From Patescibacteria group bacterium (GTDB lineage: Bacteria; Bacteroidota; Ignavibacteria; Kapaibacteriales; Kapaibacteriaceae), in contig JBILLF010000002.1 of the NCBI GenBank assembly GCA_044376225.1, positions 24,192 to 88,191 on the forward strand: a stretch of 64,000 bases of DNA, read 5' to 3'. The notes beneath the pieces are model-generated. The model searched no databases, had not been told where the DNA came from, and saw nothing but the letters and a program-made list of their open reading frames with translations. A program made the translations under genes and the position numbers. Of this stretch, positions 1 through 64,000 are shown one piece after another (within the stretch, counting starts at the first letter, position 1; each line of letters begins with the position of its first letter).

Positions 1-706
1 GCTCGTAAAGGCCAACCTCCGCTTCGTGGTTTCGGTGGCGAAGCAGTATCAGAATCAGGGTCTGTCACTTGGTGACCTCATCAACGAAGGCAACCTTGGA
101 CTCATCAAGGCTGCCAAGCGTTTCGATGAAACACGGGGCTTCAAGTTCATCTCCTACGCCGTGTGGTGGATCCGCCAGAGCATCCTTCAGGCGCTGGCCG
201 AGCAGTCACGTATCGTGCGCCTGCCGCTTAATCGCGTCGGCGCCCTAAATAAGATCGGCAAGAAGTTCTCCGAACTCGAACAGCAGTACGAGCGCGAACC
301 AACGGCTGCCGAGCTGGCTGAGCAGTTGGAAATGTCGATCGCCGAGATCTCTGAAACGATCAAGATCAGCGGACGCCACCTCTCGGTGGATGCCCCATTT
401 GTGCAGGGTGAAGACAACCGACTGCTTGACATTCTCCCAAATGATCAACAGCCGCCTCCAGACAGTGAGCTGATGCGCGAATCGCTTCGTGTTGAAGTGC
501 AGCAGGTGCTTAACACCCTGAGTGAGCGTGAAGCCGAAGTGATCCGACTGTACTTCGGACTTGATGACCAGCAGGCACTGACGTTGGAAGAGATCGGCGA
601 GAAGTTCAATCTCACTCGCGAACGCGTTCGTCAGATCAAGGAAAAGGCGATCCGACGCCTACGTCACGCCTCACGCAGCAAAGCACTACGCACCTATCTC
701 GGCTAA
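1..706 (+). CDS. rpoD: RNA polymerase sigma-70 factor (primary RpoD/SigA-like), 3' portion; the gene starts upstream of the window
   Basis: The reading frame is open from nt 2. The translation [42 protein letters not shown]...[12 protein letters not shown]...RLPLNRV...[30 protein letters not shown] matches sigma-70 regions 2.x, 3 and 4. Confidence 0.8.
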
Positions 707-745
707 TGGGCTTGCCCAGCCGGCAAAGTGCGCGACGCGTCGAGT

Positions 746-1294
746 ATGAGTACGTACGATGAATACCTCGGTGTGGTAACACGCTCGCACGGACTCGACG
801 GCACCGTCGTTCTGAGCGATGTTGTGGCTCCCCCTTCACCACTGCGCCCAGGACAACACGTTGCGATCGGATTTTCTCGAGACTTTGCGACGCCCCATCG
901 CGTGGTGGCGTTCAGTTGTACCGAGTTCCGGACCACTCTGCGTTTGGCAGACATAACATCTGCTGAGGCCACAGGCCCTCTGCTCGATCAGGCCGTGTAT
1001 TTCTGCGCCAACGATCTTGGGATGGACTCGTCACTTCGATACCGGATCGGTGATGTTGAAGGATGTGCTGTCGTTGACGAGACCGGAGAGCACCTCGGCA
1101 CAGTCACTGATGTCTGGCTGATGCCGGCCAATGATGTGTGGGTTGTGACAACGACCTCTGGTACAACGATCCCCCTACCGGTGATCGACGACGTGATCCT
1201 TTCGGTCGACCTGGCGCAACGATGTATAAAAGTTCGCCTTCTGCCAGGTCTTCGTGACATCGATGCTCTCACCTCTGAGCGCGACGATGACTGA
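746..1294 (+). CDS. rimM: 16S rRNA processing protein RimM (PRC barrel)
   Basis: An N-terminal glycine-rich region (YLGVVTRSHGLDGTVVL) is followed by a PRC-barrel-like C-terminus. The gene sits immediately upstream of trmD, overlapping it. An alternative start is at 728. Confidence 0.7.
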   Translation: MSTYDEYLGVVTRSHGLDGTVVLSDVVAPPSPLRPGQHVAIGFSRDFATPHRVVAFSCTEFRTTLRLADITSAEATGPLLDQAVYFCANDLGMDSSLRYRIGDVEGCAVVDETGEHLGTVTDVWLMPANDVWVVTTTSGTTIPLPVIDDVILSVDLAQRCIKVRLLPGLRDIDALTSERDDD

Positions 1295-1994
1295 GCCGAA
1301 GATCCGAATTGACATAGTCTGCGTTGTCCCGCAGATACTCGAGTCTGTGGTGTCCACATCGATCCTAGGCCGAGCGCGACAGCGGGGAATCGCCGAGATC
1401 GTCCTGCACAATCTGCATGACTATGCCACGGACACATTTCGGCATATTGACGACTCACCCTATGGCGGCGGTGCCGGCATGATCATCCAGTGCGAGCCGG
1501 TGTTTACCTGCATCGAAGCGTTGAAGGCACAGCGCGCCTATGATGAGGTGGTCTATCTGTGTCCTGACGGCGAGCAGCTTACACAGTCGATGTGTAACGA
1601 CCTCTCTTTGAGCTCATCACTGATTCTGCTGTGTGGTCATTATAAGGGAATTGACCAGCGTATTCGAGACATCCTCGTCACTCGTGAGATCTCCGTGGGC
1701 GATTATGTGCTTACCGGCGGCGAGATCGCTGCAGCGGTCTTGACGGATGCCATCGTGCGGCTTGTCCCGGGTGTTGTAGGTGATGCGGAGAGCGTGCTTG
1801 AAGACTCCTTTATGCATGGCCTGCTGGACGCGCCACACTACACCAAGCCAGCAGACTTCCGCGGACATAGAGTCCCCGAGGCTCTTCTCTCCGGCAACCA
1901 TGCTCGCATTCGGGAATGGCGAAACGAACAAGCCCTCGAGAAAACCCGTCTGCGACGTCCTGATCTTCTCCCGGGAATAGGAGATCACGAGTGA
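1287..1994 (+). CDS. trmD: tRNA (guanine37-N1)-methyltransferase TrmD
   Basis: IRIDIVCVVPQI...SPYGGGAGMI...LCGHYKGIDQRI...VGDYVLTGGEIAAAVLTDAIVRLVPGV are TrmD SPOUT motifs. The ATG overlaps the rimM stop (GATGACTGA). Confidence 0.85.
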   Translation: MTEPKIRIDIVCVVPQILESVVSTSILGRARQRGIAEIVLHNLHDYATDTFRHIDDSPYGGGAGMIIQCEPVFTCIEALKAQRAYDEVVYLCPDGEQLTQSMCNDLSLSSSLILLCGHYKGIDQRIRDILVTREISVGDYVLTGGEIAAAVLTDAIVRLVPGVVGDAESVLEDSFMHGLLDAPHYTKPADFRGHRVPEALLSGNHARIREWRNEQALEKTRLRRPDLLPGIGDHE

Positions 1995-2851
1995 ACATCG
2001 AGACAGTTGTTTCGATACCCAATCGTCACGGTGACATACTCAACACAACCGTGACGCTTCCTGATGCATCGATCCGCAGAGCCCCTTTGATGATCATCCT
2101 TCATGGACACAGGGGCTTCCGCAACTACGGCTTTTTACCGTGGATCGCTCAAGGTGCCAGCCAGTGTGGTATGATTGCACTACGCATGTGCTTCTCCTTA
2201 AATGGCATGAACAACACGTCGTGGCGTGTTGAAAAGCCTGACGATTTCGCACGCAACACTCTTACACGTGAGGTTGATGACGTCCATGACCTTATGTCGG
2301 CCCTCATTACGCATGAGTTGTTTGAGCCGATTCGTGACCGATGGGACGGACGCCTTTTCATCGTCGGTCACTCGCGCGGCGGTGGAATTGCTCAGGTGGC
2401 AGCGGCCGAACTCGTCTCATCAGATTACCACCCATTCGAAGATCTTCGAGTTACGGGGCTCAACTCGGTCGGCACGTGGACTCGGTGGACGCCTCGTCAG
2501 GCCCAGGAGTGGAAGAGTGCAGGATTTGTTGACACCGTCAATCAACGCACCGGCCAGACCCTGCGGATAAATGCGACGTTCGTAGATGATATAGAGCAGA
2601 ATGCCGCACGGCTTTCTCTGGAGAATTCCGTCAGGATCCTCGGTCACCGGCTGTTGTTTATCCATGCTGCACAGGATCTAACCGTACCATTGGGTGAGGT
2701 CCGCCGTCTGGTGACTGCCGCGAACTCTGGGGCGCATCTTCAGGTGATCGAAAACACCACGCATACGTTCGGCATGACGCACCCGGTGGAGCGGATCACA
2801 CCCGGGTTTCTCGAAACATTCAACGCATTGATGGAGTGGACGGCATCGTGA
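1991..2851 (+). CDS. alpha/beta-fold hydrolase (serine hydrolase, GHSRGG nucleophile elbow)
   Basis: GxSxG motif (IVGHSRGGGIAQ). The length is about 286 aa. The GTG start overlaps the trmD stop (GTGA). Confidence 0.6.
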   Translation: MNIETVVSIPNRHGDILNTTVTLPDASIRRAPLMIILHGHRGFRNYGFLPWIAQGASQCGMIALRMCFSLNGMNNTSWRVEKPDDFARNTLTREVDDVHDLMSALITHELFEPIRDRWDGRLFIVGHSRGGGIAQVAAAELVSSDYHPFEDLRVTGLNSVGTWTRWTPRQAQEWKSAGFVDTVNQRTGQTLRINATFVDDIEQNAARLSLENSVRILGHRLLFIHAAQDLTVPLGEVRRLVTAANSGAHLQVIENTTHTFGMTHPVERITPGFLETFNALMEWTAS

Positions 2852-3285
2852 ACCGCAATCGTCTTCTGATTCGATCTGCTATTCTATGTACGCTTGTGCT
2901 CTGCGGCTGCGAGCTCTTTGTGATAGGCTCAGCGAAGCGGTCTAAAGCACCAATCGAGCGGAGCCAGCGCACGTCTGCCGGTGTTGTGCATGTGTTTAAA
3001 GCCGAGCTCGACAGTGGCAACACCACGGCAGCGACGGAGGTGATGGTCAATGCCTCTGGTCGCCCACTGCTCGCCGTTGAAAAGTACGAACTGGCAGACG
3101 ATCTGGTGCGCTGGCGTTCCGTCATGGCCGGTGTGCCAATCTCAGACACGGAAGTGGACACGCTTGCCGAAGGAGTTCATGACGTGACCATTACACTCGA
3201 CTATATCCGTCGCATGCGTTTTACTACGATGCGCAGAGACAATCAGTGGTGGATCACCAAGATCACGGATCTGCAGCGCCGTTGA
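2836..3285 (+). CDS. small hypothetical secreted or lipoprotein-like protein
   Basis: The N-terminus has a hydrophobic signal-like segment with Cys residues (LCTLVLCGCELF). I recognise no family. The start is GTG-type. Confidence 0.35.
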   Translation: MDGIVNRNRLLIRSAILCTLVLCGCELFVIGSAKRSKAPIERSQRTSAGVVHVFKAELDSGNTTAATEVMVNASGRPLLAVEKYELADDLVRWRSVMAGVPISDTEVDTLAEGVHDVTITLDYIRRMRFTTMRRDNQWWITKITDLQRR

Positions 3286-3331
3286 GAATGCCTGCTGGTT
3301 TACTGTAACCGAGTCTCGGCTCAGATATTCC

Positions 3332-4672
3332 TTATCGGACAACCGTCACCGGCACCGTAGTGACGCCCGCGGCCGAGCTCACCGATGCCATATACACTCC
3401 GCTCGGCAGCGTTGCGGTTTCCAGCCAGACCGTCGTTGTCAGGTCCGGGCGCGCAACGGTGGCGTGCGATGGAATCACTGACCGACCTGCCGCATCGCGG
3501 AGGACAACCTCGACTGTACCTGCGTGTTTCGATGTCACATCAATGCGCACTCGATCGGTAGCAGGATTTGGATAGGCTTCAAGACGCACAACGGTCGGAA
3601 GCTCCTCGTCGACAGAAGTTGCCGAACCATGACGCATGACGAATTCACCAACTGGAGCGATGTACTCGTCTCCGCTACGCGTAATTATAACAGCACGCGA
3701 AGCGCCGTCATCATTGCGGAACCCGTCGCGAACCTTGGTCCATGTTGCTCCGTAGTCGGTACTACGAAAAGGTCCGGAGACCTTCTCAACTGTGGCCAGA
3801 ATCAAGCCGTTCGCTCCGATAGCGATCGAGGATACTCGGTTGTTGGTAATGTCGTTGTTATCCCATCCGTTGGTTAAGTACGACCACGATTCACCGTCAT
3901 TGGTAGACTTCATGACGACTGCATTCTTGGTCTTGGTCGAGGCCGCGAGGGAGTTTCTGCCGACATAGAGGTGCCCCTTTTCGTCATAGGCCATCGTCTT
4001 AAACGCATCATCACTCTCTCCCGACGAAGGGTCGGAGTCAATACGTGTCCATGACGCTCCAAAGTTGCTTGAGCGGTAAAGCCCCTTGTTGTAACTCACG
4101 AGCACAAAGAACTTGTCAGAGTTTGGCGTCATGTACGCACCAAAGATGGACGAAATGGCGCTTGGAAGTGTTGACTTTGGAACTTCCGTGAATGTCTCAC
4201 CGCCATCGTCAGAGCGCCGCAGTAGGAGTGCAGTCGTTCCGCCGTCATAACCGAGAAGAATCCTCAGCTTGCCATTGGGGAGCTTCTTCAAATCAAAGAA
4301 GATGCGGGCATTCTGGACGATATCAGGAATGTTGATGTCGAGCTGTTTCCAGGTTACGCCGTCGTCATCAGATCGATAGAGGCCTCGTCCATTAACGGTC
4401 ATATAGATCACGTCGTTGTCGGTCACCCGTATCTGCGAGATCGTGTAAAAGTTGATGCCGTCATCGATCCCCTGATCGAAGGGCTCCCACGTCTGCCCCT
4501 TGTCGGTGGTCCGATAGACCTTGCTGTACTCAGTTCCAGCAAAGACATGCCCCTTGGAGTTTGATGCAAGAGCAACGGTCGGAGCTGCCGGGCCAGTGGT
4601 CTCAGTCCAATACTGCGCAAAGGCCGCTGATGACAAGACAACTGAGAGCGCAACGGTACAGAGAAGGCGCAT
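3332..4672 (-). CDS. secreted BNR/Asp-box repeat protein with a T9SS C-terminal sorting domain
   Basis: Signal peptide (MRLLCTVALSVVLSSAAFAQ). Repeated S-x-D-x-G-x-T-W motifs (TTDKGQTWEP, SDDDGVTWKQ, SDDGGETFTE, STNDGESWSY, STDYGATWTK). The C-terminus LEAYPNPATDRVRIDV...GVYMASV is typical of Por-secretion CTDs. Confidence 0.7.
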   Translation of the reverse strand: MRLLCTVALSVVLSSAAFAQYWTETTGPAAPTVALASNSKGHVFAGTEYSKVYRTTDKGQTWEPFDQGIDDGINFYTISQIRVTDNDVIYMTVNGRGLYRSDDDGVTWKQLDINIPDIVQNARIFFDLKKLPNGKLRILLGYDGGTTALLLRRSDDGGETFTEVPKSTLPSAISSIFGAYMTPNSDKFFVLVSYNKGLYRSSNFGASWTRIDSDPSSGESDDAFKTMAYDEKGHLYVGRNSLAASTKTKNAVVMKSTNDGESWSYLTNGWDNNDITNNRVSSIAIGANGLILATVEKVSGPFRSTDYGATWTKVRDGFRNDDGASRAVIITRSGDEYIAPVGEFVMRHGSATSVDEELPTVVRLEAYPNPATDRVRIDVTSKHAGTVEVVLRDAAGRSVIPSHATVARPDLTTTVWLETATLPSGVYMASVSSAAGVTTVPVTVVR

Positions 4673-4778
4673 GTGGATCCTTGAACGAAGTTCGAACTTG
4701 ACGACAACACCCACCATTATGATGGGTTATGTTTGTGTCGCTTGGAATTTACCACTTTTTCGGGAGCAGGCAGGGGGC

Positions 4779-6209
4779 ATGCACATTCACTTTATCGGTG
4801 TTGGCGGCACGGCCATGGGTTCAGTTGCGGTAGCCTGCAGAATGCAGGGGCACCACGTTACTGGGAGTGACGGACCGGTGTACGAGCCAATGCGATCAGT
4901 GCTGGATTCAGCAGGCATCGACCGCCGTGAAGGATTCAGTGCTGAGACCGTACATGATCTACACCCTGATCTCACGGTTGTCGGTAATGCTATCAGCCGC
5001 GGCAACCCAGAACTTGAATACGTTCTCGATGAGCGTCAAGAGATGACGTCGATGGCCGAACTCGTCGGACGACTATTCATCTCCAAGAACACCTCGATCG
5101 TCTGTTGCGGAACGCATGGCAAGACCACGACGTCGAGCATGACAGCATGGCTCTTTGAACATGCAGGCCGACGACCTGGTTTCCTCATTGGTGGGGTACC
5201 GGGCAACTTCGACGTGGGGTGCCGTCCGGTGCCTTCCGGGGTGCACGACACGCATGCCGGCGTCTTTGTCAGCGAAGGCGACGAATATGACACAGCCTTC
5301 TTTGACAAACGCAGCAAGTTTGTTCACTACCGCCCGACGATCGCCGTGATCAACAACCTCGAATTCGATCATGCCGATATCTTCGAAGACCTTGAGGCCA
5401 TCATCCGCTCATTCCGGCAGATGGTACGTATCATTCCGCGCTCTGGCGTCGTGGTAGTCAATGCCGATGACGCCAACGCTCTGCGCGCGGCAGAGGGCTC
5501 TCCAACGCGGGTGGAGACACTGGGCTTGGCAGATTCCGCGACATGGAGAATTCATGATGTTGTCGAAATGCTCGATGCCACACAGTGGTCACTCTCCTAC
5601 AACGGTTCGCTCTATGGTCGCTTTTTGCTGCCCATGCCGGGCATACACAATGTTCGCAACGCCTGCATGGCTGTTGCATCGACATTCCACGCCGGACTGA
5701 CAGCTCGCGAGCAGGAACTAGCCATGCCGCTGTTCGTCGCGCCAAAGCGTCGACTCGAAGTGCTTGGAACATGGCAGGGAGCAACGGTTCTGGACGATTT
5801 CGCCCATCACCCAACGGCGATCGCCGCGACCATTGAGGCACTACGACAGAAGTACCCTTCAGCTCAGATCCATGTGGTCTTTGAGCCTCGCTCCAACACG
5901 ACTACGCGCAACTTCTTCCAGACCGAACTCAGCCGATGTTTTGATGGGGCCGCAAGTGTCTGCCTTGGGCCGGTCAACCGACCCGAGCGTTATGCCGAAC
6001 ATGAACGTCTCGATACGGCACGCCTCGTGCGTGAGATCTCACAACGTGGGGTAATTGCCACGTCGATTGATGCACAACGTGCGACTGACCCCTCATGGGG
6101 CAGAGACGCCATGGACGTGCTCCTACGCCATGTTTGCCCCGGTGACGTTGTTGCTATTCTCAGCAATGGTGATGTTGGCGGATTGCGCCGGATGCTCACC
6201 CAACAATAG
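4779..6209 (+). CDS. mpl: UDP-N-acetylmuramate:L-alanyl-gamma-D-glutamyl-meso-diaminopimelate ligase (Mpl; Mur ligase family)
   Basis: The N-terminus MHIHFIGVGGTAMGSVAVACRMQGHHVTGSD begins directly at the Rossmann motif, as in Mpl rather than MurC. Mur-ligase ATP-binding GTHGKTTTS is present. The longer six-frame ORF (from 4521) would overlap the divergent upstream gene. Confidence 0.75.
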   Translation: MHIHFIGVGGTAMGSVAVACRMQGHHVTGSDGPVYEPMRSVLDSAGIDRREGFSAETVHDLHPDLTVVGNAISRGNPELEYVLDERQEMTSMAELVGRLFISKNTSIVCCGTHGKTTTSSMTAWLFEHAGRRPGFLIGGVPGNFDVGCRPVPSGVHDTHAGVFVSEGDEYDTAFFDKRSKFVHYRPTIAVINNLEFDHADIFEDLEAIIRSFRQMVRIIPRSGVVVVNADDANALRAAEGSPTRVETLGLADSATWRIHDVVEMLDATQWSLSYNGSLYGRFLLPMPGIHNVRNACMAVASTFHAGLTAREQELAMPLFVAPKRRLEVLGTWQGATVLDDFAHHPTAIAATIEALRQKYPSAQIHVVFEPRSNTTTRNFFQTELSRCFDGAASVCLGPVNRPERYAEHERLDTARLVREISQRGVIATSIDAQRATDPSWGRDAMDVLLRHVCPGDVVAILSNGDVGGLRRMLTQQ

Positions 6210-6223
6210 ATGGTGCAAGCCCC

Positions 6224-9200
6224 CTAGCGCTGTATCCAGATCTTTCGCAGAACGGGTTCTGCATCGGAGTTGGATGTGGTGTTGACCACGCGAAGGTAGT
6301 AGAGTCCGGGCACAAGCGAGCGCCCATTATCCAGTCGTAAATCCCACTCGATTCCGCCGACGGCTGCCGTTGTGACCAGAGTTGCAAGGGGCGTAAATGC
6401 GGCATCGAGAACTTCAATACTCGACGATGCTGGCAGCCCCGCAATCGTCAGCGTGGTGTGCTCGTTGAGCCTCAGCGGCTGGGGATAGGCATACACCTGG
6501 CCCAGATCTTGTGCAACGACTGTAAAGAGCAGCGACGAGCCGATTCCCGTCGATATGACTTCTCCATTCGTGCCGACAATGTCACGTGCAGTGATCTTGT
6601 ATGGCGTACCACGAGCCACAAGCGGCTGATCAGTTGAAAGGATCAGATCAACGGTGCTGTCATTCACGGCATTCACCGCGCTGATACTGCCGGCCGGAGT
6701 TAGCCGATAGCTCTCAGTCCTTAGTGCCGTTTGCGTGACAGACCTGCTAAAGGTGGCACGCAGGGACAGTGGCGAGAGAACTCGGATCGAACTGAGCACG
6801 ATCTCCTGAACAGACGAAGGGTCCTGCGTGAGTCGAAACCGAAGAGTCGTCGCAGGCACATCGAGCCCCGTAACGGTCCGAAGGCCATTCAGGTCAACCT
6901 CCAGAGTGTCCGGAGCCACCAGCGCAGGAAGCGTAATGACAAGATCGCGAAGTGTGCGGGCGACAATCGAGCGAGCGCTAAGAGGCATGCCGGATCGATC
7001 ACGTGCAACGACCTGCGACCGATACAGTTTTGAAACATCCAAGTCATCGGAGGCGATCACGCGAAGCTGCACACCAGTAACGCACTCATTTGATGTAACG
7101 CTGTCTCGATCGCCAATGATGCGGATGGTGTCGTCATCTCGAAAGACCGTCACAACATTCGAGGATTCACTCAGTATGTCCGGGGCCTGAACGACGGCGC
7201 GCACGGCAAAACGGACCACAGGACCATCGAGATCGGTGTGCGCGATTACACTTCGAGCACCGAACGTCCCAGGCATTCGTCTCAGGGGGGCCGTTGGAAG
7301 ACCCTGCAGAACGAGGCATTCTGTGCCTGCTGAGGCAGTGAACCAGTCCAGGACAACACTGTCACGCAGCCAACGTGCTTTCAGCGACATCGGTGCCGCG
7401 ACGCGCGGCGTAGTTAGTGCCTCTGTGAATGAGAACGATGTCATGGCACCGATCTCATCAACCGTCACGCCATAACCGAGCTCATTTCGTCCATTGCCGT
7501 CGAAGTCATGAATCAAAAACCGCGGCGAGGCAGCGTCATTGATGAAGCGCTTACACGTGATCACCGTGTCCGCGCCGAGTGCATTGCGGCCAAAGACGTA
7601 CAATCGAGGGAATGCGCAGATCACGATTTCCTGGCCCGGTTGATCATCAAGCTGGCCGATGGCTACCCCGTTGCGATATCCTATCCCATAGCGAACGCCG
7701 GCCACGCGCTCCTGCCAGAATGATGCGAATGCATTATCACCCGTCGAGCTCAGGGCCGTGTATGTCCAAACAGAACGTCCGTAATCGCCATTGGCATCGG
7801 GGTCGGTCCTGTCAGGTACACCGAAAAGGACATCTGGCTTTCCGTCACCGGTCACATCCCCAACGGCAACGAACCCCGAGCCCCCTACCCCGGTGGAGGT
7901 GAGCGTATGCGTGACAACGAACGAGGCTCCGGTCCATTCGGCTATGACAAGATCACCATCGTTGTCACCAAAAGCGATTTCCAAACGGCCGTCTCCATCG
8001 AAGTCTCCCGATCCGATACTGATCTCATCAACGCGGTTGGAGGCATTGCCTTCGGCCGGTGGCGTCGGATTCGCGACGGACCCCAAAAGCCGGAATGTCG
8101 AGCCCGTGAATGTAAGCACCTGTAGCCCGTCATCGGACAGGGCTAGGATCTCCTCCCGCCCGTCCCCATCAATGTCGGCCATGCCGGCGGCATTAAGTTC
8201 ACCGCTCGTATCGGCATAGACTACTCTGGTAAAGGGGCTGGAGTCTTTCACAGCTTGCTCGAGCAGCACAACCTTGCCGACGGTATGTACAAGCAGGTCT
8301 GTCAGGCCATTACCGTTAGCATCACCCAGTGCGCGAGGGATGTACACATCCGGCACCGAGTCACGAGTTTGCCACCGACCTTCCACGTACTGACGCGTTA
8401 CGAGTCCGCCAAAGCTACCTCGCCAAAGGTCACTCATCACCACCGTCGGGTGGCCGTCGCCATAAAGATCTCGGACATCGTTGAGAACGTAGCCAGTCCA
8501 TGATACGGGGTTCAGACTCCGCCAGTGCGCATCAGCGCCGGCAGCACGCATGTTCGGGGCGAACGTAATAGCAGTGTCAAGTATCGACCCGAGCTGCGTT
8601 GTGCATCGTAACGCCAGAGTCCGATCGGAGAGGGATCGAACAGTGTCCGGGACCACCATCGAGTGTACACGGCTACGTCTGAGAGACTGAGCAAGAATGC
8701 CCCCAATGGAATCGGGAGCGTCTCGCAGCTCACAGGCGCAGGGTTGCGAAAGCGTAGCCGTCACCACAGAAGTCCGACGCTCGGCGAGCCATACCGGCAC
8801 AACCTCGACTGAGCGCCAGGCAAGCGGCACGGGTGGCTGAACGCGCAGACGACGCAGCACGTCGAGCGGCCGACCATCACTGCTCGTCACCCGTAGTCTC
8901 AGCGTCAGCACAGCGCTGTCGGTCGGTGGAATGCTCACCCTGCCCAGTAGACCGTCACGTACTGCTGTAGAACCACCTCCGATGGTCGTCCACGAGCGCG
9001 GAGCTAGGCCTTCACCCCAGGCAAGTTCGTAGCCGGCAAAGCTCGAGAGCATTGTGCTACCGACTACGTCAAGCTGTGACGTTTTGGAAGGATCGATTTC
9101 AGACTCATTCCGAGGCGACGTGATTTCAACGCGGCTCCACGGTCCATCCTCAAGCACTCGGTCAGCCTGCACCAGGCCGGCTCCGAAGAGATCGTCCCAA

Positions 9201-10489
9201 CCGGGAGGCCCGAGGTCGAGTGACCGTTGCTGCAGCGTCGCACGTACGGATGATAGCGGCATATCGGCAAATCGTTCGCGCATCAATGCCACGGTGGCCG
9301 CCACATAGGGGGCAGAGAACGACGTTCCATTCACAGCCCTGTAGCGGCTTGACACGGACGTTGTCACCACGGCCTGACCCGGCGCACACAGGGCCACCAG
9401 AGCGCCGGAAGAGGAAAATGGTGAACGCCGGTTTTCGTCGCCCGTTGCCGCAACGGCAATAACTTCATCGTAGCCGGCCGGGAACTGCCGCGAAATCGTA
9501 CCAGTATTGCCAACCGAGGCTACAAGAACACAACCGCGCAGGCTTGCATACCGAACAGCATCGTGCATCAGCGGCGAGTCGGCACCATCACCGAAGCTCA
9601 TATTGATCACGTCCACACCTTGCTGTGCCAGATAGACAATGGCCGAGGCGATGTTATCCTCTTCGCCATTGCCCGTCGCGTCAAAAGCTCTAACCATGCG
9701 AAGCCGCGCATCGTAAGCCAGTCCGGCAATTCCTTTCCTGTTGTTCGGCGTGGCAGCGATGACGCCTGCTACAAGCGTTCCATGACCTTGTTCATCAAAA
9801 GGTATAGGGTCGAACGTCCGATCATCACCAAGATTACGAACCGACTGGTTCACCACGTCCACGCCGATGACGTCATCTACCACGCCGTTGGCATCATTAT
9901 CGAGGCCATCAAGGTCTCCGGCAATTCCTCCAAGTGTATCCGTATGCGGCCACGGCTCAAAACGCTGATTACCATTGCGATCCTCCTTCGCTGAGATATC
10001 CAGAGCGTCGATCAGATCTTCATGCGTCCAGTCAATGCCGGTATCGATGATCCCTACAACGATACCTTTACCAGTGGCGCGTTTCCATGCACCGGATGCA
10101 CCGATGCGATGCAAGGCATACTGCCGGTCAGCCAGGGAGTCATCCGTCAGAGCCCCCTCATGAAGCTTGAATCGCATCAGGGGGCGAACCATCTCCACGC
10201 CTTCACCCGAGGCAACGACGGAGGGGTCTATGCCCTCGGGCACCTCGATGACGACATAGCGTCCGAGCCGACGTAGTAGATCTCGTTCCTCGGATGACTG
10301 CGCCTGATCAAGGGCCTTCGAGCCTGTCATCGAGAGTGGCATCACGCGCGCCGCGGGCATGCCGCGCAGGGCCGCCGGCATGATGTCACCCGTGAGTCGT
10401 ATCAGCAGCCGCTGCTGCGCATGAAGGACTGTTGGAGTGCCGAGTACGGTGGCCGCAAGTAGAAGGATGATTCGGGAGAGGGTTTTCAC
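6224..10489 (-). CDS. secreted subtilisin-like serine protease (peptidase S8) with FG-GAP/VCBS-like repeats and a T9SS C-terminal domain
   Basis: Signal peptide. S8 catalytic motifs are present: DTGID (Asp), HGTLVAG (His) and GTSFSAPYVAA (Ser). Further in there are Asp/Gly-rich repeats (DGDGREE, DFDGDGRLE, DVTGDGKPD). The C-terminus GLYYLRVV...RKIWIQR looks like a Por CTD. Confidence 0.75.
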   Translation of the reverse strand: MKTLSRIILLLAATVLGTPTVLHAQQRLLIRLTGDIMPAALRGMPAARVMPLSMTGSKALDQAQSSEERDLLRRLGRYVVIEVPEGIDPSVVASGEGVEMVRPLMRFKLHEGALTDDSLADRQYALHRIGASGAWKRATGKGIVVGIIDTGIDWTHEDLIDALDISAKEDRNGNQRFEPWPHTDTLGGIAGDLDGLDNDANGVVDDVIGVDVVNQSVRNLGDDRTFDPIPFDEQGHGTLVAGVIAATPNNRKGIAGLAYDARLRMVRAFDATGNGEEDNIASAIVYLAQQGVDVINMSFGDGADSPLMHDAVRYASLRGCVLVASVGNTGTISRQFPAGYDEVIAVAATGDENRRSPFSSSGALVALCAPGQAVVTTSVSSRYRAVNGTSFSAPYVAATVALMRERFADMPLSSVRATLQQRSLDLGPPGWDDLFGAGLVQADRVLEDGPWSRVEITSPRNESEIDPSKTSQLDVVGSTMLSSFAGYELAWGEGLAPRSWTTIGGGSTAVRDGLLGRVSIPPTDSAVLTLRLRVTSSDGRPLDVLRRLRVQPPVPLAWRSVEVVPVWLAERRTSVVTATLSQPCACELRDAPDSIGGILAQSLRRSRVHSMVVPDTVRSLSDRTLALRCTTQLGSILDTAITFAPNMRAAGADAHWRSLNPVSWTGYVLNDVRDLYGDGHPTVVMSDLWRGSFGGLVTRQYVEGRWQTRDSVPDVYIPRALGDANGNGLTDLLVHTVGKVVLLEQAVKDSSPFTRVVYADTSGELNAAGMADIDGDGREEILALSDDGLQVLTFTGSTFRLLGSVANPTPPAEGNASNRVDEISIGSGDFDGDGRLEIAFGDNDGDLVIAEWTGASFVVTHTLTSTGVGGSGFVAVGDVTGDGKPDVLFGVPDRTDPDANGDYGRSVWTYTALSSTGDNAFASFWQERVAGVRYGIGYRNGVAIGQLDDQPGQEIVICAFPRLYVFGRNALGADTVITCKRFINDAASPRFLIHDFDGNGRNELGYGVTVDEIGAMTSFSFTEALTTPRVAAPMSLKARWLRDSVVLDWFTASAGTECLVLQGLPTAPLRRMPGTFGARSVIAHTDLDGPVVRFAVRAVVQAPDILSESSNVVTVFRDDDTIRIIGDRDSVTSNECVTGVQLRVIASDDLDVSKLYRSQVVARDRSGMPLSARSIVARTLRDLVITLPALVAPDTLEVDLNGLRTVTGLDVPATTLRFRLTQDPSSVQEIVLSSIRVLSPLSLRATFSRSVTQTALRTESYRLTPAGSISAVNAVNDSTVDLILSTDQPLVARGTPYKITARDIVGTNGEVISTGIGSSLLFTVVAQDLGQVYAYPQPLRLNEHTTLTIAGLPASSSIEVLDAAFTPLATLVTTAAVGGIEWDLRLDNGRSLVPGLYYLRVVNTTSNSDAEPVLRKIWIQR

Positions 10490-10498
10490 ACGCGTGTC

Positions 10499-13150
10499 CT
10501 ACAGTCCATGATCGGCGAGATCCCGACGCGCAAAGGCCAACGCCACGCGCAACGTCGGCAGGTCAACATCCTGTGTGAGGTGTTCACGAACATGACGCAG
10601 TTTGGCATAGCGGTGAAATCGGACATAGTCAAGCACTGTGGCATAGAGTTCATCATCGACAAGTCGTCCGCGTTCAGTAATAGTTCCCTGCTCAACAAGG
10701 TCCTCGATCAGCCGAGCCATGGCCGCCGGCCCCGTGTTGGCATCACGCACAAGGTCAGCTAATGTTGTGCCTGGCCGGCTCAGCAACTCCGCAACCTCCG
10801 GTGGTACGGACCGACCCGATGTTCGAGGGGAGACGGCCCCAACGGCACGCAAGGTCGCGAGTACATCCGCCCCATGGCGGGCGATGAAGAGTCCGCTGCC
10901 GTGTTCGCCCGGACGTAGCTCAGCAAATGTCTGCGGAGCATCGTGTGCCAGTTTCTCGAGTTCGGCATCCGTGGCCAGTGACTGTTCTCCGACGCCAGTT
11001 GCACTGGCAAGTCGCTCACGCATCGCAGCGAGGGAATCAAAACGTTCACGGTGCAAGTCTGGGGCATTCATCGCCTGCGATGTCCGTGTGTTGCGGCGCA
11101 GATCAAGCGGTCGAACAGTATGGTCGATCTGCTGAAGACCTTCTTCTGTGGCTCCGATCACAGGATACAGATCAGCGGTTCGAACCAGCCATCCCCTGTC
11201 CAGTGCCTCGTCGATCGCCTCTAGCACCTCGGCTTTGCTACGATCGGCAACTGCGCCCCAGCATTGCGCCCTATCGAGACGATACTCACGTACCTTGTCT
11301 GCGAGTACACCTCGCACAACATCGGTCACAACATTGCGTCCGAATCGCCCCCTAAGCTGCCATGCGGCGCTAATCACGGCACGAATCACTGGTGTCTGAC
11401 GGGTTGAAAGTGCTTTCGACGGAGTGCTGACAAGACATGACGAGCAGCGACCACAGCGAAGCGTGCCTGTGGCATCTCCAAAGTAGGAGAGGATGTAGTT
11501 CTGTTTGCATTGACGCGTCTCGGCGTAGCCGATCATAACATCGAGCTTGGCGATGGCTCTCTGCCGACGTTCGGCAATTGCTGCATGGTCGATTGGCAGA
11601 CTGGCTGCCGGCTGACGCGGACCAAGAACCAGAATGCCCCCTCCCGATTGCGGGGAACGGTAGCGAATCATCTGAGAAAGGTGCATGGCCGACAATGCAG
11701 CAGCAAGTTCTGCAGCGGCCACATCGCTGCGGCGCAGCATCTCTGTCAGGGGCAACTCTACTTCGCTGCCGACGGCAATCTGCTGCAACCGACGGACGAT
11801 CAGCTCAGTCGCCATACGCCGCTCCACAGGTGCGGCGGCAAGGTACTCGTCGAGCCGTGCATGCGTCGTGCGAAGCTCCACACGAGCCTGTCCGATGGCT
11901 GACGTTCTGACGATCAACCCGGCTCGCTCGAGAGCCGCTAGAGCGCCACTGGCCTGCGCAACGGAGATGTGCAGACCCGCCGCAAGACTTGTTGCATCGG
12001 CCATGACGGGGTCAGTCCCCGTTACTCCAATGGGTACGGTCAGACGCTGCGTGACAGCGCCGTATACATCCTGAATTGTTTTCGGCTCGGGATATGTACC
12101 GGCAATGAAAAAATCCATCAGCCGACGGTCTTCAGACTGGTAGAGCAGAATACAGTCCGCCGGCTTACCATCACGGCCAGCCCGGCCTGCCTCCTGGTAG
12201 TATGCTTCAACGGTCTGGGTAAGATCACAGTGAATGACGCTACGAACATTCGCTTTGTCGATCCCCATGCCGAAGGCATTTGTGGCCACCAGCACATCGA
12301 GATCTCCCGAGATAAACCTGTCCTGCACCTCTGCACGCCGCTGCGGCATGAGACCGGCGTGATAAGCTTCAACGCGGACCGCACGCTTGCGGAGTTCATC
12401 GGCGATCGTTTCGACACGGCGTCGTGAGCCACAGTAAATGATCGTACTTGCTCCAGGATTCGACCGCACGTATCGCGTAATGAACTCGACCTTTGATGCT
12501 GTCACCTCAACCTGAAAGGTCAGGTTAGGACGGTGGAACCCACGGACGATATCTAGGTGCTGCTTCAGGCCGAGAGCGACGGCAATATCCTGGCGGACAT
12601 CTGGCGTGGCTGTTGCCGTGAGCGCAACCATGGGGACGCGAGATCGAACATCAAAGATCGTTGGTATGCGTCGGTAGCTTGGCCGAAAATCATGTCCCCA
12701 TTCACTGACGCAGTGTGCTTCATCAATGGCCAGTAAGCTCAGCGGTATTGGCTGTAATGCCCGACGAAACGAGGCCGATTCAAGACGCTCAGGGGCCACG
12801 TACAGCAGTTTGAGCTTCCCGGCCTGGGCCTGGCGAAGGGTAGTATTAATCACCTCGTCTGGCATTCCAGAATGAATACAGGCAGCGGCAACGCCTCGCT
12901 CAGCAAGACGCTGGGTCTGATCCTGCATCAAGGCGATAAGGGGCGAGATGACGAGTGTTGTGTGCGGAAAGATCAGAGCTGGGACTTGGTAACACAGTGA
13001 CTTTCCGCCTCCGGTTGGCAGCACGCCAACAACGTCGCGACCAGAGAGCACAGCCCGCACGATGTCGTCTTGACCGTCCCGAAAATTCTCATGTCCGAAG
13101 ACATCGCACAGAATGGCTCGTGCACGCTCGAACATGGTCCCGTCCCTCAA
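10499..13150 (-). CDS. recQ: ATP-dependent DNA helicase RecQ (long form with zinc/RQC, HRDC and an extended C-terminal region)
   Basis: FGHENFRDGQ...LPTGGGKSLCYQ (motif I), DEAHCVSEWGHDFRP (DEAH), RQC zinc cluster C...CGRCSSC, and an HRDC-like segment. At 883 aa it is longer than typical RecQ. Confidence 0.8.
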   Translation of the reverse strand: MRDGTMFERARAILCDVFGHENFRDGQDDIVRAVLSGRDVVGVLPTGGGKSLCYQVPALIFPHTTLVISPLIALMQDQTQRLAERGVAAACIHSGMPDEVINTTLRQAQAGKLKLLYVAPERLESASFRRALQPIPLSLLAIDEAHCVSEWGHDFRPSYRRIPTIFDVRSRVPMVALTATATPDVRQDIAVALGLKQHLDIVRGFHRPNLTFQVEVTASKVEFITRYVRSNPGASTIIYCGSRRRVETIADELRKRAVRVEAYHAGLMPQRRAEVQDRFISGDLDVLVATNAFGMGIDKANVRSVIHCDLTQTVEAYYQEAGRAGRDGKPADCILLYQSEDRRLMDFFIAGTYPEPKTIQDVYGAVTQRLTVPIGVTGTDPVMADATSLAAGLHISVAQASGALAALERAGLIVRTSAIGQARVELRTTHARLDEYLAAAPVERRMATELIVRRLQQIAVGSEVELPLTEMLRRSDVAAAELAAALSAMHLSQMIRYRSPQSGGGILVLGPRQPAASLPIDHAAIAERRQRAIAKLDVMIGYAETRQCKQNYILSYFGDATGTLRCGRCSSCLVSTPSKALSTRQTPVIRAVISAAWQLRGRFGRNVVTDVVRGVLADKVREYRLDRAQCWGAVADRSKAEVLEAIDEALDRGWLVRTADLYPVIGATEEGLQQIDHTVRPLDLRRNTRTSQAMNAPDLHRERFDSLAAMRERLASATGVGEQSLATDAELEKLAHDAPQTFAELRPGEHGSGLFIARHGADVLATLRAVGAVSPRTSGRSVPPEVAELLSRPGTTLADLVRDANTGPAAMARLIEDLVEQGTITERGRLVDDELYATVLDYVRFHRYAKLRHVREHLTQDVDLPTLRVALAFARRDLADHGL

Positions 13151-13153
13151 CCG

Positions 13154-14143
13154 TCAGGCGGTGGCTATATGGCCGAGCACGAAGGAGCCCTCATCACGCG
13201 TAGCGCCCAGAACGGTGTCGGCATGGTCAGGATGCACGATCATGATCATGCCCACTCCGAGATTGAAGACGTGTCGCATTTCCTCCTCCTCAATCAGTCC
13301 GGCGTGCTGAACAAGTCGGAAGATCTCGGGAACGTTCCACGAGCCCCATTCAATCTGTAGAGACTGTCCAGGCTGGAGGATCCGAGACGTATTGCCGACG
13401 ATTCCACCGCCTGTGATGTGGGAGAGTCCAGAGATGAGGTCCGCATCAAGAAGCGGCGAGATGACCTTCAAGTATGATGCGTGAACTGCCAGCAGAGCCT
13501 CTGCCACGGTCATGCCGATGGCATCAACGTACTGATCAATGCGATAGGTCGGGAACAGGGCCGCACGAGCCAGAGAAAAGCCGTTGGTATGCAGGCCCGT
13601 CGATGGCAATCCGATCAGCACATCGCCAACGGCCACACGACTGCCGTTCAGGATCTTGGGCTTGTCAACCACACCGACGATCGTGCCGGCAACATCGTAA
13701 TCTCCATCTTTATAGAGTGACGGCATCTCGGCCGTCTCACCGCCAAGCAGGGCTGCACCATTCTGCAGGCAGGCCTCAGCCATGCCTTTGATGACATCAC
13801 GCGCAACACCGCGCTCTAGACGTCCCGTGGCGAAGTAGTCGAGGAAGAAGAGGGGGCGAGCACCGCAGGCGAGAATGTCGTTAACACAGTGATTGACAAG
13901 GCACTGCCCCACCGTATCATGTTTACCAGCCATGATGGCGACATTAAGCTTCGTGCCTACACCATCAGTGCTAGCGACCAGGACCGGGTGCTGATGATCA
14001 GGAAACCGCGCATCAAAAAAGCCACCGAACAGACCGATTTCACTCAGAACACCGGCTGTGCGTGTGGCCTTGACGAAGGGCTTGATGTCATCAACGAGGG
14101 CTTCTCCGGCCTCGATGTCAACACCGGCTGATTTGTAATCCAT
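13154..14143 (-). CDS. purM: phosphoribosylformylglycinamidine cyclo-ligase (AIR synthetase)
   Basis: MDYKSAGVDIEAGE...GIGLFGG...STDGVGTKL are PurM family signatures. Confidence 0.85.
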   Translation of the reverse strand: MDYKSAGVDIEAGEALVDDIKPFVKATRTAGVLSEIGLFGGFFDARFPDHQHPVLVASTDGVGTKLNVAIMAGKHDTVGQCLVNHCVNDILACGARPLFFLDYFATGRLERGVARDVIKGMAEACLQNGAALLGGETAEMPSLYKDGDYDVAGTIVGVVDKPKILNGSRVAVGDVLIGLPSTGLHTNGFSLARAALFPTYRIDQYVDAIGMTVAEALLAVHASYLKVISPLLDADLISGLSHITGGGIVGNTSRILQPGQSLQIEWGSWNVPEIFRLVQHAGLIEEEEMRHVFNLGVGMIMIVHPDHADTVLGATRDEGSFVLGHIATA

Positions 14144-14175
14144 AACTGGGGCAGGTGAAAATGATGCGAACCCGG

Positions 14176-14946
14176 TTATCTGACCGGTTCCCAGTCATCT
14201 GACAGGGAGCGTCCGCGAAACAGAACGCTGAGCGAGTTGATCGCCCATGTCATAAGAACCCGAAAATACCCAAACTTGCGGAACCGTCTTGGAGACTCAT
14301 AGACGAGCAGATCGGGCGCAAAGAGCACACGTCCTTTGATACCGACGCGGGCAAGCAGGTCAAAGTCCTCACCGGCAACGAGGTGATCTTTGTAGCCTCC
14401 CACTGCTTTGAACATCTTAGTCCGGACCACCTGACATTCACCACGTCCGGCCCCTATGCGCAGAACCGTCAGAAGACTGATATAGGCATTGTACACTCGA
14501 TGGAACACCTTATCGGCAAAGCGCTCTTCTTCCGGCCGGAACCGAACATGGCACGAAAGTGCAGAGGCTCTGGCATATGGTCCGCTGCGGTAGGCGAAAC
14601 CCTCGATCACGTCAGTGAACTGCTCGATCGATGCCGGAACCGTATCGCCATTAATGAACACAAGGACCGTTCCGCGGGCAACCTGTGCCCCACAGTTGCG
14701 TCCCTCGGCGATGGTCTGCTTGCGCGGGTCCGTGTGGCGAACAAGCACGTCAGCGTGACGTTCTGCAATCTGCAGAGTCGAATCGGTACTTCCTCCGTCG
14801 CTGATGATCAGCTCGGCCTTGTGGATAAGACGCCACTGCCTGTCAAAGGCCGACAACGTCTGCTCAAGTAGCTTCTCTTCCTGATACGTCGGAACGATGA
14901 TGCTCAAAACGATTCCGTCGCGACCGGCTGCATCGGTGGTGCTCAT
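14176..14946 (-). CDS. family 2 glycosyltransferase
   Basis: LSIIVPTYQEE...DGGSTDST and a DxD-like GDT are GT-A fold signatures. Confidence 0.6.
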   Translation of the reverse strand: MSTTDAAGRDGIVLSIIVPTYQEEKLLEQTLSAFDRQWRLIHKAELIISDGGSTDSTLQIAERHADVLVRHTDPRKQTIAEGRNCGAQVARGTVLVFINGDTVPASIEQFTDVIEGFAYRSGPYARASALSCHVRFRPEEERFADKVFHRVYNAYISLLTVLRIGAGRGECQVVRTKMFKAVGGYKDHLVAGEDFDLLARVGIKGRVLFAPDLLVYESPRRFRKFGYFRVLMTWAINSLSVLFRGRSLSDDWEPVR

Positions 14947-15923
14947 ATCGGCACCACAATGGCAAAGGGATACAGGACGCCGAATCGGACCCCGTCATCG
15001 CCGAACTCTAGTGTCGGCCCGGGAAGCCGGATGTAGTTCAACCCCTGTCGAATGTAGTTAAGGGCGCCAATTGATGACTCGGGTATGATCTTGAGCCAGT
15101 CGTAATCCAGGCCAATCATCATGCGCCTTTTGACCGGCAGCATGGGTCCGTCGGGCAGAGAACTCCGCACCTCATAGTCCCGGCAGCCGTATCCGATACT
15201 GATGGTCATCCAATCAGGCCAGTGCGCTGCCCACCTCGCAGGCAACATGTTCTCGATGTTGAAGTTCAGCCAGAACGTCGTCGCGTTGTAATCATCAAAA
15301 ATTGTCAGGGGGCGCTCAGTCGTTGCCCGATCACCTACCAGAGGAGCCGGCACATAACTCCAGCGCGGGGTCACATTCTGCAGCTCGGGAACAAAATTCC
15401 GGACGGCGTAGAACGTGGCACCAGCGAGATTCGAAAGAGCATCCGATGGAGAGAAGCCCCATGTGACAGCATAGCCGTCCTGTATCTCAACCATGGTCAT
15501 GTAGGCAAGGCCAAAGGATGCACCCAACCACGTCGACGCGGTATAGTCGAAGCCGCATTCCATCAAGGCATCCCCCATGATAGTACTCATGGTAAAGCCA
15601 GTGAAGAAATGTCCAGCTTTATCCAGGTAACGTGAGTAGTCCCCGTCTTCCTGAACGTGAAAAGCCCCTCCGCGCTGCCACCACGAGCTAGACATCTGCG
15701 CCTGTAGACCGACGATCAGCCCGGTATAGGCAGCGCCGATAACAGCAGTCGGTATAATCTGAATATCCGTAACCCGGCGCGGCGTACCACCCGTAAATGT
15801 GTACCTGGGCCTACCGGCATCGGTGAACTCTGTCCGAGACAGGTACAGCGAGTCGTTGGTCTGTGCCGACGCCGGATACCCGGCCACAATCAGCAAGCAG
15901 AGCAGTACACTACATCTCATCAA
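14943..15923 (-). CDS. hypothetical secreted protein (signal peptide; Trp/Tyr-rich, possibly outer-membrane associated)
   Basis: N-terminal signal peptide MMRCSVLLCLLIVAGYPASAQ. I recognise no catalytic motif. It overlaps the neighbouring genes on both sides by 4-14 nt. Confidence 0.4.
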   Translation of the reverse strand: MMRCSVLLCLLIVAGYPASAQTNDSLYLSRTEFTDAGRPRYTFTGGTPRRVTDIQIIPTAVIGAAYTGLIVGLQAQMSSSWWQRGGAFHVQEDGDYSRYLDKAGHFFTGFTMSTIMGDALMECGFDYTASTWLGASFGLAYMTMVEIQDGYAVTWGFSPSDALSNLAGATFYAVRNFVPELQNVTPRWSYVPAPLVGDRATTERPLTIFDDYNATTFWLNFNIENMLPARWAAHWPDWMTISIGYGCRDYEVRSSLPDGPMLPVKRRMMIGLDYDWLKIIPESSIGALNYIRQGLNYIRLPGPTLEFGDDGVRFGVLYPFAIVVPI

Positions 15924-17268
15924 CCTGAACGCTCATATTCACGACGCTCTTGTCGAGAAGAGCCGGAAAGTATGCCACGACGTCGCTGGGCTTCGGACGT
16001 CCGCCGGAGAACCCAGTCACGCTCGGCGGACCTGTCAAGATTAGCGGTGCGATCTCCTTCGCAAAGGCTTCAACGCTGCGCTTGTCATGTCCACGAACGC
16101 CGATTCGCATCATCACTTCATTTGGAACGATTGGCTGTGCGATCGAACCGTGACAGGCGTTCATACCGACGTACTCCGTGCGGATCTCATCAAATGAGAG
16201 CCCCAGCATTTCAAGTCTCTGGCGGAGGATCCGGTCAGCAGCCTGGGCCTTCTCGTAGGCATCAGGTGCGGAATACGTCAGCGAACCAAAGGCAACGAAT
16301 CCATCAAGGTATGATGCACTGACCTTGTAGGTTGGGGTAAACGGTCGGCCCTTGATCCCGAAGACCCGCACACGATCGTGGCCGAGATCCTCGAGACAGA
16401 TCGACGAAAAGTCAGCAATACAGTCGGGTGTGATGTAGGCTGTTGGATCGCCAATCTCGTACATCAGCTGTTCACTGACTGTCTCTCGACTTACCCGGCC
16501 TCCGGTTCCTTCATGCTTGGTCACCACGAACGTCCCATCTGGATAGGCCTCAATGATGGGGAAACCAACATCTGCCATGTTCGGCAGCGACCGCCAATCA
16601 CCGAGGAAGTTTCCTCCGCTGGCCTGCGCACCACACTCGTTGATGTGTCCGGCCACGGTACCTGCCGCCAGCAGATCCCAGTCGTGCTCGCCCCACCCGA
16701 ACTCATGGATCATCGGCGCAAGCGTAAGACCCGTGTCGGTAGTGCGCCCCGTGATGATGATCTGCGCACCGGCACGCAGAGCCTCGACCACCGGCCAGGC
16801 ACCCGTGTACACGTTCGCGCTGAGGAGCTTATCCTTCACCGCGGAAATCGGCTCACCCGTCTCCATGTGCCGAAGCTCATGTCCGTCAGAAACCAGTGCG
16901 TCAATTTCCGGCAGGATATCGTCGCCGAGGACCACGCCAATCTTCAAACCGGTAATTCCGAGCTTGCGAGCTACTTCAAAGATGCGGTCACGGGCGGCCA
17001 GCGGGTTGACTCCGCCACCGTTGGTAATAAGCGTGATACCTTTTTCTACAATCGTAGGTAGGATCTGCTCACAGACATCGATCAGGTCCTTGGCGTACCC
17101 AAGTTCCGGATTGCGCATGCGCTGCTTCTGCAGGATCGACATTGTCACTTCAGCAAGGTAATCCATGACGAGGTAGTCAATCGGACCACGCGTGACTTGT
17201 TCATAGGGGGCTTTCTGGAGATCGCCCCAGAAGCCCTGCCCCGAAGCAATACGTATAGAGTTCTTCAT
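15910..17268 (-). CDS. AtuA-like protein (DUF1446 family; acyclic terpene utilisation AtuA homologue)
   Basis: The N-terminus IRIASGQGFWGD and the overall length (about 450 aa) match DUF1446/AtuA-like proteins. Confidence 0.55.
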   Translation of the reverse strand: MKNSIRIASGQGFWGDLQKAPYEQVTRGPIDYLVMDYLAEVTMSILQKQRMRNPELGYAKDLIDVCEQILPTIVEKGITLITNGGGVNPLAARDRIFEVARKLGITGLKIGVVLGDDILPEIDALVSDGHELRHMETGEPISAVKDKLLSANVYTGAWPVVEALRAGAQIIITGRTTDTGLTLAPMIHEFGWGEHDWDLLAAGTVAGHINECGAQASGGNFLGDWRSLPNMADVGFPIIEAYPDGTFVVTKHEGTGGRVSRETVSEQLMYEIGDPTAYITPDCIADFSSICLEDLGHDRVRVFGIKGRPFTPTYKVSASYLDGFVAFGSLTYSAPDAYEKAQAADRILRQRLEMLGLSFDEIRTEYVGMNACHGSIAQPIVPNEVMMRIGVRGHDKRSVEAFAKEIAPLILTGPPSVTGFSGGRPKPSDVVAYFPALLDKSVVNMSVQVDEM

Positions 17269-17278
17269 GTGCTGTTGT

Positions 17279-17857
17279 TTAGTCCTGCCCCGCTGAAGGG
17301 CCATTCTCGTGGATCACGGCTGACGTTGACTGACGAAGACGAAGTGCGACAATTTCCCGACGGAACGGGAAAATACGAAAGGCCACGCGCTGACCCTGCC
17401 CGTGAGTGAGTTGAATGGTGACCCAGAACCGGGCGCGGCGAAACTCCACGTCGGTGAGCTCGTCGTACAGCACCACGATTGGACCTGGGCGCACAAGCGG
17501 CCGGACGACAATACTCTGAGTACGAAGGCGCGTGCGCTGGAAACGCAAGCGCAGAAGGATCTGGAGCATCTGTACGCCCCCTACCAGAGGGAGGGCATAC
17601 CGAAACACCGTTGGGGGCTGGGCATTGTAGCATACGATGCCGATACCAGCTGTGACCAGCAAACCGAGCAGCGACAGCAGAATTCCCGGAGCACTATACA
17701 GCAGAAGAAGGTCTTCACCGGATCGACGCCTGCGCAGTTCGAGATCATCCAATACTTGCCGGAAGGCCAGGGCGCCGAAGAGCAACACGGAAAAGGCGAA
17801 GGCCACATACGCCCCATGCTGGAACACAGTCCAGTGATCGTATTCAGTAAACATCAT
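17279..17857 (-). CDS. membrane protein with two N-terminal TM helices and a C-terminal bacterial PH-like (YdbS/YdbT-type) domain
   Basis: Two hydrophobic segments (AYVAFAFSVLLFGALAF and LLSLLGLLVTAGIGIV) are followed by a soluble region of about 110 aa. Its stop lies 8 nt from the AtuA-like start. Confidence 0.4.
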   Translation of the reverse strand: MMFTEYDHWTVFQHGAYVAFAFSVLLFGALAFRQVLDDLELRRRRSGEDLLLLYSAPGILLSLLGLLVTAGIGIVCYNAQPPTVFRYALPLVGGVQMLQILLRLRFQRTRLRTQSIVVRPLVRPGPIVVLYDELTDVEFRRARFWVTIQLTHGQGQRVAFRIFPFRREIVALRLRQSTSAVIHENGPSAGQD

Positions 17858-17945
17858 TTCGTTACATTTTTTTGGTATCGCAAGAGGTGTTTTCCATCAT
17901 ATTTGTGCTGACTCTTCCTCTTTTGAACACGATCCATCCACGGTC

Positions 17946-18968
17946 ATGGATCAACTCGCGCAACGGTTACACCAGGAACGCCTTCGTCGCGGCCTTACTA
18001 CCTTCGAGCTCGCCGAGAGAACGAAGATACGGGAACCGTACATCCAGGCGCTTGAGTCAGGGACCTACAACGTTCTTCCTTCCGTTTACGTTCGCTCATT
18101 CATCCGCACCCTCGGCACCGAGCTTGGCATTGCGCAACCGGAAGTCTCCCGCCTCATCGCACAGTGTATCGATGCTACCGGCGGAGCAACCTCCACACGT
18201 CATCAACAGAGTTCCGACGCTGCATCTGTGGTCACCGCAGGGGAGAAATCACCTGACCCATTGCTCACCTTCATTGACGAAACCCGTTCAATGGTCAAAC
18301 AGCGGAGTGCTGAGCTCACAACGTTGGTCTTGCGTGACGCTCGGAAAAGACGTTTGATCGCAATCGGTTTGGTCGTCCTAGCCGCATCCGTTTGGTGGTA
18401 TTGGAACAGTTCACGAAACACTCCCGCTACATCGGTTCCTCCCGAAATTGTAGACATCTCAAATGCGGCCGAACAAGACAGTCTTATCCTGACGGCAATA
18501 GCAACAGACACCGCAGAACTCACACTTACCATTGATGGAGTACGTAGCTTCAAGACGATGCTGCTTCCAGAGACTGACTACCGCTGGAGTGCGATCAAAC
18601 GCTTTACGATAAGCAACATTTTTAATGCAGGTGCATTACAGTTTTCTAGGGATGGCAAGCCCCTTCCTGTTTACGGGAAACGGGGCGAAGTACTGCGCGA
18701 ACTCGTGATTACTCGCACCGAGGTTACTGCTTCGAACTCTTCGGTCAAGGTTCTTACACCGGCCAGTACCGAATCCATGCGTAGGGACTCCATACGGGAA
18801 CAACAGCGCAGAGATTCCATCCGTGCGGTGCGTAAAAAGGAAGATGCCAAGCGCAAAGAGGAGGTCGGTGCACGACGGCCACAACGGGCTAAGAGTGCAG
18901 CGAAATCACGACGCAATCGTCAGAATGAGGCACCTATTCTGCGTCCGCCTCCGAGAGCTGTTCGCTAG
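17946..18968 (+). CDS. rodZ: RodZ-like cytoskeleton protein (HTH XRE domain, single TM, C-terminal DUF4115-like domain, basic Arg/Lys-rich tail)
   Basis: N-terminal helix-turn-helix (LRRGLTTFELAERTKIREPYIQALESG), one TM segment (LIAIGLVVLAASVWWYW) and a periplasmic C-terminal domain. Confidence 0.55.
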   Translation: MDQLAQRLHQERLRRGLTTFELAERTKIREPYIQALESGTYNVLPSVYVRSFIRTLGTELGIAQPEVSRLIAQCIDATGGATSTRHQQSSDAASVVTAGEKSPDPLLTFIDETRSMVKQRSAELTTLVLRDARKRRLIAIGLVVLAASVWWYWNSSRNTPATSVPPEIVDISNAAEQDSLILTAIATDTAELTLTIDGVRSFKTMLLPETDYRWSAIKRFTISNIFNAGALQFSRDGKPLPVYGKRGEVLRELVITRTEVTASNSSVKVLTPASTESMRRDSIREQQRRDSIRAVRKKEDAKRKEEVGARRPQRAKSAAKSRRNRQNEAPILRPPPRAVR

Positions 18969-18988
18969 TAAAGGTTACGTAGAGTGAT

Positions 18989-19969
18989 CTACCCTGCCAT
19001 CTGAGCACGGACTACGTCGTGCAAACGAATTACGCCCTGTAGAGTGTTTGCTCCCACATCAACGACAGGTAGTACCGAAATAGCGCGCTCTTGCGTCTCC
19101 ATCTTTTGCAATGCTTCATACAGCGAGGCATTACACTCTATGGTAGTGGGCGTCATGGTCATCACCTGGTCAACGCTCATTGACGACAACACCGCACCGC
19201 GTTCTACGAGCCGACGCACATCGCCATCTGTTAGAATTCCACACAGTCTGTTTTCGTCCCCCACCACGCATACTATCCCGAGAGCATGCTTGTCAAGCAT
19301 GTGAACAGCTGCCTCCAGGGTAGCCCCCTTTGAAACGACTGGTAGTTGACCTCCAGAATGCATGTGATCGTCCACGCAAAATCTCAGGAGTGATCCAATC
19401 GAGCCGTTTGGATGCGTTTTCGAAAGGACTTCTAATGTGTCTGGTTTTGCATGGGCAACAGCCATTACCAACAAATCCGCCACAATCATCGCGGCTGTCG
19501 TACTTGCCGTCGGAAGAATATTCATTCTGTCATACTCCTGATCAATAGGAGCAAGAAGTGTGATGTTCGAACGCTTTGAGATCGTTGATCCTCGGCGCGC
19601 AGTTACACAGATAACTGCTCCATTATCTTCAGGCAGAACCTCGATGAGGTTGATCAATTCACGAGTATCACCACTCTTCGAAAACACCACCAGCACAGCC
19701 CCATTGGCTACCGCTCCAAGATCACCATGCATTGCATCAACTGCGTGAATGAATGTAGCTGGAACTCCGAGACTCGTAAGAGATGCGGCAAACTTTCGCG
19801 CAACAAAACCCGACTTCCCGATCCCCGACGTAACGATCGAGGATGCCGCAAGTATCGAATCAACTGCGCGTGCGAACTCCTCGTCGAGGTTCTGTTCGAT
19901 AAGATCAATTGAGCGCCGTTGAAGCCTTAGTGCTTCACGCACATCATTGGTAAGTGGCGACAGATTCAT
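18989..19969 (-). CDS. kdsD: arabinose-5-phosphate isomerase (KpsF/GutQ/KdsD family: SIS domain plus tandem CBS domains)
   Basis: SIS motif (VTSGIGKSGFVARKFAASLTSLGVPATFIH...VFSKSGDTRE) and C-terminal CBS pair. Confidence 0.75.
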   Translation of the reverse strand: MNLSPLTNDVREALRLQRRSIDLIEQNLDEEFARAVDSILAASSIVTSGIGKSGFVARKFAASLTSLGVPATFIHAVDAMHGDLGAVANGAVLVVFSKSGDTRELINLIEVLPEDNGAVICVTARRGSTISKRSNITLLAPIDQEYDRMNILPTASTTAAMIVADLLVMAVAHAKPDTLEVLSKTHPNGSIGSLLRFCVDDHMHSGGQLPVVSKGATLEAAVHMLDKHALGIVCVVGDENRLCGILTDGDVRRLVERGAVLSSMSVDQVMTMTPTTIECNASLYEALQKMETQERAISVLPVVDVGANTLQGVIRLHDVVRAQMAG

Positions 19970-19989
19970 AGCTACGAATATGTGCAGAA

Positions 19990-20027
19990 AATGAAAAGCC
20001 CCCGACGCTGAAGCGCCGAGGGCTTTA
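19990..20027 (-). terminator. rho-independent terminator candidate for the 20050..24765 gene (minus strand)
   Basis: Hairpin AAAAGCCC...GGGCTTT. Read on the minus strand it is followed by TTTTCATTTTCT. Confidence 0.5.
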
Positions 20028-20049
20028 TGATTGCTACGCTGATAGCGGT

Positions 20050-23000
20050 TTAGCGGACAATCGTGAGGGTCTTCGACAGTACTGTCTCACCAACCGTGAG
20101 CTTGTACATGTATGAACCGCTTGCGACATCCACACCATCTTCACCACGACCATCCCATTCAACTGCATATGGCGTCTGCTGTCCTGCAACAACGTTGTTG
20201 TAGACAGTCTTGACGACATTGCCCATGAGGTCATACACCTCAAGCTTGACCTTCGAGCTTGATGGGATCGTGAATGTGAAGGTTGTCTTTCCAGCCGATG
20301 GATTCGGGAAGCTGCTGTTGAGAGCAACTTCAGAGGCTGAACCGAATTCGACACTGACAATGTTCGAGAAGTTCATCGAACCGCTGGCATCAACTTGACG
20401 CAGACGGTACTCGTACGATGTGCCCGATGTTACATCGGCATCAAAGTACTTGTAGTTCTTGGTCGTGTTAGAGTTTCCAGCACCGTTGACGAATCCTACA
20501 GATTTCCATGGATTCTCGGCGTTCGATGTTTCGTCGGTACATGTGAGAGAAGCCTTGCCAGTGAGATTCGTGACTTCCTTGACTGCGCGGCGCTCAACAT
20601 GGAATCCAACGTTATTCTTCTCACTCGCTGTCTCCCAGAAGATATCGACGCCAGCAGCACGACCACGAGCATCGAAGAAGGACAGTTCAACCGGTGCATT
20701 ATCGCAAGGAACAAAGATTGGCGGATTCGAGAATGAACGGTTGCCGAAGAAAGGACGCAGGAGTGGAATCCACGATCCACGTGTGAAGGTGGCATAACCG
20801 AGGCTCGTTCCCATAGCGTCGAGGTGTGCATAACCAGGGTTACCGATCGTTGGAGTGAATGGTACCCAGTCACCGCTGAAACGCGTCAATTCATATGCAA
20901 AGCGGTTGTCATTGAGCAGCGATCCGGCACGGTTACGCACGCGGAAGTTCTTGTCAACGAGCAGTGAGCGGTTTCCAAGACCGAACGTCGGAACGTCGGA
21001 GTAGAGCGTTGTTACAAGTCCCATACGGGTTTCAGAAGCACCAAGCTCGTAACCTTCCGTACCCATCTGAGCTACCGAAGCCCAATAGTCCCCAGGAGCA
21101 ATAACCACTGGTGTTGCAAGCAGATATGTCACATACTTACCAAACTGGGGCTCTGTAAATGCACCGGTTTCATCTTCACCGCGACGGCGAAGAATCGTCG
21201 AGTTAGCAACACGCTCGTCACCTGGCAGACCGCCTTGGTCACGATACAGAGAGAAGGAGATGTTCAACACGTCCTGGTTGAGTTCTGCCCAGAATGCCTG
21301 ATAGCCAGCGAGTGTGTCCTGTGAGAACAGTGTAAATCGCATTGCGATCTGACCAGAAGCATTACCTGCATCTGCACCGGTACCGTTGTCAACGCCTGCA
21401 GGGAAAGTGCCCCACGTTGAACCAGCCGTGTACTGAACGGTTGGACCGGTCAAGCTCGACTGCCATCCCGATGCACGTGCTCCAAGTGAGTTACCGCCAT
21501 GATTAAGACCCTTACCGGTAATACCCGTGAACTGAAGCTTCGGCACGTCGTTGACCGGATTGCTTGGATTCGTTTCGTAGGCAAACGAAGGACCAAACGT
21601 CATACGGAACATCGTGAACGTAGAGTCGTTCAGCGTGTCAAGGTCGTTGCCAGGGAAGAAGATACGTCCAGTGACCTTGTAGTTACCAGGTGTAGTTGTA
21701 CGGAAGTTGGCATCTGGGAACGGAAGGATCACTTCGCGATTACCAGCTAGCGTTGGAACCGTGATGCTACGGCAATAGATCTGCTGATCTTCATTACCAT
21801 CTGGCTTGATCTGGAGACGAACTGAGAAAGCCGGAGCGGCAATGTTCGTATTGTTCGAAAGCTTCACACGGATAGGCACGCGTGTGGCCTGCGAAGCAGG
21901 AGCCATCGTGTATGGCCAGATCAGCTGGATGTTGCTGAACTCAATGTCTGTGACTTCGTCAGGATAAAGCAGCTTGACGTTGTCGATGAAGAAGGCATCT
22001 TCGTCATCCGACGGCGCTGGTGGCTGCGAGTTCATAACACAGCTCGCACGAATGCGGAAGCGGAAGTTACGTGCGCCTTCGTTGACCCAGCGAAGAACGG
22101 TGTCAGGAATAGGAACAGTGATCTTGTAGTACTCTGCATCCTTACCATCGTCAAACAGATCTTCGCGAAGACCACCGAGTGGTGGGGTAGCTGTGTTGTT
22201 CAGCTGCAGGTTGTAGTCAGCAAGGTCGAAACCACGGGCTGATCCACCACCACCCCAGATTCGGAATGGTTGCATGTACGCTGTTCCGCGTGACTGGTAG
22301 TCAAGAATCCAGTTCTGGATGTTCGTGATTCCCGTGATACCATCGCTTGAAGGGCGAGCAAACTCAACGAATACTTGGTCTGGATTGCGGTAGCCCGGCG
22401 TAAAGCCATTTACCGCAAGCATGTTGACGCGGTGCTCAGGTCCGATGAGACGATTGTCCGAGAAACCGCGACCAATGTTTGTAAGCTTACCAGAACGCTG
22501 ATAGGAGATCGACAGAACGGCGCGCTTGCGGCGGACGAGGTTGATTGGGAACGAGCGGATCTCATCGCCACCGTACTGACCTGCTGGAGGAATGTCCACG
22601 TTAGCAAGGTTCCAACGGTTGAGCTTGATAACTGGTGACTTCAAACGGAAGATGTCTGCATTGGCTGCAGCATACTCACCCCGTGGTGGTGGTGGGTTGT
22701 TTGTTGCCTCGTCACCATCAACAACTTCAGCTTCAATGTTCACCCACTTGAGGACCGAAGGCATAGCAGCACCACCGATGAGGTGGTACTCGTTGACGTC
22801 ATCAGAGAACGATGTGAGACGACGCATCGAGAAGATGCGGATACTAGTTGTATCGTCAAACGGCCACTGATCACCGATAGGCTGATTGAGAGAGTCCTTC
22901 GGCTCAGCAATCACCGTTGTAAGGAGACGACCGATTTGGTCATCGATAAACGGATTTGGCTCAAACGGCGGGAAGATCACCTTGATGAACTCGTACGGAA

Positions 23001-24765
23001 GTACGAATGTGCCCGCAGGCTGGTATGGCTGGTTCACACCGTTGATGTCACAGCGGAACACTTGCGAGATGTTCGTATCACGCAGAGCGGCGTCAGTGAC
23101 AGCACGCGAGGTGTTGTACACGATCTTGCCAGTAGCTTCATTAACGATCCGGAAACGCACGCGGAAGTTCGTACCCTGTGGTACGTAGTTCACGCCTTGT
23201 GGGCCCTGAATATCGTTGGTCAGACTCTGTACGATAGCAACCGGTTGGATAGCACCAAGACGGTCTTCACCGGCAAGCAATTCGTAGTTGTTGGCGTTAG
23301 CTGGAGGCACAACCACCGAGAAAGCGAGGTTGGCGTTGTTGTTCTGCTGGCGCACACGGTACGACACGTTGATAACGCGAAGTGTGTTGCGGAACTGCTT
23401 GAACTTGATTGCAAGGAAGTCCTTCGGCACAGTGTTGTCATCGTTACGTGTGCTGATCGCACGAACGCCACCGACAGGATCGGTGTCAACGTTGTACAAG
23501 TACTCTGTGCTTTGAATGTACTTCGGAGTATTGAAGTCCAGAGTCGTAACGGTAGGCATCACCGAAGGGAAACCCGACCAGCTCAGACGACGTGCTGGGC
23601 CCGTCACTCCAACCGTTGAGTTACAGCGCATCCACACTGTTGCAGGGTGCGGCTGCAGTGCCGTACGCGGAGCCAGACCTGAGAAACGCTCATACTGAAC
23701 CGTGACAGAACTGTCGTTGCGGTTAAGCGTAACCTGCAGCGAGAAGCGATAGTGCTCACCAGCATTTGGACGGTTGTTGGCAACGAACGTTACATTCCAA
23801 GTGATACCACCAACACGAGCGGTCTTTGCACCGATCGGCGTCAGGTTGACGTAGTAAATCACCAGCTTGTCGTTCGACGGCGAGCGCTTGTAATACACGC
23901 GTGAGAAGTCATCAACAGCGTTATCGCCCGAGTTGTATACAGAAACCTGGAGGTCATCCCACGCTGGCGCAATCAGCTGAGGAAGAGTCGAACCCCAAAC
24001 AGCCGACAGTCCTGCAGCGTCAAGCATACGGTTGGTCGTTGTGCGGATACCACCCGTTGCCGTCGTTGGAGAACCACCGCATGCTACATTGTTAAAGCCC
24101 CAGTTATCCGCAGTGGCATCAGCCATTCCGTCGCCGGAACGAGCGCGCGTATCATCGGACATCGGATCGTAGGCCGAAATCACGCCCGGACGCACTTCCA
24201 GTGAGGTGCGGGCTACTGGGTAACCGAATTGGTCAATCGTGTAGAAATATCGGCGGTTTGACAGCGCGATCAGACCGTTCGTCGAAACGTAGAACGAGTC
24301 CTGACGGACTCCGTTGAAGAAGAACGGGAATCCGATCGAGATCGGCCCTGCAAAAGCGTTATCAGTAGAGTCACGTGCATCTCCCGGGTTGCGGAAGAAT
24401 GCCCATCCACCGTAGACGTTCTGGGTCGGATCTGTCCAGTACGAATTCGGAAGCTGCTTCGCACCGGAAACAATACGGCGCCAAGTGCCGGGCTCGGTCA
24501 GGGTGTCGACAAACTGCGACGGGTCCGGACGCCAGAAGTCTGGTGCTTCGTCGTCCGAATCCACGAAGTAGTATCCCGTGGAAATGGCAGGGTTTGTGCG
24601 TGCGTTAGGTCCCGTTGCTGTGAACGGTTGTGGATATGACGCAACGGGGTTGCGCTGCCCACTCTTACGCAACACGTCCTCGCCATCCTTACCATCGGCA
24701 GCCATCGCCAGCGTAACGCCGACAAGCCCCATCGTGAGTACAAGGAATAGCAGTCTGCGGTTCAT
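20050..24765 (-). CDS. very large (about 1571 aa) secreted protein of unknown function with a T9SS C-terminal sorting domain
   Basis: Signal peptide MNRRLLFLVLTMGLVGVTLAMA. There is no catalytic motif I recognise. The C-terminus ALNSSFPNPSAGKTTFTFTI...KVKLEVYDLMGNVVKTV...SGSYMYKLTVGETVLSKTLTIVR is a classical Por CTD. An upstream in-frame ATG at 24813 is possible. Confidence 0.65.
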   Translation of the reverse strand: MNRRLLFLVLTMGLVGVTLAMAADGKDGEDVLRKSGQRNPVASYPQPFTATGPNARTNPAISTGYYFVDSDDEAPDFWRPDPSQFVDTLTEPGTWRRIVSGAKQLPNSYWTDPTQNVYGGWAFFRNPGDARDSTDNAFAGPISIGFPFFFNGVRQDSFYVSTNGLIALSNRRYFYTIDQFGYPVARTSLEVRPGVISAYDPMSDDTRARSGDGMADATADNWGFNNVACGGSPTTATGGIRTTTNRMLDAAGLSAVWGSTLPQLIAPAWDDLQVSVYNSGDNAVDDFSRVYYKRSPSNDKLVIYYVNLTPIGAKTARVGGITWNVTFVANNRPNAGEHYRFSLQVTLNRNDSSVTVQYERFSGLAPRTALQPHPATVWMRCNSTVGVTGPARRLSWSGFPSVMPTVTTLDFNTPKYIQSTEYLYNVDTDPVGGVRAISTRNDDNTVPKDFLAIKFKQFRNTLRVINVSYRVRQQNNNANLAFSVVVPPANANNYELLAGEDRLGAIQPVAIVQSLTNDIQGPQGVNYVPQGTNFRVRFRIVNEATGKIVYNTSRAVTDAALRDTNISQVFRCDINGVNQPYQPAGTFVLPYEFIKVIFPPFEPNPFIDDQIGRLLTTVIAEPKDSLNQPIGDQWPFDDTTSIRIFSMRRLTSFSDDVNEYHLIGGAAMPSVLKWVNIEAEVVDGDEATNNPPPPRGEYAAANADIFRLKSPVIKLNRWNLANVDIPPAGQYGGDEIRSFPINLVRRKRAVLSISYQRSGKLTNIGRGFSDNRLIGPEHRVNMLAVNGFTPGYRNPDQVFVEFARPSSDGITGITNIQNWILDYQSRGTAYMQPFRIWGGGGSARGFDLADYNLQLNNTATPPLGGLREDLFDDGKDAEYYKITVPIPDTVLRWVNEGARNFRFRIRASCVMNSQPPAPSDDEDAFFIDNVKLLYPDEVTDIEFSNIQLIWPYTMAPASQATRVPIRVKLSNNTNIAAPAFSVRLQIKPDGNEDQQIYCRSITVPTLAGNREVILPFPDANFRTTTPGNYKVTGRIFFPGNDLDTLNDSTFTMFRMTFGPSFAYETNPSNPVNDVPKLQFTGITGKGLNHGGNSLGARASGWQSSLTGPTVQYTAGSTWGTFPAGVDNGTGADAGNASGQIAMRFTLFSQDTLAGYQAFWAELNQDVLNISFSLYRDQGGLPGDERVANSTILRRRGEDETGAFTEPQFGKYVTYLLATPVVIAPGDYWASVAQMGTEGYELGASETRMGLVTTLYSDVPTFGLGNRSLLVDKNFRVRNRAGSLLNDNRFAYELTRFSGDWVPFTPTIGNPGYAHLDAMGTSLGYATFTRGSWIPLLRPFFGNRSFSNPPIFVPCDNAPVELSFFDARGRAAGVDIFWETASEKNNVGFHVERRAVKEVTNLTGKASLTCTDETSNAENPWKSVGFVNGAGNSNTTKNYKYFDADVTSGTSYEYRLRQVDASGSMNFSNIVSVEFGSASEVALNSSFPNPSAGKTTFTFTIPSSSKVKLEVYDLMGNVVKTVYNNVVAGQQTPYAVEWDGRGEDGVDVASGSYMYKLTVGETVLSKTLTIVR

Positions 24766-24983
24766 GCAAACCTCAAAGAAACTGTGATGAAGTATGTGTT
24801 TTTGGTTTCTCATTCTGTGCTCGACGTAGCTCTGTTCGGATCAATAACAACACGGAAGGTAATTCGTTACATGCGTACGAATACACTCCTCCCGAAAGAG
24901 CATCGGACAATATTCTGATTTTAGGTGAATTAGTCAAACAATTTTTGTCCCCAAATGGCATTCGGTAGAAATTTGGGTGGTCA

Positions 24984-25610
24984 TCAGTCAGCCCCCTGCC
25001 ATGGCACGGAATCCACCAGTCCCCCACCGCCCAAGATGGCCCTGCAGAATGCCTCGAGCGCTCTCGGGTAAAGATCATGTTCGAGGTGCTTAACCCTCTG
25101 CTGAAGGACCTCGGCAGAGGGATGATCGGCAAGCGGGAGGCTTTGCTGGGCGAGAATAGCCCCCTCGTCATAATCAGCGGTTACCCTGTGGACGGTTGCT
25201 CCGGTGACGGTCTCACCGGCTGCAAGTACGGCACGATGCACATGAAGCCCATACATTCCAACCCCGCCGTATTTGGGGAGAAGAGCCGGATGTACGTTCA
25301 GCACGTTGCCGTTGAGCATAACAATGGTGCTCTCCGGCAGTTTGCGCATGAACCCGGCCAGCGCCAGCACCCCGACAGAATGCTCTGTCAGCTTCTGCTC
25401 AAGGACCGATGCCCAATCTTCGGCTGGCAGGACGATCCATTCGACGTTATGCCGGCGCGCAACGTCGAGAATTCCGGCATCAGCCCTCGTTGATAGAACG
25501 AGCCGGACTCTGTAAGGGGCTTCGGGGCGCAATCCGTGACGGATAAGCGCATCTGCATTGGAGCCAGCACCACCTCCAAGAATTGCCACCTCGATGGGCA
25601 CTCGGTACAT
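24984..25610 (-). CDS. purN: phosphoribosylglycinamide formyltransferase
   Basis: Formyl-transferase N-domain motifs (ILGGGAGSNADALI...NVHPALLPKYGG...H). It is adjacent to metH. Confidence 0.75.
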   Translation of the reverse strand: MYRVPIEVAILGGGAGSNADALIRHGLRPEAPYRVRLVLSTRADAGILDVARRHNVEWIVLPAEDWASVLEQKLTEHSVGVLALAGFMRKLPESTIVMLNGNVLNVHPALLPKYGGVGMYGLHVHRAVLAAGETVTGATVHRVTADYDEGAILAQQSLPLADHPSAEVLQQRVKHLEHDLYPRALEAFCRAILGGGGLVDSVPWQGAD

Positions 25611-29278
<3,668 letters not shown>

Positions 29279-29279
<1 letters not shown>

Positions 29280-29992
29280 TAGCGCAAATCTACGGTGTAT
29301 CCAATGATGCGGACGGTCGATTCGGTGATGCTGTAGCGAATTCGTGAGCGCTCAACGGAGAGGACGTAGGTGCCGTCTTCATCAGCACGGATGCGACGGT
29401 ATGGATGCGGCAACGGGTCGGCCGACAGGACCCGCTCGACGTATGTACGATGATCGGCTTGCACAGCACTAGCATCGAACTCCCAGATAACCTCAAACGG
29501 CTTTGCATCGATTTCATCCATCCACGGCAGCGCGCTTTCGGGGAAGGCATCGGCATAGGCCACATAGGGCTTGATGTCAAGGACCGGCGTCCCATCGAGC
29601 AGGTCGGTGTCTTCAACATGCAGAATGCGTCCACTGATGCCCAGCAACCGAACGCAGCTGAGACCGATCGGATTAGGTCGATGGGGCGATCGTGTTGCAA
29701 AGACACCACGTTTAGTGCGCCCTCGCGGAGGCTGAACAAGCGGCTTCCAGTGATTCACCCGGTCGAACACTGTGACCAGCCAGATCCGGTCGCAGCCGTC
29801 GAGGTCGCGCAGGGCCTGCTCAAAGTTCAGCCCAGCGTGCAGTTCAACGGTAGCCACCTGATGAGATTCGTCCCAACCAGTCTGGCGTGCTGCATTGTAG
29901 GGTTTCTGCGCTGATGTCCGAACCACACCGATGGGGCGCATGGTAAACACGGTTTGCTCTTCGAACGGCTCCGCTGGTACTTCGTTACTCAT
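29279..29992 (-). CDS. trmO: TsaA/YaeB-family tRNA (adenine37-N6)-methyltransferase TrmO-like protein with a C-terminal extension
   Basis: MRPIGVVRT...DIKPY is the TsaA beta-barrel signature. Its stop overlaps the metH start. An alternative start is at about 29941. Confidence 0.6.
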
Positions 29993-30009
29993 AGCTGTGC
30001 CGAGCCCCT

Positions 30010-30762
30010 TTACCAGGCCGAACCGATTGTCATGGAAATGATCAATCCGCCGAAGTCCGTGATCGGACTGAATCGCATACTTTCCAAGCCCTGGCCACCA
30101 AATGGCACGGTGTAGTACTTGAGATTCACGCCTACCTGGTTCCCTTTGCCAACAGGGCCGAACACGGCACCAAATCCTACCATCGCCCCGGGCCGAACGT
30201 AGGTGGTTGAGTAACCGAAGGATTCGAAGAATTCATAGAACCGTATGGGTGAACCGTAGTTGTCATAGTCGATATATGGGGTCCTGACGATCGTAGCAGC
30301 CACACCCCCAAAGGTCACAAACGGCCGAAAGGTCTCCTGCAGGGACTCTCGAAACAGACGGTACTGGATCGATACAGTCATCGGTATCATCAGCAGACGG
30401 TTGACCTTCTCGGCGACAACCAGCATGGTACCGTTCAGGAGTGCATTCTCAAACTCATCCGTGTTTCTACGTCCCGTAATAAAGGCATCGAAGTTCAAGG
30501 TCACCCCTGAGCCGATCTCGATCCCATAGTAGCCACCCACTGCCCAGCCGCTGGGGGAAAACAACAATGACATTCCAGCACTGTTGTAGGCTACGGCATG
30601 ATTCGTGACATCGTCAAGTAAGGGGCGAACCGGCCGAAACATGATCGTCGTGTCTGTTACCGGTAGGTCTCCACCGGTGACCTGGGCCTGCGCTGGAGAC
30701 AGAATGCAGACCATCACAAACAGGCCGATCAGTGCCGATTTGGCGAAAAATGATTCGATCAT
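30010..30762 (-). CDS. hypothetical outer-membrane beta-barrel-like protein
   Basis: Signal peptide (ALIGLFVMVCILSPAQAQ). Alternating hydrophobic/Gly/Tyr-rich strands and an aromatic C-terminus (TIGSAW). Confidence 0.4.
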   Translation of the reverse strand: MIESFFAKSALIGLFVMVCILSPAQAQVTGGDLPVTDTTIMFRPVRPLLDDVTNHAVAYNSAGMSLLFSPSGWAVGGYYGIEIGSGVTLNFDAFITGRRNTDEFENALLNGTMLVVAEKVNRLLMIPMTVSIQYRLFRESLQETFRPFVTFGGVAATIVRTPYIDYDNYGSPIRFYEFFESFGYSTTYVRPGAMVGFGAVFGPVGKGNQVGVNLKYYTVPFGGQGLESMRFSPITDFGGLIISMTIGSAW

Positions 30763-30853
30763 GGTTGGAATAGGTAGGGTCACTGACGCAAATCTACGAC
30801 CGACGTCCATGTGGATAACATTGCTAATCCTTTCATTTTCCGTAGCTTAGTGG

Positions 30854-31684
30854 TTGATGACCGTGGATGACTTACAGCGTACCCTTCAAGCGGCCTTCCC
30901 CCTGGAAAGCGCCATGCCCGGCGATAACGTCGGGCTGCAGATTCGAGGTACATCCAAAACCGTGCAATCAGCCTTGTGCTGCATGGAAGTCACGGATGAC
31001 GTTGTGAGCGAGGCAAATGAGCTCGGCGTTGAGGCGATCATAACGTTTCACCCGCTCATTTATTCGCCCCTTACCAGACTTGACGGAAGTGACCGCGTTA
31101 GCCGGCTTGTATTGCGATGCATTCAGTCAGATCTCTCGGTCTATTGTGTCCACACGGCCTTTGACGCGCATCCGCGCGGCACGAACAGACTGCTTGCCGA
31201 CAAACTAGGACTTACAGCAATTCGGACGATCGATCCAAACCCGCGTGTGCAAATCGAGGCCGACGTTGAAGTGGGCATGGGGCTACTCGCCTCTTGCGAT
31301 CTCGACTTTGACGAACTCCTAGCGCGCGTGACTGCGGTGTGCGGCCCTTCCCTGCGGTACAGCCCAGCCCCAAAGCAACAGGTTCGCACGGTAGCACTTG
31401 TGGCCGGAAGTGGTATGTCATTCTATGACAAGGTCGTCGGCACCGCTGATGTCTTCATCACGGCGGATGTGAAGTATCACGCATTTCATGCCGCCACCGG
31501 CAGGATCGGCCTGATCGATGCCGGACACTACGAAATGGAACAGTTTGTTGCCAAGGGCATGGCCCAAGAGCTTGAAAGGCACACCAGTTCGTTTAAGATC
31601 CACGTCAGCAGCGTCTGCCCAAATCCGGTCAGGTACGGCCTGCCTCAAAACGTCAGTGAAATAGCATTTTCAGAGATCTCCTAA
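30854..31684 (+). CDS. Nif3-family dinuclear metal-centre protein (YqfO/YbgI-like)
   Basis: The N-terminus NVGLQIRG...VEAIITFHPLIY, the C-terminal GHYEME and the length (about 276 aa) match the NIF3 family. Confidence 0.7.
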   Translation: MMTVDDLQRTLQAAFPLESAMPGDNVGLQIRGTSKTVQSALCCMEVTDDVVSEANELGVEAIITFHPLIYSPLTRLDGSDRVSRLVLRCIQSDLSVYCVHTAFDAHPRGTNRLLADKLGLTAIRTIDPNPRVQIEADVEVGMGLLASCDLDFDELLARVTAVCGPSLRYSPAPKQQVRTVALVAGSGMSFYDKVVGTADVFITADVKYHAFHAATGRIGLIDAGHYEMEQFVAKGMAQELERHTSSFKIHVSSVCPNPVRYGLPQNVSEIAFSEIS

Positions 31685-31704
31685 CATCATCTACCGGAGC
31701 ACGC

Positions 31705-32448
31705 ATGGAACAACAACTCCAACTTCTTGCCCAACTAGCCGCCGTCGATGCCGAGCTTGACGAGTTGCACGACGAACTTGGCGACCTACCCGTCGAGGTG
31801 AAGAAGATCGAGAAGGTGGTGCGCACGAAACAGGACGCCGTTGACGCGACCAAGGCCGCCCTCGAGGAGCTCCATCAATTGCGGAGCACAGCGCATGTGA
31901 CCATGCAGGAAAGTCATGACAAGGAGCAGAAGCTGGCTCAACAGCAGTTCCAGGTCAAGAACAACCGTGAGTTTGATGCCATCACCAAGGAGATCGATCA
32001 CCTCAAGCAGCAACGCGCTGACCTTGAAGAGCGGCTCCGCACGGCCGGCGTGACAGAGGAAAACCTCACTGCCACGCTTACTCAGCAGCAGGCCGAACTC
32101 GACGAGGTTCACGAGAAATTGGTCGAAAAGCAGAAGTCCCTTGAGGCCATGTCTGGCGACCAAAACGAGGACCTGAAGAAGTTCATTGCTCTTCGCCTGC
32201 AGATCATCGCCAAACTCGATGACACACTCGAGGCCGAGTATGAGCGCATACGCACGTTTCACAGTGAAGCCGCCGTGGCCCTTCGCAAGAACTCCTGCAG
32301 CGGATGCTACTCTGCGATTCCGTCGCAGCGCATCATGGAGATGAAGTACCAGCGCGATCGTCTCTACACCTGCGAGGCCTGCGGCAGAATCCTCTTCACC
32401 GAGGATGTCGCCGTGGACATCGAGCAGCTTCTCGAGGCCGGCTCATGA
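31705..32448 (+). CDS. zinc-ribbon/coiled-coil protein (DUF164-like C4 zinc ribbon), usual partner of Nif3
   Basis: Long coiled-coil region and C-terminal CSGCYSAIP...CEACGRILF (CxxC...CxxC). Conserved Nif3 neighbour. Confidence 0.6.
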   Translation: MEQQLQLLAQLAAVDAELDELHDELGDLPVEVKKIEKVVRTKQDAVDATKAALEELHQLRSTAHVTMQESHDKEQKLAQQQFQVKNNREFDAITKEIDHLKQQRADLEERLRTAGVTEENLTATLTQQQAELDEVHEKLVEKQKSLEAMSGDQNEDLKKFIALRLQIIAKLDDTLEAEYERIRTFHSEAAVALRKNSCSGCYSAIPSQRIMEMKYQRDRLYTCEACGRILFTEDVAVDIEQLLEAGS

Positions 32449-32496
32449 GTCAGCCAGTGGTTAGCCCCGTGGCCACACAATTGAAATGACAACAAT

Positions 32497-32955
32497 CGTA
32501 GTGTCGGGGATTCCGGGCAGTCGCTGCCTCGGAGGCTTCGGCCTTCGGACAGAGGAAAGTCCGAACTCCGCAGAACAGTGCGCTTCCTAACTGGAAGGTG
32601 TCAAGCCGGTCGACCCTCGGGAGGCTGTCGAGACAACGGAAAGTGCAGCAGAAAGATACCGCCGATGGTCCGTGCCTGCACGGACACAGGTAAGGGTGAA
32701 ATGGTGGGGTAAGAGCCCACCGGTCAGCGGGTGACCGTTTGGCCCGGTAAACCCCGCACGGAGCAAGATCAAGCAGAGCGCCGGACGTTTCGGCGTCGGA
32801 TGGCTGTTCGTCATCCTACGCCCTCGCAAGGGGGCGAACGTCGCTCGGGTAGATCGCTAGAGGTCGGTGGTGACACCGATCCCAGAAAAATGGCTGCCTC
32901 CCCGCCGTTACTGGTGGGAAGACAGAATTCGGCTTACAGGGATCTCCGGTCTACG
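32497..32955 (+). ncRNA. rnpB: RNase P RNA (bacterial type A), boundaries +/- about 15 nt
   Basis: Sense-strand motifs read directly on the + strand: GAGGAAAGTCCGAAC (P4 5' strand), CAGAACAG, GGTAAGGGTGAAATGGTGGGGTAAGAGCCCACC, GGTAAACCCCGCACGGAGCAAG, and ACAGAATTCGGCTTAC (P4 3' strand). It lies in a 560-nt non-coding gap after the zinc-ribbon gene. Confidence 0.85.
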
Positions 32956-33008
32956 ATTTGTTGCGCGTCCATAGTTTTGCACCACGTTGCATTCACGGGA
33001 ATACTCTC

Positions 33009-33506
33009 ATGAACTCACTTCGCCTGTCGCTTATCATCTTCGGTTTCTTTGCGCTGTCGCTGGCAGCTGCAGCGCAGGTCCGGGTTGTGGTGCTTCCATT
33101 CCGGAACATGGCCCACGACATCAAGTACAATCCCTGGAACTACCAGTTTGCCGACTCGCTGCGATCAGCCCTACTAGAAGCAGATCCGAGCGGAACGACG
33201 TACCAGATCGTCCCGGCCGACAGTGTGGAGCTGGCCTTAGCGGATCTCAACCTCGATCCTGATAATCCGCAGTACGAATCTGATATGTGGAAGGCCGTTC
33301 GAAACCTTAAAGCCCAAAAGGCTGTTCAAGGCAACTTCCAGCTCCGCGGCGATCGCGTGCTGATCAACTGCTACATCTACGACATGGAATCGATGCTATC
33401 CGACGCAACCAATCAGGCCAAGGATATCTACAAATCCCCTACGACGTACCTCGAAGCCATCCGCCCGATCGTCAAGCGTATTCGTCCAGGACTTTCACCA
33501 CAGTGA
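33009..33506 (+). CDS. hypothetical secreted protein
   Basis: Signal peptide MNSLRLSLIIFGFFALSLAAAAQ. No family recognised. Confidence 0.45.
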   Translation: MNSLRLSLIIFGFFALSLAAAAQVRVVVLPFRNMAHDIKYNPWNYQFADSLRSALLEADPSGTTYQIVPADSVELALADLNLDPDNPQYESDMWKAVRNLKAQKAVQGNFQLRGDRVLINCYIYDMESMLSDATNQAKDIYKSPTTYLEAIRPIVKRIRPGLSPQ

Positions 33507-33524
33507 CCGACAAGAACACGACCA

Positions 33525-34403
33525 ATGACCTTTGACCTGCCCGTCATCCAGACCCCCGAACATACCTCAGCGCGACGCCCTGAGTGGCTGAAGGTACGCG
33601 CTCCTGGCGGAGATGATTACGCCCGCATCAAATCGATGATGCGCTCCAAAGCACTTCATACGGTATGTGAGGAAGCCCGCTGTCCGAATATCTCGGAGTG
33701 CTGGAACGCCGGCACGGCCACATTCATGATCCATGGAGATACATGTACTCGGTCATGCGGTTTCTGTGCCGTAAAGACCGGACGCCCCCTACCTGTCGAT
33801 CACGATGAGCCAAGACGGGTTGCGGAGGCTGTGGCTGCAATGAACCTCAAGCATGCCGTTATTACGTCCGTCAACCGCGACGAGCTCAAAGACGGTGGCT
33901 CGGTCATCTGGGCTGAAACGATCCTTGCCGTGCGTCAGGCCTCCCCTGAGACAACCATCGAGGTGCTGATCCCAGACTTCAAAGGTAATCTCGAAAACCT
34001 GCAGCGTATTGTTGACGCCCGGCCGGATGTGTTGAATCATAACACCGAAACCGTTCCGCGCCTCTACAAGCATGTGCGTCCTCAGGGTCGGTTTCAATGG
34101 ACCCTCGAGGTTCTCCGCAGAGCGAAAGATCTCGGGATGCGCACCAAGACTGGGATCATGCTGGGCCTTGGCGAAACGCCGTCGGAGATCCTCGATACGA
34201 TGGTCGAACTTGCCAACGTCGATGTCGATGTGCTGACGCTCGGACAGTACCTACAGCCGACCAAGAATCACCTCCCGGTGGACCGATTCGTACACCCTGA
34301 TGAATTCAAACACTACGAAGTCGAGGGTTTACGTATGGGCTTTGACGTCGTAGAGTCGGGACCGCTGGTCCGCAGCTCCTACCACGCCGAGCGCCACGTC
34401 TGA
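33525..34403 (+). CDS. lipA: lipoyl synthase
   Basis: CEEARCPNISEC (auxiliary cluster) and radical-SAM CTRSCGFC motifs. Confidence 0.9.
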   Translation: MTFDLPVIQTPEHTSARRPEWLKVRAPGGDDYARIKSMMRSKALHTVCEEARCPNISECWNAGTATFMIHGDTCTRSCGFCAVKTGRPLPVDHDEPRRVAEAVAAMNLKHAVITSVNRDELKDGGSVIWAETILAVRQASPETTIEVLIPDFKGNLENLQRIVDARPDVLNHNTETVPRLYKHVRPQGRFQWTLEVLRRAKDLGMRTKTGIMLGLGETPSEILDTMVELANVDVDVLTLGQYLQPTKNHLPVDRFVHPDEFKHYEVEGLRMGFDVVESGPLVRSSYHAERHV

Positions 34404-35170
34404 TGCGATATACGGTCCTCGGCAGCGGCACTTCAACGGGTGTGCCCACGGTGGCCTGTGAATGTGCGACCTGTACAAGCTCTGATCCCCGTGACAAACG
34501 GCTGAGAACATCGTTGATGGTGGAAAGCGAGTCGACGCGAGTCATCATCGATACGTCATCAGACTTCCGAGCGCAGATGCTTGCCCACAGCGTGCTTGAG
34601 ATTGACGGTGTTGTTTACACCCATCATCACTTCGACCATATCGGTGGATTCGACGATCTCCGTCCCTACGCCTTCCGGCGCGGCGTATCGGTACCAGTCT
34701 ATGCGATGGCGGAGACAATTGGAGTGCTACGTTCGACGTTTCCCTACGCCTTTGGACTCGTTGAATCGACTGGAGCATCGATCCCGAATGTCGAGCTCCA
34801 TACGATTACAGAAGATCCATTCTCGGTCGGCGATATCGACATCCTGCCAATTCCACTTCGCCACGGACAGCGCATGCGAGTCAATGGCTATCGAATCGGC
34901 GCTGTTGCCTACTGTACCGACACGAACCACATCCCTGCAACCTCAATGCAGCTTCTGGAGGACCTTGACGTGCTCATCCTCGATGGTCTGCGATGGGAAC
35001 CACATCCAACGCATTTCATGATCGAGGAGTCGTTGGAGATTATCGACCGCCTTCGTCCAAAGCGCACCTACCTGACGCATATCGCCCACCAGATACTTCA
35101 CGCCATCGATTCCGAGAAACTACCCCCGTCTGTGCAGTTCTGCTACGACGGTCTCGTTATCACGTCGTAG
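34403..35170 (+). CDS. MBL-fold metallo-hydrolase (PhnP/GPMC-like)
   Basis: HHHFDHIGG metallo-beta-lactamase motif. The start overlaps the lipA stop (TGATG). Confidence 0.65.
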   Translation: MRYTVLGSGTSTGVPTVACECATCTSSDPRDKRLRTSLMVESESTRVIIDTSSDFRAQMLAHSVLEIDGVVYTHHHFDHIGGFDDLRPYAFRRGVSVPVYAMAETIGVLRSTFPYAFGLVESTGASIPNVELHTITEDPFSVGDIDILPIPLRHGQRMRVNGYRIGAVAYCTDTNHIPATSMQLLEDLDVLILDGLRWEPHPTHFMIEESLEIIDRLRPKRTYLTHIAHQILHAIDSEKLPPSVQFCYDGLVITS

Positions 35171-36182
35171 GATCAGCGTCGTTCGTTTCGTGATTCTCTT
35201 CGAGATTCACGTCGTTACGCTCTGGCTCGCCAACTTCATCAATAGGCGCTACAGCGGCCTCGTCAACCGGATCTGCGTCCGCCTCCTCGACAACGTCCTC
35301 GGACTCATCGGACGACGTTTCCCAGTAGGCACCGGAGGTGGCCTCCGTTGTGTCCTGCGACGATGCCGGCGATGTAGCGCCGGCCGTGGGGAGTTCACCC
35401 TCAAGCAGCAGCGCTAGCTGCTTGCGCAGCGTACGATGATCAGTCTGGATGGAGAACGATTCATCGGTGTCAATCATGGTCGTGGTAGTCTTGAGAAGGT
35501 CGTCAATCTCGCGCAGCTTCGGAAGATCTGAAAGCGAATTCAAGCCGAACACACGGAGGAACTCCTCGCTCGTGCCATACAGCAGAGGCTTACCAGGTGA
35601 CTCCGAACGCCCCACCATACCGGCTAGCCCCTTCTCTACCAGAGAATTGACAACTTCACTTGAATTGACACCACGAATGGCATCGATCTCGCCCTTGGTG
35701 ATGGGTTGACGGTACGCGATGATCGCGACCGTCTCGAGCGCAGCCTGTGTCAAACGTTTCCGGTTCTTGGCCTTGAGCAAACGCTGCACCAGCATGCCAT
35801 GCTGCGGCGTGGTAGCAAACTGAAAGCCACCGGCGATCTTCACGATGCGGTATGGACGTGCTGCAGTTTCGAGATTGGTGTTGATCTCTTCGACGAGTTC
35901 GTCAAAGTAGCCCTTGGGCACATCGAACGACGGAACAACGAGCTCAGCCACAGGCGTCATCGTCTCCCCTTCAAGCGGCAACGCCTGTTGTCCAGGCGAC
36001 TGATGCGAAGGGTCCTCAAGCACAAGAATCCGATGAAGCATTCGCCAGGTAAGGGGCTCTTCACTTGCAAAAATGAGGGCTTCTAGTGCGCTGCACTGAT
36101 CGTTACGGTCGAGCGTAAAAAAGTACGGCAGCTCGCGCGTCTGCATGTCCCGCTGCAGTGCCTGCTGTTCTAGTTCGGTCAT
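35160..36182 (-). CDS. scpB: segregation and condensation protein B with an acidic C-terminal tail
   Basis: Winged-helix ScpB region (ALEALIFASEEPL...TVAIIAYRQPITKGEIDAIRGVNSSEVVNSLVEKGL). It lies immediately downstream of scpA. Confidence 0.7.
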   Translation of the reverse strand: MTELEQQALQRDMQTRELPYFFTLDRNDQCSALEALIFASEEPLTWRMLHRILVLEDPSHQSPGQQALPLEGETMTPVAELVVPSFDVPKGYFDELVEEINTNLETAARPYRIVKIAGGFQFATTPQHGMLVQRLLKAKNRKRLTQAALETVAIIAYRQPITKGEIDAIRGVNSSEVVNSLVEKGLAGMVGRSESPGKPLLYGTSEEFLRVFGLNSLSDLPKLREIDDLLKTTTTMIDTDESFSIQTDHRTLRKQLALLLEGELPTAGATSPASSQDTTEATSGAYWETSSDESEDVVEEADADPVDEAAVAPIDEVGEPERNDVNLEENHETNDADPTT

Positions 36183-36988
36183 TCGAGTTTTCCTTCGTGT
36201 TGATCTTCCGTCGGTTCGGTCTGCGTGTCGGCAGCCTCACCGGTGGAACGTTCGGCAATAATGATATCATCGTGGCGCACGTCCTGCCGGATCATGATTC
36301 GCTGATTCTTGGCCAACTCCAGAAGCGCCAGAAACGTCACCACGATATGCAATCGTGAAAGTCCAACAACAAGGGCGAACAACGAGGCCGATGATGACGA
36401 CTTCAGCACATGCATGATCTCCTCAGACTTTTCTTCGACTGAGATTGGAAACTGTGCAACGATATGCGGATCTGCCTGCTCAGGAGCCTTGTCGATGGCA
36501 CGCTTGAGCGCTTTGAGAAGATCGAACAGCGTCGCATTGCGATACGCCCCGGTCTCGGCAGCGTGGATCTCTTCGGCCTCGAAAAGTTGACGGTAGAGAA
36601 CGTACTTCTGATTTTCAGCCGAAAGCATCAACGAGTCAGATGCCTCCCGGAACCGCTTGTACTCAAGCAGTCGCTTGACCAATTCAGCCCGCGGATCAGA
36701 TTCATCGATCTCACCAAGTGCCGTGGCGGCTGACTCCTGACGCGGCAAAAGCATCTGGGCCTTGATCTGCACCAGCATAGAGGCCATGACCACGAACTCA
36801 CCGGCAAGCTCCAGATCCAGGAACTCTAGTACTTTAACGTATTCGAGGAACTCCTGTGTGATCGATGCGATCGGGATGTCATAAATATCCAGCTCGTCCC
36901 TCTTAATGAAGAAGAGCAGGAGGTCGAGAGGACCTTCGAAATTCTGTAGACGAACGCTGTACATCCGGTTACTGATTCTCCCATTCAT
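36179..36988 (-). CDS. scpA: segregation and condensation protein A
   Basis: FEGPLDLLLFFIKRDELDIYDIPIASITQEFLEY is the ScpA signature. Start is approximate (alternative at 37021). It overlaps the alr 3' end. Confidence 0.7.
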   Translation of the reverse strand: MNGRISNRMYSVRLQNFEGPLDLLLFFIKRDELDIYDIPIASITQEFLEYVKVLEFLDLELAGEFVVMASMLVQIKAQMLLPRQESAATALGEIDESDPRAELVKRLLEYKRFREASDSLMLSAENQKYVLYRQLFEAEEIHAAETGAYRNATLFDLLKALKRAIDKAPEQADPHIVAQFPISVEEKSEEIMHVLKSSSSASLFALVVGLSRLHIVVTFLALLELAKNQRIMIRQDVRHDDIIIAERSTGEAADTQTEPTEDQHEGKLE

Positions 36989-38153
36989 GGCCCTGCGCAA
37001 TTCGGGCCAATCGTCCAACATACTCTCGCGGCACCCGGCCGGAGAAGGCCGTCGTGATCTCGTACGGTATCGTTCCAGCCCACGCGGCGAGCTCGACGGC
37101 ATCGATGCTTTCGACGTGTCGCCCTGGATGGGATTGGCGCCCCAACAAGATGACCTCGTCGCCGATTTCAACATCGGCATCACCAACATCAACCATCAAC
37201 TCATCCATGCAGATACTACCGACTACTCGGCAGCGCCGTCCACCGATGAGACACTCCGCGTGACCGGAAAGACTCCGCAAGTACCCGTCGCCATAACCGA
37301 TCGGCACCGTGACGATCGTCGTTTCCTCCGTGACCATGTACCGACGTCCGTAACTGACGGTCTCACCGGGCCAGGCCCGACGTTTTGAAACAACACGGGA
37401 ACGGACCGACATGACCGGACGGAGCGTCATTTCATCGCTGGTAGCATGCGCATAGCCGTAGATGGCTATGCCCGGACGAACAAGCGTGAAATGGGTTTCC
37501 GACGACTGCCACAACGCACCGGTATTGGCCGCGTGCACCCACACAAAGCTACACCCGTCATCGACGAGTTTTCGGTGCGTTTGCTCGAAGGTGGATAACT
37601 GCTCGTGCAGAAATGCACTTCCCGGCTCATCCGACGTGGCAAAGTGTGTGCAAAGCCCATCGAGCGTTACCCCCGGTAGTGAACGGATCACACGCGCGGC
37701 CTCGACGGCATCCCGTGGGCGAAAACCTTCGCGCAGCATTCCAGTGTCGATGTACAGGTGCACCGAGACCAGCCGGGAATACATCTGCGCTGCTTCCGAA
37801 AGGGCACGCAACTGCTCGAGGTCGCACCCCACCGTGATCAGATCATGCATCACAACAACACCAACCTCGTGGGTTTCAACTGGCGTGAGTACGAGGATTG
37901 GACATGTGATCCCGCTCCGACGAAGTGCCACGGCCTCATCGACAAAAGCAACGCCAAGGACATCAATCCCCAATTCGACGAGAGCTCGGGCGATCGGCCT
38001 CATGCCGTGACCATAGGAGTTTGCCTTGACCATGCCAAGGACAGCCTTGCCATCAGCACGCGATCGCACACGTGAGAGGTTCCATTCCAGCGCATCAAGG
38101 TCGATGACGGCATGCGTAGATCTCATGCGGCACCCCCTGAGGCATCTGCCCAT
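36969..38153 (-). CDS. alr: alanine racemase
   Basis: VKANSYGHG (PLP lysine motif). The C-terminal domain carries the conserved ...VSYG... segment. An alternative start at about 38126 would abut the ansA stop. Confidence 0.8.
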   Translation of the reverse strand: MGRCLRGCRMRSTHAVIDLDALEWNLSRVRSRADGKAVLGMVKANSYGHGMRPIARALVELGIDVLGVAFVDEAVALRRSGITCPILVLTPVETHEVGVVVMHDLITVGCDLEQLRALSEAAQMYSRLVSVHLYIDTGMLREGFRPRDAVEAARVIRSLPGVTLDGLCTHFATSDEPGSAFLHEQLSTFEQTHRKLVDDGCSFVWVHAANTGALWQSSETHFTLVRPGIAIYGYAHATSDEMTLRPVMSVRSRVVSKRRAWPGETVSYGRRYMVTEETTIVTVPIGYGDGYLRSLSGHAECLIGGRRCRVVGSICMDELMVDVGDADVEIGDEVILLGRQSHPGRHVESIDAVELAAWAGTIPYEITTAFSGRVPREYVGRLARIAQGHEWENQ

Positions 38154-39145
38154 TCGAAGGACCGCTTGATCTCTTCACGTGTAAGACCAGCGCCAAGTGC
38201 ACAGAGGAGCTTGATACGGGCCTTCTGACCATTGAGGTAGTCGGCAAAGATCACACCGGCCTCATGCAAATGCCGTCCAGCCCCCTCGTAAGCATATATG
38301 TGCTCGACGCGCCCCACAGGACAGCGCGAGACCAACACAACTGGTATTCCATCACCTACCGCCTCCTTGAGCGCATAGTACACGGGTGGCGTGACGTTAC
38401 CCACGCCAAAGGCCTCAATGACCATACCGGCCACGTCGCGGCTGCGGACAAGTTCGATCAGCAGTGAATCCATTCCCGCGTACGACTTCAGCAGTGGCAC
38501 AAATGCAGGAAGGTCCTTTACGGAATATGTTTCTCGATGAAAGGGGGCTCGGTGGATGAACACGACGCCGTTGGAGATGCGTCCGACCGGACCGAAGTCG
38601 AAACTGGCAAACGTCGAGAGCTCCTGGGTGTCGGTCTTGGACGTCTCTGACGCGGCCGTGATGACCCCACCGAGACATACCAGAACGCCCAGACCTCTGG
38701 CAGCAGCGCTGGCGGCTACGGTAACGGCATCTCGCAGATTCCGTGGACCATCCCAGTCTGGCTCGCTACTGTTGCGCATGGCACCAATCACGATGATGGG
38801 CTTCTCGGTCCGAACCGAGCAATCCAGAAAGTAGGCGGTCTCCTCAAGTGTGTCAGTTCCATGCGTCAGAACGACCCCGTCAACAGACTCGTCAGCCACA
38901 TAGCTGGCAACGATCCGCGAAAGTTCGAGCATTCGGTCAGTAGTGATATGGGGTCCAGGGAACGTCCCGTACTCATGGACCATGATATCGGCTACCGAGC
39001 GTATACCTGGTATGCGCGAAAGGATCTCGCCCCCCGACATGCTTGGCACCACCCCACCCCATTCCGCATCGAGCGTGGAGGCGATGGTACCACCGGTGAA
39101 GATGATGACGATTCGTGATTTTGCTGTTTCTGGCACGGAGTTCAT
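38123..39145 (-). CDS. ansA: L-asparaginase
   Basis: IVIIFTGGTIAS (Thr nucleophile motif) and GTDT motif (LTHGTDTLEETAYFL). Confidence 0.75.
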   Translation of the reverse strand: MNSVPETAKSRIVIIFTGGTIASTLDAEWGGVVPSMSGGEILSRIPGIRSVADIMVHEYGTFPGPHITTDRMLELSRIVASYVADESVDGVVLTHGTDTLEETAYFLDCSVRTEKPIIVIGAMRNSSEPDWDGPRNLRDAVTVAASAAARGLGVLVCLGGVITAASETSKTDTQELSTFASFDFGPVGRISNGVVFIHRAPFHRETYSVKDLPAFVPLLKSYAGMDSLLIELVRSRDVAGMVIEAFGVGNVTPPVYYALKEAVGDGIPVVLVSRCPVGRVEHIYAYEGAGRHLHEAGVIFADYLNGQKARIKLLCALGAGLTREEIKRSFEWADASGGAA

Positions 39146-39196
39146 TCGGCTATTGCGACCGCGAAGATAGGGGCATGGTTCGTAGTTTTGTAGCCC

Positions 39197-40339
39197 ATGA
39201 TCACGGCCAATCCCCATCTGCAGAACATTTCAGCGTACACACCCGGTGCGACGCCGGAGCAGATAAAAGCACAATTCGGGCTCGAGCACGTTGAAAAGCT
39301 TGCCTCGAACGAAAATCCGCTTGGGTGTTCGTCCGTCGCACGCGATGCTGCTATCAGAGCTCTCGACCAGGTTCAACTCTACAACGATGGTGGACACGCT
39401 CTGCGGCTCCGACTGGCGGCCTTTCATGGGGTTGATGCTGATTCTATCAGCGTTCATAACGGTAGCGATGCGATCATCCACCAGATCATGAGGACCTTTC
39501 TTCTGCCGGGCCAGACCGCATTGAGTAGTGCCGGAACATTTGTGAGCTTTCCCATTGCGGTGGCTGCTGCTGGCAGAGAGTGCCGCACCGTTCCCCTGTC
39601 GTCGGACTATCGCTACGATACAACGGCACTTGCCGATGCCATTGATGAGACAACAAAGGTGATCTACATCGCCAACCCAAACAACCCGACGGGCACACAC
39701 ATTGAATCGGTAGAACTCGAAGCACTCCTTGATCGGGTGCCCGATACAGTTCTCGTTGTGCTTGATGAGGCCTATATCGAATACGGCAGGCATTTGCATC
39801 CGGAGACCTACCCCACCGATGCACATGCGGTTCGTCCCAACGTCATTCGTCTTCGCACATTTTCGAAGGCCTATGGTCTGGCCTCCCTGCGAATCGGCTA
39901 TGCGATCGGTGATCCCGATGTCATCCAGTGGCTCAATCGGACAAAGCTCCCGTTTGACCCAAACGGCATCGGCTGCGCCGCCGCGATCGCTGCGCTTGAT
40001 GATCAAGACTTTGTGCGTCAAACCGTGGAGCTCAATTCCGAGTGCCTTGCCGTTATGGCATCGGCAGCTCGGCAGGCCGGTTTTCACGTCGCTCGTCCGA
40101 GCGCCAACTTCATCATGATCGATCTGGGGTCTGCCGATCGGGCAAAGGCCTTTCATCGATCACTTCTCGAAGGGGGCTTTATCAGTCGCCCCCTGACGGC
40201 ATTCGGACTACCCGGATGCGTCCGCATCAGCACTGGAACTCTTGAGCAGTCCCGGGCTCTGTCTGACCTACTTCTTCAGCTCGGCATGTTCGAAGAGTCC
40301 GTTGCCAAAACATCCACTCACCACCAACCTGTTGTCTGA
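39197..40339 (+). CDS. class I/II PLP aminotransferase (HisC family; probably aromatic/tyrosine or histidinol-phosphate aminotransferase)
   Basis: LASNENPLG...NPNNPTG...TFSKAYGLASLRIGY are HisC-family motifs. It lies directly upstream of hppD. Confidence 0.7.
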   Translation: MITANPHLQNISAYTPGATPEQIKAQFGLEHVEKLASNENPLGCSSVARDAAIRALDQVQLYNDGGHALRLRLAAFHGVDADSISVHNGSDAIIHQIMRTFLLPGQTALSSAGTFVSFPIAVAAAGRECRTVPLSSDYRYDTTALADAIDETTKVIYIANPNNPTGTHIESVELEALLDRVPDTVLVVLDEAYIEYGRHLHPETYPTDAHAVRPNVIRLRTFSKAYGLASLRIGYAIGDPDVIQWLNRTKLPFDPNGIGCAAAIAALDDQDFVRQTVELNSECLAVMASAARQAGFHVARPSANFIMIDLGSADRAKAFHRSLLEGGFISRPLTAFGLPGCVRISTGTLEQSRALSDLLLQLGMFEESVAKTSTHHQPVV

Positions 40340-40340
40340 A

Positions 40341-41441
40341 ATGAACGCAACGGAAGACTTTCTGCCGCTCAACGGCACCGATCACATCGAGATTTACTGC
40401 GGTAACGCGAAGCAGTCATCGTACTTCTACCGGACAGCGTTCGGGTTTCAGCTTGTGGCCTACTCCGGACCTGAAACGGGCGTGCGTGACCGTGCATCGT
40501 ATGTGCTGCAGCAGGACAAGTTCCGTTTGGTGCTTACCACGCCGATGCACCCGGATGGCCCCATCACCGAACACATTGCTAAGCATGGTGATGGTGTGAA
40601 GGTTTTAGCCCTGTGGGTCGATGACGCGAGGGCATCATGGCAGGCAACCACCGCGCGCGGAGCTGTCAGCGTTCAGGAGCCAACCGTTCTAACCGACGAG
40701 CATGGCGAGGTCGTCGTTGCGTCGATCAAAACCTACGGTGACACGATCCACACGTTCGTCGAGCGCAAGAACTACCTTGGCGCATTCATGCCCGGTTACA
40801 AGGCTATGGATGACGGCTACAAGACCGAACCTGTTGGACTTATGTACGTCGATCACTGCGTCGGCAATGTTGAGCTTGGACAAATGAACTCCTGGGTGAA
40901 GTTCTACGAAGATGTCCTCGGATTCAAACTACTCATCACGTTCGATGACAGCGACATCTCCACCGAGTACTCAGCTCTCATGTCGAAGGTCGTCTCCAAC
41001 GGCTCCGGCTACGTGAAGTTCCCGATCAACGAGCCTGCACAGGGTAAAAAGAAGAGTCAGATCGAAGAGTATCTCGATTTCTATCACGGATCTGGTGTTC
41101 AGCACATCGCCGTGGCAACCAACGATATCCTGCACACGGTTGGGGAACTGCGCCGCAGGGGCGTTCAGTTTCTCAACGTACCGAACACGTATTACGATGA
41201 TCTGATCGAGCGCGTCGGTACCATTGATGAGAACATCAATGACCTACGCGACCTCAACATCCTTGTTGACCGTGATGATGAGGGATACCTGCTACAGATC
41301 TTCACCAAGCCCGTCGAAGACCGTCCCACATTGTTCTTCGAAATCATTCAGCGCCGTGGCGCACGCTCCTTTGGAAAAGGTAATTTCAAGGCCCTGTTCG
41401 AATCTATCGAGCGCGAGCAGGCCCTAAGAGGTAACTTGTAA
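40341..41441 (+). CDS. hppD: 4-hydroxyphenylpyruvate dioxygenase
   Basis: Two VOC modules, the HIA (His) motif, and a C-terminus EIIQRRG...FGKGNFKALFESIEREQ typical of HPPD. The ATG sits 1 nt after the aminotransferase stop. Confidence 0.8.
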   Translation: MNATEDFLPLNGTDHIEIYCGNAKQSSYFYRTAFGFQLVAYSGPETGVRDRASYVLQQDKFRLVLTTPMHPDGPITEHIAKHGDGVKVLALWVDDARASWQATTARGAVSVQEPTVLTDEHGEVVVASIKTYGDTIHTFVERKNYLGAFMPGYKAMDDGYKTEPVGLMYVDHCVGNVELGQMNSWVKFYEDVLGFKLLITFDDSDISTEYSALMSKVVSNGSGYVKFPINEPAQGKKKSQIEEYLDFYHGSGVQHIAVATNDILHTVGELRRRGVQFLNVPNTYYDDLIERVGTIDENINDLRDLNILVDRDDEGYLLQIFTKPVEDRPTLFFEIIQRRGARSFGKGNFKALFESIEREQALRGNL

Positions 41442-41476
41442 TCCACCATCAGTTGTTCCACCACCAACGCCGTCGT

Positions 41477-42931
41477 ATGGCTTCATCAGCAAAAAAGGGA
41501 TCGGCTCTGGCCTCCCACTTCCCCGGGCATAACCCGTTCCTCGAATCGGTCAATGCCTATTTCGATAAGGCCGCAGCGATCATGGACGTCCCGAAGGGGC
41601 TCCTTGAGCAGATCCGCGTCTGCAACTCGGTCTATTACATGCAATTCCCTGTCCGCATCAAGGGCGGCATCCAGGTGATCCAGGCATGGCGTGCCGAGCA
41701 TAGCCATCACAAGCTGCCCACAAAGGGTGGTATCCGCTATGCCATGACGGTGGACCAGGACGAAGTGCAAGCCCTGGCAGCACTGATGACCTACAAGTGT
41801 GCCGTGGTCGACGTGCCATTCGGTGGTGGCAAGGGTGGCATTCGCATTGACCCGAAGCAGTACACCGAAGAAGAACTCGAGCGCATCACGCGCCGCTACA
41901 CCGCCGAACTCATCAAGAAGAACTTCATCGGCGCTTCGGTTGACGTTCCAGCTCCGGACTACGGCACTGGCCCTCGTGAGATGGCATGGATCGCCGACAC
42001 CTACCAGTCCATGGTCAAGGACGACATCAACGCCCTTGGCTGCGTTACCGGTAAGCCGGTTGGTCAGGGTGGCGTGCGTGGTCGTACGGCAGCCACCGGT
42101 CGAGGTCTGTTCTTCGCCGTGCGCGAGGCGGTCAACGATCCAAAGCTCATGAAGAAGATGAAGATGACCACGGGTCTTTCCGACAAGCGCGTCATTGTGC
42201 AAGGTTTCGGCAACGTGGGCTACTATGCTGCCAAGTTCCTTTATGAGGCCGGAGCAACAGTCGTGGGCGTGATCGAGTGGGACGGCGCTGTCGTCAACCC
42301 GAAGGGTATCGACATCAATGCCCTGCAGACGCACCGTTTAGCCAAGGGATCGATCACCGGTTTTGCCGGTGCCAAGACGATCAAGGATGGCAACAGCGTT
42401 CTTGAGTACGATTGCGACATTCTCGTTCCTGCCGCCCTGGAGTCACAGATCCATAAAGGCAATGCCTCCAAGATCAAAGCTAAGATCATTGCCGAGGGTG
42501 CCAACGGGCCAATCACCTCGGAAGCTGAACCGATCCTGCTGAAAAAGGGCATTCTGGTCATGCCAGACATGTTCGTAAATGCAGGTGGCGTTGTGGTTTC
42601 CTACTTTGAATGGCTGAAGAATCTTTCGCACGTGCGCTTTGGTCGCATGGATAAGCGCTTTGAAGAAGGGTCCAACCTGCGCATCGTTGATACAGTGGAG
42701 CGCCTGACCGGTAAGAGTCTCACACTAGCAGAGCGTCAGGTCATCGCTCGTGGAGCCGACGAAGAGGATCTTGTGAATTCTGGTCTCGAGGATACGATGA
42801 TCAGCTCATATCATACAATCGGCGAGATCTACTTCGGTAATCCGAAGGTCAAGGACATGCGCACAGCAGCCTTCGTGAGCTCGATCGACAAGATCGCAAC
42901 GTCATACTTGTCGCTGGGCATCTTCCCATAA
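41477..42931 (+). CDS. gdhA: NAD(P)-specific glutamate dehydrogenase
   Basis: KCAVVDVPFGGGKGG (catalytic Lys region) and GFGNVG Rossmann motif. An alternative start is at 41453. Confidence 0.85.
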   Translation: MASSAKKGSALASHFPGHNPFLESVNAYFDKAAAIMDVPKGLLEQIRVCNSVYYMQFPVRIKGGIQVIQAWRAEHSHHKLPTKGGIRYAMTVDQDEVQALAALMTYKCAVVDVPFGGGKGGIRIDPKQYTEEELERITRRYTAELIKKNFIGASVDVPAPDYGTGPREMAWIADTYQSMVKDDINALGCVTGKPVGQGGVRGRTAATGRGLFFAVREAVNDPKLMKKMKMTTGLSDKRVIVQGFGNVGYYAAKFLYEAGATVVGVIEWDGAVVNPKGIDINALQTHRLAKGSITGFAGAKTIKDGNSVLEYDCDILVPAALESQIHKGNASKIKAKIIAEGANGPITSEAEPILLKKGILVMPDMFVNAGGVVVSYFEWLKNLSHVRFGRMDKRFEEGSNLRIVDTVERLTGKSLTLAERQVIARGADEEDLVNSGLEDTMISSYHTIGEIYFGNPKVKDMRTAAFVSSIDKIATSYLSLGIFP

Positions 42932-42958
42932 GGCCAATACATTTGGTTGAAATGCAAA

Positions 42959-42993
42959 CGCCGCACCGGAGATAATCCGGTGCGGCGTTTTTC
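42959..42993. terminator. bidirectional rho-independent terminator between gdhA (+) and the Ig-repeat gene (-)
   Basis: A perfect 12-bp stem CGCCGCACCGGA / TCCGGTGCGGCG with a GATAA loop, followed by TTTTTC. An A-tract lies upstream. Confidence 0.75.
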
Positions 42994-43009
42994 TATTCTT
43001 CAGCGTTGA

Positions 43010-45457
43010 TCAGTGGAGGATAAGCTTCCGAATCGTGCGTCCACTATGTGACCCATCGATCGACAGAACGTAGAGGCCACCCGCAACAACAGCTCCGCGC
43101 AGATCGCGCCGGTCCCAGCGCAGCTCGCCACTGCCATGGATCTGTCCTATGCGTTCTCCAGCTGCCGTGAACACCGTCACGGACAGATCTTCGTTGTCGA
43201 GCCCCTTAACAGTCACCTCGCCAGCGGCGGGATTTGGATACACTCGGATAGACGTGGCGTCTGAAGACTCGTCATCCGCATCTACACTGGTCACCTCCGT
43301 ACGGGCCACAACAAAGGTCACCAGACCATAATCCGTGCTGATACCAACAAGACCGTCTTCCCCACTCTCCTGTGTTGTTTCGATACAGAGTGAAAACTTG
43401 TCGCCCTGTTTGAGATCGATCGGTGTATCAGGAAATGGTGAGAGGCTCCAAGTCGCAGCCGATGGGCCAGACAGGCGAATTCCGGTGATCCGCGTTGCCT
43501 CGCACGGCATAGGGACAGACTCATTACAAATGCGCTCACCAAACTTACCCTTGGCAAACCAAAGTGTATCGCGATTGAACTGCAGCGACGGTGTTCCTTC
43601 GCCTGAGACCGTCAGCGTCTGCGACCCGATGTTCGTAAAGAACGTAATCTTGGCTGTGAACGGACCGGGATCCTTAGGTAGAATACGAAGCTGAAGATCA
43701 CGCCGCTCATTCACATCTAATGTGAAGGGAGCTGTAAGATTCAACACTTCAACCTTGACGATCGGCTCTGCAGAGAAGGAGGTGACAACAACTGGAGAGC
43801 CACCCTCATTCACAAGCATGCCTGTAAATGTGGTGTCACGCGAAAGACAGGCTACCCACGGCGCGAGCGCCAATGATGATGACGCGAGGACCAGCTTACC
43901 CGGCCCAGCGACGGAAACAATCTTGACCGTGCATGTTCTCGAGGAAACCGTGTCGCACTTGTTAAACACCGCACACCGGTACACACCGCTATCTGCTTTT
44001 GTTACCCCGGCAATGCGCAAAATTCGATCCTTACCCGAGGGCACAATTGCACCATCACGGTACCATTGGTACACGAGCGATTCTCCACTGGCCTCCATCG
44101 ACAGGACAAGCGTGTCACCGACACGGAGAGATCGGTCGATAGGTTGCGTGCGGACCTGCGGGAGCTCAGTCACATCAAGCTTCGCCTCCGACGATGTAAC
44201 GCTCGGTGAACACGAGCCTTCAATGCGACAGCTGTAGCTTGCCTCGTCGAACAATTCAGCCCGTGCGAACCGTAAGATCGGAAGTGTGTCCTCAGGCATC
44301 GGCGAGCCATTCTTTAGCCATTGATATCGAAGATCCGAGCCCGTGGCAGCAACGGAAAAAGATACACTGTCGCCATCGCAAATAGCCCGCGGCAGGGGCT
44401 GACGAGTGATCTGTGGTCGTTCACCAATGGTCACCTGCACTTCATTGGAATTGACGCTAGTCGAACAAGCGAAGATCACGCATTGATAAACGCCTGCCTC
44501 GGCCTGCGTCACCTGATTGATCGTCAATACGGGGTTTGTGCCCCCGGGGATATCTACACCATTGCGGCGCCAGCGGTAAACCACATTCGATCCTGTCGAA
44601 GACACCGTAAGGGTAAGGGGCTTGCCAGCGCAAACGAACGTTGGCTGCGGCTGTAGTGTGATGTTGGGTCCAGCCTGAATTGTAATGGCAGCCGTCCGAG
44701 TTATCTCCTCCTGCGTGGTCGCATCGACCATGCGAATGATATAATTGCCGGCCGGCACCGATGCCGGGATTTCGTACACGGTGGAGAGTCCAGATGCAGC
44801 GGTGGTATTGATCACCTCGGTGGTCTGGAAATTGTCACGCGACATTTCTACTCGAACCAAACCCAGCCCCGTCTGCTGCCATTCGACATCGACACGCGTC
44901 CCGGTACAGAATGATGCGCCGGCAACAGGCTTCGTGAAGTTCGCTCCAGTAACCGTGATGTTGATGTTCCCCGTAACGGCCCAGTCGTCTGCATCAGAAT
45001 CATTCCCGTCGCCATTGACGGCATTACCGACTCCAGCGAAATTGTACACCCCGTGAGCAGCAGGAGCGGTCCATTGAAAACCAAACCGTGCACCGTTGCC
45101 ACCAAAGGCCGTCGTCTGCGTGTGTGTAAGCTCACCCGCACGGATTTGCGTGTTGGGCCCCGGCGTGAACGTACCGACGTTACCCGTGCCGCTTCGGAAC
45201 GCAAGATTAAACCCCGCGTTTCTTAGCTGGCCGTGGTTCACGACGAACGTGTAGGCATTCACTGAGCCCGTCTTGACAGTTCGTGGGCCCTCGAGCAGAA
45301 CGTTGGTATTGGCGGAAGCTCCACCATGACAACCACCACACCCGACGACGTATGACCCCGTTTTACCCCCACTGTTTGCCAGGGTAATCGCCGGGACGAT
45401 TATGGCAGCCACAGCGACCGTCGTGAGTATGCGACAAAGCGATCGTGAAATCTTCAT
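43010..45457 (-). CDS. secreted multi-Ig-like (I-set/Ig-like repeat) protein with an N-terminal CxxCH-containing domain and a T9SS C-terminal sorting domain
   Basis: Signal peptide. GCGGCHGG near the N-terminus. At least four repeats of about 90 aa carry the Ig-like pattern (YRWRRNGVDIPGG...AGVYQCV; YQWLKNGSPMPED...SYSCRI; YQWYRDGAIVPSG...SGVYRCAV). The C-terminus IRVYPNPAAGEVTV...GLYVLSI is a Por CTD. Confidence 0.6.
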   Translation of the reverse strand: MKISRSLCRILTTVAVAAIIVPAITLANSGGKTGSYVVGCGGCHGGASANTNVLLEGPRTVKTGSVNAYTFVVNHGQLRNAGFNLAFRSGTGNVGTFTPGPNTQIRAGELTHTQTTAFGGNGARFGFQWTAPAAHGVYNFAGVGNAVNGDGNDSDADDWAVTGNINITVTGANFTKPVAGASFCTGTRVDVEWQQTGLGLVRVEMSRDNFQTTEVINTTAASGLSTVYEIPASVPAGNYIIRMVDATTQEEITRTAAITIQAGPNITLQPQPTFVCAGKPLTLTVSSTGSNVVYRWRRNGVDIPGGTNPVLTINQVTQAEAGVYQCVIFACSTSVNSNEVQVTIGERPQITRQPLPRAICDGDSVSFSVAATGSDLRYQWLKNGSPMPEDTLPILRFARAELFDEASYSCRIEGSCSPSVTSSEAKLDVTELPQVRTQPIDRSLRVGDTLVLSMEASGESLVYQWYRDGAIVPSGKDRILRIAGVTKADSGVYRCAVFNKCDTVSSRTCTVKIVSVAGPGKLVLASSSLALAPWVACLSRDTTFTGMLVNEGGSPVVVTSFSAEPIVKVEVLNLTAPFTLDVNERRDLQLRILPKDPGPFTAKITFFTNIGSQTLTVSGEGTPSLQFNRDTLWFAKGKFGERICNESVPMPCEATRITGIRLSGPSAATWSLSPFPDTPIDLKQGDKFSLCIETTQESGEDGLVGISTDYGLVTFVVARTEVTSVDADDESSDATSIRVYPNPAAGEVTVKGLDNEDLSVTVFTAAGERIGQIHGSGELRWDRRDLRGAVVAGGLYVLSIDGSHSGRTIRKLILH

Positions 45458-45511
45458 GACAATCTTTCCTTTCTTCGACAGATTGGGCCCAAAATAGCGC
45501 GGGCCAATGCA

Positions 45512-45535
45512 AAACCATTGGCCCGTGCATAAAGG
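45512..45535. repeat. perfect palindrome/hairpin GGGCCAATG-CAAAAC-CATTGGCCC in the yceI / Ig-gene intergenic region
   Basis: 9-bp perfect inverted repeat with a 6-nt loop. A second overlapping imperfect inverted repeat (TTGGGCCC...GGGCCAA) lies just upstream. Confidence 0.5.
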
Positions 45536-45553
45536 TTTCGGTTGAGAACAGAA

Positions 45554-46198
45554 TTAGGAATTTGAGAAGAGCTTGGCCTTGACGGCGATGGTCTCTCCAA
45601 TACTGCGCCCAACAACACCAGCCTTGCCCGTGATGCTGTGATCTGCCAGTCCAACGGTAAAGCTCGCTTCGATCATAGCAAGATTACCTGATGCCCGCTT
45701 CTTCGTTTCAGCAGATTCCGGAAGGTACGTGATGCTGATGGTAGCCGTGCTGGGCTTGGTCACGCCATGACACGTAAACGATCCAACAGCTGTCGCCGTA
45801 ACAACACTGCGGCCATCCTTGGTGGTAACCTTAACGTCCTTCAGTGACTTTACATCAAAGTTGATCGTCGGGTACTCATTGGCGTCGAGCCACATCGCAT
45901 CGTACATATGTTCATCGCGCTTGCTGTTTGCTGTCTTCATCGTCAACACCTTAACAGTGATGGTTCCCGAGGTCGCCTCGAGATTCGCTGCATCGAGCAT
46001 GAACGACCCGTCAACTCCGTCGGCGTTCCCGGTCATCTTCTCCATCGGTGCGTCTGAGACGAATTCAATGGCATTCTTTCCCACCGCATTGTTGAGTGTG
46101 TACTTCTTTGCTCCGCCGGCCGCACCGGGAATGGATGTTGCTGTCGAAATGGTCACGACGGCAACGAGTGCCGTCAAGGTCATGAGAGCTGTTCGCAT
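45554..46198 (-). CDS. YceI-like periplasmic polyisoprenoid-binding protein
   Basis: Signal peptide MRTALMTLTALVAV. The length and beta-rich pattern with a conserved His (SFTCHGVTK) fit the YceI family. The longer six-frame ORF from 46378 is unlikely because it would overlap iscS. Confidence 0.55.
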   Translation of the reverse strand: MRTALMTLTALVAVVTISTATSIPGAAGGAKKYTLNNAVGKNAIEFVSDAPMEKMTGNADGVDGSFMLDAANLEATSGTITVKVLTMKTANSKRDEHMYDAMWLDANEYPTINFDVKSLKDVKVTTKDGRSVVTATAVGSFTCHGVTKPSTATISITYLPESAETKKRASGNLAMIEASFTVGLADHSITGKAGVVGRSIGETIAVKAKLFSNS

Positions 46199-46235
46199 GG
46201 GAACGGTCTTTCGTGATAGTGAAAAGGGTTGCAGA

Positions 46236-47378
46236 TTATTTATGTGTTGCACCACGCATATTACGCACGATGCTGGCAAGTATTGCACAGGCATCGGCGA
46301 TCTCCTGCTGCGTCGTGTGCGTACTGACCGAGATTCGAACCGCCGCCCGAGATTCAGCGGCTGAACGCCCCATAGCAATCAACACGTGCGATGGCTGCTG
46401 ACTGCCCGAAACGCACGCGCTGCCATTTGAGACGGCAACGCCAGCAATATCCATCGATTGGATGATCGCCTCACCATCGAGTCGGTCAGCATCGAGAAAC
46501 GAGATGTTGAGAATGTTCGGCAGCCCCCCCTGCTCGGGAGTATTCATTCGCACATCCGGGACGTCACGCATGATCAGTTCCCGCGCAGAGGCGATCAGCA
46601 TGGACATGTGTGCGGCACGTTGCTCCAATTCGGCCATGGCACGAGACACCGCTGTGGCAAAGCCTACGATGAGCGCCACGGGCTCGGTACCGGCACGGCG
46701 GTTGCGCTCTTGACCGCCCCCGTGCTGATGGGACTTGAAGTCGAGCCCCTTACGGATGAACATTGCGCCAACACCCTTCGGACCATGGATTTTATGCGCT
46801 GAGAGCGAAAGAAAATCAACACCGAGCTCCTGCACATTAACAGTAACCTTGCCAAAGGACTGCACAGCATCGCTGTGCAATAGAGCCTGCGGAAGTGCGC
46901 GGCGAATCTCGGCAAGGGGCTGAATGATGCCGGTCTCATTGTTGGCATGCATGACGCTAACAAGGTTTGCGGGAGAATCGAACCGACGAAGCGACTCCGG
47001 ATCGATCATGCCGTCCTGGTCAACAGGAATGATCTCAACATGACGTCCAGCGGCCCTCTCAGCCTCGGCAGGATGCAGCACTGCATGATGCTCGGTAGCA
47101 GCAACGACAAGACGTTCGGCTAACCCGGATTCATGAAGCACACTCTTGATAATAGTGTTATTCGACTCGGTGCCGCCGCTTGAAAAGATGATCTCCGCCG
47201 GATGCGCATTAAGAGCCGAAGCAAGGGTAGTGCGGGCCGTCTCAATGGCTACCCGAGCTTTGCGTCCGAGACCGTAAATGCTTGAAGCATTACCATATTG
47301 GTCCGTTAGCCATGGCATCATGGACTCAAGGACATGACCATCAAGGGGCGTCGTGGCGCTGTTATCGAGGTATATCAT
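46236..47378 (-). CDS. iscS: cysteine desulfurase (NifS/IscS class V aminotransferase)
   Basis: MIYLDNSATTP...SAHKIHGPKGVGA (PLP Lys) and catalytic SNGSACVSG loop. Confidence 0.85.
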   Translation of the reverse strand: MIYLDNSATTPLDGHVLESMMPWLTDQYGNASSIYGLGRKARVAIETARTTLASALNAHPAEIIFSSGGTESNNTIIKSVLHESGLAERLVVAATEHHAVLHPAEAERAAGRHVEIIPVDQDGMIDPESLRRFDSPANLVSVMHANNETGIIQPLAEIRRALPQALLHSDAVQSFGKVTVNVQELGVDFLSLSAHKIHGPKGVGAMFIRKGLDFKSHQHGGGQERNRRAGTEPVALIVGFATAVSRAMAELEQRAAHMSMLIASARELIMRDVPDVRMNTPEQGGLPNILNISFLDADRLDGEAIIQSMDIAGVAVSNGSACVSGSQQPSHVLIAMGRSAAESRAAVRISVSTHTTQQEIADACAILASIVRNMRGATHK

Positions 47379-47644
47379 CAGGCTCGACCAAAGCCTTTGT
47401 AGAGGTCGAACTTGGCGCTGTAGAGAACGATGTTCAGATTCTCATCGCGCAGGGTCCCACCCGACGGCGACAGATAGAACGTCCCCGTGCGGCCGGTCGG
47501 CATCTTCGATAGAACCCCCGATTCATCGACAAAGAACGTTACGATCTTGTAGCCGAGATGCTCCGGCGCCGACGCAGCCTGTGCAAGAAGGTTCTCAGGT
47601 GTGTACAGACGCAGATCTGGTTCCATGGGACGGCAAGTTCTCAT
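47378..47644 (-). CDS. small hypothetical protein upstream of iscS
   Basis: About 85 aa with no recognisable motif. I chose this start so that the gene does not run into the divergent secA start. Very uncertain. Confidence 0.25.
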   Translation of the reverse strand: MRTCRPMEPDLRLYTPENLLAQAASAPEHLGYKIVTFFVDESGVLSKMPTGRTGTFYLSPSGGTLRDENLNIVLYSAKFDLYKGFGRA

Positions 47645-47771
47645 TGTGGTGAATTCCCTACGTCGGGCCTCAAAAATAACCAGTAATTTTGCCCCTTCGC
47701 CGAAAGATGTCGGCACGAGGGACCTGCCTCGTTCGTCATTGGCCCATCCTGTCACCAATAGCTGTCACGTC

Positions 47772-50700
47772 ATGCTCAAATTTCTGCAGTCGCTCATCGG
47801 CGGTTCCAAACACGAAAAGGACGTCAAAGAGATTCGACCGATCGTTGACCAGATCAATGGCCACTTCGCCGGACTCTCCTCCCTTTCAGATCAGGACCTT
47901 CGTGCACGTACCGACGAGTTCCGTGATCGCGTCCGCGAGGCCGTTGCAGATCTCAAAGCTGAGGCCGAAGAAATTCGCGAGCGGCTGCGGACTGACATGA
48001 CGATGGACCATGCGGAGCGCTCCGATTTGTATGCTCGACTGAATAGCAACGAGCGCGAACAGTTCGAGGCAACGCAACAGGCCCTAAACGACATCCTCCC
48101 AGAAGCCTTCGCCGTTGTCAAGGAAGCCTGTCGACGCCTGGTCGGACATCGATATATGGTCGTCGGCAATGAGCAGACCTGGGACATGGTCCCCTACGAC
48201 GTGCAGCTCATCGGTGGTATCGTGCTTCACCAGGGTAAGATCGCCGAAATGGGCACGGGCGAAGGTAAGACGCTGGTTTCTACACTGCCCCTGTACCTCA
48301 ATGCCCTAGCCGGACGTGGTGTACACCTGGTCACAGTCAACGACTACCTTGCACGACGTGACCGCGAGTGGATGCGCCCGATCTTCGATTTCTTGGGTGT
48401 GAGCACTGGCTGTATCCAGTCGGACATGCGTCCAGACGATCGCAAAGTGCAGTATGGATCTGACATCACATGGGGAACGAACAATGAGTTCGGCTTTGAC
48501 TATCTGCGCGACAACATGGTCACCGACCCGCAGGATATGGTCCAGCGCGGACACTGGTTTGCCATCGTCGATGAGGTCGATTCCGTTCTGATTGATGAGG
48601 CCCGTACGCCCCTTATCATCTCAGGTCCGGTAACGGCCGGTAGCACAGAGACAGCCTTCGTCGAAATGAAGCCCCGTGTGCAGCGCCTTGTCGATGCACA
48701 GGCACGCTTCGTCAACAGCATCGTGGCCGAAGCCGAGAAGCTCCTCGCCACCGGCTACAAGGAAGACCGAATCAACGCTGGCGTGAATCTTCTGCGAGCC
48801 AACCGCGGCATGCCAAAGCAGAGCAAGCTTCTGAAGATGCTTCAGGAGCCGGATGCGATGAAACTCCTTCGCGACACGGAACTCGACTACCTGCGCGACC
48901 AGGGTCAGCGTATGAACATCATCGATCAGGAGCTCTATTTCACAGTTGATGAAAAGAATCACCAGATCGACATTTCGGATAAGGGGCGAGAACTGCTGAC
49001 CTCGTCGCAGGAAGACCCGGAAATGTTCGTGATCCCCGACATTGCGGCGCAGATGAGCGCCCTTGAAGGTGATGCATCAATTTCTGCTGAGGATAAGACG
49101 CTGCGCCGTGACGATATGATGCGCGTGTTTTCGGATCGTTCAGATCGCATCCACATCGTCAACCAGCTGCTACGTGCCTACACGCTCTACGTCCGTGACG
49201 ACGAATACGTTGTCCAAGACGGAAAGATCAAGATCGTTGATGAGTTCACGGGTCGTATCCTGGAAGGTCGTCGCTATTCAGATGGACTTCACCAGGCCAT
49301 CGAGGCCAAAGAAGGCGTTTTTGTCGAACAGGATACCCAGACCTTTGCCACCGTTACCCTGCAGAACTACTTCCGTCTGTATCACAAGCTAGCTGGCATG
49401 ACCGGTACGGCTGAGACCGAGGCAGCTGAGTTCTGGCAGATCTATACTCTCGACGTTGTGGCAATCCCGACGAACCGTCCCGTGCAGCGCAAGGACCTGG
49501 ATGATTTTATCTACCGCACGAAGCGCGAGAAGTACAACGCCGTGGTCGAGGCCGTGCAGCTTGAGCTTGCGGCCGGACGCGCAGTACTGGTAGGAACCAC
49601 GAGCGTTGAGGTTTCTGAGCTGCTGAGCAAGATGCTCAAGCGGGCCAATGTGCCCCACAACGTGCTCAACGCCAAGCAGCACCAACGTGAGGCTGAGATC
49701 GTGGCCAACGCCGGAAAGAAGGGCGCTGTGATGATCGCAACGAACATGGCCGGTCGTGGTACGGATATCAAGCTCGACGGTGACGTAAAGGAGAAAGGTG
49801 GCCTTGCCATCATTGGTACGGAACGTCACGAAGCCCGCCGCATTGACCGTCAGCTTCGGGGTCGAGCCGGCCGTCAGGGTGACCCGGGATCGTCGCAGTT
49901 CTTCATCTCACTCGAAGACGATCTGATGCGCCTCTTCGGCGGCGAGCGTATCGCTGCCGCCATGCAGCGCATGAAGGTGCCCGAAGGCGAACCGATCCAG
50001 AGCGGCATCGTGACCAAGGCCGTGGAAAATGCCCAGAAGAAGGTTGAAGGCAACAACTTTGGCATCCGCAAGCGCCTGCTCGAATACGACAACGTGATGA
50101 ACCAGCAGCGCGAAGTCATTTACGACCGCCGACGTCACGCTCTGATGGGTGAGCGCCTTCGCAGTGAGATCCTTGAGTATGCGTCCGAGCTATGCGGACA
50201 GTGGTATGACGAACACCACCCGTCGGGTGATCATGATGCCTTCATGAATACGATTCGAGCCAAGATGCTGTGCGAGCCAAGCGTATCGGCACAAAGCTTC
50301 ACGTCGGACAGCAAGGAGCAGGTCATGGAGCGTGTGATGGAAGCCGTCGTTGAGTTCTATGACCGTAAAGAGTCCATGCTCGGACACGACTTCATGTCGC
50401 AGCTTGAGCGTGTGGCCGCCCTGCGCGCTGTGGACGACGAGTGGCGCGAGCACCTGCGCGTGATGGACGACCTCAAGGAGGGGATCTATCTGCGGGCCTA
50501 TGGTCAGAAGGACCCGATCCTGGAGTACAAGCAGGAAGCCTACCGCGTCTTCCTTGAGCTGCTCACGCAGATCAACGAGGCCACAGTATCATTTGCATTC
50601 AAGTACTTCCCGCAATTTGCTGAGCGCGCGGAGCGTCAAGCCCCAACACGTCCTGCGGCAACGGTCGTACCGTCCGTTACGACCTCCACCCCGACGCGTC

Positions 50701-50897
50701 AGCTTCGATTTTCGCATCCGAGCGCCACATCAACCTCGACGCTGGGTGGAGACCCCAATGCTGAGTCGTCACAGTCGGCAAGCACCATCAGGAACGCAGG
50801 ACGTAAGGTTGGACGCAACGAACCGTGTCCGTGCGGATCAGGCATGAAGTTCAAAGCCTGTCACGGGGCTAGCGGAGCAACCACCTACCCGGCCTGA
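47772..50897 (+). CDS. secA: preprotein translocase ATPase SecA
   Basis: MLKFLQSLIGGSKHEKDVKEI N-terminus, Walker A (GTGEGKTLVSTLP), DEVDSVLIDEARTPLIISG, and a C-terminal zinc finger (CPCGSGMKFKACHG). Confidence 0.95.
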   Translation: MLKFLQSLIGGSKHEKDVKEIRPIVDQINGHFAGLSSLSDQDLRARTDEFRDRVREAVADLKAEAEEIRERLRTDMTMDHAERSDLYARLNSNEREQFEATQQALNDILPEAFAVVKEACRRLVGHRYMVVGNEQTWDMVPYDVQLIGGIVLHQGKIAEMGTGEGKTLVSTLPLYLNALAGRGVHLVTVNDYLARRDREWMRPIFDFLGVSTGCIQSDMRPDDRKVQYGSDITWGTNNEFGFDYLRDNMVTDPQDMVQRGHWFAIVDEVDSVLIDEARTPLIISGPVTAGSTETAFVEMKPRVQRLVDAQARFVNSIVAEAEKLLATGYKEDRINAGVNLLRANRGMPKQSKLLKMLQEPDAMKLLRDTELDYLRDQGQRMNIIDQELYFTVDEKNHQIDISDKGRELLTSSQEDPEMFVIPDIAAQMSALEGDASISAEDKTLRRDDMMRVFSDRSDRIHIVNQLLRAYTLYVRDDEYVVQDGKIKIVDEFTGRILEGRRYSDGLHQAIEAKEGVFVEQDTQTFATVTLQNYFRLYHKLAGMTGTAETEAAEFWQIYTLDVVAIPTNRPVQRKDLDDFIYRTKREKYNAVVEAVQLELAAGRAVLVGTTSVEVSELLSKMLKRANVPHNVLNAKQHQREAEIVANAGKKGAVMIATNMAGRGTDIKLDGDVKEKGGLAIIGTERHEARRIDRQLRGRAGRQGDPGSSQFFISLEDDLMRLFGGERIAAAMQRMKVPEGEPIQSGIVTKAVENAQKKVEGNNFGIRKRLLEYDNVMNQQREVIYDRRRHALMGERLRSEILEYASELCGQWYDEHHPSGDHDAFMNTIRAKMLCEPSVSAQSFTSDSKEQVMERVMEAVVEFYDRKESMLGHDFMSQLERVAALRAVDDEWREHLRVMDDLKEGIYLRAYGQKDPILEYKQEAYRVFLELLTQINEATVSFAFKYFPQFAERAERQAPTRPAATVVPSVTTSTPTRQLRFSHPSATSTSTLGGDPNAESSQSASTIRNAGRKVGRNEPCPCGSGMKFKACHGASGATTYPA

Positions 50898-50904
50898 TGC
50901 AACG

Positions 50905-52065
50905 TTAGTTGACGCTGTCCCCTTCGCGAAGATTCTCGGAGGGGTGCTGCACAATGTGGTCTCCGACATCGAGTCCAGACGCGACAACCGTCATTAGCGC
51001 GCTCCGTGCACCGAGTGTCACAGAGCGCCGGCGAATGATGCCGGCTTCAACCACCAGCACGTGCCACTGATCAGCATCTCGAAGAAGCGCACCGAGTGGG
51101 ATACAAAGCGCATGTTCTGATCTCTCCGTAATGATGGCCGCTTCGACGCGATATCCGTCACCGAGCCCAGGTGGACGGGCCGCGATATCGGCGATAACAT
51201 TGACGCGCTGTTCCTCGATTCCGAGCGAGCTTACCCGTGTGCGGGCCGACGGTTCAACGCGTCGTACCGTTGCCCGGACGATGGAGTTCCCTCCCCATCC
51301 ATCGAGGTTGACGCTCATGCCTGGACGGATCTTGACGGCATCGATACTGAGTACATCGATCACCACTTCAGCCTGAGACGTGTCGCCTAGTTCTACGATC
51401 GGTGTACCGGCCAGGACGGTGCGTTCGGACTGTTCGTGACACCTTAGCACAACGCCTGATGTTGGTGCACGCACAGAAACACGCTGACCGGGTCGGCCGG
51501 CTAGAATGGCCAGGACGGCTTTGGATTCAAAGCCTATGGCCCGCTCACGCTCGCGCAGGGCATCGGCCTCACGTTGCAGCTGCTCATAGGCATCGCGGGC
51601 ATTCTCGGCCTGCTCGCGCGTAACGGCTCCGGCCAGCTCAAGCCGACTCAGTCGCTCGGTTCTGCGTCTAGCCTGTTCTATCAGGGGGCTCATTGCAGCC
51701 AGGCGCTGATGGATCTCAGCCGATCCGGCACTGATGGAGCCGAAACGAGCCCGGGCTTCGGAACGCTGACGCTCGTCAAGCTCGGGTGGAATGATGGTGC
51801 CGATGATCTGCCCGGCAATGACGCTATCACCGGGTTCGACGCTGAGTCGTTCGAGGACGCCGGTAGCCGGCATGGCCACAACGAACCGTTCGCGAGCGCG
51901 CACAATACCGTCGGCCTCGACCGTGGTCTCAAGATCCTGCTGTCGAACCACTACCTGCTCAACACGAATTGGTCGTGGCAGCAACGCTACGATGATCGCG
52001 GCAATGACGACAACGATCGTGATGATCCAGCCAAGATATCGGGGACGTCGTAGCTTCATCATCAC
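50905..52065 (-). CDS. HlyD/MacA-family periplasmic adaptor (membrane fusion protein)
   Basis: N-terminal TM anchor, long coiled-coil (ENARDAYEQLQREADALRERE) and a beta-barrel/lipoyl-like C-terminal region. It starts at the stop of the ABC permease. Confidence 0.7.
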   Translation of the reverse strand: MMMKLRRPRYLGWIITIVVVIAAIIVALLPRPIRVEQVVVRQQDLETTVEADGIVRARERFVVAMPATGVLERLSVEPGDSVIAGQIIGTIIPPELDERQRSEARARFGSISAGSAEIHQRLAAMSPLIEQARRRTERLSRLELAGAVTREQAENARDAYEQLQREADALRERERAIGFESKAVLAILAGRPGQRVSVRAPTSGVVLRCHEQSERTVLAGTPIVELGDTSQAEVVIDVLSIDAVKIRPGMSVNLDGWGGNSIVRATVRRVEPSARTRVSSLGIEEQRVNVIADIAARPPGLGDGYRVEAAIITERSEHALCIPLGALLRDADQWHVLVVEAGIIRRRSVTLGARSALMTVVASGLDVGDHIVQHPSENLREGDSVN

Positions 52066-54425
52066 TCACGGGATTTGAGAACGGCGATCATGTCAAGTCG
52101 GGCTATCCGACGACGGATAAACCCGCCGGTTACGAGCGCAACGGCGAGGATCAGTGCGGCACTGATGCCGAGGTTGCGCAGACTGATGGCAAAGGGAAAT
52201 CGAAACAGATCTGTAGCAATCAGCGAAGGCATCCACATCGACCACATGATGCCCCCTAGCATGCCGATCGGCAAAGCAACGAGCGTGATCACGAATTGTT
52301 CGCCCAATAGGATCACAGTAACGTCACGATTCGAGAAGCCAAGCACGCGCAGGCTTGCAAGTTCATTGCCCCGCTCGCTAAGTGCAATGCGTGCGTTGTT
52401 AAACACCACGCCGAAGGCGATGAGCGAGGCAAAGAACACAATGTAGAAATTTGAAATGTCCATGAATTGCAGATAGCTCTCATCGAAGCTACGCATGGCC
52501 CGCTCGCGCATCACCACACCTGACATTGACGGGAGCCTCTTGACGGCGCGGTAAAACTCCCCCATCAGTGCCGGATCGATCTGCAGGTATGCTCCACTGA
52601 TGCTCCCTTGCTCGCGCAGCATTGCACGCAGCACACCTGGTGAGACATAGACCTGCACGCCCATCATGTCGTCGATCAGTGACGTGACAGCCACCGTGAA
52701 TGATCGACGTTCTTCGTCGATCTGACGCAGCCCGATTGTGTCACCAATGCCAAACCCCATCATTTTGGCCATGTACGCCGAACAGGCCACACCGTAGGTT
52801 GGGACCGGCTGAGGCCACCCCTTCATCGACGTCACGCGATGGAGCTCCGGGTACTCAACACCGGCCACTATGGCGGTGCGCTTGGTGGTGGAGCCGACGA
52901 TCACATCCACAGGGATCGCACGAAAGGGTTCGACAGACATTACTCCAGGTAAAGCCGCCAGATCATGCACTGCCCGGTGCGAGCGCGGCGTCATGAATGT
53001 TACCATGGCATCCTCACGAGCAACGCGATGGAACTGTACCGTCAGAATTGTCTCAAACATTTCCATGAAGTAGCGTCCAAGAACAAGCAACGACATTGCC
53101 AGGGCGATCGCCAGTAGGCTCACCACCGCACGCACCGGCCGACGCAGCACGTTGCGAACGATCATCGACGTTAGGGGGCTGAAACGGCGTGTAAGACCGC
53201 TGCGTTCGAGCAGCCCGCCGCGATACGACCGCGGTGCTTCGGGTCGCATGGCCTCTGCCGGTGGCAACCGCACGATGGCTCGAACCGCCGCTATCGCGCC
53301 AAGTGAAGCCGCCAGAAGACTCAGCAGAATAGCGCCAAGGATCACGAGAACAGGTACGTCAAACTCCAGCACCGGTAGCCGGTAGAAGTCTAGGTACATC
53401 CTGACAAGCCTGACACCGATGAAAATGCCACCGGCCAGGCCCAGCACGGTGCCACCGGCTACGGCCACCACGGCAAAGCCCACGTAGTGTAGCGAGATAC
53501 GTCCATTGCCGTACCCAAATGCCTTGAGAATGGCGATCGTCGAACGCTGCGTAGTAACGAAACGTAGCAGCGAGATATTCAGCAGAAAGATCGCCACACC
53601 GAGAAAGATCGCCGGAACGATAAGGGCCGTGAGCGACAGCTGTCGGATCTCATCACTGAGGAACTTGTGCGACTGCTGATCGTCTCGCGCAATGGCACCG
53701 GTACTTCCATACGGACGAAGCAGCACATCAAGCCGGTCAATGATTCCTGTCTTTGACGCGCCCGGTACCAGGTCGAATGAAGCGCTGTTCCAGGCACCCG
53801 ACAAGTCATAGAGCGTACCAAGAGCCCCCTGCTCCATCCACATCACCGCAAATCGCTTGTTGTCGATCATCATCGAGCCCGGAACAAGCTCCAACACCCA
53901 TTCCGGAGAGAGTGCCGTGGCAACGATGCGAAGGGGCTTCCAGCGCCCATTGATCACGGCATTGACCGTGTCACCCTCATGAAATCCATTGGCCAGTGCA
54001 AAGGCGTAAGAGACGATCACTTCGTCATCAGTGTGGGGCGTGAGCCAGCGACCGGAGCGCAGGCTCAGCCGATTGACAGGGGGCTGACCTGATCCAGGGA
54101 TTCCGGTGATGATGCCCGTTGCCGGCTCTGCCAGACCAGGGATATCGATCACCACATTGGCCACAACACGAAGGTCGACGTTCGTTACGCCGCTGATCTG
54201 AGCCAGACGCGAGCGCAGCTCAAGTGGCGCCCGGCGCACCTGCGCCCAGACGTCACCAAAGTTCGTTTCGTCGTAGTAGGTGCGCTGCGACAGCACCAGC
54301 GAAGCATGCGTGCTTTGGAAGGCAACGTAATTGGCAATACCGGCGGCGATCACCAGAATGATGGCGATCATCTGGCCGCGCATGTGACGGACCTCGCGCA
54401 GGAGCTTGATGGTCAAAATCGACAC
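52062..54425 (-). CDS. ABC transporter permease with duplicated FtsX domains (YbbP/MacB-like, about 790-820 aa)
   Basis: Two FtsX-type 4-TM modules separated by large periplasmic domains. Start uncertain (GTG about 54425 or ATG 54383). It is 3' of the ATPase gene. Confidence 0.7.
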   Translation of the reverse strand: MSILTIKLLREVRHMRGQMIAIILVIAAGIANYVAFQSTHASLVLSQRTYYDETNFGDVWAQVRRAPLELRSRLAQISGVTNVDLRVVANVVIDIPGLAEPATGIITGIPGSGQPPVNRLSLRSGRWLTPHTDDEVIVSYAFALANGFHEGDTVNAVINGRWKPLRIVATALSPEWVLELVPGSMMIDNKRFAVMWMEQGALGTLYDLSGAWNSASFDLVPGASKTGIIDRLDVLLRPYGSTGAIARDDQQSHKFLSDEIRQLSLTALIVPAIFLGVAIFLLNISLLRFVTTQRSTIAILKAFGYGNGRISLHYVGFAVVAVAGGTVLGLAGGIFIGVRLVRMYLDFYRLPVLEFDVPVLVILGAILLSLLAASLGAIAAVRAIVRLPPAEAMRPEAPRSYRGGLLERSGLTRRFSPLTSMIVRNVLRRPVRAVVSLLAIALAMSLLVLGRYFMEMFETILTVQFHRVAREDAMVTFMTPRSHRAVHDLAALPGVMSVEPFRAIPVDVIVGSTTKRTAIVAGVEYPELHRVTSMKGWPQPVPTYGVACSAYMAKMMGFGIGDTIGLRQIDEERRSFTVAVTSLIDDMMGVQVYVSPGVLRAMLREQGSISGAYLQIDPALMGEFYRAVKRLPSMSGVVMRERAMRSFDESYLQFMDISNFYIVFFASLIAFGVVFNNARIALSERGNELASLRVLGFSNRDVTVILLGEQFVITLVALPIGMLGGIMWSMWMPSLIATDLFRFPFAISLRNLGISAALILAVALVTGGFIRRRIARLDMIAVLKSRE

Positions 54426-54429
54426 AGCA

Positions 54430-55155
54430 TCACCATGAGAGTTCACGGGGCTGCTTGCGCTGCGTCGGGGAATACTCCTGCACGATCGTACCACTGCGCA
54501 TACGCAGCACCCGGTCGGCCATGTCCGCAATACTAGCGTTGTGTGTGATCAGCGCTACCGTCGCGTCGAGTTCACGATGTACCAGGTCGATCACCTCCAG
54601 CACGATGATGCCTGTCTCGAAGTCCAATGCGCCCGTGGGCTCGTCACAGAGAAGAACGTCTGGACGTTTGGCAATGGCACGGGCGATGGCAACCCGCTGC
54701 TGCTCGCCCCCTGACATCTGAGACGGGAAGTGATGCATGCGGTCGGCCAAGCCCACGAGGTCAAGTGCCGTTCGTGCATCCATCGGCTCTTCAACGAGAT
54801 CGGTCACCAGCTGCACGTTCTCAAGTGCCGTCAGACTTGGGATGATGTTGTAGAACTGGAACACGAAGCCCACCGAGTGACGTCGGAACCTGGTCAGCGC
54901 TGCCTCATCAGCATGAGTCAGATCCGTCTCCCGATACCGAACGCTGCCGGATGTGGGCACATCGAGCCCACCGAGGATGTTCAGCAAGGTGGACTTACCA
55001 CTTCCCGAAGCACCGAGGATCACCAGGAGCTCGGACTCATGGATTGTCAGCGACACATCGCTAAGGGCTACAACCTCTAGCTCGCCCATCGAATAGGATT
55101 TCGTGACGTGGCTGACGTCAAAAAGGACAGGGCGGCCGGAGTGATCCTGATGCAT
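54430..55155 (-). CDS. ABC transporter ATP-binding protein (MacB/LolD/YbbA-like)
   Basis: Walker [10 protein letters not shown], signature [14 protein letters not shown] and Walker [12 protein letters not shown]. Confidence 0.9.
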
Positions 55156-55182
55156 ACTATTCCGTCCATGCCACCCAGGGGC

Positions 55183-55962
55183 CTACATCGAGTGAATCTG
55201 CACGTCACCATGATGGTCGATGGCCACATAGGTCGATGGCTTATCGGTCCAGCATCCGGAGTTGACGTACGTGACATCATCGATTTGCTTGATCCCGGGC
55301 ATGTGCGTGTGACCGCAATGAACCACCTGAGCCTGATGCCTGCGGCGTCCATGTCCAGCTGCATCGTGTGCAATCTTGTCGCTCAGGCGCAGCCACTTCT
55401 TGCTGGTGCGCTTTACCCAGCGGCTCACGCGGTGGTGCGGATCGATGCGCTGCAGCAGCAGATACAGCCATGAGGCGATGGCCGTGATGGTCACATGTTT
55501 GGTGATCCATCGGTCAAACTGGTGTCCATGAATGGCCAGATGACGCTTGCCCGCAACCGTAAAGACGATCTCTTCATGCACCGGTACTCCCAGAAGGTGC
55601 GTCAGGATCTCGGCCACACCACCGTCATGATTGCCCACCACCCAGACCACGTCTACGCCCCGACGTGGATTTGACAGACGTCGCAACAGCGACAGAACCT
55701 TCCAGTCATCCTTGGTAAGACGCCTGAAGTTGAGATCGTCAAAGACATCGCCGTTGAGGATCAGGCGTTTGTAGATGTGCGTCTTGAGCATCATCACCAG
55801 CGCCTTTGAGCGGGCAACATCCGAACCCAGGTGCAGGTCGGAGATGATGATGGTGTCCACGTCAAGAGGCACGGCAAGATGAAGGTCAATCCGCTCGCGC
55901 TCACTGACCTCGACGTCTACGATGATATCATCATCGATGTCATAGTCGGCGACGGAACGCAT
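55183..55962 (-). CDS. calcineurin-like metallophosphoesterase (LpxH-like UDP-2,3-diacylglucosamine diphosphatase family)
   Basis: IISDLHLG, GDVFD and GNHD are metallophosphoesterase motifs I-III. Start uncertain (55962 or 55998). Confidence 0.6.
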   Translation of the reverse strand: MRSVADYDIDDDIIVDVEVSERERIDLHLAVPLDVDTIIISDLHLGSDVARSKALVMMLKTHIYKRLILNGDVFDDLNFRRLTKDDWKVLSLLRRLSNPRRGVDVVWVVGNHDGGVAEILTHLLGVPVHEEIVFTVAGKRHLAIHGHQFDRWITKHVTITAIASWLYLLLQRIDPHHRVSRWVKRTSKKWLRLSDKIAHDAAGHGRRRHQAQVVHCGHTHMPGIKQIDDVTYVNSGCWTDKPSTYVAIDHHGDVQIHSM

Positions 55963-56704
55963 GGATGTGCTGTCGGAAATATCCCGTGGGGAAGTCATCA
56001 TGGAGTCCGTATCGAGTAGGCTTTTCCGTTTCTGGTAAATAGGCAGTAGCAAACAGCCAGTCCCAGATGGCAAGCTTGGTCGAGAAGTTGCGATTATGCG
56101 AACGGGGATCGTCGGCATGGTGCCAGCGGTGCATCTCCGGACCGTTGATCACGCGTTGCAGACGTCCCGTGCGCACGTCAATATTCGAATGGATGTACAT
56201 GCCCCAAATGGCATCAATGGCCCCCTTTATCACGGCTACCTCCGGTGAGGCCAGCAGCACGATCGGGAGGAACTCTACCGTCTGGTTGATGAGGATCTCA
56301 AGACTGTGCGAGCGTGATCCGCTAAGCCAGTCCACATCGGTGGTTGAATGATGAGCCTCGTGAATTCGCCACAGCAGTGCATTCGAGTGTTGCCAGCGAT
56401 GGAACCAGTAGATGTAAAAGTCGTGCACCAGAAGAAACACCACCATCTGCGCCGCCAGTGGCTGCGAGCGCAGAAACACAAGGCGGCTCAGGCCGCTCTG
56501 CTGGTCAATCCAGCCGATGAGGGCAAAGATCACCAGACCCAGCACGTAGCTCTGGGCGATGGCGTACAGGCCCAGATCGGTCATGAACCCACTCCTGAAA
56601 AGGGGCTGACCCGACGTGTAGGGAAACAGCCGTTCAAGGACGACCAGCAGGCCCCCTGCTAGGATCACCATCGTGGTGCAGACTATTGCCAGCGACAGCT
56701 CCAT
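55940..56704 (-). CDS. fatty acid hydroxylase superfamily integral-membrane di-iron enzyme (sterol-desaturase-like)
   Basis: Multiple TM segments plus three histidine boxes (HRWQH, HEAHH, HRWHH). Confidence 0.7.
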   Translation of the reverse strand: MELSLAIVCTTMVILAGGLLVVLERLFPYTSGQPLFRSGFMTDLGLYAIAQSYVLGLVIFALIGWIDQQSGLSRLVFLRSQPLAAQMVVFLLVHDFYIYWFHRWQHSNALLWRIHEAHHSTTDVDWLSGSRSHSLEILINQTVEFLPIVLLASPEVAVIKGAIDAIWGMYIHSNIDVRTGRLQRVINGPEMHRWHHADDPRSHNRNFSTKLAIWDWLFATAYLPETEKPTRYGLHDDFPTGYFRQHIHAFRRRL

Positions 56705-56707
56705 ACC

Positions 56708-57607
56708 TTAGGCTTCTCCTCGGACCGATGACGAAACACGACGAAGCTTCGACCGCACGCCCAGCTCACTGTCATACAGGCGCTTGACACCGTCGCCCAG
56801 TGAGCGCTCGATCTCGCGGATATCGCGAATCATGCGCTCGAGTCCGGCAATCTCTACGCTGGCGGCTTGGTCAGTTCCCCACATAGCCCGGTCGAGAGTG
56901 ATATGTCGCTCAACGAACCGCGCACCGAGGGCAACGGCGGCATACGTCGTAGCAAGCCCCACCTCGTGCCCGCTATAGCCGATGATGCGGTTCGGGTAGC
57001 GAGCCTGTAGGGTATTGATCATCCGGAGGTTGAGTTCATCCGAGGCACAGGGATAGGCCGAAGTTGCGTGGGCGATCAGCAGGTTCGCATCGGTCAGTGA
57101 TTCGACAGCCTGATCGATTTCCTCCGTCGTGGACATGCCGGTGGAGATCATCAGCGGCTTGCCTGTTGATGCCATGACACGAAGTAGTCCAAGGTCAGTT
57201 AGTGATGCCGATGCTGCCTTGTAAAAAGGCACATCAAAGTTTGCCTCCATAAAGGCCAGCGCCTCCTCATCCCAGCATGACACAGTCCAGTCGATACCAA
57301 GATCCCGGCACAGTGCGTCAATAAGGCGATAGTCCTCTTCGTCGAATTCCACCTTGTAGCGATAGTCGATGTAGGTCATGCGTCCCCACGGCGTGTCACG
57401 CTCGATCATCCATTGATCACGCGGCACACACAGCTCCGGGGTACGCTTCTGAAACTTCACACAAGACGCGCCGACGCGTGCCGCGCCGCGAATCATCTCA
57501 CGGGCGATATCAAGAGATCCGTTATGGTTGATGCCAATCTCGGCGATGACATAGACTGGCTGATCTGCGCCAATGGCTGGCTTGGTCGTCGATGGTTGAA
57601 TGCTCAT
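56708..57607 (-). CDS. NeuB-family PEP-condensing synthase (sialic/ulosonic acid synthase-like), short form lacking a C-terminal SAF domain
   Basis: VYVIAEIGINHNGSLDIAREMIRGAARVGASCVKFQ is the NeuB TIM-barrel N-terminal signature. At 299 aa it lacks the C-terminal antifreeze-like domain. Confidence 0.65.
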   Translation of the reverse strand: MSIQPSTTKPAIGADQPVYVIAEIGINHNGSLDIAREMIRGAARVGASCVKFQKRTPELCVPRDQWMIERDTPWGRMTYIDYRYKVEFDEEDYRLIDALCRDLGIDWTVSCWDEEALAFMEANFDVPFYKAASASLTDLGLLRVMASTGKPLMISTGMSTTEEIDQAVESLTDANLLIAHATSAYPCASDELNLRMINTLQARYPNRIIGYSGHEVGLATTYAAVALGARFVERHITLDRAMWGTDQAASVEIAGLERMIRDIREIERSLGDGVKRLYDSELGVRSKLRRVSSSVRGEA

Positions 57608-57684
57608 GCGAAGCTCCCTGAAAGATGATTGGTTCCCATCATGAATGCTGTAGAGTCGTCAGGTCAATTGCCGGTTGGCGCAGG

Positions 57685-58494
57685 TCACCAGGCCGTCCAG
57701 CCGCCGTCGACAAGAAGATTGTGTCCGGTCATGTAGGCCGAGGCATCGCTGGCAAGAAACACGAGCGCACCGCGATAGTCCGTTGGGTCAGCCATGCGTC
57801 CAAGCGGCGTGCGCTCGGAATAGAGTTTCTGGAAATGCTCGTTCTGATTGTTGGCCACACCGCCCGGTGAGAGCGTATTGGCACGTACACCTGACCCAGC
57901 CCAGTATGTAGCCAGAAACTTGGTCAGCATCACTACCGCCCCCTTCGAGGCTGGATAGGCAGCACTCTTGTAGAACGACTGTGAGCCATCGGGACGCTGG
58001 TAGAGCCGCTGATCTGGGGCCACAACGCCGTAGGTCGAGGCGATGTTGATGATCGAGCCTCTTCTGGTCTCGGCCATATGCGTGCCGATGATCTGGCTTG
58101 TCAGGAACACTCCGGTGACGTTGACATCAAGCACCTTGCGAAACAGCGTCAGCGGATAGCTCTCAAAGGCCGACGGTGCGCCCCCGGAAAGGGGTGCTTC
58201 GACCATGTCATTCATGGCGGCATTATTGACCAGAATATCAATGTGTCCATGTTCGCGCAGGACCATCTCGCGTAGATCGACAATTCCCTCGGCATCGGTA
58301 ACATCGAGTGCAACACCCATGTGGTGAGCACCCAGTTCCTGCGCCACGTCGCGAGCCGCATGACCATCGAGGTCACAGGCCACAACCGTTGCACCGGCAG
58401 CGGCGAGAGCCACGCAGTGCTGACGTCCCAATAGACCCGCTGCACCAGTGACCACCGCTACGCGGTCTTCAAGCGAAAAGATGTTTTGCATCAC
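57685..58494 (-). CDS. short-chain dehydrogenase/reductase (SDR)
   Basis: VVTGAAGLLG (TGxxxGxG), NNAA, and catalytic YxxxK (YPASK). Confidence 0.8.
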   Translation of the reverse strand: MMQNIFSLEDRVAVVTGAAGLLGRQHCVALAAAGATVVACDLDGHAARDVAQELGAHHMGVALDVTDAEGIVDLREMVLREHGHIDILVNNAAMNDMVEAPLSGGAPSAFESYPLTLFRKVLDVNVTGVFLTSQIIGTHMAETRRGSIINIASTYGVVAPDQRLYQRPDGSQSFYKSAAYPASKGAVVMLTKFLATYWAGSGVRANTLSPGGVANNQNEHFQKLYSERTPLGRMADPTDYRGALVFLASDASAYMTGHNLLVDGGWTAW

Positions 58495-59822
58495 TTGTGC
58501 TCCATCGCAACACGCGGCTTAGTGTTGAAGGCACCCGTCTTGCGGAATACCGGCTCAACGCATCGGCCGCGCAGTGCCAATGGCAGTGTTCCCATGCGGA
58601 TGTGTTCATGTAGCATCGGCAATACGTCGGCATAGACATCAAGCGTGAACTCGATGTCTGCAAGCGTGTGTGCCGCACTCAGCGTGTGAAAGCCATTCCA
58701 TAGAATTCCGTACCGGAGCAGTTCCTGCTGCACAAACGAACGCATCATCAGCGGGTCCGCAGACGCGTCCGAAAAGGCCATCATTGTGCGGGCCCCAAGC
58801 CCCTTGACCGTGGCGTAACTCATGTCGTTGGAGGCAAGGATCAAGCGAATACCCTCGCGGAGTTCATCACCCAATAGCTCCATTCGCTGCAGAACCTCAC
58901 CATCGAGCAGGCGGTGTAACGTGGCCTTGGCAGCGGCAAGTGATAGTGCTTCGCCACCGAAGGTCGTAAAGAAGAATACATCCTTCTCGAGCAGACGCAT
59001 GATCTCGGCCTTGCCCGTCAGCACTGATAGCGGCATGCCATTGGCAACGGCCTTTGAGAAGCAGGCAAGGTCAGCCTGAACGCCAAATCGCATCTGCGCA
59101 CCGCCCGGAGAGATCCGAAAGCCAGTCCACATTTCGTCGAAGATCAAGACGATACCACGCTGATTGCAGAGTTCGCGCAGCTCCTGAAGGAAGTCCTCCT
59201 TCGGTTCGTCAAAGACCATCGGCTCAAGGATGATTGCCGCTGTATCAGAATCGAGCGCATCATAGACGCTCTGCATGTCGTTATAGCTGAAGGTGTAGGT
59301 CAGGTCTCGCACAGCCTGTGGGATTCCCATGGCGCGGTCCGTGGTGGCGATGTACCAGTCGTGCCAGCCATGATACCCGCAGCACAGCACCGTAGAACGT
59401 CCTGTATAGGCACGAGCCAATCGCACCGCAGCCGATGTGACATCGCATCCTGTCTTGGAAAAGCGCACATGCTCGGCATTGGGAACAATACCATGGATAA
59501 GCTCGGCAACTTCTACTTCCAGTGGGTGCATCAGCGAAAACGTTATGCCGTCATGAAGCTGCTGCTCGATGGCCCGATTGACGCCGGCATCGGCATAGCC
59601 AAGAATGAGCGGACCGATCGCCATGGCGTAATCGAGGTAACGGTTATCGTCAACATCCCAGAGGTAAGCCCCCTTTCCGCGTTGGGCAAAGACAGGCGCT
59701 ACGCCGCGCACGTGCTGACCAGGTCCTTTGGCGAGGGTCTGCGTCTGTGCCGGGATGAGTCGCTCGGCTCGCTTAAGAAGCTCTTGGGATCGCTGGATCG
59801 GTGGATATGTTGGCTCACGCAT
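58491..59822 (-). CDS. class III PLP aminotransferase (glutamate-1-semialdehyde aminomutase-like)
   Basis: GSA-AT-like fold with the PLP lysine in the FSKAVANGMP context. The length (about 440 aa) fits. It overlaps the flanking genes by 4-8 nt. Confidence 0.7.
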   Translation of the reverse strand: MREPTYPPIQRSQELLKRAERLIPAQTQTLAKGPGQHVRGVAPVFAQRGKGAYLWDVDDNRYLDYAMAIGPLILGYADAGVNRAIEQQLHDGITFSLMHPLEVEVAELIHGIVPNAEHVRFSKTGCDVTSAAVRLARAYTGRSTVLCCGYHGWHDWYIATTDRAMGIPQAVRDLTYTFSYNDMQSVYDALDSDTAAIILEPMVFDEPKEDFLQELRELCNQRGIVLIFDEMWTGFRISPGGAQMRFGVQADLACFSKAVANGMPLSVLTGKAEIMRLLEKDVFFFTTFGGEALSLAAAKATLHRLLDGEVLQRMELLGDELREGIRLILASNDMSYATVKGLGARTMMAFSDASADPLMMRSFVQQELLRYGILWNGFHTLSAAHTLADIEFTLDVYADVLPMLHEHIRMGTLPLALRGRCVEPVFRKTGAFNTKPRVAMEHK

Positions 59823-60783
59823 GGGTAACCTCGCTTTGTGGTGAAAGGGGCTGGCTGACGCCATGAACGATATCGGCAAAGCGCTCGCGGATGCGATGAG
59901 CCAGTGCCGGGGCGCTCATGCGCTCATTCTCAAGCACGTCGTTAAGACGTCCAGGCCGGAACCACGTCGGAAAGCCAATAGTCAGCACCGGCGCAGCAAT
60001 ACGATTCGCCATGAGCGTCTCGGCAACGATGCTGGCAAGGCCCCCTGTGAGAAAATGATCTTCGACGGTAACAACGAGCTCGCTTGTTCGGGCGGCGTCG
60101 AGGATTGCTTCAACGTCAACGGGCTTGAGCGTGCGCATATTCACTACGCGCACATGCATGTCTTCCCTACGGAGCTCGTCGGCCGCTTCGATACACAGCC
60201 TTGTCATGAAGCCATACGTAAGGATCGTTACGTTCGGGCGGTGCAGCGAAGCACCACGAACAGCCACTGCCCTACCGGGCTCGAATGGCACTCTGTCGAT
60301 CGGCAGCTCCGGAGCATTGAGATAGCGGACGTACCAGGGACGACGGGATTCGAGCAGCACGCGCATACCATCGACAAACTCCTGTTCGTCGCAGGGACAG
60401 AACACACCTACGTTCGGCAGGCCTCGCATGATCGATACGTCCTCAATAGCCTGGTGAGTGGGACCATTACCGTCACTGAGAATGCCTGCAACCATGCCCA
60501 CCATGATCACCGGGGCGTTGGCAATAGCTACATCATCGCGGATGAATTCAAAGGCTCTCATCGTGATGAAGGCCGCCAGCGCATGCGTCACCACGACCCG
60601 ACCGCGCACGGCCATTCCGGCTGCCATGCCGATCATTGTTTGCTCAGCAATACCGACGTCTATAAATCGGTCGCCCAGCATCGGCGGTACAGTTCGCATA
60701 TGTCCACGGTTTTCGGCCGTGATCACCACGAGGCGCTCATCGCGCGATGCTGTATCTAGGAGCAGAGTTTCGTAAGCGTTCAT
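59815..60783 (-). CDS. transketolase, C-terminal (pyrimidine-binding) subunit of a split transketolase
   Basis: GIAEQTMIGMAAGMA...GPTHQ are motifs of the transketolase Pyr and C-terminal domains. It is a separate ORF immediately after the N-terminal subunit. Confidence 0.75.
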   Translation of the reverse strand: MNAYETLLLDTASRDERLVVITAENRGHMRTVPPMLGDRFIDVGIAEQTMIGMAAGMAVRGRVVVTHALAAFITMRAFEFIRDDVAIANAPVIMVGMVAGILSDGNGPTHQAIEDVSIMRGLPNVGVFCPCDEQEFVDGMRVLLESRRPWYVRYLNAPELPIDRVPFEPGRAVAVRGASLHRPNVTILTYGFMTRLCIEAADELRREDMHVRVVNMRTLKPVDVEAILDAARTSELVVTVEDHFLTGGLASIVAETLMANRIAAPVLTIGFPTWFRPGRLNDVLENERMSAPALAHRIRERFADIVHGVSQPLSPQSEVTHA

Positions 60784-61637
60784 CGTACGATCAAGGTTTC
60801 TGAGGTGAGTGTTGCACGCGCATGGCCATTGAGCTCTTCGATGAGAGCCTGTGTCTCTTCGGCACTGAAGTTGCAGAACCAGCGGTCGGCTCTCTCTTCG
60901 ATACTTGGCAGCCCCTTACCGCGACGTGTATCGGCAATGACCACGGTGGGACTTCCCGAGTTCAGTTGCAACGAGCTGAAGCACGCGTCAAGCGAATTCA
61001 TATCATGGCCATTGGCGTAAACAGCATTCCAGCCGAAGGCCCGAAACTTCTCGGGAAGGGGCTCAAGCGGCACCAGCTCTTCGGTGCGCACATTTGCCTG
61101 GAAGTGATTACGATCTATCACGGCGATGAGATTGTCCAGACTCAGCGCCGAGGCTACCAGACAGGCCTCCCAGACGCTTCCCTCGTTGAGTTCACCATCG
61201 CCCATAATGACCACAACGCGTGTCGATAGGCCCTTCATCCGAGCATCAAGGGCCATTCCCATACCGACGCTGAGAAGATGACCCAGCGAGCCGGAGTGAA
61301 ACTCCACCCCCGAAACATTGCGGTTTGGATGCCAATAGAGATCGTCGTTCACCGAAAGGTGGTGCTTAAGCCGTTCTTTGCTGATGAAGCCTCGCTCGGC
61401 CAGCACACCATAGAGAGCCGGCACGTCGTGCCCCTTGGAGAGTAGCAGAATGTCGCGGTCTTCGGCGTGCACTGTCAGCGGCGAGATGTTCAGGAAGCGC
61501 CAGTACAGGTATACGAGCAGATCCGCGCACGACAGAGACGCTCCAATGAAGCAGCCGCCGTCGGTGGACATCCGCACGATGTGCTCGCGCACACGAAGGG
61601 CGGCGCTTTGGAGTTCTTCGACCTCGGCAGACGTCAT
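60780..61637 (-). CDS. transketolase, N-terminal (thiamine-diphosphate-binding) subunit
   Basis: SKGHDVPALYGVL...GSLGHLLSVGMGMAL...VIMGDGELNEGSVWEA is the ThDP-binding motif. Confidence 0.75.
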   Translation of the reverse strand: MTSAEVEELQSAALRVREHIVRMSTDGGCFIGASLSCADLLVYLYWRFLNISPLTVHAEDRDILLLSKGHDVPALYGVLAERGFISKERLKHHLSVNDDLYWHPNRNVSGVEFHSGSLGHLLSVGMGMALDARMKGLSTRVVVIMGDGELNEGSVWEACLVASALSLDNLIAVIDRNHFQANVRTEELVPLEPLPEKFRAFGWNAVYANGHDMNSLDACFSSLQLNSGSPTVVIADTRRGKGLPSIEERADRWFCNFSAEETQALIEELNGHARATLTSETLIVR

Positions 61638-62425
61638 GAAGCGATCCTCGGTGGTGATTGCAAATAGCTTTGATACCAGCTCTGTCCACGCAACTGCTGA
61701 TTGATGAGGTCGATCTCGGGATGCGCGTCAAGAAACGCCAGAACGTCCTCGCACCGAAAGCGAGGGTTCGCCCAGTAAAGCGCGTCATAAACGGCCCGGA
61801 TCAGAACGTAATCTTCGGGATGATCGATGGTCCAGCGGTGGCGTGCCTCGAGCAACTGACCATCTGGACGCTCCACATTCCGCATGGTGATGTATGGGTT
61901 ATTCTCCCACATCCATGGAGTCGTATGCTCGCGTTCATGCGGTCTACTGGCCGTTGCCCAGGCCCGGTGAAGAGCAAGCATCGTCATCACTTCGACGTCA
62001 TTCCCATCAGGCCATGTGCCGGGGTGCAGATTACTGGCGTAGTCCACCCACGGATACTCCAGCAGGAAGGACTCAATGACCATGTCGATCACGGCCGGGT
62101 CGATGAGTGGACAGTCAGTCGGGATCTTGACAACCACATCGGCATCAACCATCTGAGCTGCCCAGAAATGCCGGTCAAGCAGATCCGTAGGATGCCCGCG
62201 ATAAACACGGTATCCGGCAATGTGGCATAGGTCGGCGATCTCATCGTCTTGAGCAAGCGTGGTGGTGGCCACGATCACATGCTTGGCGTAGCGAGCCATT
62301 GTGACGCGCTCAAGAAAACGAAGAAGAAGGGGCTCTCCGGCAAGTGGCAGCAGGACTTTGCCGGAGAGACGGGTTGACCCCGTGCGAGCCTGGCAGATAA
62401 TGGCCACCTTGGGTTGATGATTCAC
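61634..62425 (-). CDS. CMP-sugar-type cytidylyltransferase (CTP_transf_3; acylneuraminate/Kdo cytidylyltransferase or SpsF/PseF-like)
   Basis: KVAIICQARTGSTRLSGKVLLPLAGEPLL is the N-terminal nucleotide-binding signature of the SpsF/NeuA/KdsB family. Confidence 0.65.
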   Translation of the reverse strand: MNHQPKVAIICQARTGSTRLSGKVLLPLAGEPLLLRFLERVTMARYAKHVIVATTTLAQDDEIADLCHIAGYRVYRGHPTDLLDRHFWAAQMVDADVVVKIPTDCPLIDPAVIDMVIESFLLEYPWVDYASNLHPGTWPDGNDVEVMTMLALHRAWATASRPHEREHTTPWMWENNPYITMRNVERPDGQLLEARHRWTIDHPEDYVLIRAVYDALYWANPRFRCEDVLAFLDAHPEIDLINQQLRGQSWYQSYLQSPPRIAS

Positions 62426-63432
62426 ACGGCCTCCCGCAGATGATAGGAACGGCGCTCTGGAAGCATCAGACCGCGCTCATGGAGAACTTCTGTGCAGACC
62501 TCGGCGATACTCGCTGCCGAACGTCCGCCATTCTGAATCGGACACATACGGCGCAGCTCCTCCATCGGGAAGTCGCTATAGACTTCCTTGCCTAGGGCAA
62601 TGCCCACGTACACACATGAAGAGAACTTGGTAATGAGTGTCTGGCAATGTGCGATCATCGGATTGATGTCGCGGCCGTGATATACCAGCGCATTAGGAGC
62701 CCAGCGGTCGATCTCGCGTCGTGCACGGTCAACGACCTCGTTCGGATGAAGCTTGAAGATCAGCTGACGTCCATCGGCAATGCGCAGGGCATTGAGTATC
62801 GTTTGACGACGGTCCTCGAGCTTGAATGTCTCGCGCGCGTCGCTGGTGGCAACGAGCACGAAGTCGCTGTGATCGAACGGGACTTCGCGATAGCGCTCAC
62901 AGTTATCGAAGTTTGGGATGCCCGTAACACGCAGTTTGCGACCATCAGCCCCTTTCCGTCGGAAGTGGTCCGCGTAGCCTTCGGATGCCACGCACATGTA
63001 TCGATAGGCATTTGAGAGTCCGAAGGTCGACGTCGAGGCAAGGTATCGTGGCAGACCCAGCTTCATCACCGCACGGTACATGAAGTTCTCGGGATCGGTC
63101 ATGCCCTCCTGCACCAGCACGATCGGACGGTTGCGGATGTTCTGCTGCAACATCAGATCGCTGCAGGTCACCACGAGGTCATAATCGAGCTCGCTGCCAA
63201 ACTCATCGATGCGGCACAGATTAGCGCGCAGCACCTGGCGTGCGCGTTCACGGTGGCGGTTGCCCACAATGGTCCACTCTAGCAGACCGGAGCGTGCAGC
63301 CGCCTCCAAAAGTCCGTCGGCATAGTGCGGGGCAAAGCGGCACTCGTGTTCCGACAGATGACGGGCGATCTCGACCATCATCGTGGTTTGATTTACCGAG
63401 CCGCAGATAAAGAGAATGTTACACCGTTGCAT
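62422..63432 (-). CDS. Capsule_synth (KpsS/KpsC/LpsZ)-like protein, a putative CMP-ulosonic-acid glycosyltransferase; first gene of the operon
   Basis: About 336 aa with a Rossmann-like N-terminus (ILFICGS). The segment LIFKLHPNEV resembles the conserved HP motif of KpsS/KpsC beta-Kdo transferases. Assignment by motif recollection only. Confidence 0.35.
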   Translation of the reverse strand: MQRCNILFICGSVNQTTMMVEIARHLSEHECRFAPHYADGLLEAAARSGLLEWTIVGNRHRERARQVLRANLCRIDEFGSELDYDLVVTCSDLMLQQNIRNRPIVLVQEGMTDPENFMYRAVMKLGLPRYLASTSTFGLSNAYRYMCVASEGYADHFRRKGADGRKLRVTGIPNFDNCERYREVPFDHSDFVLVATSDARETFKLEDRRQTILNALRIADGRQLIFKLHPNEVVDRARREIDRWAPNALVYHGRDINPMIAHCQTLITKFSSCVYVGIALGKEVYSDFPMEELRRMCPIQNGGRSAASIAEVCTEVLHERGLMLPERRSYHLREAV

Positions 63433-63454
63433 TACGATGCAAACATCATTAGCG

Positions 63455-63474
63455 GGCGTTACGCAGGCGTTACG
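63455..63474. promoter_or_regulatory. tandem direct repeat GGCGTTACG x2 (11-bp spacing) in the upstream region of the 63432->50905 operon
   Basis: The two exact 9-mers, at 63455-63463 and 63466-63474, are 20-50 nt upstream of the first operon ATG on the minus strand. Confidence 0.3.
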
Positions 63475-63522
63475 GCAAAATCAATCCTGCGCAACATAGG
63501 CGCACTTGTCGTAAAGATGTCG

Positions 63523-64000
63523 TTATGGGGCTGACCATTCGCGGCGCGTAAGCACCGACGAATCGGTAAGAGCCTTCATAAAGGCTACGATATCAGCCAT
63601 TTCGGCATCGCTCAGACCAAGCTTCCTTACCCGCTTGTCCTTGTTGTTGAAGGGCGTGCCGCCATCGTTGTAGTGCGCCACCACTTGCTCAAGGGTGGTA
63701 AGGGGCCCCTTATCACTATCACCCGATGCCATGTATGGAGGCGTGAGCGCAACATTGCGCAGCGATGGCGTCTTAAAGAGCCCTTCATCACGCGGATCCT
63801 TCGTCACATTATACCGACCGCGGTCGAAGTAGTGATTGAACAGCCCCACGTTCTGGAAAAGGTCGTTGGTAAGATCCTGTCCGCCGTGGCAGGCCCCGCA
63901 CATGGTCTTGGCACTAAAGAAAAGGTTCATGCCGCGACGTTCCTGATCACTGAGTGCTTGATGTTCACCGAGCAGATATCGATCATACCGACTGTTAGCA
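63523..64000 (-). CDS. di-haem cytochrome c peroxidase (CCP/MauG family), C-terminal part; the gene continues beyond the window end
   Basis: C-terminal haem domain MCGACHGG (CxxCH), followed by FKTPSLRNVALTPPYM, the conserved CCP motif. The reading frame is open to the window edge. Confidence 0.7.
   Translation of the reverse strand, partial: ANSRYDRYLLGEHQALSDQERRGMNLFFSAKTMCGACHGGQDLTNDLFQNVGLFNHYFDRGRYNVTKDPRDEGLFKTPSLRNVALTPPYMASGDSDKGPLTTLEQVVAHYNDGGTPFNNKDKRVRKLGLSDAEMADIVAFMKALTDSSVLTRREWSAP

Follow-up and report, generated by a model that had tools for sequence, protein, structure and literature searches.

The question raised by this locus is what a very large protein, with an export signal at either end and little that can be recognised in between, does for the cell that makes it. 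An earlier note, made from the sequence alone, had picked the gene out as the largest in its window (the whole stretch of 64,000 nucleotides analysed here) and had read its product as a type IX secretion system (T9SS) cargo protein with no recognisable domain outside a C-terminal sorting domain (CTD). We followed up that reading with profile searches, structure prediction and comparison of homologous loci. For the present the product counts as a conserved hypothetical protein that has been characterised well; it does not amount to a new mechanism.

The gene and its export signals

The open reading frame spans 20050-24813 on the minus strand, and we place its start at the Met codon at 24765, which gives the product a length and an N-terminus that match those of its homologues (P0001 also has 1571 aa, and the family consensus begins MKxxLLLL); a GAGG stands invariant 5 nt 5' of this ATG. 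With 1571 aa it is indeed the largest frame in the window, the runner-up having 1421 aa. The mature protein would be an acidic one of about 170 kDa (pI 5.45), with 7 Cys and 7 His.

20050..24765, minus strand: coding sequence, 1571 aa plus stop codon
24700..24765, minus strand: Sec (signal peptidase I) signal peptide, residues 1-22, with A-M-A cleavage motif, from sequence reading and family consensus
20062..20310, minus strand: T9SS type-A CTD, residues 1486-1568, from TIGR04183, FlgD_ig and a profile match to the PorU CTD 6za2

Both export signals claimed by the earlier note stand. The signal peptide, as read from the sequence, is MNRRLLFLVLTMGLVGVTLAMA followed by AD, with an n-region NRR, a hydrophobic core that is kept in the family consensus and a cleavage site between AMA and A; it is not of the lipoprotein type, because Cys is absent. 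Over residues 1486-1568, TIGR04183 (NCBIfam) scores 32.9 bits against a curated cutoff of 23 and FlgD_ig scores 34.4 bits on the CTD, an Ig-like sandwich is predicted there by AF2, and a profile search matches the PorU CTD structure 6za2 in the PDB. PF18962 reaches 22 bits in this protein, under its cutoff of 27, and is found in 25 of the 30 family members. By its type-A CTD and Sec signal peptide, then, the 1571-aa protein is a predicted T9SS type-A cargo. Three more type-A CTD proteins are encoded in the same 64-kb window, within which none of the T9SS core machinery genes (SprA/Sov, PorV, PorU, GldKLMN) was found; CTD proteins have been reported to co-occur with such core genes (PMC10202324).

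Modules and predicted structure

Modelling of the protein in two parts, a check of the kind that had been proposed, gave confident and nearly all-beta AF2 models (pLDDT 86.9 for the N-part and 89.1 for the C-part). Some seven modules, each unique and of jelly-roll or Ig-like type, can be told apart in them, and a catalytic fold is absent. Module boundaries, drawn from DSSP strings and indel hotspots, are approximate.

23581..24588, minus strand: D1, residues ~60-395, large beta-sandwich (AF2 N-part model)
23011..23523, minus strand: D2, residues ~415-585, beta-sandwich (AF2 secondary structure)
22486..22998, minus strand: D3, residues ~590-760, beta-sandwich with invariant GDxWPFDDT (AF2 and family alignment)
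21964..22377, minus strand: D4, residues ~797-934, jelly-roll (AF2 and Foldseek)
21601..21945, minus strand: D5, residues ~941-1055, seven-strand Ig-like, CARDB-like (AF2 C-part model)
20716..21501, minus strand: D6, residues ~1089-1350, large jelly-roll or beta-sandwich (AF2 C-part model)
20344..20691, minus strand: D7, residues ~1359-1474, Fn3-like beta-sandwich spacer (AF2 and conserved motifs)

Conservation along the protein peaks in D1, where residues 60-180 are 61% identical in the far clade and 23% of columns are invariant; D3 ranks second among the modules (53% identity in the far clade). D1 carries the motifs STGYYFVDSDD, DSTDxAFAGPIxIGFPFxFNG, YVSTNGLIALSNRRY and IAPxWDDL, and a D1 profile run against the PDB and in a 5.8-billion-protein search retrieves its own family only. 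Two of its motif strings, GFPFxFxG...Y.STNG...F and APxWxDL, presumably resemble the consensus of NIDO (PF06119, nidogen-like), a domain for which we know of no defined function. In Pfam, 29 of the 30 family members give no NIDO match, nor does the window protein, the remaining member stays well below threshold (E=0.058), and no NIDO protein is found by the D1 profile in either search.

The acidic motifs of D4, FDDGKD and DDxDxFFIDNV, suggest a structural Ca2+ site, and the module's Foldseek matches are jelly-rolls of the CBM11, CBM22 and Eph-LBD types (TMt up to 0.5). D5 owes its label to CARDB (PF07705), which scores 14.9 bits on residues 935-1060, below its cutoff of 22.7 (E=0.032). D7 is poorly conserved and bears the motifs WETASExNNxGFxVERR ... 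YxYRLRQVDxDG. The likely Fn3-like module that had been placed just before the CTD thus holds as a predicted beta-sandwich at about 1359-1474, although the per-module scan gave no Pfam match for it, Fn3 models included.

Internal repeats were absent when nine segments were compared by hhalign. Foldseek, which searched the PDB for both AF2 models and the viral BFVD library for the N-part, returned generic beta-sandwiches and jelly-rolls only, at TM 0.1-0.16 overall and without a global match; the fold types among them include CBM, lectin, Eph-LBD, SGBP, Ig-array and S-layer sandwiches.

Searches for known domains and activities

Outside the CTD nothing rose over threshold in Pfam, NCBIfam or the PDB (phmmer and two profiles), in searches that covered the whole protein, 30 family members and the seven modules singly at E<=10; the sole other domain signals are the sub-threshold CARDB and NIDO matches given above. 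The statement that some 1350 residues hold no assignable domain is thereby confirmed, and HMM matches to an adhesin, glycoside hydrolase or SprB family, any of which the earlier note had named as evidence against it, were looked for and none was obtained. The motifs HExxH and ExDxxE (GH16) are absent from the protein, and the family alignment has a single near-invariant His and no invariant Cys, along with numerous invariant positions occupied by Asp, Arg, Glu, Tyr or Trp. The O-glycosylation motif D(S/T)(A/I/L/V/M/T) occurs 8 times, with 5.5 +/- 2.2 expected from shuffles, and so is not enriched.

Several identities were rejected on these data. A known enzyme, whether glycoside hydrolase or protease, finds no catalytic-domain or motif match, and the predicted fold is all-beta. 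A relationship to alpha-2-macroglobulin, transglutaminase or PorU is ruled out by the Foldseek-examined models, because the TED, the papain-like core and the C25 domain are all missing. A repetitive adhesin of the SprB/RemA type is likewise rejected: there are no repeats, and the CHU_C/type-B CTD model scores 17.5 bits, under its cutoff of 27.

Transcription unit and genomic context

24909..24937, minus strand: sigma-70-type promoter, TTGACT, 17-nt spacer, AATATT (consensus scan and 15-region alignment)
24766..24902, minus strand: 5' leader of ~137 nt from the predicted transcription start (alignment of upstream regions)
24771-24774, minus strand: Shine-Dalgarno GAGG, invariant, 5 nt before the ATG (upstream alignment)
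19985..20026, minus strand: intrinsic terminator, 14-bp stem with 9 G-C pairs, 4-nt loop and T-run (terminator scan)

Across 15 orthologous upstream regions the -35 element always keeps its TTG and the -10 element its A..TT. Behind them the leader has a variable middle and a conserved block at about 24766-24797 adjoining the start codon; a riboswitch or other structured leader was rejected, as Rfam gave no match and folding was no better than that of shuffles (z = -0.05). Motifs resembling a Shine-Dalgarno sequence occur in just 12 of 29 window genes. At the other end the strong terminator that had been described is present, at 19995-20026 or, in the wider delimitation, 19985-20026, and a hairpin with a T-run lies 15-35 nt past the stop codon in 65 of 76 family copies, with stem sequences that differ.

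The flanking genes are those named before, at the spacings given then (about 80-220 nt): a KpsF/GutQ-family isomerase (kdsD; 207 bits, over cutoff) 80 nt downstream, and 218 nt upstream a formyltransferase best called PurN-like, its 127.8 bits lying under the equivalog cutoff of 150.1. The claim of a monocistronic unit stands in so far as promoter and terminator are both conserved. It needs qualifying at its downstream end, where about 15 nt between the terminator T-run and the kdsD start codon leave no space for a separate kdsD promoter, so that some read-through or an internal promoter into kdsD is likely. A functional operon was rejected in view of the conserved neighbours (purN, HIT, kdsD, RodZ-like, purM, recQ, metH); because these are unrelated housekeeping genes, the synteny reflects lineage gene order and carries little functional information. 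The antisense frames within the gene (e.g. 22783-23619, plus strand) are not genes, and their conservation follows from that of the sense strand.

Distribution, constraint and codon usage

The family is small, with 180 representatives among 1.84 billion proteins; the exhaustive search had residues 25-1224 as its single-sequence query. Mapping its phyletic distribution, as had been advised, placed it in Kapabacteria/Ignavibacteria-type MAGs only, with conserved synteny, and it is absent outside Kapabacteria-type genomes; all members are MAG-derived. Kapabacteria are uncultured and widespread, and the isolate names point to lakes and rivers as the source of many matching MAGs. The gene is usually single-copy and syntenic, with 2-3 tandem paralogues in some genomes, and related proteins keep the middle modules with the N-terminus swapped, as in P0178 for a Reg_prop propeller. 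The family is lineage-restricted, syntenic and non-repetitive, unlike a typical variable adhesin. We found nothing on it in the literature on Kapabacteria/Ignavibacteria with T9SS or metaproteomics.

Purifying selection is very strong over the full length. At 0.011, dN/dS is the lowest of nine syntenic genes (metH 0.040, purM 0.037), and amino-acid identity, 82.8%, compares with 75.9% for MetH and 51% for PurN and KdsD, being at least that of MetH and PurM. Horizontal transfer as the source of this identity was rejected, because dS to the nearest relative (0.86) resembles that of the neighbours and GC3 lies within ~1.2 sd of the window mean.

Codon usage is equally extreme. The gene has an Nc of 44.0 where 59.8 would be expected; no other of the 45 window ORFs departs so far, and the remaining T9SS cargo genes among them show ordinary bias. 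In 34 of 58 homologous loci its codon bias ranks first among neighbours. In direction the bias agrees with the one seen in RpoD, GDH and SecA (correlation r=0.45, p=3e-4), a reference set without ribosomal-protein genes, and dS is suppressed relative to neighbouring genes. Taking codon bias, suppressed dS and the gene's own promoter, Shine-Dalgarno sequence and terminator as proxies, we infer that it is probably very highly expressed. Neither the housekeeping-level purifying selection nor the extreme codon bias formed part of the earlier reading.

Discussion

We suggest that this gene encodes a very abundant T9SS-anchored surface protein, coat- or S-layer-like and possibly ligand-binding, whose passenger is a new family, and we put the chance of this at about even; it is probably the main surface protein of the cell. 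The signal peptide at the N-terminus would direct the precursor to Sec for export. Recognised by its type-A CTD, the protein would next be carried across the outer membrane by the type IX secretion system, and most likely a PorU-type sortase would cut off the CTD and link anionic LPS to the newly formed C-terminus. What projects from the surface would then be a mature protein of about 160 kDa, with the Fn3-like module next to the membrane, the six unique jelly-roll/Ig-like modules beyond it and the conserved residues 60-180 at the distal tip, and it may act as the lineage's main coat (S-layer-like), as a ligand-capturing protein, or as both.

There is a precedent for such a coat in Tannerella forsythia, where the TfsA/TfsB S-layer is T9SS cargo, made of abundant proteins of >1100 aa that the system both exports and anchors (PMC4175972, PMC10202324). 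Like them, the protein described here is large, beta-rich and predicted to lie at the surface, and it combines a signal peptide with a T9SS domain at the C-terminus. It is unlike them in that sequence similarity is undetectable, in the lack of enriched O-glycosylation motifs, a contrast that speaks against S-layer likeness, and in being the product of one gene and not of a co-assembling pair; Kapabacteria are a different class, and a lattice here is hypothetical. We would make a further distinction with regard to a passive coat, which the extreme constraint and the exposed distal tip, the most conserved part, fit less well than they fit a dedicated site of binding or catalysis. Usually the proteins of S-layers and coats evolve faster than most. 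The fuller proposal, that Kapabacteria have in this protein their S-layer or principal coat, a structurally unprecedented T9SS-exported family under housekeeping-level selection whose novel distal N-terminal module serves lattice contacts or the specific capture of an environmental ligand, is one that we consider possible but on the doubtful side.

Specific binding without a lattice would make the protein a T9SS-anchored lectin or adhesin for glycans, polymers or particles, whose CBM-like jelly-rolls, the distal module above all, capture a conserved ligand for uptake or attachment. The conservation maximum does lie in the distal, N-terminal module, as a defined binding site would predict, the N-terminal swap in P0178 suggests exchangeable binding heads, and the top Foldseek matches of the N-part are CBM11, CBM22, CBM4, PbSGBP-B, Eph ligand-binding domains and a BT3745-like jelly-roll. 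In its string of Ig-like and jelly-roll modules on the outer membrane, with PbSGBP-B and CBMs among the top structural matches, the protein also recalls the SGBPs and CBM-bearing T9SS cargo of Bacteroidota. This is a likeness at the level of fold only, however: the matches are weak (TM ~0.13 overall, TMt <=0.5 for single domains) and point to no binding site, and no CBM model is matched in Pfam, NCBIfam or the per-module scans. SGBPs are PUL-encoded lipoproteins, whereas our protein has no lipobox, and neither a PUL-like nor a TonB-receptor context is conserved beside its gene. Fast evolution is the rule in known SGBPs and adhesins, moreover, and their genes do not normally show the strongest codon bias; we consider this explanation rather unlikely. 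The giant T9SS adhesins such as SprB and RemA are comparable as very large exported surface proteins of beta-sandwich modules, but they are highly repetitive, with type-B CTDs and PorP/SprF partners (PMC10202324), and the 1571-aa protein has a type-A CTD, no repeats, no SprF-like neighbour and far stronger constraint.

Full-length purifying selection and the numerous invariant positions (Asp, Arg, Glu, Tyr, Trp) could also be those of a new extracellular enzyme, a lyase, hydrolase or amidase of jelly-roll fold with an active site unseen by existing models, and the weak Foldseek matches include GH16, a PL7-type alginate lyase and PNGase F. High expression by itself can account for slow evolution, however, and we judge this improbable: searches of Pfam, NCBIfam and the PDB bring out no catalytic family, whether run with single sequences, with 30 members or with profiles, and neither the missing ExDxxE and HExxH motifs nor the single near-invariant His and lack of invariant Cys favour it. 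That the protein serves the T9SS or outer-membrane biogenesis as an accessory or structural component and retains its CTD, in the manner of PorU or PorZ, and so is no cargo end-product, is more improbable still. Such a role would suit a gene that is mostly single-copy, syntenic, highly conserved in its lineage and next to the Kdo/LPS precursor gene kdsD in most loci; the C-terminal 90 residues of the protein find their best match, in NCBIfam as in the PDB, in the PorU CTD, which is of the same type, and one distant relative has PorZ-like Reg_prop propeller repeats. But PorU and PorZ models match the CTD only, the C25 peptidase and beta-propellers are absent and the other 1480 residues are unrelated, while the remaining conserved neighbours are unrelated housekeeping genes and some genomes carry 2-3 tandem paralogues. 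The T9SS is also widespread and the family limited to Kapabacteria-type genomes, and components of the secretion machinery are normally not the most codon-biased genes.

Returning to the abundant T9SS-anchored surface protein that we propose, its passenger of ~1400 residues consists of confidently predicted modules without close structural relatives and is a good target for structural work. If the coat reading is true, this would be only the second well-supported surface layer built by the T9SS, and the first outside the class Bacteroidia. As the dominant surface protein it would offer a ready marker and antigen for the enrichment or imaging of Kapabacteria, and it would shape their contacts with phages, grazers, particles and dissolved polymers.

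Gene, start codon and expression signals

The gene under study lies within a minus-strand open reading frame spanning 20050-24813, in which the Met at 24765 yields a protein of 1571 aa. We place the start at this Met because homologues are equal in length and share an M-(K/N)-x-x-LLLL signal sequence at their N-terminus, because a GAGG located 5 nt before it is invariant in 15 orthologous loci, and because P0001, the closest homologue, has exactly this length of 1571 aa. The ORF is the window's largest (the runner-up encodes 1421 aa), and residues 1486-1568 of its product form a type IX secretion system (T9SS) type-A C-terminal sorting domain (CTD), matching NCBIfam TIGR04183 at 32.9 bits (curated cutoff 23) and Pfam FlgD_ig at 34.4 bits. 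The mature protein (~170 kDa, pI 5.45) is rich in Gly, Thr, Asn and Ser and contains only 7 Cys and 7 His. An earlier note had described the window's largest gene, with a signal peptide and a Por sorting domain, lying between kdsD and purN across gaps of about 80-220 nt; its description is accurate in all checkable respects. The features concerned are as follows.

18989-19969, minus strand, kdsD: KpsF/GutQ-family arabinose-5-phosphate isomerase (207 bits, above cutoff), downstream across an 80-nt gap
19995-20026, terminator hairpin 3' of the 1571-aa gene
20050-24765, minus strand, 1571-aa gene
24984-25610, minus strand, purN: PurN-like formyltransferase (127.8 bits, below the 150.1 equivalog cutoff), upstream across a 218-nt gap

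Beyond purN comes metH. Long antisense ORFs within the 1571-aa gene (e.g., 22783-23619, plus strand) appear "conserved" in 43 loci; we rejected them as genes, this conservation being a by-product of sense-strand conservation and codon bias.

Upstream of the 1571-aa gene, a promoter (TTGACT-17-AATATT), the GAGG Shine-Dalgarno (SD) motif and the block immediately 5' of it are all kept across orthologues; of 29 window genes, just 12 have an SD-like motif. The leader matches no known RNA element, and its structure is not unusual. At the other end, the terminator that the earlier note had placed at 19990-20027 was found at 19995-20026, as a 14-bp stem with nine G-C pairs plus a T-run. Of 76 family copies, 65 are followed by a hairpin and T-run, the stem sequences differing among them. 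The proposal of a monocistronic unit stands as regards the gene's own terminator, with one caveat concerning kdsD: the kdsD ATG, at 19969, lies ~15 nt beyond the T-run (19969-19995, minus strand), leaving no space for a promoter, and hence kdsD is probably expressed by read-through of the terminator or from a promoter within the final part of the 1571-aa gene. The kdsD start codon has no SD-like motif.

Domain content and predicted structure

Searches of the whole protein against Pfam and NCBIfam gave no match outside the CTD, and neither did searches of PDB sequences with phmmer, a full-length profile and an N-terminal-module profile, in agreement with the earlier view that some 1350 residues carry no assignable domain. 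Neither outcome that the earlier note had named as refuting its reading occurred: no HMM match to an adhesin, glycoside hydrolase or SprB family appeared, and the profile search did recover the CTD. All 30 aligned family members likewise matched nothing in Pfam and NCBIfam apart from the CTD, except for one weak NIDO match. HExxH and GH16 motifs are absent, and comparison of nine segments with hhalign detected no internal repeats.

Two overlapping parts of the protein were modelled with AF2 from alignments of 106 sequences, structure prediction being a check that the earlier note had recommended. Both models are confident and nearly all beta (residues 25-945, mean pLDDT 86.9, pTM 0.79; residues 790-1571, pLDDT 89.1, pTM 0.71). 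The modules are listed below, N- to C-terminal; their boundaries, drawn from DSSP strings, pLDDT dips and indel hotspots, are approximate.

Predicted modules of the 1571-aa protein
Linker, residues ~23-59: extended
D1, residues ~60-395: large beta-sandwich, predicted
D2, residues ~415-585: beta-sandwich, predicted
D3, residues ~590-760: beta-sandwich, predicted
D4, residues ~797-934: predicted jelly-roll with terminal motif DDxDxFFIDNV
D5, residues ~941-1055: predicted seven-strand Ig-like, CARDB-like
D6, residues ~1089-1350: large jelly-roll, predicted
D7, residues ~1359-1474: predicted Fn3-like sandwich, where the earlier note had expected an Fn3-like module
CTD, residues ~1486-1568: T9SS type-A sorting domain

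When the seven modules were scanned separately at E<=10, the sole result was a sub-threshold CARDB match on residues 935-1060 (14.9 bits, cutoff 22.7). A resemblance of D1 motifs to the NIDO domain has no support beyond the one weak match (1 of 30 members, E=0.058); a D1-only profile retrieves just fragments of its own family, with an empty twilight zone.

Foldseek found no global match in the PDB for either part. The C-part aligned with strings of Ig-like domains (SpyCEP, alpha-2-macroglobulins, complement, factor XIII/TG2, an archaeal S-layer protein and PorU) at TM 0.10-0.16 and rmsd ~30 A. The N-part had only five matches at E<=1e-3; its matches, weaker ones included, are to single domains at TMt <=0.5 (CBM11, CBM22, CBM4, PbSGBP-B, Eph ligand-binding domains, BT3745 and jelly-roll enzymes). 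A viral structure library yielded nothing specific.

Family distribution and gene order

A word-indexed search returned 319 relatives, of which the best 120 are full-length (~1470-1625 aa), 40-98% identical and without a functional name. When residues 25-1224 were compared exhaustively, by phmmer, with 1.84 billion cluster representatives, no more than 180 proteins reached E<=1e-3. All family members derive from MAGs. Scanning 185,579 species genomes gave 228 copies, and every listed copy belongs to a MAG labelled Kapaibacterium, Ignavibacteria or Chlorobiota, a few having plainly unreliable bin labels. The remotest relatives, likewise from Kapabacteria or Chlorobiota MAGs, have only the middle modules (~455-1225) and a CTD in common with the 1571-aa protein. 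One distant relative, P0178 (1567 aa), carries Reg_prop (two-component regulator propeller) repeats instead of D1 and retains the middle modules and type-A CTD, which suggests that the middle region may be a scaffold with exchangeable heads. Three short proteins match D1 alone, although their contigs are long: P0282 (384 aa, 33.6-kb contig), P0285 (459 aa, 26.6-kb contig) and P0237 (261 aa, 27.6-kb contig). They may be independent D1 proteins or else reflect a frameshift or a split gene call.

Gene order is kept even at 40% identity: a 563-aa Rossmann-type protein (distant clade), purN, the 1571-aa gene, a small HIT-family gene (distant clade) and kdsD, then, oppositely oriented, a RodZ-like gene, followed by a block including an AtuA-like gene, a glycosyltransferase and purM. 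As these neighbours are unrelated housekeeping genes, their conserved order reveals little of what the 1571-aa protein does. Paralogues occur in some genomes: loci L002, L008, L012 and L031 hold a diverged second copy between kdsD and the RodZ-like gene, ~52% identical (P0043/P0044 type) and with a CTD not detectable by Pfam; two or three tandem copies occur elsewhere (L040-L044, L050, L066, L072). The conserved terminator is missing after most of the second copies.

Constraint and codon usage

The 1571-aa protein is conserved like core enzymes or more. Among near-clade syntenic orthologues its identity is 82.8%, against 75.9% for MetH and 78.9% for PurM, with PurN and KdsD at 51.8% and 50.8%; the mid-clade figure is 69.3% (MetH 66.1%, PurM 72.1%). 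In the comparison with the closest relative, the gene has the smallest dN/dS of the nine genes examined, 0.011 (metH 0.040, purM 0.037, purN 0.236), and its dS is 0.86, near the neighbours' values, which rules out recent transfer as the cause of the high identity. In remoter pairs, where dS is near saturation, the gene holds at 1.1-1.3 while neighbours reach 1.7 or saturate, which indicates selection on synonymous sites. We note that purN and kdsD evolve unusually fast for housekeeping genes (68% and 79% identical to the closest relative, locus L001, with MetH and PurM at 93-94%; purN dN/dS 0.24).

Codon usage deviates more than in any other of 45 window ORFs (Nc 44.0 at GC3s 0.56, expected 59.8), favouring GGT, CGT, GCT, TTC, AAC and AAG and avoiding GGG, CCC, CGG, CGA, AGR, ATA and AAA. 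The direction of the bias tracks that of RpoD, GDH and SecA versus bulk genes (r=0.45, p=3e-4; reference set without ribosomal-protein genes). Of 58 homologous loci, 34 have this gene as the most biased of its neighbourhood and 42 have it first or second, against ~5 first places expected by chance. Conservation declines along the protein from the N-terminus to the anchor. The far clade shows 61% identity over residues 60-180, where 23% of columns are invariant, 53% over D3, and 38-39% over the Fn3-like module and CTD.

Other features of the window

Three more T9SS type-A CTD proteins are encoded in the window; unlike the 1571-aa gene, their genes have ordinary codon bias.

3332-4717, minus strand, F510_1955-family (glycosylhydrolase-like)
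6224-10489, minus strand, 1421-aa S8 subtilisin-like protease
43010-45457, minus strand, choice-of-anchor-V

A cluster resembling nonulosonic-acid (sialic-, pseudaminic- or legionaminic-type) sugar biosynthesis lies 30 kb from the 1571-aa gene (55183-63432, minus strand). In Tannerella forsythia, nonulosonic-type sugars cap the glycan of T9SS S-layer proteins.

55183-56118, minus strand, metallophosphoesterase
56708-57607, minus strand, NeuB
57685-58494, minus strand, SDR
58491-59879, minus strand, aminotransferase
59815-61637, minus strand, split transketolase
61634-62425, minus strand, CMP-sugar cytidylyltransferase
62422-63432, minus strand, 336-aa protein without family

Discussion

The export route proposed here is the one established for the T9SS, in which type-A CTD cargo passes through Sec, SprA/PorV and PorU (PMC10202324). 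Sec would export the precursor; the T9SS would recognise the type-A CTD, and the SprA/PorV pathway would take the protein across the outer membrane, where PorU would cut off the CTD and either transfer the protein to anionic LPS or release it. Together, the evolutionary profile and the regulatory signals point to a very highly expressed gene, and expression at such a level can by itself explain the slow evolution of its product. As a seemingly abundant, acidic, all-beta and non-enzymatic T9SS cargo with few Cys and His, the 1571-aa protein is best explained as the lineage's principal surface protein, coat- or S-layer-like and possibly with a ligand-binding tip. There is precedent in the TfsA/TfsB S-layer of T. 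forsythia (PMC4175972), which is T9SS-exported, as we propose here from sequence for the 1571-aa protein.

Three observations speak against a passive coat, namely the extreme constraint, the distal tip being the best-conserved part, and O-glycosylation motifs that are not enriched. In view of them, a specific binding role stays a serious rival and a novel enzymatic role a weaker one. A machinery role akin to that of PorU or PorZ is unlikely, given that the CTD alone matches PorU/PorZ models and that the family is lineage-restricted. That these proteins form a new family of surface-layer proteins built by the T9SS, with a functional tip under conservation, is a possibility that we advance tentatively and with some doubt. 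As a kind of object, T9SS type-A cargo displayed at the surface is already known; what is new is the passenger, an uncharacterised lineage-specific family without close structural relatives and with an unusual evolutionary profile.

Follow-up and report, generated by a model that had tools for sequence, protein, structure and literature searches.

Within the stretch of 64,000 nucleotides analysed here (the window), we found a run of twelve genes built around a conserved cassette of predicted sugar-acid enzymes headed by a GT-B-fold protein of an unmodelled family. We see about an even chance that this cassette serves to produce a CMP-activated amino sugar acid and to link it to a membrane lipid. 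The conserved unit, recovered in more than 80 related loci, consists of the GT-B protein, a CMP-synthetase, a class-III aminotransferase, a short-chain dehydrogenase/reductase (SDR) and a NeuB-type synthase; a split transketolase and a KdsC-type phosphatase usually belong to the cassette, and an OlsE-like hydroxylase often does. We found no paper describing it in the open-access full-text literature, in agreement with the preliminary description of this DNA, which had taken the gene set to be unlike any described pathway.

Layout and conservation of the gene run

The twelve close-packed open reading frames, all on the minus strand and spanning 50905..63432, are present where they had been placed, as confirmed by checking the ORF coordinates of the window. 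In transcription order, the features are as follows.

Intergenic region upstream of g1, 63433..63522 (-): 90 nt, the sole room for a promoter of the run
g1, 62422..63432 (-): soluble protein with a GT-B fold, from an unmodelled family; predicted CMP-sugar-using transferase
g2, 61634..62425 (-): CTP_transf_3 cytidylyltransferase, predicted CMP-ulosonate synthetase (PF02348, 70.8 bits, cut-off 22.6)
g3, 60780..61637 (-): transketolase N-terminal (ThDP-binding) subunit (Transketolase_N, 98 bits)
g4, 59815..60783 (-): transketolase pyrimidine-binding and C-terminal subunit (Transket_pyr, 103 bits; Transketolase_C, 86 bits)
g5, 58491..59822 (-): class-III (GSA-aminomutase-like) PLP aminotransferase (Aminotran_3, 171 bits)
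g6, 57685..58494 (-): SDR (adh_short_C2, 154.9 bits)
g7, 56708..57607 (-): short NeuB-type PEP-aldose condensing synthase (NeuB, PF03102, 237.6 bits)
g8, 55940..56704 (-): membrane di-iron hydroxylase, OlsE-like (FA_hydroxylase, PF04116, 104.9 bits)
g9, 55183..55998 (-): metallophosphoesterase with the LpxH fold and a helical insertion domain, without being a true LpxH
g10, 54430..55155 (-): ABC ATPase of the MacB/LolD/DevA type (ABC_tran, 123.6 bits)
g11, 52062..54425 (-): permease with two FtsX domains (FtsX in two stretches, 92.8 bits)
g12, 50905..52065 (-): periplasmic adaptor, or membrane fusion protein (HlyD_D23 and HlyD_3)

The junctions were computed from the start codons best backed by homologue lengths: ATG 59822 for g5 (open frame extending to 59879), 55998 or 55962 as the likely start of g9 (open frame extending to 56118), and GTG 54425 for g11, which gives 787 aa, the length of its homologues in loci L088 and L089 as well. 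Seven junctions overlap, by 4 nt at g1/g2, g2/g3, g3/g4, g5/g6 and g11/g12, by 8 nt at g4/g5 and by 23-59 nt at g8/g9, while four have gaps, of 77 nt at g6/g7, 3 nt at g7/g8, 27 nt at g9/g10 and 4 nt at g10/g11. The gaps of 77 nt (between the SDR and NeuB-like genes), 3 nt and 27 nt had been reported correctly. Other figures needed revision: the tally of 8 + 3 + 1 = 12 junctions exceeds the 11 that twelve genes allow, the supposed 6-nt gap measures 4 nt (or 13) at g10/g11, and the overlap at g8/g9 is larger than the upper end of the 4-20 nt range. A consensus scan for promoter-like and terminator-like sites gave no excess over shuffled sequence, and the sequence composition carried no island signature.

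At the Pfam level, ten of the twelve original family calls hold; the exceptions are g1, which is not a Capsule_synth protein, and g9, which is LpxH-like in fold only. Scores above the Pfam gathering threshold were obtained for CTP_transf_3, Transketolase_N, Transket_pyr with Transketolase_C, Aminotran_3, adh_short, NeuB, FA_hydroxylase, Metallophos, ABC_tran, FtsX (twice) and the HlyD-type adaptor.

Of 79 loci belonging to Kapabacteria, Ignavibacteria, Chlorobiota and Nitrospirota, 61-79 keep g1, g2, g5, g6 and g7 in the same order, and this core gene order also appears in methanotrophic Gammaproteobacteria, with the window proteins being 45-69% identical to their Methylomagnum counterparts. 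One related locus, L089, has all twelve genes in the same order between the same flanks (its g9 product is 55% identical). Because the twelve-gene order recurs there, and the core in the wider set of loci, the arrangement is more than chance. Conservation as a cassette takes in g1-g7 together with g8 and, at times, g9; the functional unit is smaller than the twelve genes first proposed.

The predicted sugar-making enzymes

The g2 product matches the KdsB models at 1e-16 yet below cut-off, and its scores with PseF and other equivalogs are below cut-off too; it has a full-length match to PDB 6oew (E 2.4e-38), and its gene follows g1 in 77/79 loci. Together, g3 and g4 carry all three transketolase Pfam domains, and against NF004559, whose cut-off of 488 bits is set for the whole enzyme, the two subunits score 223 (g3) and 172 bits, each below it. 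The g3 gene is missing from 13 related loci. The g5 aminotransferase scores 363.7 bits against PRK06209, below the cut-off of 486, and has GSAM and sugar C-6' aminotransferases among its PDB relatives, while g6 scores best with NCBIfam models of sugar-acid dehydrogenases (gluconate 5-DH, KduD), none of which reaches its cut-off.

The g7 synthase is 299 aa long and gave no match to an SAF/AFP domain. It stays below the equivalog thresholds for N-acetylneuraminate synthase (228.5 vs 399.65 bits) and pseudaminate synthase (184.1 vs 340.25 bits). When aligned to NmNeuB (1xuu), it conserves EIGINH, VKFQK, YKAAS, STGM, SGH and ERH, and it keeps the catalytic Glu, the Lys and the two metal-binding His of NeuB. 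With a NeuB-type synthase (g7), a CTP_transf_3 enzyme (g2) and an aminotransferase paired with an SDR (g5, g6), the run supports the earlier proposal of a module that makes and activates an amino-ulosonic acid; most likely, g2-g7 build a CMP-activated amino-3-deoxy-ulosonic acid.

The GT-B protein

A Pfam search with g1 returned no match. The Capsule_synth assignment (KpsS/KpsC, PF05159) made in the preliminary description was rejected, as PF05159 is not among the families at E<=1 for any of 49 family members. Against the KpsC structure 6mgb the match is local and non-significant (E 0.46), with KLHPNE and FSS..G..LGKEV of g1 aligning with VHPE and VSS..G..LGKEV of KpsC; LITKFSS of g1 pairs with LITDYSS in a TagF-like polymerase at E 1e-3, and this match, like that to KpsC, is local and weak. 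The protein has a GT-B fold with K-x-H-P and S-S motifs in the C-terminal domain, which align to Cps3D as well as to KpsC; such motifs mark the cytidine-nucleotide-dependent GT-B transferases (sialyl-, Kdo- and TagF-type), in which they bind the phosphate of CMP/CDP. Within the family, K227, H229, P230 and S271 are invariant and S270 is the consensus residue.

The best structural neighbours of g1 are UDP-GlcNAc 2-epimerases and NeuC rather than transferases. Its family comprises more than 5,000 proteins, and the best 240 matches are all unnamed or called "hypothetical protein". From its fold and motif alignments, we predict that g1 is a cytidine-nucleotide-dependent transferase that uses a CMP-activated sugar.

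Links to lipid genes

The sole NCBIfam match of g8 is OlsE, at 120.9 bits against a cut-off of 475, and its sequence contains the His boxes HRWQH, HEAHH and HRWHH. An OlsE-like hydroxylase gene follows the NeuB gene in 41 loci. Fusions of LPG_synthase_TM, a flippase-like membrane domain of the MprF type, to g1 occur as three representatives of 50%-identity clusters from four independent samples, one of them heading the same cassette, and in six loci a stand-alone LPG_synthase_TM gene lies immediately before g1. Downstream of the cassette, an OlsF equivalog (673.9 bits vs a cut-off of 620) is found in nine Ignavibacteriales loci, an adjacency limited to this one order plus one gammaproteobacterial case; SMR genes follow in 11 loci, and in Methylomagnum ishizawai the cassette is followed by an MFS transporter gene together with OlsB-like and OlsA-like genes. 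The GT39/ArnT-like partner located upstream in Methylomagnum was not found in other loci. We gave little weight to a fusion of g1 with an FA_desaturase domain (P0367), since it lies on one 3.3-kb contig and its domain match is sub-threshold. A lipid is the probable acceptor in view of the fusions to flippase domains, the neighbouring OlsF and OlsB/OlsA genes, the hydroxylase resembling OlsE and the enzyme with the LpxH fold.

The proposed phosphatase step and g9

In 36-39 of 65 related loci, a gene of about 175 aa lies between the SDR and NeuB genes. Its HAD product passes the cut-off of the KdsC (YrbI) subfamily model TIGR01670 (143-146 bits vs 106.95), and it scores best with the KDN-9-P phosphatase model NF058599, at 154-156 bits, below the cut-off of 180. 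Within the 64-kb window, no KdsC-type HAD, OlsF or flippase-domain gene was found; without that HAD, phosphate removal would have to fall to g9 or to a housekeeping KdsC. A KdsD-type SIS+CBS gene is present in the window.

The g9 product has the metallophosphoesterase core and helical insertion domain of LpxH, and so the original "LpxH-like" label is right for the fold; the defining Arg is absent. This Arg (Arg80 of PaLpxH) replaces the His of GNH(D/E) and is common to all LpxH according to an LpxH study, and LpxH2, also with an insertion domain, is argued there to use another substrate (PMC5016852). Where LpxH has GNRD, g9 has GNHD, and G110, N111, H112 and D113 are invariant in 40 sequences. 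With His at the defining Arg position and no match to an NCBIfam LpxH model, g9 was rejected as a true LpxH.

Genes of the g9 type and the KdsC-type HAD are never found together (0/35 vs 13/24, Fisher p = 6e-7, a value that ignores kinship). Possibly, g9 simply replaces the KdsC-type phosphatase: the mutual exclusion speaks for it, while the g9-type genes that stand alone far from the cassette and a second metallophosphoesterase type, which co-occurs with the KdsC-type HAD, speak against it.

The ABC block

The products of g10-g12, the only transporter here, have the tripartite make-up of MacB-type systems (ABC ATPase, FtsX permease and periplasmic adaptor). The g10 ATPase scores 200.7 bits with LolD, 197.1 with DevA and 192.5 with MacB, all below cut-off; the specific MacB, LolCDE and DevBCA models are below cut-off for the whole block, and the MacB_PCD domain was not detected. 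Only the generic adaptor model TIGR01730 (RND_mfp) was passed, by g12 at 105.2 bits vs 94.9, and no function-specific threshold was reached.

We are evenly divided on whether the run is in fact two units, the cassette g1-g9 and an unrelated MacB-type efflux pump g10-g12 that happens to adjoin it, a reading compatible with a lipid head group as the cassette's product. Among related loci, the ABC/FtsX/adaptor block is restricted to Kapabacteria-type loci, in which the unrelated housekeeping flanks ThyX, cytochrome c peroxidase and SecA are conserved as well; in L088, g9 and the ABC genes lie apart, with four unrelated genes between them (for a beta-propeller protein, an ECF sigma factor, an unknown product and a DUF4397 protein). 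On the other hand, the gaps at g9/g10 and g10/g11 are short with no excess of terminator-like sites, and a translocator adjoins the cassette in other lineages too (SMR, MFS or a fused MprF-type domain), a pattern into which an exporter here would fit. The attached ABC exporter is a lineage-specific neighbour of the cassette. Of the scheme originally proposed (make, activate, transfer, modify and export), making and activation stand, whereas the export block is found only in Kapabacteria-type loci.

Proposed pathway

Our observations concern the families, folds and motifs of the proteins and the order, fusions and co-occurrence of their genes; from them we infer the chemical steps, the sugar, the acceptor and the role of the transporter. 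The NeuB-type synthase g7 would condense PEP with an aldose phosphate, a precursor that the split transketolase g3/g4 would help to supply; the transketolase appears dispensable in some lineages. The terminal phosphate would then be removed, by the KdsC-type HAD in most relatives and here by g9 or a housekeeping KdsC. Following the logic of Kdo8N synthesis, the SDR g6 would oxidise a hydroxyl and the class-III aminotransferase g5 would convert the carbonyl to an amine, after which g2 would make the CMP-sugar. At the cytoplasmic face, g1 would move the sugar onto a membrane lipid; the OlsE-like g8 would modify this lipid and may create the acceptor hydroxyl, and g9, with its helical insertion of the lipid-binding type, would process a phosphorylated or nucleotide-linked intermediate. 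Finally, the product would be translocated by a candidate that differs by lineage, here perhaps the MacB-type g10-g12, which is the weak link of the scheme.

The acceptor we consider most likely is an aminolipid of the hydroxylated ornithine-lipid type; lipid A/LPS comes second. A bolder reading, possible but rather doubtful, is that the product is an undescribed class of bacterial membrane lipid. In this reading, a new family of GT-B lipid glycosyltransferases would put a CMP-derived amino-ulosonic acid on a lipid, most plausibly the aminolipid just named, and the product would be flipped by a lineage-recruited translocator (a fused MprF-type domain, SMR, MFS or a MacB-type ABC system), through a pathway spanning at least the Bacteroidota-related Kapabacteria, Ignavibacteria and Chlorobiota, the Nitrospirota and the Methylococcales. 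A neuraminic-acid-containing aminoglycolipid was reportedly found in Chlorobium in 1991, and the cassette might account for it.

It is unlikely that the cassette instead makes a Kdo8N-like sugar for the LPS inner core or lipid A, with g1 acting like WaaA, g9 as the LpxH of the lineage and g8 as a hydroxylase of lipid A acyl chains. This would agree with the KdsC-subfamily phosphatase and the KdsB-like cytidylyltransferase, with GT9 heptosyltransferase genes upstream in 11 loci, a PAP2 lipid phosphatase in L086 and the KdsD-type gene of the window; the LpxH fold of g9, and the LpxH name given to g9-type genes in public annotation, would also fit an LPS role. The His of g9 at the position of the Arg of every LpxH and the lack of an LpxH model match stand against it, and no further lipid A or core gene is consistently adjacent. 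Moreover, lipid A is flipped by MsbA, so that the MprF-type fusions, the SMR and MFS genes and the OlsF and OlsB/OlsA neighbours would be left unexplained.

We consider it improbable that the cassette, like ordinary NeuB/CMP-synthetase clusters, provides a sugar of nonulosonic or Kdo-like type that ends up in a capsule, O-antigen, S-layer or flagellin glycan. The NeuB and CTP_transf_3 memberships, a weak match of g1 to TIGR04396 ("surface carbohydrate biosynthesis protein") and GT2 and GT4 genes near some loci are in line with such a glycan. Yet there is a single transferase, 50-60% identical across phyla, which points to a conserved acceptor and not to a glycan that varies between strains; Wzx/Wzy, Wzm/Wzt and KpsMTED genes are absent, with no KpsMTED genes in the window and none seen in related loci, and lipid enzymes and flippase-like domains are the partners that recur.

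Least probable of all is that g1 is a divergent NeuC/PseG-like hydrolysing 2-epimerase that frees the NeuB substrate while the CMP-sugar of the cluster is used elsewhere: despite weak Epimerase_2 (PF02350) matches in 49/49 family members (best E-value 2.5e-6; g1 itself 14.1 bits vs a gathering cut-off of 30.6) and a VQEG that we take to resemble the epimerase HVEAG motif, g1 has a TagF-like (K/D)(F/Y)SS instead of the epimerase motif DSGG, the presence of a KdsC-type phosphatase implies that the substrate is a sugar phosphate of central metabolism, for which no nucleotide-sugar hydrolase is needed, the cluster lacks a dehydratase, a DegT-type aminotransferase and an acetyltransferase, and it is hard to see why a soluble hydrolase should be fused to a flippase-like membrane domain.

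Comparison with known systems

If the preferred reading, a CMP-activated amino sugar acid attached to a membrane lipid, is true, hundreds of environmental species, including the cultured Melioribacter, Ignavibacterium, Rosettibacter and Methylomagnum, would be able to make an anionic or zwitterionic glycolipid or aminolipid head group that has gone unrecognised. A function would be assigned to the large GT-B family of g1, the repertoire known for ornithine lipids or lipid A would gain a sugar-acid modification, a Kdo8N-like sugar would be shown to arise by a NeuB-type route, and lipid biomarker work would obtain a gene-to-lipid link for groups abundant in sediments, bioreactors and hot springs.

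The early steps of the aminoshikimate (AHBA/rifamycin) route give an amino-3-deoxy-ulosonate phosphate. The likeness is one of logic only, with the same classes of enzymes (oxidoreductase, aminotransferase, HAD phosphatase, split transketolase and PEP-condensing synthase); all families differ, and that route has no CMP activation or transferase. The KDN pathway of Bacteroides thetaiotaomicron uses a NeuB-type KDN-9-P synthase and a KdsC-type KDN-9-P phosphatase, and this pair of NeuB-family synthase and KdsC-family phosphatase recurs in relatives of our cassette. KDN, however, has no amino group, its pathway does without an aminotransferase, SDR, transketolase or dedicated GT-B protein, and the window has no HAD.

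The beta-Kdo transferases KpsS/KpsC, which build the poly-Kdo lyso-phosphatidylglycerol capsule anchor, are likewise CMP-sugar-dependent and GT-B-like and place an ulosonic acid on a lipid, and a local alignment to KpsC 6mgb covers the HP and SS..G..LGKEV motifs of g1. They are set apart by the E of 0.46 of that match, the failure of any family member to match PF05159 and the lack of KpsMTED. The MprF lysyl-phosphatidylglycerol synthase flips its modified lipid through its PF03706 domain. Relatives of g1 resemble it in that a cytoplasmic domain adding a head group is fused to a PF03706 membrane domain; the added domain is the GT-B of g1 instead of an aminoacyl-tRNA-dependent synthase, and g1 of the window is unfused.

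For the ornithine-lipid pathway, the OlsF domain order and OlsE chemistry are taken from a 2026 review, a text search of which gave only hydroxylation, N-methylation and taurine transfer as modifications and no match to "sugar" or "neuramin" (PMC12971839). An OlsF gene or an OlsB/OlsA-like pair follows the cassette in relatives, and g8 matches OlsE; in contrast, g8 is far below the OlsE cut-off, and the window has no OlsF.

The Kdo8N pathway of Shewanella, reportedly described by Gattis et al. in 2013, comprises KdsA, KdsC, KdnB, KdnA, KdsB and WaaA. It shares with the proposed pathway a PEP-condensing synthase acting on an aldose phosphate, a KdsC-type phosphatase, oxidation followed by transamination, CMP activation and GT-B transfer to a lipid. 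Its KdnB is a Kdo 8-oxidase (PMC5125639). The cassette described here differs in having a NeuB-type synthase in place of KdsA, an SDR in place of an Fe-ADH, a class III (GSA-like) aminotransferase and a transferase of an unmodelled family in place of GT30, and it adds a split transketolase, an OlsE-like hydroxylase and flippase-like partners.

Organization of the run and family assignments

The twelve open reading frames of the preliminary description are present on the minus strand (window 50905-63432), and are numbered here g1 to g12 in transcription order. With start codons picked from homologue lengths, seven junctions overlap, by 4, 4, 4, 8, 4, 23-59 and 4 nt, and the other four leave a spacer: 77 nt from the SDR gene (g6) to the NeuB-type gene (g7), 3 nt from the latter to the hydroxylase gene (g8), 27 nt from the metallophosphoesterase gene (g9) to the ABC ATPase gene (g10), and 4 nt from the ATPase gene to the permease gene (g11). 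The junctions tallied in that description sum to 12, while twelve genes have 11, and two of its distances were slightly off. The run begins 90 nt downstream of a cytochrome c peroxidase gene. At its 3' end, the stop codons of the adaptor gene (g12) and of a convergent SecA gene lie only 7 nt apart (window 50897-50905), so neither strand has space for a terminator between the two genes. A promoter and terminator scan returned sites no more numerous than in shuffled sequence, and base composition is uniform. Other features of the window are as follows.

3332-4717, minus strand: large secreted-type protein
18989-19969, minus strand: SIS domain plus two CBS domains, 326 aa, with KdsD/KpsF arabinose-5-phosphate isomerase architecture
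20050-24813, minus strand: large secreted-type protein
32505-32952, plus strand: bacterial RNase P RNA class A (235.9 bits), the sole Rfam match in the window
43010-45457, minus strand: large secreted-type protein
63523-64000, minus strand: di-haem cytochrome c peroxidase, C-terminal part, continuing past the window end

Among the three secreted-type proteins, one has BNR/sortilin repeats and a Por_Secre_tail sorting domain, one of 1587 aa is matched only by a C-terminal FlgD_ig, and one is an Ig-domain protein; a type IX secretion system is evidently present in this organism.

Pfam matches well above threshold were obtained for CTP_transf_3 (g2), Transketolase_N (g3), Transket_pyr plus Transketolase_C (g4), Aminotran_3 (g5), adh_short (g6), NeuB (g7), FA_hydroxylase (g8), Metallophos (g9), ABC_tran (g10), two FtsX domains (g11) and the HlyD-type adaptor (g12), which also passes TIGR01730. 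None of the biosynthetic proteins of the run reaches an NCBIfam equivalog cut-off, and none can therefore be named as a known orthologue. Against solved structures, the cytidylyltransferase g2 matches 6oew over its full length (E 2e-38), followed by KdsB; the solved relatives of the aminotransferase include sugar C-6' aminotransferases. For the SDR, the best-scoring NCBIfam models are sugar-acid dehydrogenases. The NeuB-type protein is short (299 aa, without an SAF domain), and its alignment to meningococcal NeuB shows no loss of the catalytic Glu, of the Lys residues or of either metal-binding His.

The product of g1 is a GT-B protein that the preliminary description had called KpsS/KpsC-like. 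The sole match in a family profile search was a TagF-like capsule polymerase (E 1e-3), in which LITKFSS of g1 pairs with LITDYSS. The single sequence gives a local, non-significant match to KpsC, aligning KLHPNE with VHPE and FSS..G..LGKEV with VSS..G..LGKEV. K-x-H-P and S-S are the phosphate-binding motifs of GT-B enzymes with CMP- or CDP-linked donors. The earlier label thus denotes a remote likeness and not membership. The g1 family is large and compact, with more than 5,500 clusters at 90% identity and only 174 at 50% identity with E <= 1e-30; among the matches listed, every relative named by its source is a "hypothetical protein".

Conservation of the biosynthetic cassette

A scan limited to one genome for each species placed relatives of g1 in at least 588 species, and the loci compared were the best 80 of that scan plus ten more found by protein look-up. 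The g1 and cytidylyltransferase genes are adjacent in 77 of 79 loci, and the aminotransferase, SDR and NeuB genes then come in unchanged order in 61-65. In 41 loci the hydroxylase gene comes after NeuB. The SDR and NeuB genes are separated in 36-39 loci by a gene of about 175 codons, whose product passes the KdsC subfamily cut-off, with the KDN-9-phosphate phosphatase model scoring highest. The transketolase pair is absent from 13 GTDB loci (L023, L025, L042, L050, L058, L080, L083, L086 and L087 being among the loci without it) and from two gammaproteobacterial loci; L033 and L053 have, in its place, a far more distant transketolase-like gene, 26-34% identical.

The cassette (g1-g7 with g8, sometimes g9) is found in metagenome-assembled genomes of Kapabacteria, Ignavibacteria, Chlorobiota and Nitrospirota, in cultured Melioribacter and Rosettibacter, and in methanotrophic Gammaproteobacteria, including a Methylomagnum ishizawai plasmid. 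The window proteins share 45-69% identity with their Methylomagnum counterparts. On this plasmid (NZ_AP019784; locus L084, 1-13064), the cassette is preceded by a PMT_2/GT39 membrane glycosyltransferase gene, seen at no other locus, several GT2 and GT4 genes, and genes for an FAD oxidoreductase, a polyprenyl synthetase and a radical SAM protein. Five metagenome-assembled records (L007, L011, L019, L022, L024) are titled Chitinophaga pinensis, Hyphomicrobiales, Methylomagnum or Patescibacteria and hold Kapabacteria- or Ignavibacteria-type loci; they are probably mis-binned or mislabelled, and their labels are unfit for defining taxonomic range.

Predicted sugar pathway

The most likely product of the cassette is a CMP-activated amino-ulosonic acid, which g1 would move onto a membrane lipid. 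The NeuB-type synthase would condense PEP with an aldose phosphate and the ulosonate phosphate would then be dephosphorylated, as in the KDN pathway of Bacteroides, because a KdsC-type phosphatase gene adjoins the synthase gene in related loci. The SDR and the class-III aminotransferase would carry out an oxidation followed by a transamination; they fit the logic of Kdo8N synthesis, which proceeds by these two kinds of step. KdnB has been described as the Kdo 8-oxidase (PMC5125639). The CTP_transf_3 enzyme would produce the CMP-sugar, and the transketolase, being optional among the loci, most likely supplies or balances a sugar-phosphate precursor. The rifamycin AHBA pathway has an identical set of enzyme classes, which shows the logic of the cassette to be feasible. 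The KdsD-type protein at 18989-19969 could supply the aldose phosphate to the synthase, or could serve ordinary Kdo synthesis.

No KdsC-type HAD phosphatase, OlsF or flippase-domain gene lies within the 64-kb window, so here g9, or some gene outside the window, would have to carry out the phosphatase step. No locus has both a HAD and a g9-type gene (Fisher p = 6e-7, uncorrected for phylogeny), which is suggestive of g9 taking this step, an argument weakened by the g9-type genes that stand alone.

Evidence for a proposed lipid acceptor

Five lines of evidence, each independent of the others, favour a lipid acceptor. First, three cluster representatives of the g1 family (50% identity), from four independent samples, are fusions: the N-terminal half is a PF03706 domain, known as the flippase-type membrane domain in MprF, and the C-terminal g1 domain keeps all its motifs. 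One such fusion heads the same cassette at L093. Second, at six other loci a separate PF03706-like gene on the same strand ends 50-110 nt upstream of g1. Third, in nine Ignavibacteriales loci, a 584-aa protein encoded after the cassette, often with an SMR gene in between, passes the OlsF equivalog threshold (673.9 versus 620 bits), and in Methylomagnum the cassette is followed by genes for an MFS transporter that carries the annotation LplT, an Acetyltransf_5 protein of OlsB-like type and an OlsA-like acyltransferase. Fourth, the hydroxylase g8 is a member of the di-iron FA_hydroxylase superfamily with OlsE as its sole NCBIfam match; OlsE hydroxylates the ornithine head group at C4 (PMC12971839). 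Finally, the fold of g9 is that of LpxH and extends to the helical insertion domain, which in LpxH holds the acyl chains (PMC5016852).

Among candidate acceptors, a hydroxylated aminolipid of the ornithine-lipid type is our first guess. It would be a new modification, since a text search of a 2026 review yielded only hydroxylation, N-methylation and taurine transfer (PMC12971839). The main rival acceptor is lipid A or the LPS inner core, favoured by the relatives of g9 named "LpxH" in public records, the GT9 genes near some loci and the KdsD-type gene elsewhere in the window.

As to g9 itself, an identity as LpxH is ruled out: GNHD is invariant throughout its family, and all LpxH have Arg at the position of this His; the LpxH2 paralogue has been argued to have another substrate than LpxH (PMC5016852). 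In about 15 Ignavibacteriales loci, g1 adjoins the gene for another metallophosphoesterase, unrelated to g9 and about 307 aa long, with weak LpxG and CpdA matches and no helical insertion noted (L018, L025, L038, L044, L048-L050, L054, L057, L058, L061, L078, L080, L083); this gene usually lies divergently upstream, and it co-occurs with the KdsC-type HAD.

Two further observations concern neighbouring and fused sequences. In a single 3.3-kb contig (L094, 944-2599, protein P0367), a g1 domain continues at its C-terminal side into a membrane domain resembling fatty-acid desaturases, with His boxes present (Pfam 27.5, just below the 29.7 cut-off); this fusion could be real or an assembly artefact. 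Downstream of the cassette, alkaline phosphatase and PstS genes occur together at L001 (17950-20937) and singly at L024 and L025, and may hint at phosphate-starvation control, as known for phosphorus-free lipids.

The ABC transporter block

The chances that the ABC system (g10-g12) is linked to the cassette and plays a part in its function are about even. A link is favoured by the close packing of the genes and by the recurrence of one translocator or another beside the cassette. However, the block lies beside the cassette only in Kapabacteria-type loci, where ThyX, peroxidase and SecA are likewise conserved, and at L088 four unrelated genes separate it from g9. The peroxidase at 63523-64000 and ThyX are the conserved upstream neighbours of the cassette in these loci.

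Comparison with known systems

No description of this gene set was found in open-access full texts, a scope that leaves its absence from the literature unproven. All enzyme families of the cassette are already known; what is new is the gene combination and the dedicated, unmodelled family of GT-B proteins, together with the fusion of this family to a flippase-type domain and its tie to aminolipid genes. In its logic, the cassette runs parallel to Kdo8N and KDN synthesis.

Follow-up and report, generated by a model that had tools for sequence, protein, structure and literature searches.

A conserved operon for a putative sialic-acid/Kdo-like sugar acid, encoding a membrane hydroxylase and a distant LpxH paralogue

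The window analysed here, a stretch of 64,000 nucleotides, contains a co-directional array of 12 genes on the minus strand, with gaps of -23 to +77 nt between neighbours. The array starts with a GT-B fold enzyme (GTx; 62422-63432), assigned from structure and profile matches, followed by a CMP-sugar type cytidylyltransferase (61634-62425; Pfam CTP_transf_3, E 1.9e-19), the N-terminal subunit (60780-61637; Transketolase_N, E 6.9e-28) and the C-terminal subunit (59815-60783; Transket_pyr and Transketolase_C) of a split transketolase, a class-III (omega) aminotransferase resembling glutamate-1-semialdehyde aminomutase (58491-59822; Aminotran_3, E 4.5e-50), a short-chain dehydrogenase/reductase (SDR; 57685-58494; adh_short_C2, E 3.5e-45), and a NeuB-like PEP-condensing synthase (56708-57607; NeuB, E 1.7e-70). 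The last two biosynthetic genes encode a di-iron oxygenase that is an integral membrane protein and belongs to the fatty-acid hydroxylase / sterol desaturase superfamily (FAH; 55940-56704) and a soluble two-metal phosphoesterase with LpxH-like architecture (MPE; 55183-55962). A MacB-type exporter completes the array, i.e. an ABC ATPase of the MacB/LolD/DevA type (54430-55155; ABC_tran, E 1.1e-35), an FtsX-type permease of about 780 residues with an uncertain start codon (MacB/YbbP-like; 52062-54407; FtsX), and, as the last gene, a HlyD-type membrane-fusion (periplasmic adaptor) protein (50905-52065; HlyD_D23 and HlyD_3), which is convergent with secA (47601-50897, plus strand). This gene content agrees with the original prediction, which had placed the FAH and MPE reading frames between sugar and exporter genes. 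A scan for sigma-70 promoters and terminators gave a signal no better than chance. The block is a conserved operon, probably for a sialic-acid/Kdo-like sugar acid, that has hitherto not been described: in a literature search, no described pathway was found in which an LpxH-like esterase and a membrane hydroxylase accompany a split transketolase, and nothing on this gene combination or on the distribution of LpxH in these phyla.

Several sugar-pathway proteins could be placed in a superfamily, albeit below the cut-offs of the specific families. GTx has no Pfam match above cut-off (Epimerase_2 at E 0.021), a profile search of the PDB retrieved the TagF-like Cps3D at E 5.5e-4, and the best Foldseek matches of its AF2 model (pLDDT 87) are UDP-sugar 2-epimerases, with TagF-like enzymes coming next; it is predicted to be either NDP-sugar 2-epimerase/hydrolase-like or TagF-like, and is at most a putative transferase. 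The cytidylyltransferase matches KdsB-type NCBIfam models, but below their cut-offs, and the aminotransferase (start codon taken from a 443-residue gene call) scores 364 bits on NF004856, with a cut-off of 486. The NeuB homologue reaches 228 bits on TIGR03569 (cut-off 400), and since this match ends at profile position 278 of 329, the protein lacks the C-terminal SAF domain. The N-terminal transketolase subunit is optional, as its gene is missing in about 11 related blocks.

FAH (254 residues) scores 104.9 bits (E 5.6e-30) on the Pfam FA_hydroxylase model (PF04116), well above the cut-off of 31. Its three histidine boxes, HRWQH (residues 102-106; 56387-56401, minus strand), HEAHH (residues 115-119; 56348-56362, minus strand) and HRWHH (residues 192-196; 56117-56131, minus strand), correspond to HX3H, HX2HH and HX2HH; they are intact and invariant among 25 homologues, with H102 and H106 as the invariant residues of the first box. 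Both the boxes and the superfamily are thus as originally predicted. Four hydrophobic segments were identified by Kyte-Doolittle analysis. Sequence searches of the PDB gave no match for FAH, and its best and only NCBIfam match is the OlsE model NF052566, at 120.9 bits.

The MPE gene most likely starts at the ATG at 55962 and ends at 55183, encoding 259 residues and overlapping the FAH stop by 23 nt. A longer ORF (55183-56118) was rejected as an extension artefact, because gene calls and homologues support the start at 55962, or at most at 55998. No hydrophobic segments were found in MPE. In Pfam it matches only the generic families Metallophos and Metallophos_2, and it has no match to the NCBIfam LpxH models TIGR01854 and NF003743 even at E <= 1, in a run in which E. 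coli LpxH scored 389 and 364 bits. A profile search of the PDB retrieved LpxH at E ~0.06 only; hhalign aligned MPE with E. coli LpxH over 196 columns (84% probability, E 7e-6). The clearest similarity is structural: the 25 best PDB matches of its AlphaFold model (pLDDT 82) are all LpxH structures, with Foldseek E-values down to 3.7e-11 and a TM-score of about 0.6 over the full length (234-252 aligned columns, versus LpxH chains of 237-247 residues). The model includes an insertion of about 64 residues, with helices at residues 147-210, between the HG(D) and GHTH motifs. Each of the seven metal ligands (D43, H45, D73, N112, H146, H219 and H221, in the numbering of alignment A1) has a partner in the hhalign alignment, namely D8, H10, D41, N79, H114, H195 and H197 of LpxH, and all are invariant across 29 homologues of MPE. 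Where LpxH has a GNRD motif, MPE has GNHD, with His113 invariant in the family, and basic or polar residues predominate among those conserved in its insertion domain (Q172, D175, R182, K185, R186, S188 and K189). Hence, the predicted membership of the LpxH family holds for the fold and does not extend to the curated LpxH models: MPE is a distant LpxH paralogue, LpxH-like at the fold level only. Homologues of MPE have been named 'UDP-2,3-diacylglucosamine diphosphatase' (LpxH) by PGAP and JGI.

One reading of this similarity is that MPE is the true LpxH of the organism, acting in lipid A synthesis, and that the product of the sugar block is a Kdo-like sugar of the inner core. The LpxH-like fold, the PGAP and JGI names of the homologues and the conservation of the MPE family in diderm lineages are all in line with it. 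However, a second protein encoded on an Ignavibacteria contig (L050), where it coexists with an MPE homologue, is a far better LpxH candidate, scoring 86 bits on TIGR01854 and 102.5 bits (E 2e-29) on NF003743, with 25% identity to E. coli LpxH (E 4e-21), whereas MPE matches neither model. Among the loci examined, flanks that were annotated or searched at the protein level contained no lpx gene. The MPE family also occurs in four low-GC MAGs labelled Paceibacterota, to our knowledge a group without lipid A. Finally, His113 takes the place of Arg80, the residue of the GNRD motif that binds the phosphate of lipid X in LpxH (PMC5016852). The GNHD motif alone is not decisive outside Proteobacteria, since it is shared by the L050 candidate and by Chlamydia LpxG, which can perform the same hydrolysis of UDP-2,3-diacylglucosamine (PMC4807358). 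A role of MPE in lipid A synthesis is therefore unlikely, and we regard the complete reading, including the inner-core sugar, as very improbable; the original step from LpxH to an acylated, lipid A-like substrate is not supported.

A search for related blocks yielded 71 loci, which fall into distinct types: 35 have an adjacent MPE gene, 27 have a HAD phosphatase gene only, nine have neither, and none has both. In a six-frame HMM search, the HAD could be identified in all 27 HAD-type loci and in none of the 35 MPE-type loci, nor was a HAD homologue found anywhere in the 64-kb window; conversely, no member of the MPE family was found near HAD-type blocks. The HAD gene adjoins neuB, and its product passes the KdsC-family model TIGR01670 (142 bits, cut-off 107) and nearly passes the Kdn-9-phosphate phosphatase model (158 bits versus 180). 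The possibility that a phosphatase domain is hidden as a fusion in the cytidylyltransferase, SDR or NeuB proteins was rejected, as the lengths of these proteins are equal in both block types. Neither enzyme is adjacent in six blocks with sufficient flanking sequence (L086, L091, L098, L104, L105 and L173). Six of the HAD-type blocks adjoin a gene for a different metallophosphoesterase of about 308 residues, which suggests that a second phosphoesterase step beyond the HAD may exist.

About 25 species-level genomes retain the block with both FAH and MPE, at identities as low as about 50%, as do independent metagenome contigs. MPE occurs in three arrangements relative to the block, i.e. downstream on the same strand, downstream on the opposite strand, and upstream and divergent. 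In the AT3+NeuB tree (neighbour-joining, midpoint root), MPE-type blocks are found in at least two clades, one of which is nested among HAD-type blocks, suggesting at least two separate origins. The mutual exclusion of HAD and MPE may still reflect few evolutionary events, as the blocks are not phylogenetically independent. Taxon labels of the MAGs are unreliable and were treated with caution, as contigs with Kapabacteria-like synteny have been labelled Chitinophaga, Hyphomicrobiales or Patescibacteria. The operon-like spacing, the adjacency conserved over deep lineages and the three arrangements bear out the original proposal that both genes are tied to the sugar block.

For FAH this association is seen in both block types. 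Where the locus extends for 2 kb or more beyond neuB, FAH was found in 29 of 32 MPE-type and 16 of 25 HAD-type blocks, and in these 45 of the 57 judgeable blocks it directly follows the neuB gene. A membrane oxygenase, FAH, thus belongs to the core of the block. That it would instead hydroxylate carotenoids, as CrtZ does, or be an enzyme of the sterol type, present here by chance, is suggested by the shared Pfam superfamily, but this is hardly conceivable given its fixed position after neuB, OlsE as its sole NCBIfam match, and the absence of carotenoid and sterol genes from the flanks; carotenoid genes were found neither among the 12 operon genes nor in the annotated flanks of the related loci, so that the original ground for refutation, a match to CrtZ in a carotenoid context, does not apply here. 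An OlsB/OlsA-like gene pair lies upstream of one related block only, with a weak OlsB-like match alone in two other loci, and a general tie of the block to such aminolipid genes was rejected on this ground.

The MPE family is also found without the block. In five loci (L027-29, L035 and L037) a block-less MPE gene occupies the same slot between CCP_MauG and SecA, in the order AIM24-ThyX-CCP-MPE-SecA. Other members without the block occur in Terriglobia-labelled MAGs and in the Paceibacterota-labelled MAGs mentioned above, and members elsewhere lie among housekeeping genes such as IF3-L20-PheS-LolD-PlsC and RecA-FtsK-ValRS. MPE could therefore be a housekeeping gene resident between CCP_MauG and SecA, alongside which the sugar block and exporter were merely inserted. 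The MPE tree, which follows lineages, fits this proposal, as do several blocks without an adjacent MPE in a sample that was seeded with FAH or GTx and not with MPE. On the other hand, chance insertion would have to account for adjacency in at least three arrangements and at least two clades, for the 23-nt overlap of the FAH and MPE reading frames, and for the lack of MPE near any HAD-type block. Moreover, two MAG species with a resident MPE carry a second, block-linked copy; copies from the same genome share only 54-57% identity, and the block-linked copy is 64.5% and the block-less copy 57.6% identical to the MPE of the window. We consider a mere resident gene improbable.

The ATPase, double-FtsX permease and HlyD adaptor of the exporter are encoded together, and they match the LolD, DevA, YbbA and MacB equivalog models, all below cut-off. 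Gene calls of the permease range from 773 to 787 residues, and a MacB_PCD domain was seen in one of its homologues. The exporter is confined to MPE-type blocks, judged to be Kapabacteria by MAG labels and synteny, and is missing from all HAD-type and about half of the MPE-type blocks. Genes for GT21, PAP2 and LPG_synthase_TM adjoin some block versions, but were rejected as general neighbours, since they are limited to a few HAD-type lineages and are found in neither the MPE-type loci nor the window.

An alternative that takes these features together, and that corresponds to the original model, is that MPE acts, like LpxH, on a nucleotide- or pyrophosphate-linked acylated sugar or lipid, that FAH hydroxylates its acyl chain or head group, and that the modified glycolipid is exported by the MacB-type system. 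This is attractive for several reasons: the match of MPE to LpxH structures is full length and includes the insertion domain, the known substrates of the FAH superfamily are mostly membrane lipids, lipid-type genes accompany some block versions, the separate metallophosphoesterase beside six HAD-type blocks hints at a phosphoesterase step distinct from that of the HAD, and an exporter of the MacB/DevA type lies downstream. Yet MPE matches no LpxH model, and most of its conserved insertion residues are basic or polar. Genes for acyltransferases or for lipid synthesis were found neither among the 12 genes of the array nor, in MPE-type loci, over a distance of 10 kb. The strict exclusivity of HAD and MPE, a GT-B enzyme that is only a putative transferase and the patchy occurrence of the exporter count against this alternative as well. 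A glycolipid, the product originally proposed in place of a polysaccharide, is a possible end product, but the alternative as a whole seems rather unlikely to us.

We tentatively favour another combination, at somewhat less than an even chance, in which MPE performs the phosphoester hydrolysis of the sugar pathway itself and FAH is the core membrane oxygenase of the block. The role of MPE in the sugar pathway is suggested by the operon spacing, the conserved adjacency and the HAD/MPE exclusivity, by the separate origins of MPE-type blocks, their three arrangements and the second, block-linked copies, and by the intact metal site and the conserved basic and polar insertion residues. The core of the block would be a NeuB-type pathway that ends in an ulosonic sugar acid of the sialic-acid/Kdo-like kind, activated with CMP and probably carrying an amino group. 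Most likely, MPE would dephosphorylate the phospho-ulosonate product of the NeuB homologue at its terminal position, exposing a carbon that the SDR and aminotransferase could oxidise and aminate prior to CMP activation; we infer both the sequence of these reactions and the kind of product. In other lineages, the KdsC/Kdn-9-phosphate-type HAD phosphatase would fill the role of MPE in the same block, which also speaks against the lipid A-like substrate proposed originally. FAH, as a part of the block in several lineages, would modify a membrane-embedded acceptor or product. Counting against this combination are the closest known fold of MPE, which is that of a lipid pyrophosphatase, the members of the MPE family without a block, the blocks without either enzyme, and the phosphoesterase beside HAD-type blocks. 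We know of no LpxH-fold enzyme that acts as a sugar-phosphate monoesterase.

Taken further, the findings might be joined into one undescribed pathway of Kapabacteria/Ignavibacteria, Nitrospirota-labelled MAGs and contigs without assigned taxonomy, in which the SAF-less NeuB homologue leads to an amino-ulosonic acid that is put on a membrane lipid modified by FAH, with an LpxH-fold enzyme recruited either as sugar-phosphate phosphatase or as pyrophosphatase of a lipid-linked intermediate, and, in Kapabacteria, export of this lipid A-independent sugar-acid glycolipid by the MacB-type pump. In this complete form the proposal is speculative and probably incorrect in at least some part. If the MPE family truly serves a sugar-acid pathway, the name 'UDP-2,3-diacylglucosamine diphosphatase LpxH', which its members bear in many public annotations, is wrong, and reconstructions of lipid A synthesis in Ignavibacteria, Kapabacteria and Terriglobia would be misled wherever they depend on this name. 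The apparent exchange of a KdsC-type HAD phosphatase for an unrelated LpxH-like fold offers a case of enzyme replacement that can be tested. As a regular member of a NeuB-type block, a membrane di-iron hydroxylase is unexpected, and its presence points to an undescribed glycoconjugate or glycolipid on the surface of bacteria that are common in freshwater and sediments.

Compared with LpxH (PDB 5K8K, 5B49 and 6PH9), its best fold match, MPE has the same two-metal calcineurin-like core, helical insertion and full set of seven ligands, but differs in its identity of only about 20%, in the lack of a match to curated LpxH HMMs, in the GNHD motif and the conserved insertion-domain residues, and in the lack of a lipid A gene context. 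A conceptual parallel is LpxH2 of Pseudomonas aeruginosa, an LpxH paralogue with a presumed different substrate, which by its published description has an insertion of similar size with different conserved residues (PMC5016852). The exporter has the same set of ATPase, permease and adaptor as the tripartite ABC exporters MacB, DevCBA and YbbAP, but there is no outer-membrane channel gene in the 12-gene array. FAH shares its His-box superfamily with OlsE, the ornithine-lipid hydroxylase of Rhizobium tropici, but scores far below the NF052566 cut-off of 475 bits, and the window has no OlsB/OlsA genes. The KdsC and Kdn-9-phosphate phosphatases (TIGR01670, NF058599) occupy the hydrolase slot of the sugar block in other lineages and are presumably functional equivalents of MPE, although fold and chemistry are unrelated, with an Asp nucleophile in the HAD enzymes versus a two-metal centre in MPE, a Metallophos protein without HAD fold or motifs. 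The known systems closest to the block as a whole are nonulosonic-acid pathways of the NeuA/NeuB/NeuC type and the Shewanella route to Kdo8N. It differs from these in its class-III, rather than DegT-type, aminotransferase and in a NeuB homologue that is SAF-less and below equivalog cut-offs, but likewise has a PEP-condensing NeuB homologue, a CTP_transf_3 activating enzyme and a GT-B epimerase/hydrolase-like enzyme. In the Shewanella route, an alcohol group of Kdo is oxidised and then transaminated; similarly, the dehydrogenase and aminotransferase of the block could jointly yield an amino sugar acid.

The membrane protein of the fatty acid hydroxylase family (FAH; 55940-56704, minus strand, 254 aa) and the LpxH-like metallophosphoesterase (MPE; 55183-55962, minus strand, 259 aa) were both found as originally predicted, with FAH as the upstream gene and the MPE start overlapping the FAH stop by 23 nt (ATG at 55962, based on gene calls on identical contigs and on homologue alignment). 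Their placement between sugar and exporter genes was likewise confirmed. They stand towards the end of a tightly packed array (intergenic gaps of -23 to +77 nt) that starts with a GT-B enzyme lacking a Pfam assignment (62422-63432), followed by a CTP_transf_3 cytidylyltransferase, split transketolase subunits, a class-III aminotransferase, an SDR, a NeuB-like synthase without SAF domain, FAH and MPE, and that closes with an ABC ATPase, a double-FtsX permease and an HlyD adaptor; secA is convergent on the array end. The window derives from a MAG of Kapabacteria/Ignavibacteria type. The structural model of the GT-B protein is closest to UDP-sugar 2-epimerases, with TagF-like enzymes next, so that it may function as a hydrolase or epimerase of NeuC/PseG type and not as a transferase. 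Elsewhere in the window, very large ORFs (883-1587 aa) are present on the minus strand at 6224-10489, 10499-13150, 20050-24813 and 25611-29279.

FAH matches Pfam FA_hydroxylase (E 5.6e-30), has four hydrophobic segments and carries the three predicted histidine boxes (HRWQH 102-106, HEAHH 115-119, HRWHH 192-196), which show no variation across 25 aligned homologues. In NCBIfam it matches OlsE, an ornithine-lipid hydroxylase, and nothing else, at 121 bits far under the 475-bit cut-off. A solitary FAH homologue (60% identity) was also seen near secA at L087:10001-10783, with no sugar block or MPE within 10 kb.

The assignment of MPE to the LpxH family could be upheld for its architecture, and only weakly for its sequence. 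No hydrophobic segment was found in MPE, Pfam assigns it to generic Metallophos families only, and no NCBIfam LpxH model matches it even at E <= 1, in a run where E. coli LpxH scored 389 bits; a PDB profile search reached LpxH only at E about 0.06. Direct alignment with E. coli LpxH by hhalign (84% probability, E 7e-6, 196 columns) nevertheless pairs all seven metal ligands and spans the insertion domain, and the 25 top PDB matches of the AlphaFold model (pLDDT 82) are LpxH structures (E 3.7e-11 to 2e-8, TM about 0.6 along the full length), followed by cap-less phosphoesterases. A GNHD motif is invariant in the aligned MPE family, where LpxH has an Arg that binds the lipid X phosphate (PMC5016852). 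This criterion is not decisive by itself, because Chlamydia LpxG also has GNHD (PMC4807358), as does the LpxH candidate of an Ignavibacteria contig, a second metallophosphoesterase (L050:17418-18200, plus strand) located 7 kb from the MPE homologue. That candidate scores 102.5 bits with NF003743 (E 2e-29) and 86.5 bits with TIGR01854; it shares 25% identity with E. coli LpxH (E 4e-21) and only about 28% with the MPE from L050. At the sequence level, the invariant GNHD and this far more LpxH-like protein argue against membership of MPE in LpxH. The MPE family thus represents a distant LpxH paralogue that keeps the LpxH architecture, and not the best LpxH candidate of its lineage. It is very improbable that MPE is a true LpxH, and the widespread automatic name 'LpxH' is probably wrong for this family.

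We screened eighty species-level genome loci carrying MPE relatives with the window's proteins and scored adjacency by tblastn and HMM thresholds in loci no longer than 20 kb. The 21 nearest relatives, as well as several that are more distant, have the complete sugar block with FAH and MPE; MPE lies beside neuB without FAH in two loci (L032, L038), and the block is divergently adjacent to MPE in two (L050, L070). Only some block-bearing loci (those judged Kapabacteria by labels and synteny) also have the exporter. MPE stands alone in many loci, five of which share the slot AIM24-ThyX-CCP_MauG-MPE-SecA, with neither block nor exporter. Two MAG species, in which bin contamination is possible, have two copies each (L019 and L028 in CAYXKK01; L025 and L035 in CAMCXP01), 54-57% identical within a genome; the block-linked copies (L019, L025) are nearer the window MPE, and the others are solitary between CCP_MauG and SecA. 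MPE could be a housekeeping gene in mere synteny with the block, which we consider improbable. This reading and a true LpxH role are both less likely than the two discussed below. Terriglobia-labelled MAGs hold further family members at about 50% identity, and four low-GC (37-40%) MAG contigs labelled Paceibacterota/Parcubacteria (L057, L062, L065, L068) encode homologues at 52-54% identity between FtsK and ValRS; the latter would extend the family to bacteria that lack lipid A. The taxon labels of these MAGs are not fully reliable, since contigs with Kapabacteria-like synteny and SecA 70-87% identical (L006, L012, L014, L023 and others) are labelled Chitinophaga pinensis, Hyphomicrobiales or Patescibacteria.

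Starting from FAH or GT-B homologues, and scanning taxonomically unassigned metagenome contigs with the GT-B profile, we obtained a sample without bias to MPE. Most of its blocks encode a HAD protein of 166-173 aa between the SDR and NeuB genes, which passes the KdsC-family model TIGR01670 (142 bits vs 107) and falls just short of the Kdn-9-phosphate phosphatase model (158 bits vs 180). Among the 71 blocks in which both the aminotransferase gene and the NeuB gene are complete, 27 have HAD and no MPE, 35 have an adjacent MPE and no HAD, none has both, and nine have neither (three of these with too little flank to judge); the GT-B-seeded loci alone gave 27 HAD, five MPE and eight neither. Six-frame HMM searches bear this out: HAD was detected in 27/27 HAD-type and 0/35 MPE-type loci, and the 64-kb window has none. 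In a neighbour-joining, midpoint-rooted tree of the aminotransferase plus NeuB, the MPE-type blocks fall into two or more groups, of which one sits within the HAD-type blocks and differs in MPE orientation. Given enough flank, FAH follows NeuB in 29/32 MPE-type and 16/25 HAD-type blocks. In nine HAD-type blocks (L089:17298-17618, L092:17607-17927, L093:17074-17388 and six more) a 104-106-aa SMR-family membrane protein (best match SugE, below cut-off) follows NeuB, in the place of FAH; L134 carries both. Transketolase genes are absent from about 11 blocks.

The KdsC-type phosphatase within the block implies a phosphorylated ulosonic acid as the product of the NeuB homologue, as with Kdn-9-P and Neu5Ac-9-P synthases. 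The phosphate has to come off before CMP activation, and its loss would also expose the terminal carbon, which the SDR and omega-aminotransferase could convert to an amine in the manner of Kdo8N formation. Blocks missing the HAD gene have no hydrolase in or next to them other than MPE; for MPE we therefore tentatively favour non-orthologous replacement of the block's phosphatase over any other single explanation. Its weaknesses are that the MPE fold is that of a lipid pyrophosphatase, that the family exists without the block too, that six judgeable blocks have neither enzyme, and that six HAD-type blocks are directly flanked, in two arrangements, by an unrelated, roughly 308-aa Metallophos protein that does not resemble LpxH (L116:8909-9835, minus; L126:8837-9781, minus; L162:8184-9221, plus; L117:18953-19876, plus; L125:9776-10564, plus; L140:9-338, minus).

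These weaknesses keep alive the original prediction that MPE and FAH are directed at a lipid, which we regard as possible, if rather unlikely. In its favour, FAH is a core membrane oxygenase, the roughly 308-aa protein may mark a second phosphoesterase step, and a few HAD-type blocks lie beside genes for a GT21 glycosyltransferase, a PAP2 phosphatase or an LPG_synthase_TM flippase-like protein (L134:8053-9809; L117:8968-9480 and 14956-16056; L135:17309-18169; L089:5836-7047), none of which was found in MPE-type loci or the window. OlsB-like N-acyltransferase and PlsC/OlsA-like acyltransferase genes are divergently upstream of one FAH-bearing block (L173:2088-3646, minus strand) and beside no other; in L110/L111, a weak OlsB-like hit is located roughly 1 kb beyond the block.

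No description of this combination of NeuB-type block, FAH and MPE was found in the literature. All parts belong to known superfamilies, and the system is of the ulosonic-acid biosynthesis kind; its unusual features are an FA_hydroxylase-family membrane enzyme as a regular block member, and an LpxH-fold enzyme standing where other lineages have a KdsC-type phosphatase. In concept, and going by its description, the uncharacterised LpxH2 (PMC5016852) is comparable to MPE.

Follow-up and report, generated by a model that had tools for sequence, protein, structure and literature searches.

A conserved operon with a SAF-less NeuB-family synthase and a His-less transketolase-fold enzyme, possibly for a tailored Kdn-type sugar

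The window analysed here, a 64,000-nucleotide stretch of contig JBILLF010000002.1, raises the question of what could be made by a gene cluster that combines a split transketolase pair, a class-III aminotransferase and a NeuB-family synthase. A sequence-only reading had proposed that the transketolase builds an aldehyde, which is aminated and then condensed with phosphoenolpyruvate (PEP) to give a CMP-activated amino 3-deoxy-2-ulosonic acid. No paper on the cassette was found in the literature, and the operon has apparently not been studied before. The explanation tentatively favoured here is that it makes a CMP-activated, tailored Kdn-type 3-deoxy-non-2-ulosonic acid for an envelope glycoconjugate, probably a membrane lipid.

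Operon extent and conservation

Domain matches placed the six gene products named in the sequence-only reading (CTP_transf_3 protein, both transketolase subunits, class-III aminotransferase, SDR and NeuB-family synthase) on the minus strand at 56708-62425, just where they had been read. The unit itself proved larger, with 12 genes forming one tightly packed operon from 63432 to 50905 that also encodes a GT-B protein, a membrane enzyme of the fatty-acid-hydroxylase family, a metallophosphoesterase and a MacAB-type exporter. Neighbouring genes of 56708-62425 are mostly separated by a few bases or overlap by 4 bases, which suggests translational coupling within the cassette. The aminotransferase gene was likewise recovered, but with a different start, most likely 59822 according to the gene call on the identical JGI contig. 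The metallophosphoesterase reading frame shares 179 bases with the gene before it, so that its true start is probably internal. The KpsF/KdsD-like gene noted earlier at 18989-19969 is real (one SIS and two CBS domains), but at a distance of 37 kb it falls outside the operon. The features are:

62422..63432, minus strand: GT-B-fold protein, 336 aa, first gene of the operon; no Pfam family
61634..62425, minus strand: CTP_transf_3 cytidylyltransferase (SpsF/6OEW type), 263 aa; PF02348, E 1.9e-19
60780..61637, minus strand: PP-domain subunit of a ThDP enzyme, transketolase fold, His-less variant; Transketolase_N PF00456, E 6.9e-28
59815..60783, minus strand: Pyr plus C-terminal domain subunit of the ThDP enzyme; Transket_pyr PF02779, E 1.7e-29; Transketolase_C PF02780, E 2.6e-24
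58491..59822 (reading frame to 59879), minus strand: class-III, GSA-aminomutase-like PLP aminotransferase, 443 aa; Aminotran_3 PF00202, E 4.5e-50
57685..58494, minus strand: classical SDR; adh_short_C2, E 3.5e-45
56708..57607, minus strand: SAF-less NeuB-family PEP-condensing synthase, 299 aa; PF03102, E 1.7e-70
55940..56704, minus strand: integral-membrane di-iron hydroxylase, FA_hydroxylase family; PF04116, E 5.6e-30
55183..56118, minus strand: metallophosphoesterase; Metallophos_2, E 1.1e-11
50905..55155, minus strand: MacAB-type exporter, three genes (ABC_tran, FtsX and HlyD domains)
54430-55155, minus strand: exporter ABC ATPase; ABC_tran, with LolD/DevA/MacB-like NCBIfam matches
52062-54530, minus strand: exporter FtsX/MacB permease; FtsX domain
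50905-52065, minus strand: exporter HlyD-family adaptor; HlyD domain

The gene order GT-B / CTP / TK-N / TK-C / AT3 / SDR / (HAD) / NeuB / FA-hydroxylase is kept well beyond the window. The same genes recur in the same order in about 20 of 80 fetched loci from several phyla, which rules out a chance grouping. At least five bacterial phyla share the block, and the order of its eight-gene core is common to Ignavibacteriota, Bacteroidota, Myxococcota, Chloroflexota and a Methylomagnum ishizawai plasmid. The earlier view that these genes form one biosynthetic unit is thereby borne out, and the transketolase pair, syntenic with its neighbours across phyla, is no stray pentose-phosphate gene of the tktA/tktB kind.

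Several lineages depart from this arrangement. Nine Ignavibacteriaceae clusters contain no transketolase at all; since clusters do split, their ThDP enzyme may be encoded elsewhere in the genome. In a Lewinellaceae variant, a methyltransferase, a GFO oxidoreductase and a PhyH enzyme replace the aminotransferase and the transketolase, with SDR, HAD, NeuB, CTP and GT-B genes retained, an LPG_synthase_TM protein present and no aminotransferase nearby. Chlorobi, among them Chlorobaculum thiosulfatiphilum DSM 249, have HAD and NeuB alone at the corresponding site, AT3 and SDR being absent near NeuB, and in Thermochlorobacter a PGI/PMI-type isomerase gene lies directly upstream of NeuB. No alignment position in NeuB sets clusters with the transketolase apart from those that lack it or lack the aminotransferase, and AT3, SDR, CTP and GT-B proteins likewise show no group-specific positions. 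The tailoring genes thus appear modular around a fixed core. Only the two closest relatives share the link between the cassette and the MacAB exporter.

The synthase and its probable substrate

Alignment to the family HMM, set beforehand as the test, identified the synthase as a clear NeuB-family member: the PF03102 match covers residues 38-275 of 299, and the domain search found no SAF match in the protein. SAF-less enzymes of about 300 aa are not new, as the characterised Kdn-9-P synthase of Prymnesium parvum and PDB entry 6ncs are of this type. The score of the window synthase falls short of the equivalog cut-offs for NeuB and PseI. The pathways to legionaminic and pseudaminic acid (NeuB/LegI/PseI) resemble the one proposed below in that a NeuB-fold enzyme condenses PEP, the sugar is activated with CMP and the product is a nonulosonate with amino substituents. 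Their synthases, however, have a SAF domain and take sugars that are not phosphorylated, and DegT-family enzymes install the amino groups on UDP- or GDP-sugars before condensation.

The window protein shares 65-67% identity with the NeuB from a Streptomyces operon composed of DUF6716, a CTP_transf_3-KdsC fusion and NeuB, where the only neighbours are the cytidylyltransferase-phosphatase fusion and a putative glycosyltransferase, with neither TK nor AT3. That operon matches the description of the published Streptomyces operon SCO4879-4881, and Kdn is present in Streptomyces walls. Identity to the Prymnesium enzyme is 34%, and the catalytic residues of NeuB are invariant in the alignment of relatives. 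A gene for a KdsC-family HAD phosphatase, whose best model is Kdn-9-P phosphatase (144-158 bits), precedes NeuB in 31 of 43 loci. Together, the Streptomyces identity and this upstream gene suggest that the synthase probably works as Kdn-9-P synthases do, joining PEP to a common hexose-6-phosphate and not to a precursor built by the transketolase. Eleven NeuB positions, several of them adjoining catalytic residues, nevertheless split Actinobacteria from all other groups, so the non-actinobacterial enzymes could take another, possibly aminated, hexose phosphate.

The window itself has no HAD phosphatase gene. A metallophosphoesterase gene is found in none of the 31 loci with the HAD phosphatase and in 5 of the 12 without it, window included (Fisher p = 0.0008), and this mutual exclusivity makes it a candidate to stand in for the sugar-phosphate phosphatase that the window lacks. 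The closest known system is the CMP-Kdn pathway, represented by Bacteroides thetaiotaomicron BT1713-1715, the Prymnesium synthase and CMP-Kdn synthetase, and SCO4879-4881. It shares with the cassette and its relatives the SAF-less synthase, the KdsC-type phosphatase, a cytidylyltransferase of the CTP_transf_3 family and a putative transferase. Extra in the window cassette are the SDR, the class-III aminotransferase, the His-less ThDP enzyme and the membrane hydroxylase. Its cytidylyltransferase also differs in not being NeuA/KdsB-like over its full length: KdsB models match just the N-terminal 120 residues, under their cut-offs, and the full-length match is PDB 6oew, a "cytidylyltransferase" (E 2.4e-38). 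It presumably makes the CMP-ulosonic acid. The GT-B protein is a candidate CMP-sugar transferase; its best structural matches are 2-epimerases and not transferases, a 2-epimerase-like role being the alternative, and comparing its profile with that of the Streptomyces DUF6716 protein gave no significant match.

The ThDP enzyme and the tailoring enzymes

The best PDB matches of the ThDP enzyme are split transketolases, 6yak for the PP subunit (E 6e-53) and 6yaj for the Pyr/C-terminal subunit (E 3.4e-43). Cofactor features are retained, namely the GDG...N ThDP motif in the former and the cofactor Glu (IAEQ) in the latter, together with the equivalent of yeast Arg528. Phe30 and Phe254 take the place of the donor-site histidines (H30 and H263 in yeast) in the window and in all 19 orthologues, the phosphate-binding yeast His469 position holds Val, Phe, Ile or Trp, the stereo-determining yeast Asp477 is Asn, the yeast Arg359 position is missing because the Pyr subunit begins there, and TAENR stands in place of DADLSKS in all 20 orthologues. 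The loss of residues for sugar phosphates and ketol donor makes classical two-carbon glycolaldehyde transfer doubtful for the predicted enzyme. Specialised split transketolases (C. hydrogenoformans 6yak/6yaj, a Streptomyces LysW cluster, a Paenibacillus SDR-TK fusion in a CDP-hexose cluster) share the two-subunit architecture and likewise have aminotransferase or SDR neighbours, in clusters that tailor sugars or amino acids, but they keep both donor-site histidines. Among 50%-identity representatives, the His-less state is confined to the nearest ones.

The aminotransferase is best matched by the GSA-aminomutase-like model NF004856 (364 bits against a cut-off of 486), ahead of TIGR00713 hemL (245 against 527). 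Its PDB matches are GSAMs (about 1e-53) and also the FumI aminopentol aminotransferase and GenB C-6' aminotransferases, relatives that use aldehydes or ketones of sugars and polyols. No gene accompanies NeuB more often than the SDR (34 of 43 loci). Its best NCBIfam models, gluconate 5-dehydrogenase and KduD, both score under cut-off, and its nearest solved relatives (galactitol dehydrogenase 2wdz, gluconate 5-dehydrogenase 1vl8, KduD 4z9y) oxidise acyclic polyols and sugar acids.

Proposed pathway and alternatives

Orthology and gene neighbours point to a first step in which the SAF-less synthase would join PEP to a hexose 6-phosphate, most likely mannose 6-phosphate, giving a 9-phosphorylated ulosonate. 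This would be dephosphorylated by the KdsC-type HAD enzyme in relatives and by the candidate metallophosphoesterase here. The polyol-dehydrogenase-like SDR could then turn a hydroxyl of the acyclic side chain into a carbonyl, which the GSA-type aminotransferase would convert to an amine, and the His-less enzyme may perform a non-canonical ThDP step on the sugar acid or a co-substrate. The SpsF-type cytidylyltransferase would form the CMP-sugar, the GT-B protein may transfer it, the membrane hydroxylase would work on the lipid part and, in the lineage of the window, the MacAB-type pump would export the product. This order of steps is tentative. The same logic operates in Shewanella Kdo8N (8-amino-3,8-dideoxy-Kdo), where the side chain of a finished ulosonic acid is oxidised by KdnB and transaminated by KdnA before or around CMP activation. 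The enzymes differ: in Shewanella the alcohol dehydrogenase is metal-dependent and the aminotransferase is DegT-like, of fold type I, where the cassette has an SDR and a GSA-like class-III enzyme. That sugar also has eight carbons rather than nine, and no ThDP enzyme is known to take part in its formation. The sugar made here is probably an amino-modified, nine-carbon acidic one, resembling Kdn or sialic acid, for the cell envelope.

The earlier proposal of a CMP-activated amino 3-deoxy-2-ulosonic acid thus holds as a reasonable product class, while its transketolase-built precursor is not supported. That scheme follows the logic of AHBA aminoDAHP formation (oxidoreductase, aminotransferase, phosphatase, split transketolase Rif15A/B and PEP-condensing synthase); every enzyme type needed is present and co-conserved, and a split transketolase beside a DegT aminotransferase occurs naturally in the Streptomyces LysW/ArgB/ArgC/NRPS cluster. 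It is nonetheless very improbable, given the Streptomyces identity, the HAD linkage, the lost donor and sugar-phosphate residues, the nine transketolase-free clusters with their undistinguished NeuB sequences, the Streptomyces and Chlorobi orthologues lacking TK and AT3 neighbours, and the fact that NeuB needs aldoses while transketolases yield ketoses. That the pair is the ordinary split pentose-phosphate transketolase of the host, lying beside unrelated sugar genes, is suggested by its naming in Pfam, NCBIfam and public annotations, and is effectively refuted: it misses all transketolase equivalog cut-offs by a factor of more than 2, holds its place in the cassette across phyla, has other residues at four to six of the canonical positions for catalysis or substrate binding in every orthologue (19-20 compared), and collapses at 50% identity to a single full-length representative, separate from the split transketolases that contain the histidines.

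Amination might instead precede condensation, as in the kanosamine NtdABC pathway, where the phosphatase also acts late: SDR and aminotransferase would make an amino-hexose 6-phosphate, NeuB an amino-nonulosonate 9-phosphate (for example 7-amino), and the ThDP enzyme would be accessory. The eleven positions separating the plain-Kdn Streptomyces enzymes from other lineages fit this reading, as do the HAD and NeuB genes of Chlorobaculum thiosulfatiphilum, an aminoglycosphingolipid having been reported from a Chlorobium strain; this lipid is said to contain neuraminic acid. It is still unlikely, as the relatives of the SDR take acyclic polyols and sugar acids as substrates and not cyclic sugar phosphates, the Lewinellaceae variant keeps the other enzymes with no aminotransferase nearby, and Chlorobi lack AT3 and SDR near NeuB. 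Less probable again is that the ThDP enzyme decarboxylates a 2-oxo acid (the ulosonate or another), the aminotransferase turning the aldehyde into a primary amine and the aminopolyol being N-acylated to an ornithine-lipid-like aminolipid that the hydroxylase modifies, with CMP-Kdn added or made in parallel. With the ketol-cleaving histidines gone, decarboxylation would be the simplest way to load ThDP, and GSA-type aminotransferases favour aldehydes; the OlsE match of the hydroxylase, described below, also fits. In Methylomagnum, moreover, LplT overlaps the end of the HAD gene and, after a 0.3-kb gap, genes follow for a GNAT N-acyltransferase (OlsB-like by annotation) and a lysophospholipid acyltransferase. 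Against this, OlsB/OlsA/LplT-like genes occur neither in the window nor in the other loci compared, the cassette has no acyl-carrier or acyl-activating genes, AT3 is unchanged in transketolase-free clusters, and the cytidylyltransferase and GT-B protein need an intact ulosonate.

The hydroxylase directly follows NeuB in 26 of 43 loci and has four hydrophobic segments and three His boxes. Among named families, OlsE, a hydroxylase of ornithine lipids, matches it best, at 121 bits against a cut-off of 475, and the genes do not indicate acylation of the amine as in the OlsB/OlsA/OlsE system. For the favoured Kdn-type product, circumstantial indications make a membrane lipid the probable destination; those counted were the FA_hydroxylase membrane protein, the Methylomagnum acyltransferases and LplT, LPG_synthase_TM and the MacAB exporter.

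Gene organization and distribution of the cassette

The six minus-strand genes at 56708-62425 are those described in the sequence-only reading, as borne out by domain profile matches, and they are part of a unit of 12 genes extending from 63432 to 50905, most of which overlap or lie a few bases apart.

Cassette genes in the window
First gene of the unit, minus strand: 336-aa protein without a Pfam family
Within 56708-62425, minus strand: CTP_transf_3 cytidylyltransferase (CTP), 263 aa
Within 56708-62425, minus strand: Transketolase_N subunit (TK-N), 285 aa
Within 56708-62425, minus strand: Transket_pyr plus Transketolase_C subunit (TK-C), 322 aa
58491-59879 (longest ORF), minus strand: Aminotran_3 enzyme (AT3), best models GSA-aminomutase-like, under cut-off
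Within 56708-62425, minus strand: classical SDR, 269 aa
56708-57607, minus strand: NeuB-family protein (PF03102, E 1.7e-70), 299 aa, without a SAF domain

On the 3' side of NeuB the unit continues with an FA_hydroxylase-family membrane protein, a metallophosphoesterase (55183-56118), an ABC ATPase, an FtsX/MacB permease and an HlyD adaptor. Its upstream neighbour is a cytochrome c peroxidase gene, the end of which adjoins the unit, and its downstream neighbour is secA on the opposite strand. The longest ORF of AT3 (58491-59879) extends 65 bases into the gene before it, and that of the metallophosphoesterase 179 bases; their real starts are probably internal, and a gene call on an identical contig places that of AT3 at 59822. 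A scan for promoters and terminators returned nothing exceeding shuffled expectation. By annotation, the nearest relatives come from Kapabacteria, Melioribacter and Bacteroidota MAGs.

Elsewhere in the window, the KpsF/KdsD-like gene mentioned in the same reading does exist at 18989-19969, with SIS plus CBS domains, and shows no linkage to the unit. An AtuA-family (acyclic terpene utilisation) gene, unrelated to the cassette, adjoins a DUF2279 lipoprotein gene and a GT2 gene at 15910-17304 (minus strand). Three large surface or secreted proteins are encoded at 43010-45457, 20050-24813 and 6224-10489, all on the minus strand; they comprise a protein with Ig-like repeats that also matches, faintly and below cut-off, a type IX secretion C-terminal sorting domain, a 1587-aa protein with an FlgD-Ig domain and a 1421-aa S8 subtilase with FG-GAP repeats.

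When the NeuB protein was scanned against one genome per species, 80 loci were obtained, onto which the window proteins were mapped and whose ORFs were all clustered. The cassette order, GT-B (the first gene) / CTP / TK-N / TK-C / AT3 / SDR / (HAD) / NeuB / FA-hydroxylase, was found again in Ignavibacteriota, Bacteroidota (Saprospiraceae, Chitinophagales), Myxococcota, Chloroflexota and a 3.2-Mb metagenome genome, as well as in a cultured methanotroph, Methylomagnum ishizawai, where plasmid pRS11DPr1 bears it. Among the 43 non-actinobacterial loci, SDR was counted in 34, the HAD phosphatase gene (HAD) in 31, AT3 in 30, CTP and the first gene (GT-B) in 27 each, the hydroxylase in 26 and the transketolase (TK) genes in 17-19, these counts being lower bounds because many loci are cut by contig ends. 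Conservation of this order together with the TK genes across phyla speaks against the pair being the generic transketolase of the pentose phosphate pathway.

Departures from this layout are of several kinds. The TK-N to TK-C distance is 3 kb in two Ignavibacteria, and the cassette is found in two parts in two Bacteroidota-like genomes. In the split cassette on two large contigs (L092 and L093, 5300-10900), TK-C, AT3, SDR and NeuB are located elsewhere, while a second KdsB-sized CTP_transf_3 gene, a 4HBT thioesterase, DUF2147, GT-B, CTP and TK-N are retained together. Loci devoid of TK genes may have the pair encoded elsewhere in the genome. A Polyangiaceae MAG cassette (L022) misses the split pair and carries, just after the hydroxylase gene (11639-13672), a fused transketolase-like protein of ~650 aa in which the histidines are retained. 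In a Lewinellaceae variant, SDR, HAD, NeuB, GT-B and CTP are kept without AT3, TK and hydroxylase, whose place is taken by genes for methyltransferase, GFO oxidoreductase, PhyH dioxygenase and LPG_synthase_TM proteins. The Chlorobi present only HAD and NeuB at this site.

Two relative loci
Lewinellaceae MAG L017, 7379-15592: methyltransferase / SDR / HAD / NeuB / GT-B / GFO oxidoreductase / CTP_transf_3 / PhyH dioxygenase / LPG_synthase_TM
Methylomagnum ishizawai plasmid NZ_AP019784.1 (L086; 274 kb), 10131-20672: full cassette

Genes for GT2, GT4 and GT39 proteins flank the plasmid-borne cassette.

The synthase and the transketolase-fold pair

The synthase is a bona fide member of the NeuB family, matching PF03102 over its full profile (positions 1-241 of 241) with 237.6 bits (cut-off 22.1), and it ends at residue 299 without a SAF match, as had been claimed. 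The mapped metal-binding histidines and PEP/catalytic residues, E25, K53, Q55, K129, S132, S154, S213, H215, E234, H236 and D247 (N. meningitidis numbering), are invariant in the window protein and 80 aligned members. The protein falls below the cut-offs of the N-acetylneuraminate synthase and pseudaminate synthase equivalogs TIGR03569 (228.5 vs 399.65 bits) and TIGR03586 (184.1 vs 340.25), and solved relatives, PseI and NeuB included, are ~30% identical, one of them (6ncs, 290 aa) being likewise SAF-less. SAF is also lacking from the Kdn-9-P synthase of Prymnesium parvum, an enzyme characterised biochemically, which shares 34% identity over 281 aa (E 7e-44), only slightly above the ~30% to PseI/NeuB.

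Much closer, at 65-67% identity, are Streptomyces proteins whose operon comprises three genes, the other two coding for a putative glycosyltransferase (DUF6716) and for a fusion of CTP_transf_3 with a KdsC phosphatase. In work from 2014, Ostash and colleagues reportedly found that an operon of the SCO4879-4881 type makes the Streptomyces Kdn polymer. In a Thermochlorobacter MAG (L016, 8766-9824), a gene for a bifunctional PGI/PMI-type isomerase, consistent with mannose 6-phosphate supply, lies directly upstream of the SAF-less NeuB. A Kdn polymer is present in Streptomyces walls, and the published description of SCO4879-4881 matches the three-gene operon. The Streptomyces identity, the HAD neighbour, the likeness to the P. 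parvum enzyme and the Thermochlorobacter isomerase all point to a phosphosugar-using synthase, predicted to be of the Kdn-9-phosphate-synthase type.

The nearest solved relative of the ThDP pair is the split transketolase of Carboxydothermus hydrogenoformans. Residues were mapped through alignments to this enzyme, the human enzyme, E. coli DXS (for the C-terminal subunit) and 19-20 cassette orthologues. The ThDP motif GDGELNEG...DRN of the N subunit and the cofactor-activating Glu (in IAEQ) of the C subunit are kept in all orthologues, from which a catalytic ThDP enzyme would be expected. The substrate-binding positions have been rebuilt; among Arg359, Ser386, His469, Asp477 and Arg528 of the yeast enzyme, the sole survivor is the Arg528 equivalent.

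Transketolase active-site positions and their equivalents in the cassette pair
Yeast His30 / human His37 (donor site): Phe ("GGC-F-x-GASLSC"), Phe30 in the window, Phe in all 19 orthologues
Yeast His263 / human His258 (donor site): Phe or Tyr ("RWF") in 19 orthologues, Phe254 in the window
Yeast His469 / human His416 (phosphate binding): Val, Phe, Ile or Trp
Yeast Asp477 / human Asp424 (stereo-determining): Asn ("NGPTHQ")
Yeast Arg359: absent, the protein beginning at that position
Yeast Ser386 region: "TAENR"

Yeast transketolase mutants indicate that the two histidines bind the donor C1 hydroxyl and aid C2-C3 cleavage. The loss of both makes a classical glycolaldehyde transfer between sugar phosphates unlikely; candidate reactions, listed as possibilities, are decarboxylative loading from a 2-oxo acid, transfer of a hydroxyl-less C2 unit, or chemistry on the ulosonate itself. 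The best NCBIfam model (NF004559, cut-off 488) gives the two subunits 223 and 172 bits. Among 1.84 billion representatives searched, the TK family of the cassette consisted of one full-length 50%-identity cluster plus fragments, and the histidines were missing in just a handful of its nearest relatives, all others keeping both. They are also kept, unlike in the cassette pair, by the Streptomyces split transketolase located beside a DegT aminotransferase (LysW/ArgB/ArgC/NRPS gene cluster) and by an SDR-fused split transketolase of Paenibacillus. The latter fusion, of an SDR with the TK N-terminal subunit, adjoins the C-terminal subunit on a Paenibacillus cellulosilyticus plasmid (L088, 7882-10712), within an rfbF/rfbG CDP-hexose cluster that looks like a ThDP-dependent branched-chain sugar pathway.

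Order of the steps and the phosphatase

The sequence-only reading had a transketolase-built aldehyde being aminated and then condensed with PEP by the synthase. Its product class, an amino-bearing ulosonic acid, remains plausible, whereas the mechanism found only partial support. A TK-built NeuB substrate is disfavoured by the Lewinellaceae variant, by the Chlorobi with HAD and NeuB only, and by the lack of group-specific positions: at >=80% within-group conservation, none in NeuB separated the TK-containing, TK-less and AT3-lacking clusters. Likewise, no position in NeuB, AT3, SDR, CTP or GT-B separated TK-containing from TK-less clusters at a 90% threshold; with regard to TK presence, the same outcome is expected whether the pair is accessory or encoded elsewhere. 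It looks as if a constant core makes and activates a Kdn-type acid, to which interchangeable tailoring sets are added.

The enzymes of the tailoring set are informative about when amination would take place. AT3 is a class-III fold member (PF00202 above cut-off, with the PLP lysine aligned) that stays under the HemL equivalog cut-offs (TIGR00713, 244.6 vs 527.3 bits; NF004856, 363.7 vs 486), and its relatives include enzymes for sugar 6'-aldehydes and for an aminopolyol. The closest solved relatives of the SDR oxidise acyclic polyols or sugar acids (galactitol, gluconate C5, KDG C5, sorbitol). In Shewanella, Kdo8N is synthesised by oxidation and transamination of the finished ulosonate. These substrates and the Kdo8N analogy favour a route in which SDR and AT3 would oxidise and then transaminate the ulosonate side chain after condensation. 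The hexose phosphate may instead be aminated before condensation, in support of which 11 NeuB positions, several adjoining catalytic residues, set Actinobacteria apart from all other groups.

In most loci the synthase gene is accompanied by one for a candidate phosphatase. A HAD gene of ~175 aa directly precedes NeuB in 31 of the 43 non-actinobacterial loci (for example L003, L009 and L011); it lies above the KdsC subfamily cut-off TIGR01670, and the model that it matches best, at 144-158 bits, is NF058599 for Kdn-9-P phosphatase (cut-off 180). No such gene was found in the window by tblastn. The metallophosphoesterase is restricted to five loci, the window included, that are without the HAD gene (Fisher p = 0.0008), and is likely a non-orthologous replacement of it.

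For activation, the cytidylyltransferase matches PF02348 with 70.8 bits (cut-off 22.6), and its N-terminal nucleotide-binding motif QARTGSTRLSGK aligns with the N-termini of 6oew and KdsB, KdsB models giving <=61 bits (cut-offs 155-281) over residues 4-121 only. The 336-aa protein of the first gene has a GT-B fold and carries invariant QEG (108-110) and HP (229-230), a loose fit to the D/E-D/E-G and HP motifs of bacterial sialyl/Kdo-type GT-B transferases. Profile-profile comparison with the Streptomyces DUF6716 protein was not significant (probability 0.35%, E 0.17), and the family profile gave nothing beyond a marginal TagF-like match among PDB sequences. Its best structural matches are 2-epimerases. 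A role as a NeuC-like hydrolysing epimerase supplying the hexose, which the structure would allow, was dropped because the phosphosugar route needs no such step.

Destination of the product and significance

Several hints suggest a lipid acceptor. The hydroxylase (PF04116, 104.9 bits, cut-off 31) is an integral-membrane di-iron enzyme with four hydrophobic segments and the His boxes HRWQH, HEAHH and HRWHH; its best named relative is OlsE, the equivalog cut-off being missed (121 vs 475 bits). In Methylomagnum, LplT overlaps the end of the HAD gene, with GNAT N-acyltransferase and lysophospholipid acyltransferase genes 0.3 kb downstream. These LplT, GNAT and PlsC-like genes were not found in the window or any other locus searched, so that an ornithine-lipid-like reading is not taken as general. 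An LPG_synthase_TM protein ends the Lewinellaceae variant cluster, and a MacAB-type exporter ends the window operon.

The HAD-NeuB pair is also present in Chlorobaculum thiosulfatiphilum DSM 249, reportedly the strain from which a Chlorobium aminoglycosphingolipid, said to contain neuraminic acid, was obtained. The lipid has been reported from a strain of Chlorobium limicola f. thiosulfatophilum. The "neuraminic acid" reported in this green-sulfur-bacterial lipid, hitherto unexplained, could stem from the HAD/NeuB core of DSM 249.

A full-text literature search found no description of the cassette, with side matches only to Kdn pathways, the Streptomyces operon and the Chlorobium lipid. The cassette fits best among the CMP-ulosonic acid (Kdn-type) pathways, as a variant that carries a tailoring module yet to be characterised and a ThDP enzyme of unusual kind. 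The fuller picture, in which an undescribed amino-substituted Kdn-type sugar, its skeleton maybe altered by a new reaction of the His-pair-less ThDP enzyme, is attached to a membrane lipid via its CMP ester, is put forward tentatively and with low confidence.

Nonulosonic acids shape the recognition of bacterial surfaces and are increasingly found in environmental biofilms, the known routes being the simple Kdn route and those in which NeuB, LegI or PseI is combined with DegT-type chemistry. With the cassette, a third and widespread tailoring logic would join these, made of an SDR, a transaminase of the GSA type and a ThDP enzyme; the carriers include several phyla dominant in sediments and activated sludge, and the cassette may account for orphan amino-glycolipids. 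The rebuilt active site of the transketolase-fold enzyme is also of interest for ThDP enzymology and biocatalysis. Cassette members are publicly labelled "transketolase", "N-acetylneuraminate synthase" or "hypothetical protein", and the first two labels, together with "glutamate-1-semialdehyde aminomutase", are probably all wrong in detail here; the Methylomagnum record labels the cytidylyltransferase "glycosyltransferase family protein". Methylomagnum ishizawai RS11D-Pr, being a cultured carrier (plasmid pRS11DPr1), offers a tractable experimental model.
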